The notes under the pieces were generated by a model. It made no database searches, was not told where the DNA came from, and saw nothing but the letters and a program-made list of their open reading frames with translations. A DNA stretch of 64,000 nt from Raillietiella orientalis. Its lineage: Eukaryota. Below are positions 1 to 64,000 of the stretch, piece by piece (position 1 is the stretch's first letter; each line of letters begins with the position of its first letter). The position numbers were made by a program, and so were the translations under genes. The stretch lies in assembly GCA_036172245.1 (NCBI GenBank), contig JAYWIR010000034.1, positions 682,001 through 746,000 of the forward strand, written 5' to 3'.

Positions 1-389
1 AATCTTGTGAGCTTCTGTGCCTCTGGGAGAGTAAATGCTTCTTGAGTTCTCATGAACCAAAGAAGAACTGAAAGCACCATTTAAAACACCTCCAGAATTT
101 TATTTTTCTGTCAGTTAAGACCGATCAGACTGCAAGTGAGCTGACAAGAGAAAGACAGGGGTGTACAATTTCTTAGTCTTCATTCTTTTGGAAGTGATTA
201 TTTTGTGATTAGGACGGATACTGTACTTGTTGGGCCTCTTCTTTCTAGGTACCTGTTCTCCCACCCAAAAATTGGATTCCCAGTTTTCAGAGATTCTGTT
301 TGCTAATTTGGATAAGCGTGAAAGCAGCATCACTGCTAGCCGGGATGGAAAACTACGAATGAGCAATTCTCAAAGGCGCTGCATCATCT

Positions 390-1120
390 CAAGACATCCA
401 TTATCATGTGCCACAGAAACTACATCTTCGGCTTACTGAAAATAGCTCTGGAATTATACAATTACATGATCCAGATCATCAGCAGCCTATAGATGTCTCT
501 GTGTATCCATCTTTAGCTAACAAGCCTCGAATACAGTTCAAAGGAGTGAGCAGCAATCCCAAAAACTCATCTGGGGAAGATTTTGTGTTCCCAAATTTCA
601 GCTCTTAGCCAAAAATACTAGCGAGGCGTTAATTTGCAGACTTCATCATCATGGTTTCAGCTGACCTGTTTTTCTGAACCTTGCCATCTCACATCAAAAT
701 ACCTAGATTTCATCAGTAAGGTGCTGAGCATCATCAAAGCATATCGCATACAGATGGACCCAGTAAGAATGTTCTGCACATTCAGCATGTGCGGGTGCAG
801 AGCAGCGGGAGGAGCACGTACTGCACAAACCTGCATTACGAGTCGACTAAATCCATACTGGGAGTGGAGAAGAAGGGTTCATGGATCAGAGAGCCACGGA
901 GATTCAAGAAAACAGAGAAAAGAAGGCCTCGACTTCTTTCAAGGGTCAAGTGAGCGTCCACCTAGCAGAGAACGAGCAGGTGGACCTCGGTATTCTTAGA
1001 AAGAAAGCAAAAACCTCAAGTGTAGTCAGAGGCATCATCCCGTTTGAAAGTCAGAGGAGGGTTGGATTTCGCCTCATCATTCATTTGGAGGACCTTTGTT
1101 CACTGAAACAACAGAAGAAT
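390..1120 (+). pseudogene. Broken copy A of an unidentified repeated gene family (C-terminal, beta-rich portion)
   Basis: Translated segments (..SGEDFVFPNFSS*PKILARR*FADFIIMV.. and ..TDGPSKNVLHIQHVRVQSSGRSTYCTNL..) align by eye, in the same order, with the minus-strand ORF 9824-10132 (..SSLDLSFRGSRDDTRDERRLQADVVSIKV..TDGSDESTHGMHLHSMVYSRTTGTRSACPSM..). In-frame stops are present. Confidence 0.4.
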
Positions 1121-1849
1121 TAAAGGAGACCTTCTACAAAATCCCAGAAACAGGTCCACAGGCAGAAAATAGTAATACAGCACGTTTTCCACCTTCTTAC
1201 ACGGGAAGAAGAAAAAAGTACAGCTTTTCATACGGGATGCATGTTGTCCTCTGCATTGCCTGGACTGGGATATCACCGGGAAACTGGGAAAATCGCTAAC
1301 CCACAAACAGAGCTCAGAGCCAAGTGAATCGAGGACATAGAAAGAAAGCCGACGAGATGTTCCTTCCGAATTTCTGGAATGCAAGGTCAGTTTTCCATCA
1401 TCATCCGGTTGCGTCGGGTGCTTTCTGTTCCGAGCACAAAAAAATAAACGACCACGTGGATCAAGACTGTCTGGGAATTTCATGAAGGTCAAAAACAAAG
1501 GAGAAAACCACTGGCTCGTAGGCCAGGTGCAGACAAGAGCAGGGAAGATGTGGGGAAGGGGACAATAAATAAGCAAATAAAAGGGAAGAAAGGGACACGG
1601 GTCACCGGTCACACTCTCTGCGTCTTCAGTAACCTGTGTGCGACGCAGGCGACGTCCATAACCTCGACTCTGGCATCCTTCAAAGACTCTTTTGGCACAT
1701 TCCTCGTCACTGAGGATTTGAGACGTGCTGCTGCTCCCGGTTTGCTGCTGGCGCGCCTCGTCGCCGTTCCGGGACGTCGCGATCCTCCAGGCGCAACACG
1801 GGATCGGGCGACCGGGGAAACAGGCGGAAGCCGTTCAGCGTGAAGCAAC

Positions 1850-2230
1850 GCAGCAGCGGCTCTTCCGGGGTGCCTGCGGGTCGAAGGGGAGCAGCCGCGA
1901 AGCGCTTCCGCACGCTCCGATGGTCACCGCAACTCAGCAACACGCACGCTAAAGTTTCCACCTCCCTGCAGCCGACGCAGTTTGCAGAGACGCCGCTCCC
2001 CTTCTCCCGGAGATGTCGCCGCGGGTTGGGCAGGAAGCTCCAGTTCACGAACAGCAATGCCGCTTCGTGCTGCCATCTGAGGGGAAGCACGGAACTGTCC
2101 GGATGGCAGGGAAGGGTCACAATCCCCGACGGGCCAACATCGTGACCGAGGAAGGCGACTGAGACGCGATTATTGCTAGTTGAAAACTTTATCCCCGATG
2201 GCGGAGTGTCCAGGTGCTTCACACAACGGG
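1850..2230 (-). mobile_element. Non-LTR retrotransposon ORF2 3' fragment (degenerate C-terminal zinc finger, I/Jockey-group style)
   Basis: ORF 1707-2222 contains HLREKGSGVSANCVGCREVETLACVLLSCGDHRSVR, matching the LINE ORF2 terminal motif NCxxCxxxETxxHxLLxCxxxxxxR with the His replaced by Cys. Confidence 0.55.
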
Positions 2231-3058
2231 CATCATCCTTTTCGCTCTCGTTCTTGTTTTCCGGTGTAGCAACTGGAAGAATTCCTGGAGCGATGCCACC
2301 GGGGTTGACATGGGGAGGAGAAGTCGTCAGTGCATGCCGAATGGCAACGTCACCACTGGACGAGGGGAAGTTCTCACCCGGTCACGCTGGGGCGTTTATT
2401 AACACTTTATATTAGCAGTACTAGGTCCCTCCACGGCCAATAGTTCATGGGACCTGCCAGGAAGCCGGTTCGCAGACCGGCTTGACTCTCCTCAGCAGCG
2501 GAGGGGATAGGGGGTAAAACAAAAAGAAAAAGAAACTATTTGGAGGGCCGAGAAGGGATCGCAGCCCGCTGGAGGAAGAGACCATCCTTTCCAGGATGCC
2601 CTCGAGGTCCCTCGTCATTGCTCCCAGATGGAACCATCCGATCGCGATTTGCAGGTAGCGACCCGCGTGTACGATGGGGTCCCTGTCGCTGCTTTCTCTG
2701 TTGGCTGCGTTCCACTCAGCCACAATCCCTCGAAGGCAGTAGAGCGCTGCCAGGGTTGAGGCTGAGGGCAGGGCGTCTCGCACGAAGAGGAGTCTCACAA
2801 CGTCTCTGGGGGTACTGCCGACCGGAATAGGGAGGGTCGTAGCATAACGTTCCCACAAGGGCCGGAGGGCAGCGCAGTCCACTAACAGATGGGGAAGGGA
2901 TTAATTTTCCCCGCACACGGCACAGTTCTGTCCCACGTTCCCCAACGTCCAGTGGTGGCGGCGCGCGTTGCAGGGAATACCCCAGTGCAACAACAACAGC
3001 GCCGTTTCCTGTCACTTGAGGGGGAGGGTGGATGCATTTCTAAATAACGGGGGCCACT

Positions 3059-3958
3059 TCAGGTCATCCAGCGGGAGGCCCAGCAGCTCTCCCCATCTCT
3101 GGATTCCGCGCTTGGTATCGCGGCGTCAACCAGTTCCCTCATGGTCCACCCACTTAACTCCTTCTCCTTGCTCTCTATCCGGAAGGTGACTTGCCACCTC
3201 GGTTTCTGGCTGTTATGAAGCGCCCTTCTCATGAAGGGCAGCGCCGTGGTCAGTGGGGTCGTCTCCGCCCACGTGCTTCTGGCGGGACACTCGATCATGT
3301 TCCACAGCGTGCAGCGGGTATAGATGCCGGGTCGCAGGCGGTTCCAGGATTCACCACTTGACTGGTTTAACTTCGCCCACGTTTCAACTGTTTTTTCCAG
3401 CCATGCGCTGGAGTTGGAGGGGCTGCAGACCATCCACCCGTTCTCCTTTGCCAGGGTGGCCATGCGTCCCAGGAGAAGGCCGCATCTTCTTATTTTCCGG
3501 CCGGGGCACAGAAGAAAAGACGCGAGTCCTTCAGTCCCGGACACACGTCTGGCAAGGAGGCGGGCCGGAACGCACCAAGGGGTGCTCCACATCTTCGCCG
3601 CGATGGCTAGGGTACGCCACCGCAGCTGTGTTTCCACGCTCTCCAGCGTCAGAACGCTAAGGCCTCCGTCCCGACGTGGAGCGCACAAATCCTCCAGAGG
3701 CACACGAGGCCTCCCGCCGCCCCACAGAGTGATGTGCAGGAGGTCCTTCGTTCTCTTTTTCATCTCACGGGGTACAAGGCAAACAAAAAGCAGGGGGCGA
3801 AGGAGAAGGGCCGCGAACGCGTTCCACACCGCGGCCCGTTCCGGCAAGTGAAACTTGCCTTCCAGGAACGGGCCGATCGCCGACTCCACTTTCTGGAGAC
3901 GACCTGACCAGACTTCTAACTGGCAGAAGTCCCCCAACGGAACGCCGAGGTACTTCAA
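3059..3958 (-). pseudogene. Best-preserved LINE ORF2 segment (RT domain 7/thumb region)
   Basis: 299-aa open frame: KYLGVPLG...WSGRLQKV...LWGGGRPRVPLEDLCAPRRDGGLSVLTL, typical of L1/Tx1-clade ORF2. Confidence 0.85.
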
Positions 3959-6900
3959 GTACCTATCCGTGGAGATCCCCAGGCGGATCCAATCAGGTCA
4001 TCCTGCCCACGTTGCACCAACCACAACCAGACGAGGGGAAGTGTGGCCCTAGACTGTGCCAGGTGCGGTGGAAGAAAAAGCTTTGCCACATGCTACTCGA
4101 GTGAGCTACCCTTCAAGATGAACGTCTGACTACTTCCCTGGAGTTCCTAGGGGACACCTCAAGGAAATGCTGAGGCGCTTTCTTCATGGCCGAAGGAGGT
4201 GGTGAAGGACTTCTCTTTCGTCCGTCCATAGCTTTAATCCGGTTAGGTGAACCCGTCGAGTTGTCCGCCGTGACTAGGAGGAGCCTTTGCCATCGACGCT
4301 GTTGGAGTATATTTGGGACCACCGAGAGACCTTCCAGTTATATCTTTTCCACGCTGAGGTCGCGCGGCTCATCCGCGAAAGTGTGCACAACCGATGCGTT
4401 GTAGTACCCGCCGGTATTCTTGGTCCATCTGGCCCTTGGCCTCATCCTAGACAGCGGGCGTCGCCATTGCCGTCACCTGACTCCACAATCTTTCTTTTTC
4501 TGGAGGTAAATCTACGGAATCTGCTGCCTTCAGACTATTGCCAACTATTGAAAAAGACTACTGAAAAAGAAAAGCGAGCCAGCCAATCCAGATAGTGCTT
4601 TCTTCAAGTACAGAGGACAAACACGTCCGCACCGTCGAAGGGCGTTTTCCATTGATCCAGATCAAGGGATCGCCTTGCCGGATTGTGCCAGAAGAGGGGC
4701 GATCGAATCGCCCTCGCACCAGCCCTTGGACGAAGAGTTCTGCAGCTGGAGTAGACAATGGCAGCGGTCCTCCTGCGTTAGGAAGACTTCCCTGGGCAAC
4801 TTTTGCATTGCATCTTTACACCTCAAGTACTCTCGACTGACAGATGTCTGTGATGTTGTACCGCATCATCGTCGCAGCATTTCCAAATCTCCAGGCGGTA
4901 GAGCAGAAGAAGCACCGGAGGACGGTCGTTCGCTTCATCCATGACGAAAAGGGTAGCAAATGGCCTCTCCTCGCTCCTAAAACCAAGGAGGACGCCGCCT
5001 GAATAAGGCAAGACTATAAGAAAGAATAACTGTGACCCTTCCTTCCCCCTGCTGCCTTCCCGTTTCCCGCACATCATGAACCTTGTCACCATGCGGTGTT
5101 TTCTTCAAATCTTCATTTATTCCTTTATACTTGGAGAAACTCCCCGGTGAGACCCCGGACAATGCTGTCCTGCTCTCTAAGGCTGAGAGAGACCGGCCAA
5201 GGCCCCATGCGTCCTCTGCTGCATCAGTAGGTTGAGGAAGACGCGATGCTCCTGCAGCATAGGAGATGAACTGCTCGATTGCAGAGTCGTCAGCAAGCCC
5301 ACCATTTAGTGGAAAACCCCTCGGATGGAGAACAAAGCCACGACCTCTTTCTTGGTCCACAGCTCCGCCTTACTACCATGTACCAGCAGACTGTCAACCC
5401 GCTGGTCCTCTGGAAACTTTTTTGAAACGAGGAGCTACTGATCGGGGAGGATAACAGGCTCTGCGCGAGACCAGGAAGAGGTGGTTGCTCTTGAAGCATG
5501 GAAGGTGGTCTGCCAGATCGAGGAGTTGCCATGTCAGCTGGCTAACGAAGTCATATGACAGGGGACCACCCTCAGCACCCATTAAAGTGAATCGGCTTTT
5601 TCGGAAAATCGGGAGATCCTGGTATCCACTTATCCTGTTCCAACCCTTTCTTCCTTCCTCCTCCTACCTTCCTTCCTCACCCTCCTGGCTCGAGAGATGC
5701 GAGGAGGCGGTGCGTCTGATTCATAAGAGCGAGGTAGAACTTCTCCCGAAGCTTTACGTCTTGGCTAGAGCGGCGCTGCCTTCCTAATGCGCTGGAGCCT
5801 ATCCAAAGAAGCAAGAGTCGCTACCTTGCTTCCGCAAGGAGGGAGCCCGAGGAATGTGGGAACCACAGAATAATTGCAGAAGCATGTAGGCGCCTGCTGT
5901 TTCGCTGCTCCAGGCAGTTGCAGGGATGAACGTGCATTACAGGGACACTTCGATTTTCTCCTCTCCCTTATGGACCTGGTCACACATGGTCCGACCCCCT
6001 CCGAGTTTAGCAGCGGCCTACTCGATGGACCACGGGACTTCTTCCATTGGAGAGCAGCGATGATTGCCGAAGGTTGAGACCCTTATCCCAGGATGCAGTC
6101 CGCAATCTCCTTTTTCTGAATTAGGATGACATGGACCAAATCGGGATGGGAAATGCAAGAGAGCCTCAGGACGTTTGAGGTCGAAGTAGTTCGAAACCAA
6201 TGATTTCATCTCATCCTTTTTGTTTCGTCTCCAGCCGTGTCCATCACCATGATGGAGATCCATCCTTCCACTTGTGCCCGTTTATGGATCCTGCATCCAT
6301 CCCCTTCTTTGTTCTGTGCCCAAAGAGGTTTTCTCCTTTTCATCTCTGGACAGCATACGTCGGTCCTTGTTCTATTGAGAAATTTTACTGATTTCATTGA
6401 TTGTCGGGAAGAAGGTCAGTATGCTCCCTTTGTCTCCTCAAATTGCATCCTTCCTCGTAAGGGAAACTCAGATTCGCTTCCGTCCGTCCTTGTTATTCGT
6501 GTTCTTCTTTCTAACCTCCTCCCTTCTTCTTCGTAACCCTGGATCCTTTCCATCTGGTTATTCCTTCTAGTAACCCTCTTTTTTGTCGGGAGGGAGGACT
6601 AGGGATTTCTTGTGCGGACCTCTCCTTCCGCCTAGCTCCCTTTCCCTTCCTTTCCATTCCCTCCTTCATGACTTCAAGGAGCTGAGATGGCAGAACCCCA
6701 AGTCCCACGCATCCTTTCTTACGTATCCCTTCACCCACCTTAGACACCGCCCGTGGAACTCCCGCTTCTCCGGAGCCCCCCTTCAGACGCCACGAGGAAC
6801 CCGGAAGAGGAGGAATGAAGATAGCCATGAAGCCGCCCAGAAGTTCGGGAAAAGCCAAGTTCGAGAGGCACTGTCTAGGTGCCTCCCGAACAGCAAGGGA

Positions 6901-8051
6901 GCGCCCAGTCGTTTTCTTCTTCCTCTCAAGGGGAGATTCCTCCACAAAATCAGGAAAGGCGAAGTATGGGGGAAGGGAAGATGATGGAAATAAGGGGACT
7001 TTTTCAGAAGAGGGAAGCAGAACCTCTCCCGAAGCTTTCTGCCTTGGTCTACCCCTCACCCATCCCCCGTTTACCGACGGGTGAGTGAGGGAGCCGGATC
7101 AAGGACGCTTTTTCCATCTTTCCCGAAGAGTTGATCTCTCGTGGAGTTCTCCTTCAGTAGGAGAAGCGGGATAAGGAGACCACGAAGATCCCAGAAGGCA
7201 GTAAGGAGGGACGATGAGAGGCCGTGAGAGCTCTTTTTCGAAACCGGGGGAAGGGTTGAGGAGCGACCGATGAAAAACAAAAGCAACAGGACGGCAGGGA
7301 GTGAATCCGACAAGTGGCTCAGCAAAGGAAGAGCTTCCGGCTACGACCTGGAATTCTCCTTTCGCCCCCTCCCCCTTCCTACTGCAGCATGCAAAGCGGG
7401 CGGTTGAAATCGAATCCCTGAAATCGGTAGGAGGAGGAGGAGGGGGGCGAAAACAATGTATCCGCCATCAGCGCCACGGTTAGTGTGGACGAGGGAGGGC
7501 CTCCTTCTAGTACTGAATCTCAGGAGTGCGACCAGGGGAAAGAACTCTTCCCCTCACCCCCTCTGGAGAGGAATGATGGAAGGGAATTGGAGTGCTGGCA
7601 CTTCGTGAGTTGAACGGGAGTAAATTCAGCGCGTTCCTTAAGGGAGGAGCCAACCCAACAGGGAGGAGACAGAGTTTAGACGGAGGGAACGAGGGGGAGG
7701 GACGAACCCTCGCAGGAGGGGAGGGACACTTCGGGAATCCCGGTGAGCGCGTGTTTCCTTGGGAAGGAATGAGAGAGGATGGAGAAAGTCCGGTCCTTGA
7801 ATGCGTTTCCTAGAAAAAGCAGGATGATTTCGGGAACTGAGCACAGGTTCCCAAGGGATCAGCCCCTCTATACGCTCCTCGAAGGGGTACTCCCGATCTC
7901 TTCTTGGGTAGAGGAGCAGAAGAATCCCCCGCCCATTCCCACTCGTTGGGATGAACTGTCTCCCCGCTCTGCATTTTGGGATTTCTGCGGGTCTCCCCCC
8001 GTTGTTACAGTCGTCTCTGTACAGGAAGGGAGGAAAGAGGGAGGTTGCATA

Positions 8052-8084
8052 TCCTCTTCCTCCTCCTCCTCCTCCTCTTCCTCC
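8052..8084. repeat. (TCC)n microsatellite
   Basis: tcctcttcctcctcctcctcctcctcttcctcc read directly. Confidence 0.9.
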
Positions 8085-9599
8085 CTCATACCCTTGGCTC
8101 CGGAGGCCAGAGGAGGTGGCGCGACCACCTTTCGCGCTGAGAAATGCCCTCCTCTCATTCCCCGTTCTGCTTTCCACAGTCCTCACCTATCGCTTATGCA
8201 TCGGGCAGCATAGGTGAAATCCTCATCAGTCGCGAGAGGAAAGGGCGATCCAATTTCACCCCGTCCTCGTCCCTCCCGCTTTCTCTATCCCACCTCCCTA
8301 CCCTCATTCGCGTGAGGAAGGCCCTTGAACCCGGCGCATTCGACCTTCCCCGAGTCCGTCTCCATAGAAACCCTCTCCTCCCCCTTCCTCCCTCACGAGA
8401 GGCAGATTGCGGATCGATCCGGGGAGGGCGGCGACGGTGCTGGGGCCGCTCTCCGAAGGGAGCCTTCGGGGATAAAATCGTCGCTGATTTTCCACTCCAG
8501 CGGACCTCATTCTGGAAGGAGGGAGGGAGGGAGAAGAGGGAATTCCGGGACTCTCGGGCTTGTCCTGCGATAAGAGTCCCTTTCCGAATTTGGAGTTCTC
8601 GGAGATCTTGGGAATGCGAGCGTTCCCGCGCTCACGCGAAGAGGAAGCCGCCTCTTTTGTAGAAGGAAGACAAGAGAAGGAGGGAGGAAGGGAAAGGTTC
8701 TACTAGGGGGTCCCACAGAGCACGCGAGACCCTCACCGGCCTCGACTCCGCTCCCCTCCCGCACTGCAAGCCTCTGACCTCGCGAAAGCCTCGTCTCTTC
8801 CAGGAGGCACCGCAAGGCTGGAGCCCTGCAGAGAGTGGGAACGAAGACGGAAGGGAAGCAGCAACAAAAAAAAACAGTCCAGTAGACAGCGAGGAGGAGG
8901 AGGAGAAGAGAGGTCTGAGAGAGCGGGAGTATCAGAAGAAATGGGGCCCCCCAGACGTCAGGGCAGTCAGATCCACGCCCTGCGGCATCCTGCCACAACC
9001 ATCCTTCGACCCTGGTTCTTTCGCTCCCTTCCATGATGCTGCCCTGCGCCGGCTGTTGCGCGCGCAAGCCCTTCCCCTACACTCCTCCCTACCCTGCAAA
9101 AGGGAGCTCTCGCTTCGCGGAAGGCTCCCGGACGTCCTTCCTCAGTTGGCCCCACTCTGCTCTTCGTCTTTCCGTGCTTCTCGATCACCTCGAGATTGTC
9201 GTGGTCAAGGAGACGATGACGCCGAGAGGACAAGCAGAGGTGTAAGAAAGGGACAGGAAGGGTGGAAGTTGGGGAAGGAGAAGGAACGTGCGGCCTCCTC
9301 CTCGATCCCTCCGTGCAGTCTCGCCTCGCCCAGTGGTGCTCCGACGCTCTCTCCGAGGTGAAGGAGGACGAGGACGAACTCGATGCGATCCTAGTTGCGC
9401 AGCCTTCCAGGCGCTGGCCGTTGCAGCTACGGCGAAAAGACCTGACTCCTGACTTACATTGAGAAAAGGGAAGGGGCGTTTCCTTTACGGACAGAAGTCC
9501 GTAAAGGAAACGCCCCTTCCCTTTTCTCACAGCTTCTCCCCTCCCTCCCCTTCTCATTCGCTTGACTTCGGGAACGCCCGCCCGCCTGAGTGACCCCCA

Positions 9600-11400
9600 A
9601 CGGGAAAGAGAGTCCTTGCATCCGAAGCGTTTGCACTTCGCAGCGGCCGTCTCCATGGAAACCCCTTCTCGTGAAGGACGCCTCTCGGCGAGTCAGAGCT
9701 CCTCTCCCACCAAGTGTTCTGGGGGAGCTCTACCTGGAGCGAGCTGTCGTCCGTGGATCCTGCTGTTGACAACGCATCCATGAGGGCCACTCACGCTCCC
9801 TCGCCCGTCCCTGCTCGATGGCCTCACGCCTTGAAAGGGCGAATGGCGCTGCAGCGCATGGAGGGGCATGCAGACCGTGTACCAGTAGTTCTGCTGTACA
9901 CCATGCTGTGCAGGTGCATCCCATGCGTCGACTCGTCGCTTCCATCCGTTTCGTACGCTCCCTCTCCCCAGACCTTGATACTCACCACATCAGCTTGGAG
10001 ACGGCGCTCATCACGCGTGTCGTCTCGAGATCCTCGAAAGGAGAGATCCAGAGAGGACATCCCTGGGGTGATCTCTATCTTCACCTGGGAATCTCGATGC
10101 GGAATCTTCCTAAAGCTGATTATGCTGGTCATTGTTTTCCAAGTTGAGCAGCTGCAGATTTATCCCCTCTTCCAGCATCCAAGGAGGCAGGTTCTCTCTC
10201 TTGGATCAGTGGCGTGCGGGTGACATCCGAGAGACTGAAGCGTCTGGTGAGTCGAAGGGTGACCCAGGAAACCAAGGACCTGCGAAGGGCTCGTAATGTG
10301 TCAGGGCTGGCGCCGAGAGGTCCAGCCCTTCACCTGGAAACGCTCAGGAAGGAACCCTTCTCAGCCTTCTTCTTTCCGTGGTCATCCTTTGGTCATAGTG
10401 GGGGTCCTCCGTTTACCTGGATGCGGCGAAAAGCCCCCCCTTGCGGAAGAAACTCCGAAAAGAGTCACATCGGCCGTCTCTTCCTGTTTCCTGGAGGAAG
10501 CAAAGGGTATCCGCGGGAACCTGGAAGTGGGTCTCGATTCCTGGTTCCCATCCTACCGAAAAAAGGCGAAAATCACAGAAAAAGTGAAAAGAGACACCCC
10601 TACGACAGGGACCAGGGCGGCAACCTCAGAGTGAAAGGGATTCAGACGTGGATGTCGGGGACATGTCTATGAGGAACCCGTGGCAGCATCCTCCCCATGG
10701 GACCCACCTGTCCAGGGAAGGGGGAGGGCAAAACGACAGAAGTCTCCGTAGGAAGAGGTTCATTCCTCTTGCAATTGGTAGAAAACCCCGAAGGGATTCT
10801 CTTCTTTTTTCTCTCCAGAAAGACCCTCCACACCCTCTTTTTTTCCCCCCAAGGGAACTCGTAAAGGATCCGCTCCTTGAATTTCTTCTACGTAGGGACC
10901 CTCCTGAAGGGATCCACTCCTCATTTCCTCCTCTGAAGAGAACCCTGAAGGGATGCTTCTCAATTTCTTTGAAGGGCCGTTCCCCGAAGGGAGCAGAGCA
11001 CTTCCTGACACCCTGGAGAGGCATCAACCAAGTCCTTGGTACGAGATGGATGATCTCCCGCCCCCAGGAGAGGGAAGGGATGGCTGTATTAGCGCAACTG
11101 GAGGGGAACCCCGAATCTCCTTGATTCCAGGAAAGACCCGGTGGGTCAACTTTCAGTCCCGTCCAGTCGGCAGGGACATCCGGCTCCCGAATTCCACCAG
11201 CGCCGCACCTGAATAGACCAACAAGCGCCATATTGCCGGGGGACTCGAAACTCACGACGCATTCCTCATTCTCGGTGTCGATCATCCCCGTGCAGGATTC
11301 GAACCCTCAATGCTCGGTGCCACGCGCCCGCAGCCACACGGTGGCCAACGCGTGACACTCGCTGGACCCCAAAGAAACGTGATGCGGAGTTCCTGGAAGG
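9600..11400 (-). pseudogene. Broken copy B of the unidentified gene family (N-terminal block, 14-aa repeats, C-terminal block)
   Basis: The reverse complement of 11090-11330 aligns with 12945-13175 (+), sharing CGCGTGrCACC..GGGTTCGAAT, TGGCGCT..ATTCAGG and GGAATmAAGGAG..CCCCTCC. The repeat block at 10760-11000 matches 14955-15450, and 9824-10200 resembles copy A. Confidence 0.55.
10760..11000 (-). repeat. Degenerate ~42-bp tandem repeat (copy B)
   Basis: Units such as CTTCAGAGGAGGAAATGAGGAGTGGATCCCTT and GTAGAAGAAATTCAAGGAGCGGATCCTTT; translates PSGFSSEEEMRSGSL. Confidence 0.7.
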
Positions 11401-12769
11401 AAGGGACGTTAGCAGAAGCGGGAGAGGCGAGACGGGGAGATGCTTCCGGATCCTCCCCGTTCTCTTCTGTTCTCGGAGTCGCCGTCTCCCTGGGAGGCGT
11501 CGGGATTCGGAGACGGGAGATGCGAATTCTCAGGTGCCTTCTGCTGGGAGTTCTTCGACCTCGGAATGGAAACCAAAGAAATTCTCAGTCACGGAACTTC
11601 AATCCGGGTCTCCATTGCGCCGGTGGTTCTGGGTGCACACGTCCAAGTGGGAAGCAAACACGGGGTGCTGTTCGGAGCACCTCCTCCCCAACCTAGAGTC
11701 ACTGACTGATAACTTGCTCCAACATCAAGATTGATTCCCACAGCTTCCCAAACGAAATATCTTTATTTGGAGACACTCCAGCGTTTCTTCTGCTAGCAGG
11801 AGAATGGCGTTGAAGTTCGGAGCAGCAAGAAGTGAGGCCCATCGACGAATGAAATCCGTCCGCAGAGTGGCGATCCGTGGTAGACTGGGGAGCAAGAATC
11901 TTCCGGTGCTTTAGGAGCGTTTCCAGGGAATCTCTATTGGCCTCTGCACTGCCTGGAGAAGGACACTTGCCATTAGTCTCACTCCTCCTTGTCCTCCGAG
12001 ATCATGAAAATAGGATGTTGCGGAATATTTGCTAAATCGGTTACTAGTGGTCGAGTAGGGTGAGATGAGAAGGAATCGTCGAGGACTCGAAGCAGGGAGA
12101 AGTGGTGAATGTTCTCGAGAGGAATTGTCGTCTAGAAGAGAGAGAAAAAGTTTACATTGACTAATGACCTGGAAGAATAGGCCAGTATAGAGGATCCGGG
12201 TGCCAAAACCCAGGGAAGCTCAGTCTTCTGTGCTGAGTGTGGCGGCCCTTTTTTCTAATAGAAGGAAACCATCAAGAGAGGAAGGCAGGAATTCAAGAAC
12301 GAAGGAAACAAACCAAGATGGTATCAAGGAACAAGTTGTGCAAAAAAACAAAAAGCAACTCTAGAAAGTCCCTCTACCCGTAGCTATCTGTTTTCCTTCC
12401 TGTTGTCACTTAGTTTCTCGGGTAGGGGCTAAGTGACAACAGGGAAGTAGGGGGTGAGGAAGGCCCCCAACTAAATGACGACTAGCATCCTGAGTGACCG
12501 GTCTTGGTGGTACCCCACTCTCTAAGAACAAGAAGCTTGATGCATCCTCTTCCCGAAGCATCTTTCGAAAGAGCAATGACTGCAGAGAGCTTCTAGGAGG
12601 CATCGCGGAAACTCTGCTTTATAATTGCACAGCAACGGAGGACTAACGAGTCCTGAAGTAGTCCCTTAGTTGACAGGCTGTCGATTTTCTGGTTGCCAAT
12701 TACCGAAAAATTTATGTGCGAGCTGCGGGAAGCATTCACCGCCATGCGAGTCTTCAGCCTCCACGTACG

Positions 12770-13990
12770 CAGTCAGGAACTCCCCCCTGACTTCCATAGT
12801 GACATGCAAGTGGTGTATTTTCGCAGCGAGCGTTCCCTTCACGCTGAGAGGACCTGAGGGAAGTGTGTCGGGAGCTGGAAGAGTTGGTAAAGGGAGCTAC
12901 GCACGTGTCCGACGAGAGGAACGAGGCTTTGTGGTTAAGGCTTCCGCGCGTGACACCATGCGTCGCGGGTTCGAATACTCCGTCAAAAGCTGACGCCGCT
13001 GAGTCGTTAGGTTCTGAGTTTCTCCTGCAATGGCGCTGGCTGGCCGAAACATTCAGGCGTGGCACCGGTAGCGCTTAAGACTGGAGGCCCCCGATGAAGG
13101 CCGGAACAATGGGAAACTGACCTTCGGATCTTCCCAGGAATAAAGGAGTGGGGAGTTACCCCTCCTGTCGTGCAATGGAGAGCTCACCCCCCTCACCGGA
13201 GGACCTCTCCGGTTTCAAGATGGAGCAGGAGCCCTCACGGGCACCTCTCCAGTTGTTCGAAGGAGTGGGTCCCCCCTGTTGCGGGGGTCCCTCCGAGTCG
13301 TCGCCTCTCCTGAAGAGTGCAAGGAAGCAAGCGAAAGCGATCTCCCTGCGGGAAGCAGCAGCACCCCTTCTGAGTTTCGGAAGCGTCCCTTTGGGGTTCT
13401 CTTAAGAGTGAAAAGGAGCGATTCCCTTACGTGTTCTCTCCGGAGGAGAAATTCCTACTAGCGGATCCTTTCCTGGTTCCCTTCGGAAAAGACGAAATGA
13501 AGAGGACCGCCTCCTTTCCGGGGGGTTCCTCCGGAGAGAACGAGGAATGAGATTCCCTTCGGAGACAACCAGGGTGGGAAGTGCCACCCCCTTCACAAAC
13601 GTGAGAGGAACGGACTCCGAGCCTTCCTGGATTCCATAGGGTGGACCCCATTCCGGGGTGCCCCTATCTTGAAGAATTGCACGCACCCTCCGCGGATGGC
13701 GTGGAACAGCGTTAAAGAGCCACGTGCGCCGCGAAGCACGCGACCGGCTCTTGAGGTACTTAACGAACGAGAGAAACGACAACAAAAATATCAAATACCA
13801 AGATCGAGTGGGCCACAGGAGATGATGATGACGTTTTCTGAGGAACCAGATCCACGCAACCAAGCGAGACTGTAGCTCAGATAGGAACTGAGTCATCTCC
13901 AGAGAAACTGCAGGCGAATCACTCGTGGATCATTTGGTTCTTCATCTGACTGGAACCGATCCACACGCCGTGACAGAACTGCCTGCTTCA
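12770..13990 (+). pseudogene. Broken copy C of the unidentified gene family
   Basis: 5' block homologous to copy B; repeat block at 13370-13560; downstream RIARTLRGWRGTALKSHV matches IMHTLGWHGLSLKSFM of copy D. Stops are present. Confidence 0.55.
13370..13560 (+). repeat. Degenerate ~42-bp tandem repeat (copy C)
   Basis: ggaagcgtccctttggggttctc / ggagaaattcctactagcggatcctttcctggttcccttcggaaaa units, similar to 14955-15450. Confidence 0.65.
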
Positions 13991-14739
13991 TCCAACGTGA
14001 GACGTACGATGAGAGATGCGTGAAACATGCTTTCAGAAACCTCCTAAATCGACTCCTATCCTTGTGAATGGGAATTATAAAGTCCTTGGGCGAATAGCCT
14101 TATTTTCAGCATGAGTGAACCGGCCGGCTTGTTGGACCGGCTTCTTGGACCCACGAGCGCGAGTTAATGGTGGGCACTTTCAAAGCTTCACTTTTGGAGA
14201 GCGGACTTTTGATGGATAAGAGGCGAAGAATGTGCGCCTGTTTCCTTAGAGAAATGTGTTCCAATCACAACCGGTTGTCAAGCATCATAAAGGGCTTCTT
14301 GGTATCCACTGATGAAGGATACCGACCACAGCGACAACCTCAAATGAAGAGCACTTACCCCTAGTGTTCTTTCTAGCGAAAATGAGGGAATGTTTTTCCT
14401 CTTACAGGATGGTTCGAGAAAGACTCAAGTTTTGAGGTGCTATCTTCAAAGGCACCATTCCTTGGGCATTTCAACGTTTCTTTCTGCCGCTGAGTGAGAA
14501 CTTTAGGCGGTTCTTGTTGCGTGGGTGTGGGCGTGCGAGCCAAAGAAAGGAACAGAGACAGTAAGGGAGCGACTCTGAGGGATCGATGCACAGTGGCGTC
14601 CGACTGCATGAAGCTGCTCACGGCACTGGATAGCCCGATAAGAGGAATCCGTCCCAAGTAATAAAAGTGAATTTTATTATTTTATGATGCAATCTTCATA
14701 TTCTTCTCCATCCTACTCAGTTCGTGTTCCCTGAGTATG

Positions 14740-15700
14740 CCAGCGTTTCCAGGCTCCTTGCACTTCCATGTCGGTTGTCACGCTACCCAAAAGCTTGCAG
14801 CTAAATGCTTCCCTCATCTCCACTGAAATTATGCAAATTATCGATGCCCCCATCCATAAAGTTGTCTCGTAGGCAACAAAGAACACAGCAGATTCCATCA
14901 GACTAAACAGGGAGTTTCCTAATAAGAACCTGCCTTGTAAGAAGCGCGCGGCACTCTTCGGGGAGCGCCCTTCGGAGAAATTTGGAAGCGTTCCTTCGGG
15001 TTTCTCGTCAGAGGAGAAAACGAGGAGCGAATCCTTTCCGGGGGGGGGTCCTCTGTAGAAGAAATTCCAGGAGCAGATCCTTTCCGGTATCCCTTCGGAG
15101 AAGAAATGAAGAGAGGCCACCTTTCCAGGTGGCCATTCCGGAAGGAATAAAGAAGGTCCCTTCGGGATTCCCATCCCAGGCACGAGAAGAACGGACCCCT
15201 TCTTCCAGAGACTTGTTTCGCTGCTCCCTTTGGGAAGCGCCGTTCAGAGAAATTTGGAAGCGTCCCTTCGAGGATCCTTCAGAGAAGGAAGCAAGGAGCG
15301 GTTCCCTTTGTGGGTTCCCTCCAGAAAAGAAATTCAGGAGCGGATCCTTTCCCCATGTTCTATTCGGAAAAGAAACGAGGAGTAGCCTCCAACGGAAGAT
15401 TCCTTTGGATAGAATGGGGAAGACGTTCTCTTCAGGGCTCCCTTCGTCTCACGGAGACAACCAGAGCGACAAACCCGACTTTGAGTTCCCAACAAAGCGT
15501 GCTAGGAACGACCTCCTTCTTCTGGAGTCTTTCTGAATTCATAGAATGGCTCCTCCGGGGTCAACCCCCCTAATTTCAGGAATCATGCACACCCTCGGGT
15601 GGCATGGACTGAGTTTAAAGAGCTTCATGAGCCTCCTCGAAGGAGGCTAACGGCTCTTCAGCATTCCCTGAGAACCAAAAGACAGGGAAAAAAAGCTGGA
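14740..15700 (+). pseudogene. Broken copy D of the unidentified gene family (longest repeat block)
   Basis: ORF 14982-15536 contains PSEKEARSGSLCGF/PPEKKFRSGSFPHV repeats; the downstream ggagacaaccag...gcacaccctcgggtggcatgga...ttaaagagc aligns with 13561-13720. Confidence 0.55.
14955..15450 (+). repeat. Degenerate ~42-bp tandem repeat with an internal higher-order duplication
   Basis: Recurrent gaaattc(c)aggagc(a/g)gatcctttcc units; gagcgcccttcggagaaatttggaagcg (~14963) recurs as aagcgccgttcagagaaatttggaagcg (~15235). Confidence 0.75.
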
Positions 15701-18700
15701 AGAAAAGCAGCAAAACTGGAAGAACCGAAAGAGTTTTCCATCATTCTAGGCTAATAGTAAAGATCTTTCCGTAAGGTTGCTACTGCCTTTTTTAAAAGAA
15801 AAATCCTCAGCTGAAGAAACTCTCAGCCCAATCTATTTCAGCTTTAGAGATTTTCCCTACTAATTTTTGGCATCTGAATCTTCCCTTCCGATTGGCATGC
15901 GATCCATTTCCCGGTTATGCTGACGCGTGATGGAAAAATTGGTCAGAGTCACCAAGGCCAAACACACGGTCGATACCTGGTTGTAAATTGAAACTTCCTT
16001 TCAGCCGGTGAAGCAACTTCAGACCGGAGCTTCCGCACCTGATTTTCGGCGTTCGCCTCACTCCCCCCGTGAGCCCGTCTTCAAGAGAGTCACCATTTGA
16101 CGACTCTTCTCGCTGACCTCAGGCGTGCGGAGTAAACAAAAATACGGTTCATGACTCTTGGAGAAAGCGTTAGTCTTCGGCGTAGGCGGAAGATGGAAGT
16201 GCCACCAGGGAACGCTGTCTCCGTCCGTCGGAGAGCTGTCCCACCCAGCACCATCCGAAAGCGGTGGACGAGATGGCGCTCCGTCGTATGGGTACGCAGC
16301 TAATAAGCAAACCTCCAAAAAGACAGGAAGTTCCGACCAATTCACATAGCAGACTGGGATGTGGTGGCATTGCATGCACAAGGAATCGTGTGATTTTGGA
16401 AAGGAGACATGGACTAAGTCCTAGGATTTCGGAGCTTTTCGGAAGAAAAGTTCGGTTCTGCAAAGTAAATGGAATTAATTTGCAAAATTCAGTTAAAATT
16501 AGAAGATGGAGCACGGAACAGTTGCGTCCCACTTCGAAATTAAAGGGCGTTTGGCGCTTGTGTTCCATTTCAATCGCGGATTCCCAAAAATGAGGTGGAA
16601 GGGAAGGGGATTTAATTGGAAATGCAATCTCCGGAAAAGGTTGTAGAATTTTTAGAGGTTCCCCCCATCCCCCCGAAAAATTCTTCTGCAAGTGAAACAG
16701 CAGGATAGATGAGATTAATGGATGGTGTGTGCGATGTATTCTTGAGAGCAATCAACTGTTCGACGAATAAAACGAATCGATCCTTCTGAAGTTTTCTGCG
16801 TTCAGATATTCCAGGTGGTCTTCTGCCACGGATGTTTAAAAGCAATCAGCAAATCCTTCGCTTTATCAGAGGTCCGCAGCAGGGAATTCGGAGGATCATT
16901 ATTTCTCTCCCAACGAAAAAGCAAAAGAAAATTCTATCTGCCGAACTCCGAAACGGATGCTGTGCACTCGGCACTACAAATGCGAGGGAGAGTTTGATCA
17001 AACTGTGGCAAAAGATTTGCAAATAATCAGATTGAAAGGAAACCCAGGGCTGACAAAGTGCTCCGGAAGCAAGATTCAGAAACTGTGAATCTTTTCGACA
17101 AAGATGCCTTCCACTCCAAGAGAATCCCCTCGCTAGAAATCCTGAGTATGATTCCGATCCGCCTCATCTCTTCAAGTGTCAGAAGAGACTTCTTAGATAG
17201 AAAACACCAATCGAATGTTTAAGAAGATGCCACGGTAATTGAATTGCCGCCATGTGCCAATCGTTCTCCTCCTTAAGAGAGAGAGAAAGATAAGGAAGAC
17301 GAAGAAAAAAAAGCCATCCTACTCGCCTGCTTTCGGTACCACGAGGCCATCGTCTGCTCTGTAATACAAAGACAATGCCGCCGACCTGAATGAAACCCTC
17401 TCGCGCTGCTTTCCGGCATCATAACCGGAGAGATGATACTGTTGGAAACGTGATTTACCGGAAGTTCCGTGGAAGTCCGTGAAGATTGAGCTGTGCAAGC
17501 TACACGAGATGCTCTTTCCGAGTCTTTCGTGCCAGAGTCATCCCACAAGCAGGAATTCCGTTCGTACTCTGAAATGCATTTAGAAAACTGCTGTGGGATG
17601 CCATGGAAACGCAGATTTCCTTGCTTACATACATATTCGTCTGAAGCTGAAAGTTCGCTTCTGCCCTCTCCGTCGCACAAAGTCCACGTTGTTCTCATCA
17701 CCGTTCCTCACAATCGTACCGATTCCCTTCCTCCCCTTCTCCTTCCCCGGTCAATCCAGAAACATCCTGAGGGAAGTTGCCCGTGAAATGTAGGCCTGCC
17801 GATGCCGTTGGGATTTGAGTACAGGCGAATCAATCAGCAGGGTGAATCGGAAACTGCAAAAAAAAAAAACAATCAAAAAAATGCCCCAGCACCCTTATCC
17901 TTTCAGTCTCTCTGGTCCTCTCTGATTCCCATCTAACGCTATATTTTTTCCCTCATGTTCGTCTGATTTTCTTTATCTGCAGGCTGGAAATCGTCCTGTT
18001 TGGAGGTCACTGTTGGCGTAACGAGGGAGAAACCACTGTTTTTTTGTGTGTGCTTTTGTCCATATTGATAACAGAAGAGCAAAGGTTGCGGAAAAAGGTG
18101 AGCTCTGCTGAGCCTTTTGTCTTTTGCACTGCTAAGTTCCGCGCAGCCTCTTCGCATCCCAAGATCTCTCTTGAATCTTCAACGAGATGAATAAGTGGAA
18201 TGATTTGAGATGCTTCGAATGATAAGCCCAAGGAGCTTAGGGATCGAATTGCTGGGGAAGGGAAGCGGAGAAGGGAGCATGGGAAGGAATGGCTCCATGA
18301 TTAGACAACAGCGCACTATATGAATCTTTTCGGTAGGAGTTGTTTTTGCGCCGGTGACTCGGTTGTATTCGAAATGTGGGGAGCTGCTTGGACGACCATT
18401 GTCTTTCCGGGCTTCTTCGAAGAAACGTCACAGCCTACAGGGCTCGCAATGCTTCTCGTCGCGCGCTTGCGGCAGCAGTGTTTCCACCGTCATCTCTGGA
18501 AGACATCGCCTCTCTCGTCTCCCCTTTCCTTATCCTCAGCCGCTGAGACTGGCCGAGGTGTCTGGTCTTCTGTGCCATTTCCTTCTGGACGAGTCCGTCC
18601 TTTGGTGAGTCACCTGTCGGCCAAGAGACCCCGCCGCAAGCGGATGCGAGTCTAAGAGGTGGGGGTTGGGGGTCCGGGAACGAGAATCCGACAGCCAAAG

Positions 18701-19563
18701 GACGTCCATCCCCGGAGAAGACACCGAAAACTAGGAACGGATCCATTCGAGCGAAATCCACGGCAGAGCCGATGGCGTCCGTTCGTCCGAACGGACCTGC
18801 TCGTAGGAACTTCGTTCCGAGCAATCTGCGTTGTTAGAACTCATCCGGAGGCTGAGGATTTTGAGCGAAGGAAGGGGGGACCTCAAATTGGGATGCTTGC
18901 GAGCTGAAGGGATGGGTAGCATGCGAGTCTTGACGAAACAGCCGCTGGAGTGGGCGTGACCCACTTTGTGGTTGCAACAGTTTCCGCAGGATAGAGCATG
19001 GCTGGAGATGCCTCGAGACGCAGCAAGAGTGAAATCGATCTTCCTCTCGCATCTCCCAACCTTCCTGAGATCTGTTCTCTACCCGCGAGACACACGGTAC
19101 CTGCCTCAGAGAGAATACCAAACAAGAAAGACTACAAATCAGCCACGTGGAAAGTCTGGAGGAGGAAGGGTCTTTAGGAGAACTTGCAAAGTTACTGTTC
19201 ACAGACAGCTGTTTTATGCAGTTGCCCGGGTTCTCTTCATCGGATGAAGGCTTCCGAAACTTTATCGTGGAGATTCTAGGACCCTAGGTCTTATTTTCCT
19301 TCGTCCTGCTACGGGATACCTGTACCTTCCTGTGCTCCATCTTCTTCCGCGGGTGTCGTTAAGTTCCGTCGATGCCCTTTTGATTCCTTATTGTTAAAAA
19401 TCCTTGATTATTTTTATTAATAGTTTGTTATCATCCTCGCAATTTTCATTTGTGATTGTTTACTAACAGTGAGTGAGGAAAACTTGCACATCACGATGAC
19501 AAGTAGGTCATCAACGCAATCATGAATAAAATTGTCTGATTAAATAAAGCGTAAGCGTAGATG

Positions 19564-20449
19564 TCACTCTAAGTGAAATCTGCGTTTGTGGTTTCGGTGG
19601 GAAACACTGAAAGCAGAGGGATGGCGTAAAGACGAGATTGAAGAACTGGCCAGAGCACACCTGGCCTTTCCGCACCTTATTCCATGGATGGTGATAGCCG
19701 TTTCGAATCTAAAGATCCACGACACAAGCGCAGACATGCAGCTCTCAACTAGCAATGGATGCACGCATACTAATGAAGGACTAGGAAAGAATCCTTGAAA
19801 AATGTATTACATCTCTTAGCCGAGGCGTGATCTCTATAGGCGAAAAGTGTGCCTCCCGGGTGAAATCCTTTAGTTTTCAGCTTCATATGTAGCGGATATG
19901 TAGCGATGGGAAGCATGCAACAACCGGAAACGAACTGGTCTGTGTTACTCTGGAGTCGGCCGAAGGAACAGAGGGCCCTGACCACCTGCGCAAGCGACTT
20001 CGTCAGTTGCTGTTCGCCCAGAATCGCATCGTACGATAGAAACGCCACGTCTTGAAGAACGAACTTTCCGTGACTGAGAAGCTTCGTTTGTGGCCTCTTT
20101 CAGAGATAAATTCAGTCTCTCCCGTCCCTGTTGCGGTTTCTTCCTCCAGGAAAAATTTATGAAACTGGAGGCACCTGAGAAAGAATTGAGACACCACTAG
20201 TTTCCTTAAAGCCGCTGCTGCGAATTCTTCCGAATTCAGATTTCCAGTTGGATTGCGGGACAATTCTGAGCACCATTGCTGGGATCTCGGTGTTGATTTA
20301 CAAACTTTCTTCAATGCAACATCCAAGGTCGAGCAGAGGCGACAACCATCTCTGAACCAAAGTGAGAAAATAAACTTACGCCATCCAGGGGTAGCCACAG
20401 ATCGGAGTTGCTGAAGGCATTTTCGTAGAAGCAACAGCCTCGTGATCAA
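19564..20449 (-). mobile_element. Inactive tyrosine recombinase (DIRS/Ngaro- or Crypton-type) remnant
   Basis: Three frameshifted ORFs in recombinase order: WCSELSRNP..LRCLQFHKFF (core-binding-like), AFLSYDAILGEQQL..MKLKTKGFHPG (box I and KT-like) and ITIHGIRCGKA..LRHPSAFSVSHR (HxxR box). The catalytic Arg and Tyr positions appear substituted. Confidence 0.55.
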
Positions 20450-22780
20450 GCGAGATATGTATTTATTCTCTAGTTACTAGCTAGGTCCCTCCAACAGGCA
20501 GCTCCTTCACAATGGAGCGGAGCTTTGATCACTATCTACTACGCCTAAGCCCTAGGAACCACAAGCATAGGAAGAAAGAACTATTTCAGAGTATTGCCTT
20601 TATAAGGTTGGCAGAGCTTGTTTCTAGTATAAGGATAGGTCAACTGCCCCATTCGTAATACTATGAAGGATGATATTCAAATCGCGAGAAACATGACCAC
20701 CGCCAGAATCTATTGTGATTCTTGACTCTATAATTTTCCTCATCTGGAGACGATTGATCTTTCATTTCAGCACCGAAGAATGTTTGGATGAGTATCAGCT
20801 CATCCTCGAGGGTGTGATATCTGACTAGTGACACAGCACTCACTCATGCGGTGCTCTGAGATACTGCTCATCTTCCAAAGTTGTTGATGAACTCCTCTTG
20901 GAAGTTACATGAACGCAGGTATCTTGACACCTATTTGCAGCTATGAACGATTTACTCCACAGCAATTTTGCACTTTTAACAATATCGTGATTTTCTACCC
21001 GAACATTCCTAGGGAATTGCTGCTTCAGGTTGTTGTTGTGCGCTGTTCTAAGAGTCGCACGTAGGTTACTAGCTGCTGGAACACCTCAACACCGAGCGCA
21101 TGCCTCAACAGTTTAAGAATATAAAGTTTATTTTTAGGACTTGAATTCACTAACCCACGATGCACATATCTCATGTATTGATGCATGGTAGCATGCCTAG
21201 ATTTCTCTTCAGCTTCCAAACCCTAGCGAGCTCCGCATGACTCTCAAAACGAAATTCGTTATCATGAGAGCGAACGAATCTTGTCGCAAGGAAAACTTTC
21301 CGTCTCCCACGAGCTGTCTCCTTTCCTTTACCAGAAATACCTGGGCAAGAAAAATTAGATTTCAGAATTCACGAATTTGCTTTGCTAACAGCTGAAAGAA
21401 TTCAAATGCTGATATTCGAATGCACTTTTGCAGCACGCATTTGTATCAGCACCTCCCTCCTATCGGTTTGCCGCATTCAGCTTAGCAGTATGCGGAAGCT
21501 CTTATATATATTTTCGTCCTGCAGAAATTTCTGGATTGATACGCTCTGATTCAATACATTCCACGACTTCCGTAGATGCTTCCATCATGAGGACATACAG
21601 GCACGGATAACGCAGCTTGTTACAGAGGCAAATGTGAAACATTGGATTCCTGCTGCTCCTGCATTCACTCTACGAATATCGTATTCATTCCCATTCTTAA
21701 CAAATGTATGTTATGGAATATTCTGGATATCATCCATTTCGAGTGATCTGCCAACACCTTGGAATTTAGCTGAATATCAGACTAACAAACAGGTATCTTA
21801 ACCTAATTTCTCAATCGCAACTTGGTAACTCCAGCATTCGCTCACTGGTTACATACATGCCTGAAGAACTCGCATTACAAAGAGCTTCGTCCTCCGCACT
21901 CTTGAAAAAACTACCTAAATCCACATACACAGGACGGAAGGAAAACCAAAGCAGGATCCCAGGCGTTCTGTTCAGTTCAGTATTTCTTCCAAAGCCAAAT
22001 AGCAATAGTTTCCAACATTAGTGTTGTGTGCATTCATACTTCAGTTTCACCATGTTTTGGAACTAAAATAAGCTCTGTTGCTTACAGCAGGATCGTGAAG
22101 TGAAAACATGTTGAAAGTCGACATGGACAACGCCAAAACAAAACAAAACCAACGCTTTGGGATTTTCGTGAACGCTGACAGTTACTCGTTTTACGACTCC
22201 TCTCGAATAACAGCATATTATTATCGATTATTAATTGAGCTGAATACTATTGTACACACTAATGTCTTGTTTCTTGTTATTTTACACGTAAAAAATCATG
22301 TCGTGCACTCTGAACACAAGAGGATGACAGAATACAATAGAACAGCACCGTATTCCTGGATTCTTTTTTGGTTCGCATCCACATATTTAAACTTCATAAC
22401 ATTACGCAAAGTCTGAAATAAAATAACTAGTTTTTAATGACAGCTGTAAGGTGGATGAGAAATAGTGATCAGTAAGCTGCATCCAAACATTCGATTCATT
22501 GATATGATGCGCATATCTTTGCTCTTAACCTCATCGTATACAGGAATACAAGTCTAAAGATCTGGCACGTATAAAATTGCATCCAACATGATGCAACTAA
22601 CAGCAATTCTAAAAAAAATTTGACGGGGGCTCACATTCTGCCGGGTCCGCAAATTTTCAGGATGCCGTCTGCACGCTCTATACAAATCTGGATTAGAGCT
22701 CAACCTAACTGAATTTAGGCCTTCTTCCAATTCAACCCATTAAGAGAATACGGAACGACCAGCATACGAGGTGAAGACCA

Positions 22781-25700
22781 TTAGGTTGGAGACGAAGTTT
22801 GGTAGAATGAATGGCCATTCGAGACCAGCCATTTACTACAAAGATTAGCCACTGCAGCTTGCTGAGTGCTCTGTGCCTCTTGTAAAATCTGGCAAATGTA
22901 ATCAACTGAGTTGCTCCTCATGGCTAACAAATAAGCAGACTTCAATTTTCCACACATTATGTAAGCAGTAATCTTGGACTCGTTGCAAATCAAAGCCATC
23001 AACAGATTTTCCACAATATCAGGCTGAATATGGAGGTATTCATTCTTATCTACTTGTCGACTCTTACCTTGTTAGGCAAAGCAAGAAGTAGCTGAAGGGC
23101 ACTGAGCAACAGTTTATCAATGAAGTCATTCTGGAAACTTCCACTATTTTTGATATAGTCAACCAGAATAAGAATTTCTGCAGATCGGCCTGCATCAACA
23201 AGATGAACACAGATTTGGTGGAAAGCATCAAACCGTTTCAGATGAAGTTCTTGAATTATTCTGGATAACAACTAAGTTCAGTCTCATATAGAATTTCTTC
23301 ATGACTACCTGAAAGTAACATCAAATCCATCATGAATGCTGGGTCCAGAAAGTAGTGCGATGGATGCTGCTCGAATTTGAGTGTCCGTATCCTCAAGGAC
23401 AGTGATTTCTGGTCCTGCTTCTGGAAAGTAGCGGTCCAAATGCTTTTCTAGCATTATCTGCAGATCAATCATGGTGACCATGTGATTGAGTTCCCTCAAA
23501 GAAATATGAAGGTTGTGAGGTCTTTCTTGATGGATAGGTTTGTCCAAAGGATTTTCCCGAATGCAATCCTACAACAAACTACCAATGTGCAATTCTCGAG
23601 TTTACCACCTGTAAGTGTCTGAAAGCTGTTGTCAAATGTATTAATCTCTGGCCACGTTTGATTTCCTGTCTACTCAAAGTGATGCATGTCATTGCAGCCC
23701 TCACCAAATCCTTGCAGAAAAGCTGAATGTAATACAGCGAGTGCCACATTTTCTGCCTGTCCAGAAGTTTACAGCAATGGCGGAGATAGCGCTGAATGTA
23801 CACAAACTTGGTCTTTACAAATGTATTTCAGTTATAAACACTTACCAACCATGCTACCGGCAACTGCTGTTGACCATCTTCCATCACACTCAGCAAATCA
23901 AGCAGCTTCCCTTCTTTCAACATAGGGAGAAACAGAGTGGTACAAAATATATCTGGCTCCACCTGGTGCTTTAACGTATAAAGCAAAGCTTCCCAAATTT
24001 TCTTCTGTCTAAAATAAAATGCCAGAAACTGCGCATGGCTCCCATAGGTCTTTAAGTAAAACAAGCATTCTTCAAAAATAAATGATCCCAAATCTTTGCT
24101 AGCACAGCTAAGTGATACATGGCCACAAGAAAGGCTGGTTAACGAAGACAATTGTTGCATAACAACAGAATAATACGGTGGCTTCAGCTGACTGGTTGTC
24201 TTTCCTTTACTGGTCTCAGGAATGGTAAAGCAACCTGAAGGAAGCACCAGACTCTCAAGAGTATTAAGAATATCAACAAGTAGAACAGAATCGCGTTTCT
24301 GTACTGGGCCCAAGTATTTGAAGGCGTGGGCGAATTTCACTCTTGCAGAAGTAAATTCTCCTGCTTTCAGACAATCCCTTCCCCATAGCGCCCATATTAA
24401 AGAACAGTCTAATCCAGCTTTGGTGGATGTTTCCAGAGCCAAATCCCACAATTCTTCCTTAATTAGTTGATCTCTCAATTTTTCCACATCTTTCCGAAGC
24501 CAGAAGGGCAGTTCTACACCAGGAAGTAAGTGGTGACAATTGGCATTAACCAACAGCTTCAAAATATCACATTTTGTCATTAAAGTATGGCACTTATTCA
24601 CTCCATCCCAGTTATTCTCATCACTATACGTGAGTTCAGCGCTGGCGATGAGCAGTTCGATCATAATGAGAACAACACCAAAATCGATTTCTGTAGACTT
24701 GACGCTGGGCTTCAGAAAAGTGGAAAGTTCACAGCATAAGTCTAATTTGAAAGATGCTGCCGATAGATTATCCAGGCATAAATCAAGAATCGACATGCAC
24801 AGAGAAATGCTAGGTGTATAGTCATAGCTGAATTCTTGTCTCACCAAATGGTTATGATGTTCATCCAATTTGAGCTCCCAGATAATTTTCCTGAAATCGG
24901 GCATCAAGGAACGAATTATCTGCAAATTGGTTCAACTCACCTATGCTCGTCATTACTATTATCCTCTACAGGATTAAATATGCTACCCATTCTGTCTTCA
25001 GAGTCTGTCTTTTCTAAAGATTGGATCAAAGTAAAACATGGATCACAAACTCTGACGGCCAGGGAACCGTAGCTTTTCAGCTGAAATGAGAATCATCCCA
25101 ATGAGAATTCCATGAGAATAACAATCATTCAACACGTGCGGATTACAAATTTGTCTTCATTTTGACACTTGCTTAAAGAAAACAATACTTCGACCATCTA
25201 TAATGTTAAAGATTTGATTTCTTTTAAACAAGCTCCTTTTACAAATCCGATGCAAGTACTTATAAGACACCTGTAAAAGGAAAATAAATGCGGAGAAAAT
25301 TTCAAAGGCTCGCAGGTTACTTGAAATCACGATTAAAAAAGAGTATTTCGACGTTGTAATCCCTAAAAAGAAAGTGCTCTTCAGCATTGCTGTATCATTC
25401 ATAGCACGCGAGATTTGGAAGATATGTTTCCAATCAGTTATAATTTTTACAAAAGGAACTCTCACCCTTGCCGTTGGATGTGATGACTAAAACTAATTAC
25501 GTTTCTGGGAGAAACGGAAGGATGACGTTCGTTTCACCACATAGCAGCCCTGATTGCTAAGTAAACGAGATTCTTATATTATGAAAGAATGAGAATGTTA
25601 GCCCTGGTTTCAACCCCAGAACCCTTATTTGAGTCCACAAAGAATAGCAGTGTGATGCATTGCACAAATCAACTGCAGCGGCCATTGTACATATAAGAGC

Positions 25701-28700
25701 TCAAATTACAATATGCTGTTCTCATATCGAAGATCTCAATAGATTTTTGTTCATCTGAGATTTATGTTTGTTTCTGAAAATTCATTCAATCACTTCCGCA
25801 TTTATTCGTTCTTGCAAAAACAAAGCTTTGTAATTTCTATAGAAATGCTGGGTATTTTACCTGGATCCCCTCCCCTCAAGCTTTTGAACCTCAACATATT
25901 TGAACACACGAGTTTCGTACCTGAAGAATTTGAATACCTGCTCCGTATTATACGAATGCATGTAGTTACAAGCAAAGCTAATATGAATTCTTGGCTGATG
26001 CATATTAACTAAAGATATAAGTACAAAATAAACATACTATAAAATACGCTGAAGAAAATTTTAAAAACGTGCACTAGAATTTTGAAGAATCTCTAAAACT
26101 GGGATATGTTATATACAACAAGTTCTTGCAAAAAAACAAAAGTTGTCTTTCTCTTTTAGAAAGCAAGAGCTTACTTTTCCTTAGAATTACCGCACAGACA
26201 TTCTTCAGTACGTTGACTACATGCATTTCTAAGGCACAGAATTTCGAAAAATTTCGAAATTTCGAAAGCTGATGATTTTCCCTTACTCTCGTTCAAGGCA
26301 TTGCTGCGACCACGCTTAGGCTTACTGAAATCTAAAGCGCTCTGTAATTCGAGCCTCCTCCACCCACTTGATCGTTCAAGTTCCCAAAAACCTTGCATTA
26401 AAATACGATCACTCAAAGAATAAGAATCCTAATGTTCTGGAACCTCATGAAGTATATCCTGAAAGTTCCTCATCAGCTCTCACTGAAACGACATGAACCT
26501 TCTTTGTAGTCCCAGCTTTCAAGAACATTACTTCTGCAAAATAAAGACGTGCCTCGTGCCTCACAATAATCATTACTTCATTCCATATCTGATTCTATTC
26601 AAGTTAGCTGCTTTCCTACAACTGGATTGAAGAGAATCACACATCCTTCTAATGTCGCCATCATTCATTCATTTCTTTCTGCAGAGATGAAGCTGGTGAG
26701 ATTGAGTTAAAATGAATGAGGACTTGGCGCATGTTTCATCACTATATAACGATTTGCCTTTGCACTGTACTGAAACCTTTGTTTGGACAGTTTACAAACA
26801 ATAAGTTCTTGTCTCAGTCTGACGTGAAAATGAATGCTTGTAGCAGCATCAAATTAGAAACAAACACTTTCACAATGCAAATAACACTTCACAGGCCTTG
26901 ATTCTTTGAAACCATTTAAAACCTGAATATAGCAAGATTTCTCTAACCATTTTAATTTCAAGAATCAATACTTCTAGTTGATGATTTGACCAACTGGAGA
27001 CTGATTTCACTGAGTTACAACATGACACACACAACCCACAGTCAAAAAACACAGGTGCAATATACTCTTCATTGAAACTGAAAAGTGAAATTTGCGCTGC
27101 AAAAGGCATGATTTTTTGAAATTTCCAATAACATGAAGCAGAACATTTCATATATAGGCTAGACTAATGTGATCGGAAACGAATCTCAATACATGACAAG
27201 AAAATTCAGACCTTCTGAGCACACACATTTGTTGTATCATGGAGATGATATGATGACATAAACTATTTTTCAGAAAACAATGTCTGCTAAACACTTGTCT
27301 GTTAAACAAAACTATCTTACACCTCACTTTTGAATACTTTTTTGAAATAGTTCTGATGGTCTGTGTAAATTATGCTACTAATAGTCTTTTGCCACTGACA
27401 AATAAAGCTTCAATTAACTTAAACAGATGCACACTGATGTTAAAGTATTTATTCAAAAATGCTCCAAACAAAATAACCATCTAAATTTATCAATGGCCAC
27501 ACATAGGATTCCAAGGAATTCATGAGGTATTCAATTGTGTACAGGAGGAAAGACTGAGCGACAGTCCTAAATGAAAACCATCCCCTTTGATCATGGTTTC
27601 CTGGTCATCATATGAAATCGCAATACTAGATGGGTTCAAAATTCGCCTGCTATTACTTGACTCTTCAAAGAATGACTTCTACTGCACCCTTGCAAGGTGT
27701 TTCCAGGGAATTCACAGTGGGGCATGATAATCGTTGAATTTTATCATAAGCAACACCGAATTTATTTTAATCTGACTTCTATCGTAAGCTTTAAACAGAA
27801 AATTTCTTACAAATCTCACAACCTGGTAAACAGTGAAATAGCTCGATCGCTCTCTTATTTAATATAATAGGTGATTAATTTGTTCCGAAAGTGACCCGGT
27901 GATTGCAAATAAAGTTAGAAAAGCTGTGAATATGGAAGCATACTTCATGAATATTGCTAGTCTTTAACCTCGAAATCAACCACTGTCTGCACATTTAACG
28001 TCGATGCTTGTTATGGGTAAATTAGCACCTAAGTGCTGAAAGATGGAATTCTTCCCAATGCCAAGATCTTCTGTCAAGATATGACGAACTACTACGAGCT
28101 TCTTCTCGTACAAAGTCAGACTGTAGGTGCAAATATAGCATTGATATTCAGTCATCGAAAACAAATCTTTATTTGGATAAAGATCTTTACAAACGAGATC
28201 TGTATTCAAATAAAGATTTGTTTACAAATGAGCATTTATTCAGCTCTTAAAGCATTATCTTGACTAAACAATTGGTAAAGAAAAGAAAAGAAAAGAAAAG
28301 AAAAGAAACAGCAGCAGTTTGGGAGAAAGGGCAAATGAGAGAACTACTCCCTTCCACATCATCATAAAACGTTCCTAGCTTTTCTTCTTTTAGCCCTGGA
28401 ACTCCTTGTTTAGGTTTAAGTTTCCTCTTACAAATATTGGAGTTAACTTTTTAAACTCGAGTTGCTGTCAACTGCAATTGCTTAAATTTTAAGAATCTAT
28501 TAAATGATTCATTCCGCATTCTGAATTAGCAATTGACTGTTAATTAATTGATTACATGATGGGAGTCTAAAATTCCTAAGCTAAGATCAGTCGAAGCAGC
28601 AAATGTATCTGATTTTTAATTTCTAACACCTCTAATCAAAAGTTCCCAATGGGAATACAGATTTTCTATTTCAAGAAACTTAATGATGCCTTAATAATGA

Positions 28701-31700
28701 CTGTTTGGTATGAACAATTTCTGGGTTCATTTACGAAAAAATCTGCTTGTATATCATAAGACTTCTCGTACAGACATAACGTCACTCACACTGAAGTACA
28801 TTTATGAAACTAAGTAATTATAATCAACATGTTTGTCCTTTAGTTCATTTTCACTTGATTAGTTTGCAATATTATTCTATCTATCGCTTGCATTCCTCTG
28901 AACCTTTAGTTTTAGAAATGACGAAAAGCAGGTTTCTCAGCATACGATATTTCGATGATGGTAGTTTTTTTTATATTAGCTTTTTCACAAAAACTGAATG
29001 AACTTGTAGAGTTCTGGAAAAGTGATTGATTTTACTTTCTTCACATGCTAAGAAATTCTCAATGATATATGTGGTGTGCATGATTTTTATTGTTCATGTA
29101 CTACAGATTTTTGAAGTGAAAAACTCCAAAGAACATGAAACATATTTAATCGATTTCTTTATTTTCGATATTTTATCCCTTTTAATTTTGAAGACAGACT
29201 TTAAGAGAGAATTGCAGAAGAGAAATGAAAATCACAGACAATGTGGAAAAGTCCATCAATTTTCTAATTGAACTAGTGAATGCTACCTCATAATCTCTTC
29301 AATAACTTATAATACTTACCTGGGCACGTTTCGACGAACAATGATTACAAACTACTCTACCACACCTTCGACAATGATGTCTTCTGGTGAACATAGAGAA
29401 TTCTTCTATTCGACAAACCATGCAAAGTTTTGCCTAAGTAAAGTATATATTTAGCAAATATCCTATTACGTAAAAAATCTTACTTTAAAATCAGGAACCC
29501 AAGCTTTTTTTTCACATCCCCTTGGGGAAGCAGTAGCACTGGGTTCCTCTGAAGAACTATTCCAAGCATCCACAAGATCTGTTACAGGTTCACTTTCACT
29601 AAGACGGGAACCACGATTTAAAGTGCGAATTTCCAATGCTTTGCGGGCATATGAATGGATCAATGCATCAATTTCTGGCTGGAGATTGCTCTTGTAAGTT
29701 AACTCTTTCAGGCTCGCTTCAAAGATCTTCAGTTTTACATTCATCAATAACTGTTCCAATAACAATAATGGAGATTTGGTTAGAATCATATAGCAATGTC
29801 TTTCTTCTGCGGGAATATGCTGTAGAAAACTCAAACCAAAATGCCATAATTCAAATTCTCTGCGCTTTGTTTGTAACTCCATTTTCCATGGACGATTCAA
29901 CATGCTTTCTGATATTTTCAGTTGTACTGCATAGTTGGAGATGCGTTCCATCACATGCTCACACACAAGCAAAGCATTATTCATATCAATACTATTTAAA
30001 GCCTTAAGAAAAAAATTATTGTTACATCAGTAATCAAGTATATAAACATCAAAAAATTCCTTAGACATCTAAAAATGCTAAAATACTTGCGAGAGAAAGC
30101 ATTTCACATCATAAGCATAACAATATAAAAAAAAAAATGCTTTTGAAATAATAATACAAATAATGAATACTTGAAATATATGGGCAGAAAATATAACAAG
30201 AACGAGAAAAAATTGTAGTTTATGATGGCTACATTCGATTCACACAAGTCTAGTCTATCCTCATACAGACATAGAGGAGACAACATGAAGGATATGTCAA
30301 TCAATTGAAGTTCCTAGTTTACACGGGTGCATTACTTTAGTGCACTATTTTAGTGAAAACATTGTAGCTTCAAAGTTGTAATACTAAAAATACGTTAGTT
30401 AGTTGTTGAATATTAAATCATAATTATTAATATTTTTCGAGCACTTTGGCTATGGCTGTTTCAAAATTTCTCCATTCAAAGTGAGACTTGACATTTATAG
30501 AATCTTTGGGCACTGAAACAAATTATATTTTTATTCGAACAGGATTTTATGGTCTACTGAAATGGAATTCCTTAGTACTATTAAATATGGACCCTGAGAT
30601 CGCTCTGCTAAACAACATATGGTTGACCATCAGTCTGTGCAAGGATTGTAGTGGGAACAGGTACATAATTGAAATCCGGATGACTCGTGATAAAGGCTTT
30701 GGCAAACGAGTTCAAGTACATGCTGCTGAGTTTTACCCCCTTAGAATGGGTTTAAAACGACTAAATAAATACTACATGGCATTATAAAGTTCTACTTCTG
30801 AGAACAATAGATAGAATCTATGCAAAGGTTGATGGAAAACATTTTCATGGTAAAAAGGGAATTGCATTGAAATTTCGTAGTAAAAAGACAATCCTTACAA
30901 AACGAAAAAGTAAGGAAAAAAAAAGGCGTATCCACAAATGTGGAAAATGATTTCGGGAATGTTAAAGCTGAGCATGAGGTAAAAACTTGGGAAAGTGTGC
31001 TTGAAGAATTTAGGTGATTAGCAGCTCAAAATTAACTAGCACATATTTCAAGATGGAGAGTGAATGAAGTATACAATTCATTTCAATTATAACACAGCTG
31101 ACCACTGGTAAGCACAGATTAAAACTCATTAACAATATCAGACTGGACTAAAAATTGAGAGGAACTTACAAGACCACAGATAAGAATTCAAAACATAAGA
31201 TTAGTATTATGCAAACAATGAAAATGCATGTCAATAAAGAGATCATAAGCATTCATTAAGCATGCATCAATTATTGCACAACTTTCGAGCTTACATAAGT
31301 GTTGTCTTGTATTCACACAAGAATAACTCTTTTAAGGTCATTACTGAAACTGAGACCTTTGACTTTGTAGGCCTATTTTTTTTCAGGAAAATTGCCTGCA
31401 CTGTTTTAATAAAGTTTAAATAGAATAACTTTTCAATAAGAATTCTTTTTTCTTTCAATTACTTTTCAAAATACCAATTCATTCAAATTCAATCTCAGAA
31501 TAACTACAACCTATCAAAACATTACCAAGATTTCTGGAACTGCAAAATTCCACACAAAATGCATAATCTACCAAATGCCACCACAGTTACTGGTTGTTTA
31601 CAAAACTAAACTACAGAATTTGATAATATACTCAAATGGGTTAGAATTTATTACACACTTTCACATAATTACATTCCTCCCAATTATATAAAAATCTACG

Positions 31701-34700
31701 AAAATGCTATCAGAATCTCATTGATTTCAACAATAATTTATGGTAACGTAACGTATTCACATAACTACAAACCGAAGCAACAAATCTGGGATAGTAAAAC
31801 TTGGAAACGAGGAAAAACCCATAATAGTAACATTACCTTGAGTGCCCGCTTAAGATCTGGAATGTTTGTGTCCAACAGAGACATTAAGTAACTTTCATGA
31901 ACTAAAAGCTGAAGCGATGATGGCAAAGAATGTATTCTTCCCCATCTGAGAATTAAATCAAACTATGTGATTGTTGATGCATACGTTATTCAAAAACTAA
32001 AAATTACCTGTCTGCACTCATTCAGAGAGGTAATAACAGTCAATGGTTTTGAGACAGACAAAGCTTCCACTTCTTGCCACTGAAGAGCAGTTCCAAGCTG
32101 CACAATCTGGAAATAAGTACAACAGTTCCAACACTACTGAGAATTTGAGTGATTATTGCCTCCTGATAAATTTGTAATTTCTCTCGCAACTCCTTCAAAG
32201 ACTCAATGAGGGCCTTGGGCAAAAAATTCTTCTCAGCCAATAAATGGCACATTTGCACATAATTGATAGCATCTTCAGCTTGAAATTTACTAACGTTGTG
32301 TAGTACACACTCACAGATCAAGGGCAAATTGTGCAATGCAATATTTCTGTTAGGAATATTACCTAAATTGAAGCATGAAATGTTTTTTGCCAAATGTATA
32401 TCGTTGTTACCTGATGAAATGATGTGGCATGCTAGTAAATCAAAAACATGAAACAACTGCGCATTTCTAGCAACTGGATGTTCACAAATATCCAAGATGA
32501 CATCAAAGGCTGCTGTGAAATTTTCATTTATAAGCTTCGTTAAAGCTGTCCACAAGGTAAACTGATCAGCCAGCATTGCTACAAGAATGTTTTCAGTTCT
32601 CAAGAGAGAGCACAGACTTTTGCCATAACTTGTCTGTGAAATCTCATCAAATGGGAACAGTGGTACATTGAAATCGATGCACTTCTTTATAAATACAGCC
32701 AAAAGTTCACATTCTTCTGATAAATACTGATACAACGCTATTGGGGCTTCTCTCTCGACTGGAATTGATGCTGGTTTGAACTGTTGATTTTCCTGCGCTG
32801 ACTCATAATGAGCGTAGTCCAAGTTAATAAAAAATGGGGAATCAATAACATCAAAAAGTGATTTCACAGCTAAAAAGAAAAATAAAGGTAAGCACCCGTA
32901 TCAAATTTGAAGTAGCAGAAAATATTAAGAACTAGATAAGAATATTTCCAACCATAACTGAAATCTTTGAAATTTGGCAGGGAGAATATATAGCCAAAAC
33001 ACCACCATACATATAAGAAAAAACTAAGGAAATCACGAGCTAATGACATCCTATTTCAGATTGTGAATAACATACAACTGAACAAGATTAATTGATACCT
33101 TGCATGTGCTTCAAATTTTGTAAAATACGAAAAATCAGAGATACATTCAAAAGGCATCAAGCAACAATAGTTTTAAAAATTTTTTAATCAAACTCACTGA
33201 TCAAATGAAGAATCTTTATTGAAACTTTAAAATCGTCTATGGACCTTGTATACATTGCTAACTACCCACACATATGCTTAGCAATATAAGGCATACACAT
33301 CAAGCAGCACAGAACAATATATGGAAAGGATTATACTTATAAGAAACCAGTAAACATATCAATGGCCTTGATCAGAAGTTTGAAGCTTAATTCATTTATA
33401 CTAATTGGATAACTGGCTTTGTAATTGCATCAACTCCACAAAACTAGTCCATGACATTAAATGAATGAAACAAGCTTGAGACAAAATGTAAATGAGTATC
33501 ACAAAAAAGCCTATTAAGTATCCATTTTTCAATATAATGACATAAATATATCAAATTCTGGCATAAATAATAATTACTGAGAAAAAAACAATGATTATCT
33601 TTAAAATTTTAAGACCTTGATGTACCCTACTCAAAAATGGCATTAGATAGCTACCAAAGTCTACAGCTAATTCAGAAGATTCCAGAAGATGATGGTCAGT
33701 AATCATTGTCATGATAATACTGCTATCCATATGTTGTAATATTGGTGGCACAAAAATTGTGCTTTTTTGCTTATCTATGTGAATGTGAGTCCTCAAGTAC
33801 TCTTCCTGGGCTTCATCAAGTTGTTGTTGCAACTCCAAAGGATTGAAAACCTAACGAAATTAATAAGATATTTGCATATGGTAATAAAAAAATAAATACC
33901 CGTAATTTAGGACAACCATAGGCAGCACCCCAAACAGCAAACACATATTTTAAAAAGTTAGTTTGATTTGGTAGCAAATTATCTGGTAACATTGACCAGT
34001 TGGGCAATAAGTTTTGCAAGGATACAGGTAAGGCGTATCGAAGACCAAGAATTCTGTATTTAGCATCAAATAATGTAACAAGACCGATTTGGCCAATCCT
34101 CAATGCAATGCAACGTTCAGACATCATTTGATATAAAGTACAGGAAGACCATAGTCCACTTTTTCCTTGAGAAGCCCAGTTTAATGCACCACAAACACTT
34201 AAAAGATTAGTAACATTTAACCAAAACGCAGTGACTTCAGATTCATCAGCAAGAAGTTCAATATCAGCTTGTGCTAACTGATTCCAACTCCTGACAATAG
34301 CAATAATTTTCTTATAGAGAACTGTATGATGATAAATGCTCTGATGTCCGCCTTGGGTTTGCAATAAAAACTGATGAGCACTGATGAGCAAGTCTCTCAC
34401 CAATAATTCAGGATGCTTTGTGATTTCACAACTCAAATAAGATGTTTTCTGAAATAGGAATTTTTTGATTTAGATATTGACCAAGATGCTACTTTAATAG
34501 AACTTTGGAATAAAAACATCCCAAATTTCTTTTGGAAAAACATTCTAAAGAATTACATGCAAAGCAATAACATTAAAAAATCTCTGAAAAATGAATGAAA
34601 CGCAGTTTTTAAATAACAGTGCTTCTTGAATTCTCAATTAACTTCTTAATAATTTCTTATAGTATTAATAGTACTAATAATGATGATGATGATACAACAA

Positions 34701-37700
34701 CATCATCTTTTTAAGTGCATCCTGTATGCTGAAATAAAGATGCCAATCCGACACACAAATGAAATTAGTCACTTTCATACAAAGCATTGATTAGGATGAA
34801 ACTTTAACTGAAACATACCATAGCATCCTTGTTCAGAACGTTAACAAATTCAGACTTAGAAGATTTTTTCAAAGAAATGTGAGTGTTGTTCAAAGATGGT
34901 TCTACGAGCACTTTTGCGATTTTATGGGGTACATCTATTCCAAGTTCACTGGACCAAACTTTCAATGAGTCAACCATGAACTCATGTTTAAAAATGCATT
35001 CAGAAAGCAGTTGTTTTAAAGAAGTGCTAAGAAAATCAAATGGATCTTGCAGAACATCTGAAATCAAGATTTGTTCACTAAACTGCTGATATTTGTGAAA
35101 AGAATCACCTTTAAAGTAATCACCAAAACACTTTTTGAGACCTTTGACATACTTATAAATATGAAACAAATAGTTTTCCTGAGATCCTGAAACACCAATT
35201 TATGATAAAAGAGCAATAATAAACATGCACATCAAACAACGCAAGAAAACTAATAACAAGTATTCAACTTGGTTTATTAACAATAACAACATGAATACAT
35301 CGGTACAAAATCTTTCCTAAACTAAGATTGATTAACTATAGGGCAAACTGCCCTACAGTTAATCAATCGAACTGGAACATGAGTACATCCATAAAATAAA
35401 CTCCTTGGAGGAGTAAAACAAAAGCGTTTGGGAAATATGAAGAAGCAATTTATTTTACTTTTACCAAAAGAAACTGCCCTAATAATGAAATACTTTACAT
35501 TCGTAATGTTGAGGGTGACAAAATGATTCACTACCAACATTCCTATCAGAATCTTTCTAGTAAAGTATGCGTTGTTCAAAATCAAACAATGCATTACAAA
35601 ATAAAACGAAAACGTAATGTGGAAATAATAATGCCATTTGTATCAAACAGGAAAATGTAAACACATTTAAAAATCAAAAACACGTGTACTTTTCTGAAGA
35701 CTTCTAAAAGGAGCATTAATGGATTATAAATGTTCTTTAAAAAGATATTTAATTAAGAATCTATAAATGTATTTTGTTAATAAATTCAACAAACTGTAAT
35801 TTTTTTTAAAGTTTACCAGCATTTTCACAGATGATTTTCAGAAACTTTTTAAAATGCATAAAGACGAAATTTTTGTCATTATTATTGCTGACAGGTTCTC
35901 TGACTACTCCTACGAGAAGACTTCTTAAGTGTTCAGACTCATTTACATAGGACACAATCTGAGTGACCGTAGCAATTGTGCAATTAGTAGACTTCTTTGA
36001 AAATGAACTAAACATATATTCCAGCATTTTATCTTGCTCCTTAATGGGTGCATGCAAGGAATGAATTTCCGAAACTTTCATAGTTTTGAGGAAATTGTGA
36101 CAGAATGTTAGAACGTAGTTCATCTCGCTTGTCATGGTGCAAGTACTATGCATTAGTACGTATTCCCATAAAATCAAAGTCTGCATCATACGGCAAGGAA
36201 GAAGTAAACATGTATCCAGCTTGAGCAATAACTGCAAATCTGTTTCTGAAAATACATCTAAAAAAGAAAAACCAAGAATTTTCCATGTATTGCTATACAT
36301 GCAACCAGTCAGAGCACCTTTTCCACTGACAATGCCAGGAATAGGATTGGAATCCAAAAATGAATTTATCTCGTCCCAAAATGAATTTAACATCAGCGTT
36401 TCGTTTACAGTGTTTCTTAATTCCTAAAAGATTAGATGAATTGAATTTGCAGTAGTATTTAAGAAAAAAATACACACATACAAAATACTGGAAGAATTTT
36501 TAGTTACCATTACAATTTTTTGATTTCAAATTTATACTGAAATACAAATTCATTATCTTAAAAGTGGGCATCACGTTTGAAAAATATAATCGATAAGTTA
36601 ACGCATGTAGTAAGAAAACATAAATGACAATGGCAATTGAAATACTCGGATCATAAAAATATATAGGTACACTTTAGATAAGGAAATTTACTAAATAAAG
36701 ATTTTTGAATTATCAAATTCAATTTGAATCTTGAATCTACCATTATTTGTAAATTGCCATTCTCCAACGGGATTGTATTGAATGAAGTAAAAATAGACAT
36801 TTCCATTCTATTTAGGAAACTTGAATAAGCTTCATTGAAAACCAGTAGTTTTTCCTCCCAAGTTCCAAATAAATTGAATTTCTGAAAAGAACGAAATTAA
36901 AATTATCAAAAATACACATAAATACATGAAATATACATCAACAGATATCTTGAAGCAATAAGAAGTATTAGTATAAACATAATATACAATGAACTGAAAG
37001 AAATGAGTGGTAGACAAACAGAACAGTACTGAAATCACAAAAAAAAAAAAGAGGGATTTCATCAAATCTACAAATATGAATTCTTTTACAATTTGAGATT
37101 AACAGCGACTGCAGAGCTCTTTTTTAAACAGAAAATGCAATTTACTTAAAAGTACAGGTGAAACCTAGTTTTTTGCAAGCACACAGGCACTATAAACTCC
37201 TTTAGCTGGTACCTGATATAAAGAAAATAATTCAAAATTACATCAAAACCCAATGACAACTGCTCGTTATATTCACTAAATTGTGGTATATGGTATATTC
37301 TACACAAACCTCTACATTGAAAACCAATGTTGCATTCAATTTAATCATGACAAGAACAATAAGGATTGAAAATGTATAAAATGTTTTTAGAGGTAACTAT
37401 ACTTTTCTCTGAGAAGCATGCATTTAAATATCTTTGGAAGATAAAGAAACTGAAAACTAATTTTTCTCCCGAATAAAAAATGAATAAATATTTGCACAAC
37501 TAAATTCAAGAGGAATGTTTCAAAGCTACGAAGCATGTGCTAGAAGAAGGCAACTGAATGTTGTGACTTTATACAAATATTAGTTCCCTTTTTCTGCAGT
37601 TCTGAATGTATTCGAAATGTAATAATAAACAGCTTGGTGAACTAATGACATTTAAAAAAACAGCGTGGAAATAATTTCACCAGGAAACACAGTATGCTTT

Positions 37701-40700
37701 CAGTAATTACTGTCATCACCCTTTACTTATTAATTTATTATTACATATCCATTATTTTAACCTAAATCCTCATATCCTAAGAAAGTTAAACAAATCACTC
37801 AGAAATGCAAATCTTAAAGGACTGTATTCATGCAAAGTAAATGAATTCAACATTTTATGTTTCATTCTTTTTATGTTTAAAAACCAATCAAGTGCTTTTA
37901 ATGAATCATCTAATTTTCCAACATTAAAATGATTAGTCTGCAAATTCAAAAGGATGTAAGACACAGTATTAAGAAAGAATGCAGTCCATGGTAGGAAAAA
38001 GAAAATCGGAGCCACAAAGCAAACTGTACCTCAATGACTTCATGAGCTTTGAGAAAATTCTGTTTAGCAATCGTCAACAGAATAATATCTTTGGGATATG
38101 AAAATAACAATTCGATAGTAGCTTCAGCAAACATAGGAACATGCCCACACACTTGAACTCTGGCTTTAGTTCGTTGTCTCCATTCTAAAATCAAAATATA
38201 TGCCGATAATGATGCAAGAAAACTTGTCCTTTGAAATTTATTGGAGGACTTTCAAGTAATGATTCCATCTTTTCTAAAATTGTCATATATATAAGACATT
38301 CAATTCAACATTTAATTGAATCAGGTTACCATTGCAAAAACAGTTAAAATCGAATCCAAAATGGAAGAAAAATGCAAAATTTGTTTAATATCAATGCGTT
38401 TATGCATTAAATGCATTGTTTCAAATGTTTAGCGATTTCCAGCACGGGAAAATCAAAATGCTGTAGAAGTTGAATCATGCATCGAAATTCTAGATATTCA
38501 AAGAATTTGCAAATTTAAATCAGAAGACTTAGTATCATCTGATTTCACAGGTAAGCACATACCCGACATCAAAAAATGAAAAGTAAAACTTGCACTTAAA
38601 ATAAATATATGATTGCACTAATGCAATGGAGATTTTTTAGTGAAAACATCATCCAAGTCACTGCTGTGTCCATTTACAAATGAAACATTCCTGCTTTGAC
38701 TCGGGATATTACTTAACAAGAACCTCCTAATTTCAATGCTTATACACCAAAGACTTTTGTCTATAAATCCACTATCATAGATTTGATTCAATTGACCATT
38801 TTTTTATACCTCTAAGCTTACTGATGTTGCCACTAGATCAGCTGCACTTGAACTGAAATTCTTGAATATTTCAAAACGTTCCAAAAGTAGGACCTGAATT
38901 ATGCCCAGACAATTTTCTCTTTGTTTTACTGACACATGTAATCATGAAAGCATGTTAGTCATGAACAAGAATCATTATTCTGAATTAATGACTCATACAA
39001 GTTCCTCCTGTTATTTAATGCAATACTAATAAAGATTTTATGGTTTATAGCTTTCACTTGATTGATTTCGCCTTTGTTTTTTTCATTCTTCATACGAATG
39101 CTCTTTTCCTGCTTATCACTTCATCCAAACTTGGTAAGCAATAGACCCATGTAAACGTAATTTGTTTAATGTTAATTATTTATACGGAATAGGAAAGACA
39201 AAAGATTCCTCAACTAAGACGTAATTTTCGTTTCCAAAGGGTCCATCAGTTATACTTTTTGTAGAGAATTATTATTCTTTAAAAAAAGTATAAACTGCAT
39301 ATCAAACGTATTGGCAACTTACCTCACTTCTTATTCATAAAATGAAAATACATTTGTCGAGGTTTGTATATTTAAGCTATTCTTTTACAATCCATTTATT
39401 TATATGGAGAACACAATCAAGGCGTGCAGCTTAAGAGCATACTTATATATTCTTATGATATCTGAGCAACATATAGCAGTTAGTATCATTGAAAAGATAG
39501 AGTTCTTCCATTCCGAAACAAAGGCTAGAAAACATTTGTTTTAACAGTTTTGGAATGGTCAACTTAATAAACCTACATTTTATGACAAGCTTCAGGTGAC
39601 ACAATGTTTACCGAAAACAATTTAGGAAAGAACAAGACAAAAGTTGAGGAGAAGATTGCATTTTGTGGCGAATTCACACTCATACAAGCAGAAGAAACCC
39701 AAAGCATTATTACTGTTTTTAATCTGAACATTCCTAAACAGGTGCACTAAATTTCAGAAGCAATTACACCAACATTACCTTTAATATTGGGGCTCACAGG
39801 AGTTAACGGGAAAAAAGTCTGTGACGCAAAATGGTTTGTAAAGTGCTCACCGGATGGAACTGCAAATAACCTCCAAAGGGCATCTTCTATCTGACATTGC
39901 AAGCTGGGAGGATTTTTGTTATTCTAAAGTGAATTTTAATTCAACATTTATATACCTTTGAATAGCATGCAAATAGCACTCATTCTTCTTATTTTCCATA
40001 GAACCATTATGGCTTTCATCCAAAACAGTGTCTTTTGTTATATCTTGCATGCAAAGGAGTAAATCCTTGGTGAAATTCAAACCACACAGAAATCCAAATT
40101 TATAGGAAGTTAATGAAATTAAATCAGACGAACTGGATAATGGCACATGAATATCATTCGTAAAACTGTTCTGATATGATGACACAATCTTATCCGACTT
40201 AGAAGTACAGGTTTTATTGGATAAAAATCTGGTCGATTCTTTTTCCGAATCTGAACCACTATGACCTTCGTGTTCTTCATCAAAGGAATATGATGGCAAA
40301 AGATCACGATGTTGGAGAAACAGCAAAGAAAAGGCATTTTGTATTGTCTCTACTCTAAAAGAATGAGAATTTTATTTACATCTGCGATTTTCCATTTGAA
40401 CTGTTTTTTTGAGTAAAATCGAGAATGTTGAAAATTCTGTGAGTACACAAAAAACATGTTGTAACAAACAATAATGTACTGAACTGCTATGACATTCTTG
40501 CATCACACATGAAGATACGGAGTAGAAATAAATATCTTCTGATCTGATGCAGTTTTCAAATAATCTCCCAATAAATGATACAGTGTTGATGAAACATGAA
40601 ATTCTTATTATAAATGAATACCCACTTGTGAGTTGCTATCTCAGCTACTATAGCTTCTGATTTCGAACAACAAATGCATACAAATATGTAACTTTACAGT

Positions 40701-43700
40701 TTGTTATTTTAAAGTTTATTATTACATGATAAGGAAAATCCCTGAAAACATAAACTCTAATGTAAAAATAAATGCAACTGAAAACAGAGTGTAAAAAAAA
40801 TAATCATTTATATATTTAGTAACACAGTAATAATGAATAAGTAAATGTACATAGATCAAGGTTCGACAGATACGAAACAAAAAAAAGCAAGCAGTAAATC
40901 CTTCTTTTGAAATTACAGTAAGTTTCTTATGCAATGCTCTAATTTTTCAGCTCAATTTCAAGAGCCAAAGCAGATATTAACAATGAATGCAAAATCGATT
41001 CTTTTTAAGCTTTTGATTCTGTTAACTTGAGAAAGGAACTTGTTATCTATTGTGTACTGCACTTAGCAAATAGGTATTATTATAATATAACGTATTATAA
41101 CACGAAAACAGAAATCCGAGGGGAGAGCAGCAAGTGCATTGGATTCATTCACATAAAAATAGGTGCATTCACCATTGATGTACCAATAAAAAAGGTAAGA
41201 ATAAAGAAATGTGAAAAAAAATGTTGAAATATTTTTACACATAGAAGCTAATAGGAAACAAATTCAGACTTATCAAAAAATAATTGCAGGAAACCATGAA
41301 ATATTCACTGTAGTGTGCAGCAGTTAGAAATTTATGAAGTACAATGTCTTTTGATACCTTGCTGCACAAACACTTTGAAAACAACCATGCAACTCATTCA
41401 TTCTACACCTACGATGGATGCAATGGAACTTAGTTTACTAGTAATGATATGATTATTTGATAGTGGACTACTGCAATGCTTAATTGTTTTTTTTAAAAAA
41501 TTGACTACTTAGGCATTGAAATATTGAAGACCTTTGTTCCCATCTACATTTTCCAATATTTATATAATAGAAGATATCCAAATATATTGCATTATTGAGA
41601 GAAATCACATGCCTGCAAAGCAAAACTACGATCTCATCTTTGCTAAGTGCTTACAATTCCATTAGGCATGTGCTTTGAATTCAGCATATTCCAAACCCAC
41701 ACAATGGTAAAATAAATAAAAATTAATGTAGCTCGAAGTAATTTTCTCAATTTTTCAAGCAAGCAACTAAACGAAGAACGGGATACTTGAGAAAAAATAA
41801 TCTTTATACACTGACTTTTTGAATAAAATGTCATTGATCAAATGTGAAAAAAAATCATCATGAACGCTAAAACTTTGTTTCCTGTGACAGCTCCTTGAAA
41901 ATGTAAAAAAGGAACATTTCCATTCATTAATGATGGCAAAAATGAAAAGCAAGTTGAACTTTAGGGAGCCCAAACAATGGTGACTATTAGTAATGGCATG
42001 GGGATACCATGCAGAACAAAAATATGAAAATATCTAAACTTTAAGGTTTCAATGAAATAAGGAAAATGAAAATAAATAGATATGCAATAACACATTGGTC
42101 TGCGTACAACAGTCATACTTCTTCATTGTATATGCACTGAAACAAATACATTGTATTTTTAGGAGTTCATGAATATTGAATGTAAGCAAAAATAATTGGT
42201 AAATTTGATACAGAGTTTGATACAAAGTATGGAATTTGGGGGCATTTTTTACTTGCATGAAGCACTTTCTAGGGACGTGCACATACCTTAAGCTTAATGG
42301 ATGTAACATGAGAACTTCTTGTCTGAAAGACTTCAATTTTTGATTCACAATATCATTATACGAATTTTCAATTTTTTCAGTGAATAACACACTTGTTTCT
42401 AAAAGCAAAAGGCATATTTTATGTTTATTACAGTATGATTCTACACTAATTCTTTAGCAACTGACATAGTCAAACCACTAAGTTTCAGTGAAATCTGTTC
42501 TCACCTTCACACCTTCCATTCATTACGTGAGGGTACTTATAATGCTAAATACATGAACATGGATTTGCAAATTCATGTTCATACATTTATTATTTGTTTA
42601 AACAAGAGAATTTATTTTCAATGAATCACATTTTTCACCTGATTCATGTTTCACAATGCCAAATGGCTGAATTGAAAGCTGGGAACTAAACATAAGCAAT
42701 ACATGAGAACACAAATATTTTGATACCTATTCACTATGAGGACTTGAATCACTTATACCGCAGTTTACAGTAGACACAGGAATATATGCATTTATAATGC
42801 AGCATTCATATACACATACACACAATATGGATGCAAATATTTTTATGTATGCGGTGGGCATGCATATATGTGTATATATATGTATGTGAATATTTGAGGG
42901 CTACATATTAAATATCTAAGTGCACTGTAGTTAACATAAACTAGGCTGAGTGTTCCACAAGCATTTGAACTGAATAGATTATAGCTTCTACTTGCCTATT
43001 TATCACAAACATGCAACAATACAGTAGTACTTTTGTGCATGTATGCACTGCATATATGAATATATTATATTATATTATACAAGTTAATTTATATAATGCC
43101 AATTGTGTAGAATACTTCATATTAAGTCCTACATGGATACATTTAAAGTCATGTAAGATACCACATATATATATGCCTTAATGTGCACACATCCAAGCAG
43201 GGGCACAAATAGGATTGCAGTTATTTTTCTAATCATTTTTATCCATACGCACGGAATAGAAGAAAAAACAATTGGCTAGCATGAGCCAACAAGAGATGAA
43301 AGGCTGAAACAATGAACTTTGAATTTAAATGAATTTTAAAATGAACGGCAATGACTAAAGAAAAAATATTAATTTAAACTTTATGAAGATAAGAACCAAA
43401 AATTACATGTGAGAATAAAAAATGCTGGCTCTTACAAATGCAAAGTGCATTTTATTTACAAACTTCCATATATTTATGTGAACAAGCATCTTTAAGGTGC
43501 TTCTCTAATCATTAATCCTATCCATTTTAATTTTATTCATGGATTAAGTTTGGAAAAATATGCCATATTTGAATGTTCACGTAAATATGATTAGAAACAA
43601 AAGGTTTTATAACCATGCATTTTATAGTTTTTGATTTCTGGTACACACTTTGAAATCAAAGAATTGAAAAAACTGAATTTTCAAACTTGAGTCATGAAAA

Positions 43701-46700
43701 TTCATGATGCTACCTCCTTTGAAACTTTCACAAATGCATGAATACTTCTGGTTCTTCCTGACCTTGTACTGCACTGTATTTGAATAATCACAGCATGAAA
43801 ATGCAGTTATGTTGGTTTTCATTCAGATAGAAGTGTAAATTATTTGTATTTGTATTTGATTACATTTGAAATCAATTTAATATAAACAGTGTTGCCATTA
43901 ATCAATAATTACATCCATGTTCTTCATAAGATTTAAAAAAACTCAACTTATTGGGTAAAAATTATAGCAATTAACAAAAAATAAAGAAAAATCGTTGCTA
44001 TATTTTGAGAAGAGATATGCAAATACAATATATCTAATAACACTTAGCTGCTTCTTAATTACGCACTTTTTTTAAATAAAGAATTCGCTTTAATATGAAC
44101 TGTTTATTTACATCTAAATGGATGGATGCATAAATGCATTATGGATGAATGATTGACTTATTCCCTTCATCATCCACTAATAAGTTTCCTTTAATTATCC
44201 ATGAATTTACTTTTGGTTCTGATATGTGACCAACCAAATATGTTGTGTTTTTCCTATTTCAACATAGCACAGCTGTTTCGAAAAGTAACCATTAGTCACT
44301 AAACCATTAGTCTAAAAAATATCAGTGTTCTTCACAGTCTATTAGGAGCTAAAATATTCATGGATTAATTTTGGATGCACAACTATGCCATAATCAGATA
44401 ATCACATTCCATGTTGCATATACAAAATAGGTTGCAACTTGTTTCATTCTTCCTGGATAAATGTTTCAATGTGTATGGAAAAAATTTGATAAAAAAAAAT
44501 ATGCTTGTAATCTCTATTTGCAAAACTTTTCCAGTTATCTTGAATTTTGAAGTCCTTTTTGGTTAGTTTTTACAAACTTTGTGTTTATAAACATTGGTTT
44601 TACTTCAACTTTTTTTTCCATTATTATTGTCTTACTCCAATGATGCTTGCAAAACTTTTAGAACCATTACATACTGTGATACCAAGATAACAGACAAAAC
44701 TTGTTGGATGTAATAATAATACACTTTGTAGAAGCTTTAATTGCTAACCATACAATTTAGAAGAACAAAGTATCAAACTGATGAAAGCTGGTCACAACCA
44801 TTCTACAAATTTAAGGTGTGATGAAGGATTCTATGAGAAGGATAGAAATTATGTATGTAAAACATGTTTAATTATACTGCATTTATTAATGTGATACCAA
44901 GTCTATAAGTGTACATAGTATGTTGCCATATTACTCTGATTACGAACCTGTTTCAGAAAGTGGTCCATTTTTTCAAAAGCAGCACCATTCACATTTGAAA
45001 AATATTGAAATACTATTTTTATTGATTATATATTAATGTTAGTTCAGTGGATGCATGCTTCTATTTTTCTAATAAGAGATACTTTATTGATACTTTATTT
45101 TAATTTCATTTTACTGATCACCAAACTGTTTGAATTTATTATTTTTCTAAATTATACCTTTAAAACTTTTTATTTATGGTTTTGGGTATACATGGACTCA
45201 TAACTCATGATCCAAAAGCACTATATTAACTACTACATTTTAAAAGAAATGGATGCTTTAAAACAAATAGATACTTTACCAAGCAAAAATTCAAGATAAG
45301 CAGCATGAAACATTCCTTCCAAAACCAAAAGAATGCATCTGTATGCTTTGGCAGCAGCAAAGTGTTCTTCTAAATCTAGCACTTTGTTTCTCATTATATA
45401 ATTGATCATTTCACTAAGCTGGACACCATTAGGCTTTAAAATGTCTACTAATGATAGCACAACTGAATTCAGTCTCAATGATTTTTCAATGATTTCATCA
45501 AACGTGCAAGTGAGGGAGAATGTATGCATACTCCAATCCACAGTGCAAATCAATTTCTCCGTTAATTCAATAACACTTCTTAGTGATGGAGATATAATTT
45601 GATTTCTGAGCTGTAAAGTAACATGTTAAATCTAGTGTTCAAATAAGGCAGAGAACAACATACAAGCAATCAAAAAAGTAGACGAACGTATAGTACAAAT
45701 GTGATGTCAATATGAAGTTTAAATATAAGATCAACAAAAAAGATTTAATTATAAAGATATCCTTATACAAAATTACTGCTAAACTTGGTTTCGAAAATTA
45801 ATAAATAACTTTTTTCTGTGAATACAATTATTCTTAAAGTAATTAATATTACATTGAGTAATCTTAAATTATTTGGATACCCGATGGTTTGATACTTAAA
45901 TTTAAAATCAAACTTAGAAAAGTCCTGAGTCTCTTGAACTCAGATAACATCGGGTCAACACAAGGAAAATCGAAACCTTAAATATGAAACAAGCAGTTCA
46001 AAGATGCAATGTATTAACATAGATATATTACTGAAAAAGTCAAACACAAAATCATAGTTATTAACTAAACCACATTGTGGAAAAAAAGTAATTTGCACAA
46101 ATTTTCTTATACTGATTGTTGCAGCTGCAGTCATCATTATAAAGTGCCAATGCAAACTGTAATAAAATGTTGCATCTATAATAATAGTAGTCCATATTTT
46201 AATATTTTTTTCCCCATGTCACTTTTGCAGCAAATCAACTCTCAAACTTGATTTCTAAGATTATTTTGCTTCTGACATTATGCATTTTGATTATGAGGTA
46301 TTAGATCAAGCTTAATTTTCTTCTTACTTGTATGTACATAAAAGTACTATGGATTTCCACATTAGAAAATTAATTATTTTACTGATATGCTGAATTCATT
46401 ACAATTTATAATTTGTTGACAAATACTAAAACGTGATCTTAAATTTGTGAAAATACTGCCCTTGCTAATGGTTTTAAAGAATTTCAGATCTTTCACTTTA
46501 AGTTCCGCATCCCTTTTCTGTCTCTTGAAATGTAAAATTTACAGTTGAAACATTTTATGATCTTATTAAACATCATACAACAGAAATGCAAATACTGCAT
46601 CAGTTCCAGAAATGGATTTTACATCTTATAAGATGTACTGTGCTAAATGCATTTGAATTGTACTTTTAATCAAAGCATTTCTCCTTGCAATGAGCCTTCA

Positions 46701-47885
46701 CTGCCTTTGTTTTCATATATGAAATTCTTCAGAGATAATTCTGATTAAAAGTCTCAATGCTCTTGATTTAAAGTCTGTCATCCTTTGCTCTAACATATGT
46801 TTGGAAGCCATTCTGCTTTCTGAAACTTCGTGAATAGGAATCAAAATATTGGACTACCTCTTTTGCTGAGATCATTATCAATTATGATGCTAATGAAACT
46901 GAAATTGAAGTTTGAAATCATTTTCTGGCTTCAAGTTCTACAGGCTTTGATGAATATTCCTTATCCTCGAGGAATTGGTTTCATTCTTTCAATGCTCTCA
47001 ATATGACTTCTCAAACCCATGAATATAATTTATGATTGTAATTGTAAATTGTAAATGACACACTAAGATTTATTTATAAAAATTTTAGTTTCAGGAACTT
47101 AAGCATTTTTTATCTTTTGTGTTTTACATGTAATGACTGCAATTTTTTGCAGAGTTAAAAAAAACTGAAATTAGTGCTGGGGACTTCTCATTGAAAAATG
47201 CAAAGATTAACATAAAACAGAAGCACCTAACAATGCTGCAAATTAATTTCTTGCAAAGAAATTTACAATGTACGGTGATAATAAGTTGCTACACAGTCAT
47301 TAGTTTGTTATGCAGACATTTTAGAACTTAATGGAAGTACTCTTAATTGAACACTGCTTCATATGAATAATAAAACAAGTATAATTTACTCATAAAATGT
47401 ATTTAATCAAAATATTCATGTACAAAATGTATGAGGTGCTAATTTACATATTTATCTTACCTTATCCAAATAATCATCAAGTTGAGGTAAGGTATCTTTC
47501 TTAATATTTGATCGATACCATAATTCCAAAAGAAGAATTACACATATGGAATACCATTCAAGATTGCTTAATAAATCAAATGTTCGTTCTGGAGAGACCT
47601 GGCACATTTCCTGGCATTTAAAGAGATCATTTTGATTGGCATGATGATAAATAATCATATACAATTAACTGCTTTATATTAATTACCTGAAGGATGTCCC
47701 AGAAGTGAACTTCATTATCCAAACTATGGCAAAATATTTCATCCAGGACTGCATTTACATTTGTGATGTTGCACCTTGCATCCCATGCATTCCAAATCGA
47801 ATAAAAATGATCTACATTTGCCATTAGAACTAAAAAAACATGACATTCTAAGCATGCATAGAATTTCACAATATTATACCAATCT
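22781..47885 (-). CDS. ZFYVE26: Spastizin / zinc finger FYVE domain-containing protein 26 (SPG15) orthologue; 5' end unresolved, probably further exons up to ~48.6 kb
   Basis: Phase-consistent exons: ~47885-47687, 47610-47461, 45610-45280, 42398-42287, 40354-39956, 39903-39779, 38184-38030, 36881-36741, 36423-35817, 35186-34819, 34448-33900, 33850-33616, 32869-32160, 32106-32008, 31962-31837, 30002-29484, 29433-29320, 25080-24941, 24890-23846, 23791-23609, 23568-23309, 23260-23068, 23023-22781 (~7.0 kb coding). Spliced FYVE domain WVPDFK-AKLCMVCR..RRHHCRRCGRVVCNHCS..-VRVCDPCF; spastizin motifs PLLLLEQLLMN, VRQEFSYDYTPSISLC, CFYLKTYGSH-like, DLVRAAMTCI and CGKLKSAYLLA. Confidence 0.93.
25157..25900 (-). 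mobile_element. Highly decayed LINE reverse-transcriptase fossil in a ZFYVE26 intron
   Basis: Collinear degenerate RT motifs: RNYKALFL (NYRPISL-like, ~25835), AVDLCNAS (LDLxKAFD-like, ~25670), AMNDTAML (FADD-like, ~25395) and QVSYKYLH (KYLG-like, ~25260). Confidence 0.45.
28277..28308. repeat. (AAAAG)n microsatellite
   Basis: aaagaaaagaaaagaaaagaaaagaaaagaaa read directly. Confidence 0.95.
42553..42582. repeat. 30-bp near-perfect palindrome
   Basis: ATGAACATGGATTTG-CAAATTCATGTTCAT; one G.T mismatch, no spacer. Confidence 0.85.
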
Positions 47886-50800
47886 AGTGTTACTGTAATT
47901 TGTATAACATACTGATATAGAATTTTGAATTGTCATGCCCATGGATGTTTAATGCATGTGATTGATTAGGAAGATCCTCAAGATCTGCTCTTATAGTTCC
48001 ATAAATTGGGAATAATGCATTAGCTTTAATTGAATTATCAAAAAATGTGCCACTATGGCTATTTATACAAATACTACTGGCTACCTATATATATGAAAAA
48101 GAATTTCGCGGAAATTCAACTCGTAAGTGCATACAGGATAAGAGTAATAAATAATGTGTAATTAAAGAAGAAAATGCATAATCAGGAACGTACATCTATC
48201 TCAAGTATTGAGTACATACAAAGAAAAACTTCGTCTTACCAATGTAACCAATTGTTTACAGTGTACAGTGCACATCCGGCTTGTAACTTGAAACAAATGC
48301 ACTCCAAACCGATATCAAGTTGAAGATCTAGTATTTCAAAATGAGAATGGAAACGTAATTATGGCTAGAATTCTCGTTTGATAAAACTAATAGTAGCATA
48401 CGGAATTTTGGAAGGACTCTACTTGAAAGGGTAAATGAATTGTAGAAAATAATCCCCTTACGGAGGGAACTCAGATCGAGTTCTAAACGTTCATATGTAT
48501 GCAAAACTACCTCAACTACTTGCTAACTTACAAGTATTCTTTCCGTTTCTCTTGTAATGTTTCTGAACACCTTTTTAGAACACAAAATGAAGTCAGAAAT
48601 GTAACTGGTCATGGCAGGTATTAGACAACAATTTACACGACTCTGAACAAGATTTTCATTGTTTTATCAAATCAATGGCAAGTATAGCAACATTGAGCTG
48701 CTTTTAACATTTGTGAAGTTGTCATTTCTGAGACATATCAGTTTTTTTTGGTAACCCATGTGATATCAGATGAGTTAGTTGAGTATTGTAAACGCTCTTC
48801 ACGGTGTGCTTTCTGAATCTTCGAAACGTATCATACTCCTCATTTGTAGAATCTGTTGTTTGCACACAGCAATGTTTGCCAATTAGAAAATGCTTATTCA
48901 CAGAATGACATATAAGTATAGGAAAGTTTTCATTAATAGTTTTCTGAGCATTTGTGAAATTAGTTTTTTCCTTGTTCTGTGATATTATTTGAGGGCATTT
49001 CTTATTCTAGAGATATCGATATTAGTCACATTTCTAAATATATTACGGAACAACATCAGTTTGTCTGCATGTAGTCACGATGACGGCATATTAATCTTGT
49101 ATCTAGAAGAAAATATATTGAGCACATTTAAAGGAAAAATTTAGCATTTTGCATCTAAAAATAAGAGTTTGTTAGGGATTGTTTAAAAAAACTCGTAGTC
49201 ATAGTTTTCCAATAGACGCAAAAGTGTATTTTGAATGAAAAAAGAAAATTGGAAATTAAAATGAGATGATTAATGACGTTTTTATGTTGCTGTCATAAGG
49301 ATAATTAAGGCATTTGAAGTTTTACAAATGGAAGGAGTTCATGATTAAGCACATGTATTCCCTCAGCCTTTTTTTTGGCTACTTTGAGGTACCTACATTT
49401 ACAATAAAAGGAAAATGGATTCATTTTCCTTGGAAATTTAAGCGTCTCTAAGGCTAGCTGAATGAAGGTTTCGAAAGTCACAGTCCATTTCTAGAAATTT
49501 TGAACCTCGTTCGGTAAAATTTCTTATGATTCTATATGAAAATGACCTAAAGAATGCGCATCCTTTTTTTGTATTTATATTAACTATTTGTTTTTCAATC
49601 CTTTTTTTATGTACATATATTTGAATATCGACTTTCTCTGTTTCTTGATCTTATTTCGTTTCTGGAGTTTGATAGTGTCTTTCAAAGTTTTGCATGTGCT
49701 ACTTCTGTGTACGCACAATTGGAAACTTGCGTATAAAGGAATTTTATAATACTTAAAACTTATTCGTTTCAAAGCAGAAACGAAGTGCATTAATGGGTAA
49801 TAGTTTTCTTCTTAACAAAGGAAGGGGAATTAATAAGGGGTAATTTGTCTATGGGAGAAGCAGTGTATCTCTAAGACAAATGAATCTCAAAACTGATGAT
49901 GTAATGGGCAAGATGATAGAAGTGAATTGAGAAAACTGGAAGACGAGATTTTTAATTAATCAGGAGAGCTGTTCGTGTATGCAGAAAGACATGTATTTTT
50001 ATGAATGAAGGGCTTTTTACCAATTCGTGTCAGCAATCAACAGTAGTTGCCATAATTTCTGTAGCAGGAAGGAATTTTCTGTAGCATTTGTATTAGCACT
50101 GCACTTCACACCCAGTAAAATGGGCAGCTATGAAGTTTATGCTTTGTATCTCATGTACTGTTTTTTTGTTTCTCGTTTTTCGGCACAGAGATTGATCAAG
50201 AATGAGATAAAATGAAAATTTTTGTTGCCACATGTTACTATGTTCCTAATTTTGTGTTTTTTTAAGTTTTCTGAGACCAACCATTAAATAATCCTTACAT
50301 TTCTTTGGAAAGCATTGAGAAGGAAATCACCTTATTGCCACCAAAATTCTGTATGTGGCTAAGAAGGGTGGTTTGCATAAATGACTCATGATTATAAGAT
50401 TGTTGACAATTCAATGTCATTTATAAGATTTATTATACCTAATCATTGAGTTTCAAGTTATAACAGCAGTGATTTTAGAAGTTGCATTGGTATTTAACCG
50501 AAGAAGTATGATCCTATTTAGATTCGTTCACTTAGGACTAGTTCATGATTGGCTATGCTATTGACTTTCTAGCTTTTTTGCCTGTGACATTTTTGGAAAT
50601 GGTAAACTATCCTATCCAACAACATAACATGTATTTTACATTTAATGAAGGTGCATGGGGAAAAAATGTATTGACTAAACAGACAAAGCAACAAATCTTT
50701 CATGAATTCGAACTTTAAAATTTTCGAAGGTACAAGCACTCGAATGCTGCTTTCTGTGTTTGATTCTTGCATAACACATGTATATTCTTTTGCAAGCAAA

Positions 50801-51062
50801 CATGATCTCTGCCATTCTTATAAGTCATGTTTTTTGTAATCCCATATAGTCTTGAAAAATATATTTTTTCTATGCTAAGAATACTTCATGCGGGTCTATC
50901 TTGAAAATCGCTTTTGGATCTCTCCAAATGTATTTTGGTACTTTGTTATCCTTTATTAGGCATCTTGTAGTAATTTAAGAACTAGAAGCTAAGTAGTAAT
51001 TGAACCACCTAAGTATCGTATACAAATGCAGATGGAAACTGCGTGGAAACTGCAGCATTTTA

Positions 51063-52220
51063 TTAGTCCAGTTCCAGATCGTAATCCATGGTTAACAACG
51101 GATTTGTTTTACTTCGACAGATTGGACAACTGGAATTATGCTTCAGCCATCGTTTGATGCACTTGGAGTGATATTTGTGGCGACATTGCAGGCTACAAAC
51201 CACTTCATTCCTCTCAAATGCATCCATGCAAATCGCACATTCAGGATCACTTTGTATGTCAATCTCGTCAATAACACTAGTAGGTAAAGCGTCAAGCTGT
51301 TCTTTCGTCAAATTATGTGGTCCAAGGAGATTTACAAGAATTCTTTCACGAAGTATAAACAAGTTATGAAGAATGTTAGCAGCATCTGAAGAACTGTCCA
51401 TTGTATATAATCTTCTTCCATTCATTATGTAGTTCCCCGTGTAGTTCGTGAAAGGTATCAAAAACGAATTCATCATTGTTTGCAGGAAATTTCGTGACTG
51501 ATCAGTGTTTAGTAGTTGTCGGAAAGCACGGACCAAAGAAATCAGCAGAAAATTCGTTGGAGAAATTTCTAGTGATGTGATTTCTACAGATGTCGTTCCA
51601 AGGGCCATATCACTCATTCTAGTAACAATAGTTTCAGAAAAGTCATTTACAGAATTGGAAAGCTGTGCAAAAGCAATATGGTTGGCAGGGGCATTCATAG
51701 TTCTCCACAAACCAGGTGTTTGACTTGAGATACCTCTTTCTGAATACAGAAAGATATTGTTGAAAAGGTCTTCAAGAGCGCTTCGAAGCACTTCCCGGTT
51801 CATTTCTCCACTGACAGAAGTGTATCCTGTTAGCATTCGATAAGTTGCTGAATCTTCGGAAGTTTCAGGTACTGAATTTTCAGCCGGAAATATGAGTCTT
51901 GAGAAGAACTTTATGGGACAAGCCAGAAATCTCTTTGTTTTGCGCACTAAGGAATCCATTGATTTCTTCTTGTTTCGGGCTGCTGAAGAGACAATTGGCG
52001 TAGTTCTTTCTCTATCTTGAACTGTTTTGGCTTTAATTTTTTTTTTTGGTCTTTCTTGAACTGCTGGATGTAGAGTCCTTAGATTAAAATTTCTGATTTC
52101 TTTTTTGTGAATCTCGCATGTCTGGTTTGAAGGAATTTGTAGATTTCCAGAGCAAGTTGGAGCAGAACATTGATTTAGTTTTGCAAGTTTCAGAGGATTT
52201 CTGCATTTGTGGGGAGTCAT
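51063..52220 (-). CDS. Intronless RING-H2 E3 ubiquitin ligase (RNF115/RNF126-like C-terminus, divergent N-terminus)
   Basis: Single open frame with first ATG at 52220 (385 aa). C-terminus LTKEQLDALP..ECAICMDAFERNEVVCSLQCRHKYHSKCIKRWLKHNSSCPICR is a complete C3H2C3 RING. Confidence 0.88.
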   Translation of the reverse strand: MTPHKCRNPLKLAKLNQCSAPTCSGNLQIPSNQTCEIHKKEIRNFNLRTLHPAVQERPKKKIKAKTVQDRERTTPIVSSAARNKKKSMDSLVRKTKRFLACPIKFFSRLIFPAENSVPETSEDSATYRMLTGYTSVSGEMNREVLRSALEDLFNNIFLYSERGISSQTPGLWRTMNAPANHIAFAQLSNSVNDFSETIVTRMSDMALGTTSVEITSLEISPTNFLLISLVRAFRQLLNTDQSRNFLQTMMNSFLIPFTNYTGNYIMNGRRLYTMDSSSDAANILHNLFILRERILVNLLGPHNLTKEQLDALPTSVIDEIDIQSDPECAICMDAFERNEVVCSLQCRHKYHSKCIKRWLKHNSSCPICRSKTNPLLTMDYDLELD

Positions 52221-53636
52221 CAACAAGTTGACCAAGAAAGGAGAAGTCAAGAAGGATTTGAAGATGAGAATCAGAAGAAAAAAGAGTTTCACGAAAGCAG
52301 TGAAAGATATCAATCTCAGCTCCTTGAGTTGTCAGGGATACCTAGTTTTGTCGAGCTTGAAGTTTTTTTCTTTCTGAATTCCAAACTTGTATAAGTAGTT
52401 TCGTGAAGTTTTTGGATGTTATTTGGAAAAACAGTTCTACAAAGCTGGGAATGGAATACATCGATGGAATATATCGATTATTCTCAGATGTTATTAAACA
52501 TAGAAAATGCACTAATGAAAGCTTATATCGATTCGAATTCTTCATAACGGCATATATCGAATATGAAATGCGATGGCATTTATTCTTGAAATTTTTGTTA
52601 GTGTTTCCTCAAATGAGCTCACATAGTTTATATTTCATTTTATTGTATCGAGAAAATTTCAACAGTTTCCTTTTAAAATCAAAGTGTCATCAAAAGTGAT
52701 CATATTCGTTTTATTCGTTGTTATTGAATTATTATATGATTATATTGAATTTCTCAATATATAATTAAGTATTAATATATCTGCTTATGCAATGTAAATT
52801 TCACGTGAGGATAGACCCTATTCCATGAATATCAAAATAGAAATTGCCTAGGATTTTACTGAGAGCTCACATAAAATTTTATAGGCTGCCAACTGTACTC
52901 TTCTGTCATCTTCCAATTTTGCTGCAGGTGACCACTGGAATTTCCAGTCTTCCTAATATGAAGTGTTTAAAATTATTTTAGCTAACAGAAATATCTTAAG
53001 TACTGACTGGTTACATTTGTAATTTCTGTTACTTCATAACTTGCATGAAGCTAATATGATTTCTTTTTTATCATAACATACTATTTCATAAAACTGTTGC
53101 ATCATCATATGATTAACGTACAGTTATATCTTTTTGAGTTTGCGATGAAGCAGCACTATGATGTAATAAGATCTGTACTAGCAAAATACATGATTTTTGT
53201 TTCCATGGGTATAAACAGAACAATAAGGAGTTGCTGCACCGATGCCTAAGGATGTCATAAATAAAGATGTAACTGAGATTATATCAAGTGACTTGTCATC
53301 ATTACGTGAACTGCAGAATCGAATTGGGAAATTCTCAGAATGATGCTCGTAAAGCAAATTCAACAATAGTGAAAGATCTCCAATAATAATCACTACAGAA
53401 GTTTTCAAACACAGTAAGGAATATATATCTTTTTATTTATTCTTTTTCCAAGCTTATGAATCTACGTAAAGTATTTCTGCAACAACCTGTTGGCAATGAA
53501 AACTCAAATTTTCTTTAAAATGTGGCTAGCTGAATTTTGAGAAAGCGTCCATTGAAGATAACTCAGAACCGTGCATTTATGATTTTTCTCTTGGTTATCC
53601 GGTTTTATGCACATGGTTTCTTTTTTTCCTCTAAAG

Positions 53637-53692
53637 ATTGCATTAGAAATTGCATTTAGAAAATGCATTAGAAAATCTAATTAGAAATTTGC
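53637..53692. repeat. ~12-bp imperfect tandem repeat (TGCATTAGAAAW, about 4 copies)
   Basis: attgcattagaaattgcatttagaaaatgcattagaaaatctaattagaaatttgc read directly. Confidence 0.8.
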
Positions 53693-54828
53693 AAAAAATA
53701 ACGGTGACTATTGTTTCTCAAATCCCTGAGTAGTTGCCCTCAGAAACTAGAAATATTCCAGGTCCATTTAAGAAAAGCACTCTTTCTGTGGAAATGTAAA
53801 AATAAGAATGGGTCTATTCTGTAGTCATTATGAATTTCTTGAATCAAAAAGAAACAGTAAGAAATTCAGAAATTTTCACAGATACTTATATTTAGCTATA
53901 TTACGCAATCTTTTAAAACTTTTCCGAGATGCTTGCGATGACTTCGTTTTTGTAAACGAAAAACAAGCAAAATAACATCAGAACAACGGGTGCTGTCTCA
54001 CGAAAGCTAAGCTATCGAAAATATTGCAAATTGCAGTATTACAGTTTCTAAGTATTTTAAAACATAACAGAATTACTACTTTATGTAAGTTCGGAAACTG
54101 AGACGAGCAGAAATTTCTTAAGGAAGATGATGCATTTTAATTATCAACAAACACGTCAAACCTGCTCTTTTTTACTTTCATTGGTCAACAAACAGTAAAC
54201 CATTATGCAGAAATATGCACAGATACATTTTTTTTAGAAGGCAATCTGATGGAGTTTTGTTGCTTCGGCGTTTCATAAAGTTTTTAATTCCTGTTTCTTG
54301 TGCAAAAATTCCAATTTTCAATTTGTTGAGGATACCCAGTTTTGAACACTGTAAACAATGAGATCATTTGAACTTTTTTCTACTGATACTCTAATTTTCA
54401 AGTTCATGAGTGACTGCTTGACTTATCACTGTGCCTAAGAACCGTAATAGAATGAACTGTTTTTTTCTTGACCGTTCTTTGTAAATTGAAAAGATGTTAG
54501 GTTCTAAGGATTTCGTTAGTTACAGCGTTGAACTTCATCAAAAGTAGCCCATCCTATAACAGAATGCGCTTCACTCTGAAGTGCCGTATTTCATTCGGAG
54601 TAGCGTATGATCCTCTATTTCAGTGTCCTCCTTCCTGGGAGATTACACATGTAAAACATGTAAACATATGAGTGTGCTTCTTACATTTACGGCGTTCCTC
54701 AATGAGGGAAAATTTCTTTAGGTAAACAACGTAAACCTCGCCTTCTTTCCACGTCACAATCATTCTAGTCGAATCAAGCTAAAGATAACTAAAGATGAGG
54801 ATGAACACCAACATCAGACATCACCCCT

Positions 54829-54886
54829 GTCAAATCGCTGATAATAAGTATTATCGGCGATTTGACTTTAAAAAAAAAAAAAAAAA
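54829..54886. repeat. 18-bp-stem hairpin followed by an A17 tract
   Basis: GTCAAATCGCTGATAATA-AG-TATTATCGGCGATTTGAC (one T.G pair), then TTT and A17. Confidence 0.9.
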
Positions 54887-55248
54887 TGTTTCATTGAAAG
54901 GAAATAGGTGATTCTAGGTATGGTAATGCAATAAAACAAGAAATGCAAGAAACATTAATATGTAATAGATGGTGTTTTGCATGTATGGATTTATGAACAG
55001 ATCTTGCTCGTGGGTTTCTTATGCAGCCCTTATTCAGTGGCAACAGTCTTCCTAATTCTGTAGAAAGCCTTGGTGTTAACGTAAGAGTATCTGGTAAGTG
55101 AGTTCAGCGTTTCACAATGTATTTTGAATGAATTCATCTTCAATTCGTAAATTTTGTTTTCCATTGTTCGTACACGTTTATCATTAATTCGGATTCAAAT
55201 TTTCACGACCTTGACGTTTGGCACAATCTAATGAAGGTCAAAAAGAGA

Positions 55249-55393
55249 GGAGTACCTGGAGCATGTCTTCGTTATGATCTTGAAATTGCATTAGAGGATG
55301 TACTTAAAGGAATACATGCATTATGTGACAAATGTAAAATGTGATACATGTCGACGCACAGGTAGCGAAGGAGCAATAAGACCAGTTCAGTGC
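55249..55393 (+). pseudogene. dnaJ: Bacterial (Wolbachia-like) dnaJ internal fragment, frameshifted
   Basis: Frame A reads GVPGACLRYDLEIALEDVLKGIH; after a frameshift at ~55318, frame B reads [25 protein letters not shown]. This matches the bacterial DnaJ [18 protein letters not shown] motif plus the first CxxCxGxG zinc repeat, and closely follows Wolbachia DnaJ as I recall it (not searched). Confidence 0.82.
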
Positions 55394-58247
55394 TCTTTCG
55401 AAGTCCTTCCTTCGTTTCTTTCCGTTTTCTCAAGTTCACTAGTTTTTATGAACACAAGTTTTCTCACCATCGTTCAAAATGTCTCAATACAAAACGGCTG
55501 TAAAACCATGTTGCACTGTCAACAGTAATTTACTACGTTGAGCTCTTCCAAAAGCCTTAAATTTGGGCGTATGGTAATGAGAATCGGCAAATGAATAGTT
55601 TTGATTCTACTGTTGCAGTTTTCAAGAAAGTATCTATAACGTTGACTGAATCAGCAAAGTCAGCCCAGCAGTATGTGGCAATTATTTTACCAAAACTAAA
55701 CGTCAGTTGCTCCTTTGCAAATGGAAATCGCGCGCATCACACGCAGCAGCAGATTTTTGGGATGCTTAGGGATTCGCAAACGCATCCTCCCTCGATCTGG
55801 AAATTGGCGGCAGCATTCTTTGGAGAATTCATCCTGCATACGGGCAACTCGAAATGAAAAACGGTTCGTTCGCGCAGTTTGCTCGTCTTCCAGCCGTCAA
55901 TCCAGTTCCACTGAATGAACACCATGCATTCCTCCTAGGAAAATGGAAACATCACAATTCTTAGTGGGAAAACTTTTCCAGTGGAGGTGGATTTCCGTGT
56001 ATCTGTGGATTATTCATACTGAAACCTACTTTTGTGGAGAAGCTTGAACGTTTGAGTTCTCAAGTTGGTTTACTGTTAATATTAATTTTTCTAATACCAT
56101 CTGAATTTCTCTTTGAATTATTTGAACTTTCCAAGTTAATATGATCCCGTTGAACTCCCCTTCTAACTCCAAAACATGAAAAAAATTTCCAGGTCCCTAA
56201 TGCAGAACCAGGAAGAAGGAGACCGTTGCTCGTTCTTCGTTCAATTACGACGTCAGGTCTCCATTAGATTCGGTGAATGGTTACACAGTTTTCATCGGAG
56301 TAAACGATCCAAGTAGTAAGAATCCGTGTATTATTTGACGTTCGTACTCTAAATAAATGGAGAATATGCTTTTTCAAGTCTTTGTAATCCCAAATAATTG
56401 TTTTCCCGTTCCTCAATGGATTGTCTTTCTGACTTTAGAGAGAATACTCATCGCTTTAGGATTACTTCGCTCATATTTAGTGAAATTTTAGACTTGCAAC
56501 AGAAATGGAGGCTCGCATTGAACAACGACATTGCCAAAGCTGAAATTCTCAATCAGAATTGCACTTTTGCGTTTCCGTGGCTGAACGATACGAACTGCCT
56601 ACCAGTAGTAGTATGTACTTTCCTGAAATTCATTAGGTATTTCTGGGAACATTAACCACACCCGCTGCAACATTCGCCTTTCCTCCTCATTCCTACTCTT
56701 TCAAGAGCTGCCTTACCACCTATAACGATTTTATCTACCTCCTTCGGTTGATTTATGATCACAGACTCAGAGTTTTCATTCGTAATAGCCTTTCGCACGA
56801 CAAACTCAAATCACACAAATTTTTCTTAAATGGAGTTTTCTTAATACTCGCAGAAAATGTTGAAAGGCACGCAAGGTGCAAAAATTGAGAACTATTACTC
56901 CAACTTTTAAGTGAATAACTCGATAATGCAAATGCTGCCAATAGATTGAATAGCATGAGCATCAACACCGTAATACTCTGTAGTTCGGGTATCAATTATC
57001 ATCACAGTGTCCGCTGCCTGATTGGAATTCATAAAAGACCTTCGGTTTTAAAATCCCGAACCTCACAAGAACTGAAGGTGCTAAATACACTTAATGGCTG
57101 TGCAAATGCTTCCAACATATCTTAAACAGGATACATGCAAAGTTCAAACTTTCGAGATATTACAAGCCAACTACCAGAACGAGTTTGCAAAGCACAGCTA
57201 GAAGGTGTAGGTGAAAATATTTCTTCAGTGGAGAATATGTATGGTTCATAAAGGTTTCACCATGGATGTACCCAAAACCCATGAAACTCTTGAAATATTA
57301 ATAAGGAATGCAGTATCCAATCGAACCTGTGTTTTGAATTTAGTGTTGAACAAATTTATTTATTCCTTTTGAATCATTTAAATGCTACAATGTGCTGTTC
57401 TTCACAGTTTTTGTATTCACTTAATGTTCAGGTATTAAGGAAAATGTGAGTGCTGTACCATGTGTGATGGCATAAATAATTTCCATACATCCTTGGTAAG
57501 TATCAGTCATTTTATTTTCACAAAAGAGCATTTAACAAAAAAAATGAGATACATTAGACAGAATTAAAAGAACAGTTTGGGGCAGCTATGAAATAAACTT
57601 TTGAGATCTTTTAAAGTACACTGGAAATGCAGAACTACTTTGAATATCAATCAGCTAAATGATGTAGGTGAAGACCATCATAAATAAAAATTACATTGTT
57701 CTAAGCAGACCTTACAATCGGGATTCAAACTGTAATGGCACAATCAATACAAACCACAACCATTTCTGATTGCATATTTTCCAAAATCATTAAATTAATG
57801 CAAAACTGATTCCAAGGGAGCCAACAAAAAGGAATAAAAGGCATGAGAATCAAAACATCCATTAAAACAGTGATTGCAGTGCTTCAACATTAATTATACA
57901 TCACCAAGAATTCCTTAAAGAATAAGGATATATGAAATTAAATTACTGAATATGTAAATAGAATGCAGTTTCTTACAGCATGCAAAAATGCTGAGAAGGC
58001 TCACAAAAGGGAATACAGGTAATGCAAGCATGAACAGGACACCCATATTTTCAAATTTTCTCAACCATCAAACTTGGAAATTAAATAAAAAATCATATTC
58101 AGTTTTAATACTAGATACTTCAAACATCTTGTAAGCAATATTGTCATATTTGAAGAAATGTGATGTGCACAGTCCCCAGAAAATAATGTGCACTTTTACA
58201 CATAAAAAAATCGTTGTAAATATATCTAAAAACAGCATTCAAAATAT

Positions 58248-60229
58248 CTAAATACGTATTTCCTTATGAAATTTCTCTAGTTTTTTCTGGCTAATTTGTT
58301 CCTGGAAAACACTCATGAAAAGCATCCACGGCACTCTTAAAGCCTACCAGCTCATTCATCACAGGCCAGCTGAGTGCATCCTTCACTACTTGCAAAGCTT
58401 CTGCTTTTTTGTTCAGTGCTACAAGGCATAAAGCAATATAAATAGTGTTTTCTTTCCAAGGCTTGGAATTCAGGTGTTCAGCATCCCTGAAGTGTTCTAA
58501 GGATTCTTCAACAGAAGGAATAGGAAAGGAATCCAAGAATGTCAAAAACACTTTCTGCTGAATCCAAGACAACTGTGACACCTTTCATGAAATGGTTAGT
58601 TCACTACAAGATCAAATAATGCTCACATTATAACAGAGGCATCCTAGAAGGTGATGCAAAATGGGAATACATGGATTCAATTCCAATGCAATATCTAGAT
58701 GTTTTTTAAAATTAACCACATCGTGCATTCTTTTTGCAATATTCTGTGAAGCAGCTCGATAACCATGTGTAACAGAACACCAAGTGTGTGCCATTGGTGA
58801 CTGTGGATCACTTTGTACACTTTGTATAGCATAATTGACAGCTGAATAATGCTTTCAATCATCACAAGATAAAAATTTCCAAAAGCACCTATTCCATTAT
58901 AGCTGTCTCTGTCGATGAGTTGACCAGCACTCTCACTAAATTGTGCCAGCAAATGATAAGATCGAGCAAGGCGCCATAAGAATTCTGAATTATGACCATA
59001 CTACATATAAAAGAATTACATTCCAATTCATTGTTTTCAAAGATTTTAAAAACAGAGCGATTTACAATTTAAATACATTGCATTCAACCAGAACTAATAA
59101 ATTAAATGCAAGATTCAATATTTTAAAGAAATGGCACTATGAAACATGTAATTTTTAACTCAACACCTTAAGAGTTAAAAATTAATGAAAACAATATACC
59201 TCAAGTGTAAACTACGGTATTTAATTGATCAGAAAAATCACAATGCATCTACATCAGTACAGTATTGTCAAAAGCTACCAAGCTTTTCTAGCCTTTGACA
59301 GAGTGAGCATCAATTGCAAAATTGCAAATCCACGTTTCTTTCCTTGTTTATTTTTACTAATAATACATAATAACCAATTCAAACAGAAGTCACTAATTCT
59401 ATGGCAGCAACTTCAATAGGATTCGTATAACAGTATTTTATTATTCGAATTTTTAACACCATTGATAACTAACACATATTTTGCAGAAAACTTTGAATCA
59501 ACTGACTAGCTACTTCAACTGTTACAAAAGTTAAAGATATTACACTAAGTCATTATCTATTTATAACTCGACAATATATTTAATCAAAACTACAAGAAAG
59601 CATTCACATTGTTTAATTTTGGGGAAGCATTACTAACTTGGGCAATAGCGTCCTTGAGAATACAAATGGCATTTTCCTGATCTGCAGTTGAACCATTTGC
59701 AAGTCCATCTACTTCTTCAAGGAGCTGAAAATGCAGTGACTGATCCTTGCACTTACTTTCTTTTAAACTCAAAACAGATGTTACATTTTCCACACTGCAG
59801 GAAAAGAAAACTATCTAGGTAACTGCATTATCTTTCAGTCGTTGTCATGATGGTACTATTCAATTTTCATTTTACACAGTTCAAATGCGCTTGCAATATT
59901 AACTCACACGTAACATGAAATTTTAAATTACAATTACCACTCAGTGTTTTCCACACAATCGAAAAATTCTTCTAGGCTCGTGGACGTGCTCGCTTGACTT
60001 AATGAGGAATGCAAAATTTGATCTCTCGTTAATGACTTAACGTTAGCACACTTTCCTACATCTTTTTTTTGTGTCCCTACAAGAAACAGCATTCTATGGA
60101 AATGTGAACCGATCTACCTTGAAGAATTTTCAATTGAATGTACAGCCATAATGCGCTGGCCCCTACTACCATTCCAGTGATAAATGTTGTGCAGACAATT
60201 AATCCAGTTTTAAAACCATACGGCATCAT
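58248..60229 (-). CDS. Regulator of microtubule dynamics (RMDN/FAM82) family protein with an N-terminal transmembrane segment (RMDN2/3-like architecture)
   Basis: Exons 60229-60118, 60076-~59940, 59794-59638, 59000-58889, 58841-58627, 58581-58348, 58301-58248, all GT-AG. Motifs: hydrophobic LIVCTTFITGMVVGASALWLYI, EEFFDC (FFAT-like), EFLWRLARSY, AHTWCSV, FKKHLDIALELNP, LHHLLGCLCYNVSQLSWIQ and KPWKENTIYIA. Confidence 0.88.
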
Positions 60230-61441
60230 GGGAGCATTTGCTTACGTTTGAGATGATAAATTCCATCGAAATAAAAGCTATTGGCCAATGAAGAGAGATG
60301 GCTTACCAGAGTTCGCAAAATCAAGGCAGTAATTGCTGTGCCTCAGACGCGTCTTCGAATACGAAAACGCAGTCGAAACACTATACCTCGATTTTTGAAC
60401 GACTTTTTAAGGTGATTACTTCATTTGTGTAATCCTTCAGAACCCCATTTCAAAAAATGAGTTTTCAATAAAACTCGAAGATACCTATTTGTCAAAGAAA
60501 AATTGAAGACATATAGCCACTGTGCTCTTCATAAAAGGCTGAAAATTACTTTACAGTGCAATTTTAAAAGACTTCATACATTATCATTAAGTTTGTAATA
60601 TTCCAAGAAATTATGGTATAATTTCTTCAAGTGTCTTACTAGAAAGTCCTGAAAATGCACGCCTAATGCGGATTTTATGAAAAGCACGTAAATTCATTCC
60701 TGTTAAGTTTACTCATGGTGTAGAGGGAAAGACTGGAATTTAACTCCATTACGGGCTTTCATTTGTTAACCTGCCATCAGTAACAAATTTGCCAAAGGTG
60801 TGACATATACTGAATTTTTGTTTATATCTTTACTTTTGCAGCTTATGATTGAGATTTCGAACTTTCCACTGACATGCCACGTTTTCCTATCAATAGTTCA
60901 TTAAACATATATTTAGATTCACTGATGATTCAGAGCCATGGATGACTTTCTCCGTATGAAGGGTATTACATGCATAGCCGACATTTTCACCTAAAGCGGG
61001 CAACATTCAGCGTGCAACACAGGACTTTGGTTTTCTTTAAAATTTTCTTTTTTCTCCTTCATTTTCTAGACAAAAGTTTCAATCTAACACATGCATTTGC
61101 ACTTTTATGACCTTCGCAATGCACTGTGGGTATGAAAACCGTATTAAGACAATATCGATGTTTGTGTTTACTTGGTGTAATATGCACTTCGGTGTAGAAA
61201 ACCTTTATGTAGTAATCAGTTTAGTGCTCACATGCAGTAAAATGCTTCGGCACTTCGATATTTTACAATTACTTTTCTAAATACGGACGCTTTTATTAGT
61301 CACCATTATTTCCGATTTCCATTGAAAAGAATTGAACAGCTTAAATGTAGCATCCGCTTACCAACGTATGCTATCATGCAACTTTACATTAAGGTGCCCA
61401 ACAACTAACGTTGTATTAGTGTAAATTATCACAAGTAGATT

Positions 61442-61497
61442 TTGGTTTCTTTCTAGGAACATGAAACATGAGTTTCATGATCCTAGAAAGCTACCAA
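61442..61497. repeat. 56-nt hairpin (~26-bp stem, 4-nt loop)
   Basis: TTGGT-TT-CTTTCTAGGA-A-CATGAAAC-ATGA-GTTTCATG-A-TCCTAGAAAG-CT-ACCAA read directly. Confidence 0.85.
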
Positions 61498-62274
61498 GAA
61501 CGAATGCTGGAAAAAAAAAAAGGGGTAGCCTGTGTTTCGGCATGGGTAAATGTTTGAATCGGTTATTTACTCTTAACAAATACCGTTTTTTTACTTTTTC
61601 AGGTGAAACTTGATCGTTTATACAACCAAAAATAATGAAAAATTGCAAAATCAATGCTTTCTGATGCTCTGTATTTCAAGCAAGCACATGCTATTTCATT
61701 TTTTCTGCAAATTAAAACTAATCTATTCAATATAACTGATATGTAGCACATGGGCAAAAAGTGCAAGAAAACTAATTTATCTTCTTGTTTATCCAAATTG
61801 AGAATTCCCTTGTGTCTGTTTTGTTTTCTGCCTACATGGGCCTTATAGTATAAAATGTCAATCAGAAATGCTCCAATTTAATATTTCTCATGCTCTTCCC
61901 ATTGCTAAGTAAAAACTAATTGAATTATTTGAGTACTTAAGTTGATAAATCATGAAAAACCCTCCACTGAATGATTTCGAGAGTCTACCATTTGATAGAT
62001 TGTAAAATGTACTATATTTTACACAATGCGTATGCTAATCGTGAACTGATACAAAATGCAAACTTCATTTAGCTGGCAGTAGAGGTAAAACAAATAAAAT
62101 ATCAAATAGCGGATGATGGAACACTTATGATACTTGCAGTTGTGAAGAATCATATGTATGGTCTATCATTATGACGAGCAAATTAGTTCAGATACTAGTT
62201 TCTATAGACTTGCTAATCTACTATCTTGCACCAACTGTATGCAGACAAAAACTTTAACTGCTTCAATTTGCTTT

Positions 62275-63868
<1,594 letters not shown>

Positions 63869-64000
63869 CTAAATAGCGAGGTTATTTCATAAATTAATGC
63901 ATTAGCTACTAATGCACCGGAACTCTTGCTAATTAAAGCATTATTTCAATTAATCCATTATTAATACGATTCCATGTATGCAACACTTTAAAAATCAATT

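Follow-up and report, generated by a model that had tools for sequence, protein, structure and literature searches.

The stretch of DNA analysed here (the window, 64,000 nucleotides) carries, on its plus strand at 55248..55393, a decayed 146-nt fragment of Wolbachia dnaJ, that is, a nuclear Wolbachia transfer (nuwt), which blastn aligns with a single 8-nt gap. The reading preferred here, and held with good confidence, is that of a non-functional nuclear copy in a pentastomid whose lineage would have passed through one or more germline infections, the bacterial DNA being captured in the course of break repair. New here, being unmatched for Wolbachia in the literature searched, are the host group and the dense patchworks formed by other Wolbachia pieces in this genome.

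Identity of the dnaJ fragment

The fragment reaches from the last part of the G/F region to shortly beyond the first CxxC, the part of bacterial DnaJ before and into the zinc finger to which a preliminary description had assigned it, and the two peptides reported there in overlapping plus-strand frames are present as described. The 8-nt gap, which accounts for the change of frame from one peptide to the other, falls within 55309..55321 (+) in the alignments, the exact position being ambiguous by a few bases. This gap recurs against all 12 aligned Wolbachia-clade dnaJ genes and corresponds to the deletion of about 8 nt proposed earlier. No J-domain, start or continuation was found in the neighbouring window DNA, again as had been stated. 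A functional DnaJ chaperone was considered and rejected, as the piece is 146 nt long, frameshifted and limited to one CxxC, without a J-domain, four CxxC motifs and a C-terminal domain in one frame. It has no function.

With the whole window as blastn query, wPsylliodes matches the fragment in 125/154 columns at E 2.6e-35, which excludes a chance match. Across 55248-55393, 12 Wolbachia-clade loci give E values of 2.6e-35 to 3e-21; other bacterial loci align over 44 nt only. Matches occur in 58 of 60 Wolbachia-genus genomes, the best three agreeing in 129 of 154 columns, which becomes 129/146 bases once the gap is left out. The two peptides agree with Wolbachia-clade DnaJ at a median of 37/46 positions (n=52 rows, some of them grouped by rank only; range 9-38), with Mesenet DnaJ at 30/46 and with the remaining 92 bacterial rows at 23/46 or fewer. 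The Wolbachia origin claimed at the outset is borne out by these comparisons, in which other bacteria fall far behind and the best matches are to Wolbachia, not to eukaryotes or to bacteria outside the Rickettsiales. A tree of Wolbachia sequences only, with no outside outgroup, places the fragment within the genus. Searches of a phage collection and of Rfam with the window gave no match.

The two peptides alone score E 0.11 and 0.17 against the NCBIfam DnaJ model and have no match in Pfam, which would suit a remnant of host DnaJ (mitochondrial Tid1/DNAJA3) or a chance resemblance. This explanation is refuted by the Wolbachia matches in the blastn, 60-genome and peptide comparisons, with nucleotide identity to Wolbachia at 86-88%, and its probability is negligible. 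The other DnaJ-like loci of the genome match Wolbachia DnaJ at only 30-42% outside the J-domain; the fragment is therefore not a host Tid1 remnant.

Genomic surroundings

The left neighbour of the fragment is a host RING-H2 finger ORF (51063..52331, minus strand; Pfam zf-RING_2, E 2e-14) and the right neighbour a host RMDN exon (58291..58584, minus strand; Pfam RMD1-3, E 1e-7). A ZFYVE26-like host exon at 23828..24931 (minus strand), with 33% identity to spider ZFYVE26 over 93% of the query (E 2e-40, one spider match only), identifies the contig as animal DNA. The fragment lies about 680 kb inside this contig (C34), which is at least 2 Mb long and carries the RING, RMDN and ZFYVE26 genes, and the surrounding 5 kb are single-copy. 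At the level of the assembly, the fragment thus appears embedded in host nuclear sequence. The 8-nt gap, the private changes discussed below and the host-gene neighbours in the assembly contig uphold the earlier view of an old, decayed nuclear copy as opposed to contamination. The GC content of the window shows a sharp step, from 50-60% over 1-20000 to about 31% over 25000-64000.

The preliminary description had also placed the fragment in intergenic DNA between eukaryotic genes. The eukaryotic neighbours stand; the intergenic position is less certain, as a candidate, phase-compatible GT-AG intron at 55094..55618 (+), read from the sequence, brackets the piece. Its donor at 55094 is one of three donor-like motifs on the plus strand of 52.4-57.5 kb, and the frames flanking it have no credible homolog in Pfam, in an Atlas search (scores <0.9) or among representative proteins. 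The search for a host gene around the fragment thus gave no credible candidate, the single representative match being an artefact produced by summing repeats of a giant Ig-repeat protein. The region 52900-57300 as a whole is single-copy and has exon-like open frames, few splice motifs and no homolog; it is possibly a fast-evolving or dead host gene. No convincing terminal repeats or target-site duplication were seen at the fragment.

The suspicion that 53-57 kb hides further fragments was not substantiated. In 52.6-57.6 kb, blastn comparison with 12 genomes yielded no other Wolbachia DNA (best other match 31 nt, E 0.001), and a tblastx comparison with 12 loci and 1.2 Mb of wPsylliodes revealed no more pieces beside the dnaJ fragment; additional pieces lie at 30365-30736 and genome-wide. 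The former (30365..30736, plus strand) is a second, more decayed nuwt, which matches wPsylliodes at 71% over 388 columns (E 3e-42) and has matches in 6 of 7 genomes. In translation it is the start of a nuclease gene, with stops and frameshifts, whose product, named from the aligned protein, we take to be an Rpn-type PD-(D/E)XK nuclease. It sits between minus-strand ORFs at 29466-30026 and 32040-32900, probably inside a ZFYVE26 intron. A possible third Wolbachia piece, weak, is found at 48145..48212 on the minus strand (77% over 68 nt, E 3e-4, 1 of 5 genomes).

Other copies and decay

A search of the host assembly (210 Mb, 491 contigs) yields at least four dnaJ pieces, three of which overlap and differ by 16-27%, and so represent separate captures. 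The copy on contig C5 retains the 8 nt absent from the window and shows zero private changes over 99 nt. Among its best 80 of 295 confirmed loci in bacterial genomes, the top 12 share 68-85% amino-acid identity with it and the rest at most 60%; these 12 are 11 Wolbachia records and one Rickettsiales metagenome-assembled genome that clusters with them.

The window fragment is truncated at both ends and bears nine changes present in none of the 12 references, distributed 4:2:3 over the codon positions. Several affect invariant residues, with non-synonymous changes at sites that are invariant in the 12 references. The corresponding ratio for the dnaJ copy on contig C55 is 9:13:8. Among long nuwt pieces (n=29), 10 have stops or frameshifts and 19 are undisrupted. 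Errors of assembly may account for single-base indels in the pieces; one such indel also separates the two mitochondrial contigs. As a separate observation, private changes show a strong bias toward A/T to G/C (22 versus 1 in L099:1501-2015, 5 versus 1 in the window fragment), which is unusual for decaying DNA and may reflect GC-biased conversion or the choice of sites.

Wolbachia DNA across the genome

When 20 kb of an A-like and 20 kb of an F Wolbachia genome, both picked for holding dnaJ and therefore sharing it, are compared with the assembly, they match at least 35 places (5.0 kb) and at least 22 places (5.6 kb), respectively, these counts being lower bounds. Identities range from 68 to 97%. 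A rough extrapolation gives about 1,200-2,500 pieces that cover about a quarter of a Wolbachia genome. The dnaJ fragment shares its contig with L160 (C34:2038218-2041595, running on to about 2042160), a collinear insert, F-like and at least 3.4 kb long, which lies 1.3 Mb away and has a broken coxA and an internal deletion of about 310 bp. Neither a full bacterial 16S nor a whole Wolbachia dnaJ was found in the assembly. Bacterial contigs are often removed from assemblies before deposit, so the missing 16S does not show that the infection was lost.

Thirty loci were fetched and 22 kept, the window's own locus and seven overlapping or duplicate ones being dropped. Two or more Wolbachia pieces occur in 16 of the 22; the pieces number 87, have a median length of 87 bp and form patchworks of up to about 14. 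They are gene fragments (18/87 are intergenic or mixed) in mixed orientation, drawn from scattered positions of the Wolbachia source and scattered in a complete F genome too. At 48 of 65 junctions the pieces lie within 30 nt of each other. The donor sites of 44 of these 48 close junctions are more than 10 kb apart, with a median of 359 kb and a uniform spread (KS p=0.25), as measured with best-scoring matches only on 1.2 of 1.44 Mb of an A-type reference, Wolbachia genomes being rearranged. Overlaps of at least 2 nt were observed at a frequency of 0.29, versus 0.27 in simulated blunt joining and 0.71 in simulated joining with 2-nt microhomology. The joins fit blunt ligation, as in end-joining. 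The mosaic features of non-homologous end joining (NHEJ), namely non-contiguous abutting pieces in either orientation with little microhomology, are found in 16 of the 22 loci; the window fragment is solitary. In the loci compared with a 3-4 kb mitochondrial reference there was no mixed mitochondrial-Wolbachia patchwork, and the mitochondrial matches in the window and nuwt loci were shared repeats only. The literature searched, which covered few subscription journals, yielded no description of nuwts in patchwork form.

One or a few large Wolbachia inserts might instead have been shattered and rejoined after insertion. Such a course would accommodate the multi-kb collinear insert and locus L113, in which three neighbouring donor pieces are still in order. 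It is quite unlikely, however, in view of the dense patchworks, which hold no interleaved host DNA (L101, on contig C56, is almost wholly Wolbachia over 3.4 kb), of the uniform donor distances and of the spread of patchworks over many contigs.

It is extremely doubtful that the patchworks are products of a retroelement reverse transcriptase that switched from one Wolbachia RNA fragment to another. Private changes rich in A>G and T>C would agree with that mechanism, as would ORFs in the GC-rich first 20 kb of the window that resemble non-LTR retroelement remains and have no match in Pfam. Against it, adjacent pieces have the same coding sense in 9/30 pairs (p=0.04 versus 50:50; 15/37, p=0.32, with gaps of up to 150 nt), which argues against copying from mRNA. 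The intergenic or mixed pieces point the same way, as does the failure to find any piece of 16S, rRNA being what would make up most of an RNA pool; nor does the window fragment show an evident target-site duplication. The departure to 9/30 is not predicted by random ligation.

Head-to-tail short pieces in mixed orientation are typical of ligation or amplification chimeras. The patchworks look like this, their junctions are known from assembly contigs alone, and private changes are missing over 99 nt of the C5 dnaJ piece; all would follow if DNA of live Wolbachia present in the worm itself or in its prey had been joined chimerically to host contigs in library preparation or assembly. Such an artefact is nevertheless hardly credible given identities that extend down to 68%, the divergence among overlapping dnaJ copies, private changes at all codon positions (the C55 copy), the lack of a whole 16S or dnaJ in the assembly and the depth of the fragment within its contig. 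It is further opposed by an eight-piece patchwork that recurs with the same joins in three places, L115, L116 and L117 (one on contig C80, two on C29), in 3-kb segments 98.9-99.9% identical. These three may be a recent duplication or haplotype copies.

Donor strains

Supergroup F is closest, at up to 96%, in six of the eight loci compared (L101, L002, L105, L106, L160 and L099); L113 has mixed affinity and L103 is equidistant. The F labels were assigned by clustering with wCle and wCfeF and also lean on what we take to be the known supergroup assignments of these genomes. The window fragment leans toward a supergroup-A-like donor, as judged from its bases: its best genomes carry a DnaJ 97-99% identical to that of wMel, and its diagnostic sites divide as 8 A-type to 1 F-type, or 5:1 outside CpG. 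The A-like states could derive in part from CpG decay, and the AU test does not reject placement with F (p=0.08). Since the fragment leans A-like, there was probably more than one infection.

Inside the 3.4-kb patchwork L101 (630-768, contig C56) lies a 139-nt piece of bioF (NCBIfam, E 2e-9). It maps beside bioB, at 92% and 91%, in two F-like genomes, the only ones among 14 to have an intact bioB; it reaches 75% in wOo and has no match in the A genome or the other F genome tested. Very few Wolbachia are described as having the biotin operon, on which the symbiosis with bed bugs centres (10.1101/2022.09.06.506778). At C70:194266-194676 and C31:2108943-2109080 there are two weak stretches that resemble bioB and contain stops; they were not counted, lipA also matching the bioB model. 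The Paracimex Wolbachia genome apparently has two copies of the operon (C1 609904-611558 and 996942-998567), one with a broken bioB, and the bioF piece is nearer the broken-bioB copy (91% versus 78%).

The host and its mitochondrion

The best matches of the mitochondrial COI are Armillifer (77/76%) and Linguatula (75%), with beetles at 74% or less. The COI tree, which includes no branchiuran and in which a long branch was flagged, places it as sister to Armillifer plus Linguatula (100/99). The gene order is cox1-trnL2-cox2-trnD-atp8, without trnK; ARAGORN was noisy at lowered threshold, and only trnL2 and trnD, both also read from the sequence, were kept. A shift of trnK away from its place between cox2 and trnD is common to pentastomids, branchiurans and some other crustaceans (accessible text of PMC1590035; PMC10355681). 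On these mitochondrial data the host is very likely a pentastomid that belongs to neither Armillifer nor Linguatula. Of 12 loci with COI-like copies on large contigs, 11 are nearest to the mitochondrial COI described here and one is Wolbachia coxA; the nuclear copies (NUMTs) therefore tie the mitochondrion to the nuclear contigs. An 18S-like locus lies on contig C360. On the mitochondrial contig (C282, L154:1740-2330), cox1 and cox2 are separated by a non-coding stretch of about 450 nt together with an incomplete second trnL2, a duplication also seen in old NUMTs.

There are 54 COX1 matches genome-wide, including three multi-kb NUMTs at about 80% clustered on contig C33, and this number suggests that the germline takes up cytoplasmic DNA readily. 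The literature searched, mostly outside the subscription journals, yielded no report of Wolbachia or nuwts in pentastomids.

Proposed origin and significance

Under the preferred reading, Wolbachia would have inhabited the germline of the tongue-worm lineage. Dying bacteria would have released DNA, cut into pieces of about 50-500 bp. These would have been joined to one another end to end, whatever their orientation, and taken up where chromosomes had broken, by the same non-homologous end joining that captures organelle DNA, after which they would have decayed. The window fragment would be a solitary capture from a donor that may be supergroup-A-like, and infections would probably have been repeated. 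If the host uses insects, the bacteria may have entered through a cockroach intermediate host with supergroup F; cephalobaenid larvae are described as developing in cockroach fat body (PMC12130985), and German cockroaches as carrying supergroup F (PMC10118093).

The same two reports, along with the likelihood of more than one donor type, also favour a worm that was never infected and whose larvae, growing in Wolbachia-carrying insects, took up bacterial DNA from insect tissue. This is very unlikely. At least 1,000 heritable inserts, patchworks of up to about 14 pieces and a multi-kb collinear insert need abundant bacterial DNA in germ cells, and inserts from the insect's other bacteria would be expected too. 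The germline infection proposed above can be extended to a tentative and rather unlikely scenario, in which a supergroup-F Wolbachia with a biotin operon, acquired from insect intermediate hosts, is or was a vitamin-supplying partner of tongue worms like that of bed bugs and was joined or replaced by other strains, these infections being recorded in the germline as thousands of shuffled patchworks from which much of the partner's genome might be read and dated. Pentastomids, crustaceans that parasitize vertebrate lungs, are blood feeders, and the nutritional role is a speculation from this habit and the one bioF piece.

The dnaJ piece itself is inert and is a marker of an unreported symbiosis. 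If the reading is true, Pentastomida join the animal groups with a Wolbachia history. An F-type donor and the bioF piece raise the question of whether a bacterial partner is needed and whether there is an antibiotic response as in filariae. The patchworks would show a route of symbiont DNA into the germline and offer numerous dated samples of a strain that has been lost or has escaped sampling. Wolbachia PCR screens in tongue worms may amplify nuclear fossils, and the broken coxA of L160 could mislead coxA typing.

Comparison with known systems

On the features tested, the window fragment is a nuwt and is closest to the Wolbachia fossils of Dictyocaulus viviparus (PMC4046930). These too are short, disabled fragments co-assembled with host DNA, at about 84% identity and from a clade-F-like donor, in a vertebrate lung parasite in which no live infection was seen. 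That host is a nematode, whereas the present one is pancrustacean, and the accessible text of that account mentions no head-to-tail patchworks of sub-100-bp pieces. The Dictyocaulus inserts were confirmed by read pairs and PCR; those of the tongue worm are known from the assembly alone (PMC4046930).

Filarial nematodes likewise preserve several supergroups in one genome as a record of successive infections, and F has been proposed as a hit-and-run donor among them (10.1101/2025.03.17.643741). The filarial maximum is 818 matches in 653 regions under a stricter cut-off, compared with the 1,200-2,500 pieces extrapolated here by methods that are not directly comparable, and the accessible text uses neither 'mosaic' nor 'adjacent' (10.1101/2025.03.17.643741). 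The joining of non-contiguous pieces of about 100-250 bp at repaired breaks has its counterpart in the mosaic organelle-DNA inserts made by NHEJ in Toxoplasma (PMC10245829, citing plant work), which differ in having an organelle as donor where the donor here is an endosymbiont.

The F Wolbachia of bed bugs and Rhodnius offers a further comparison, with an F donor, the rare biotin operon, a blood-feeding host and transfers of up to 350 kb into host genomes (10.1101/2022.09.06.506778). In those insects a living bacterium carries an intact operon, in contrast to the tongue worm with its bioF piece of 139 nt and two bioB-like stretches, both weak and broken. Strains without a nutritional role have the operon as well, according to the accessible text of that study (10.1101/2022.09.06.506778).
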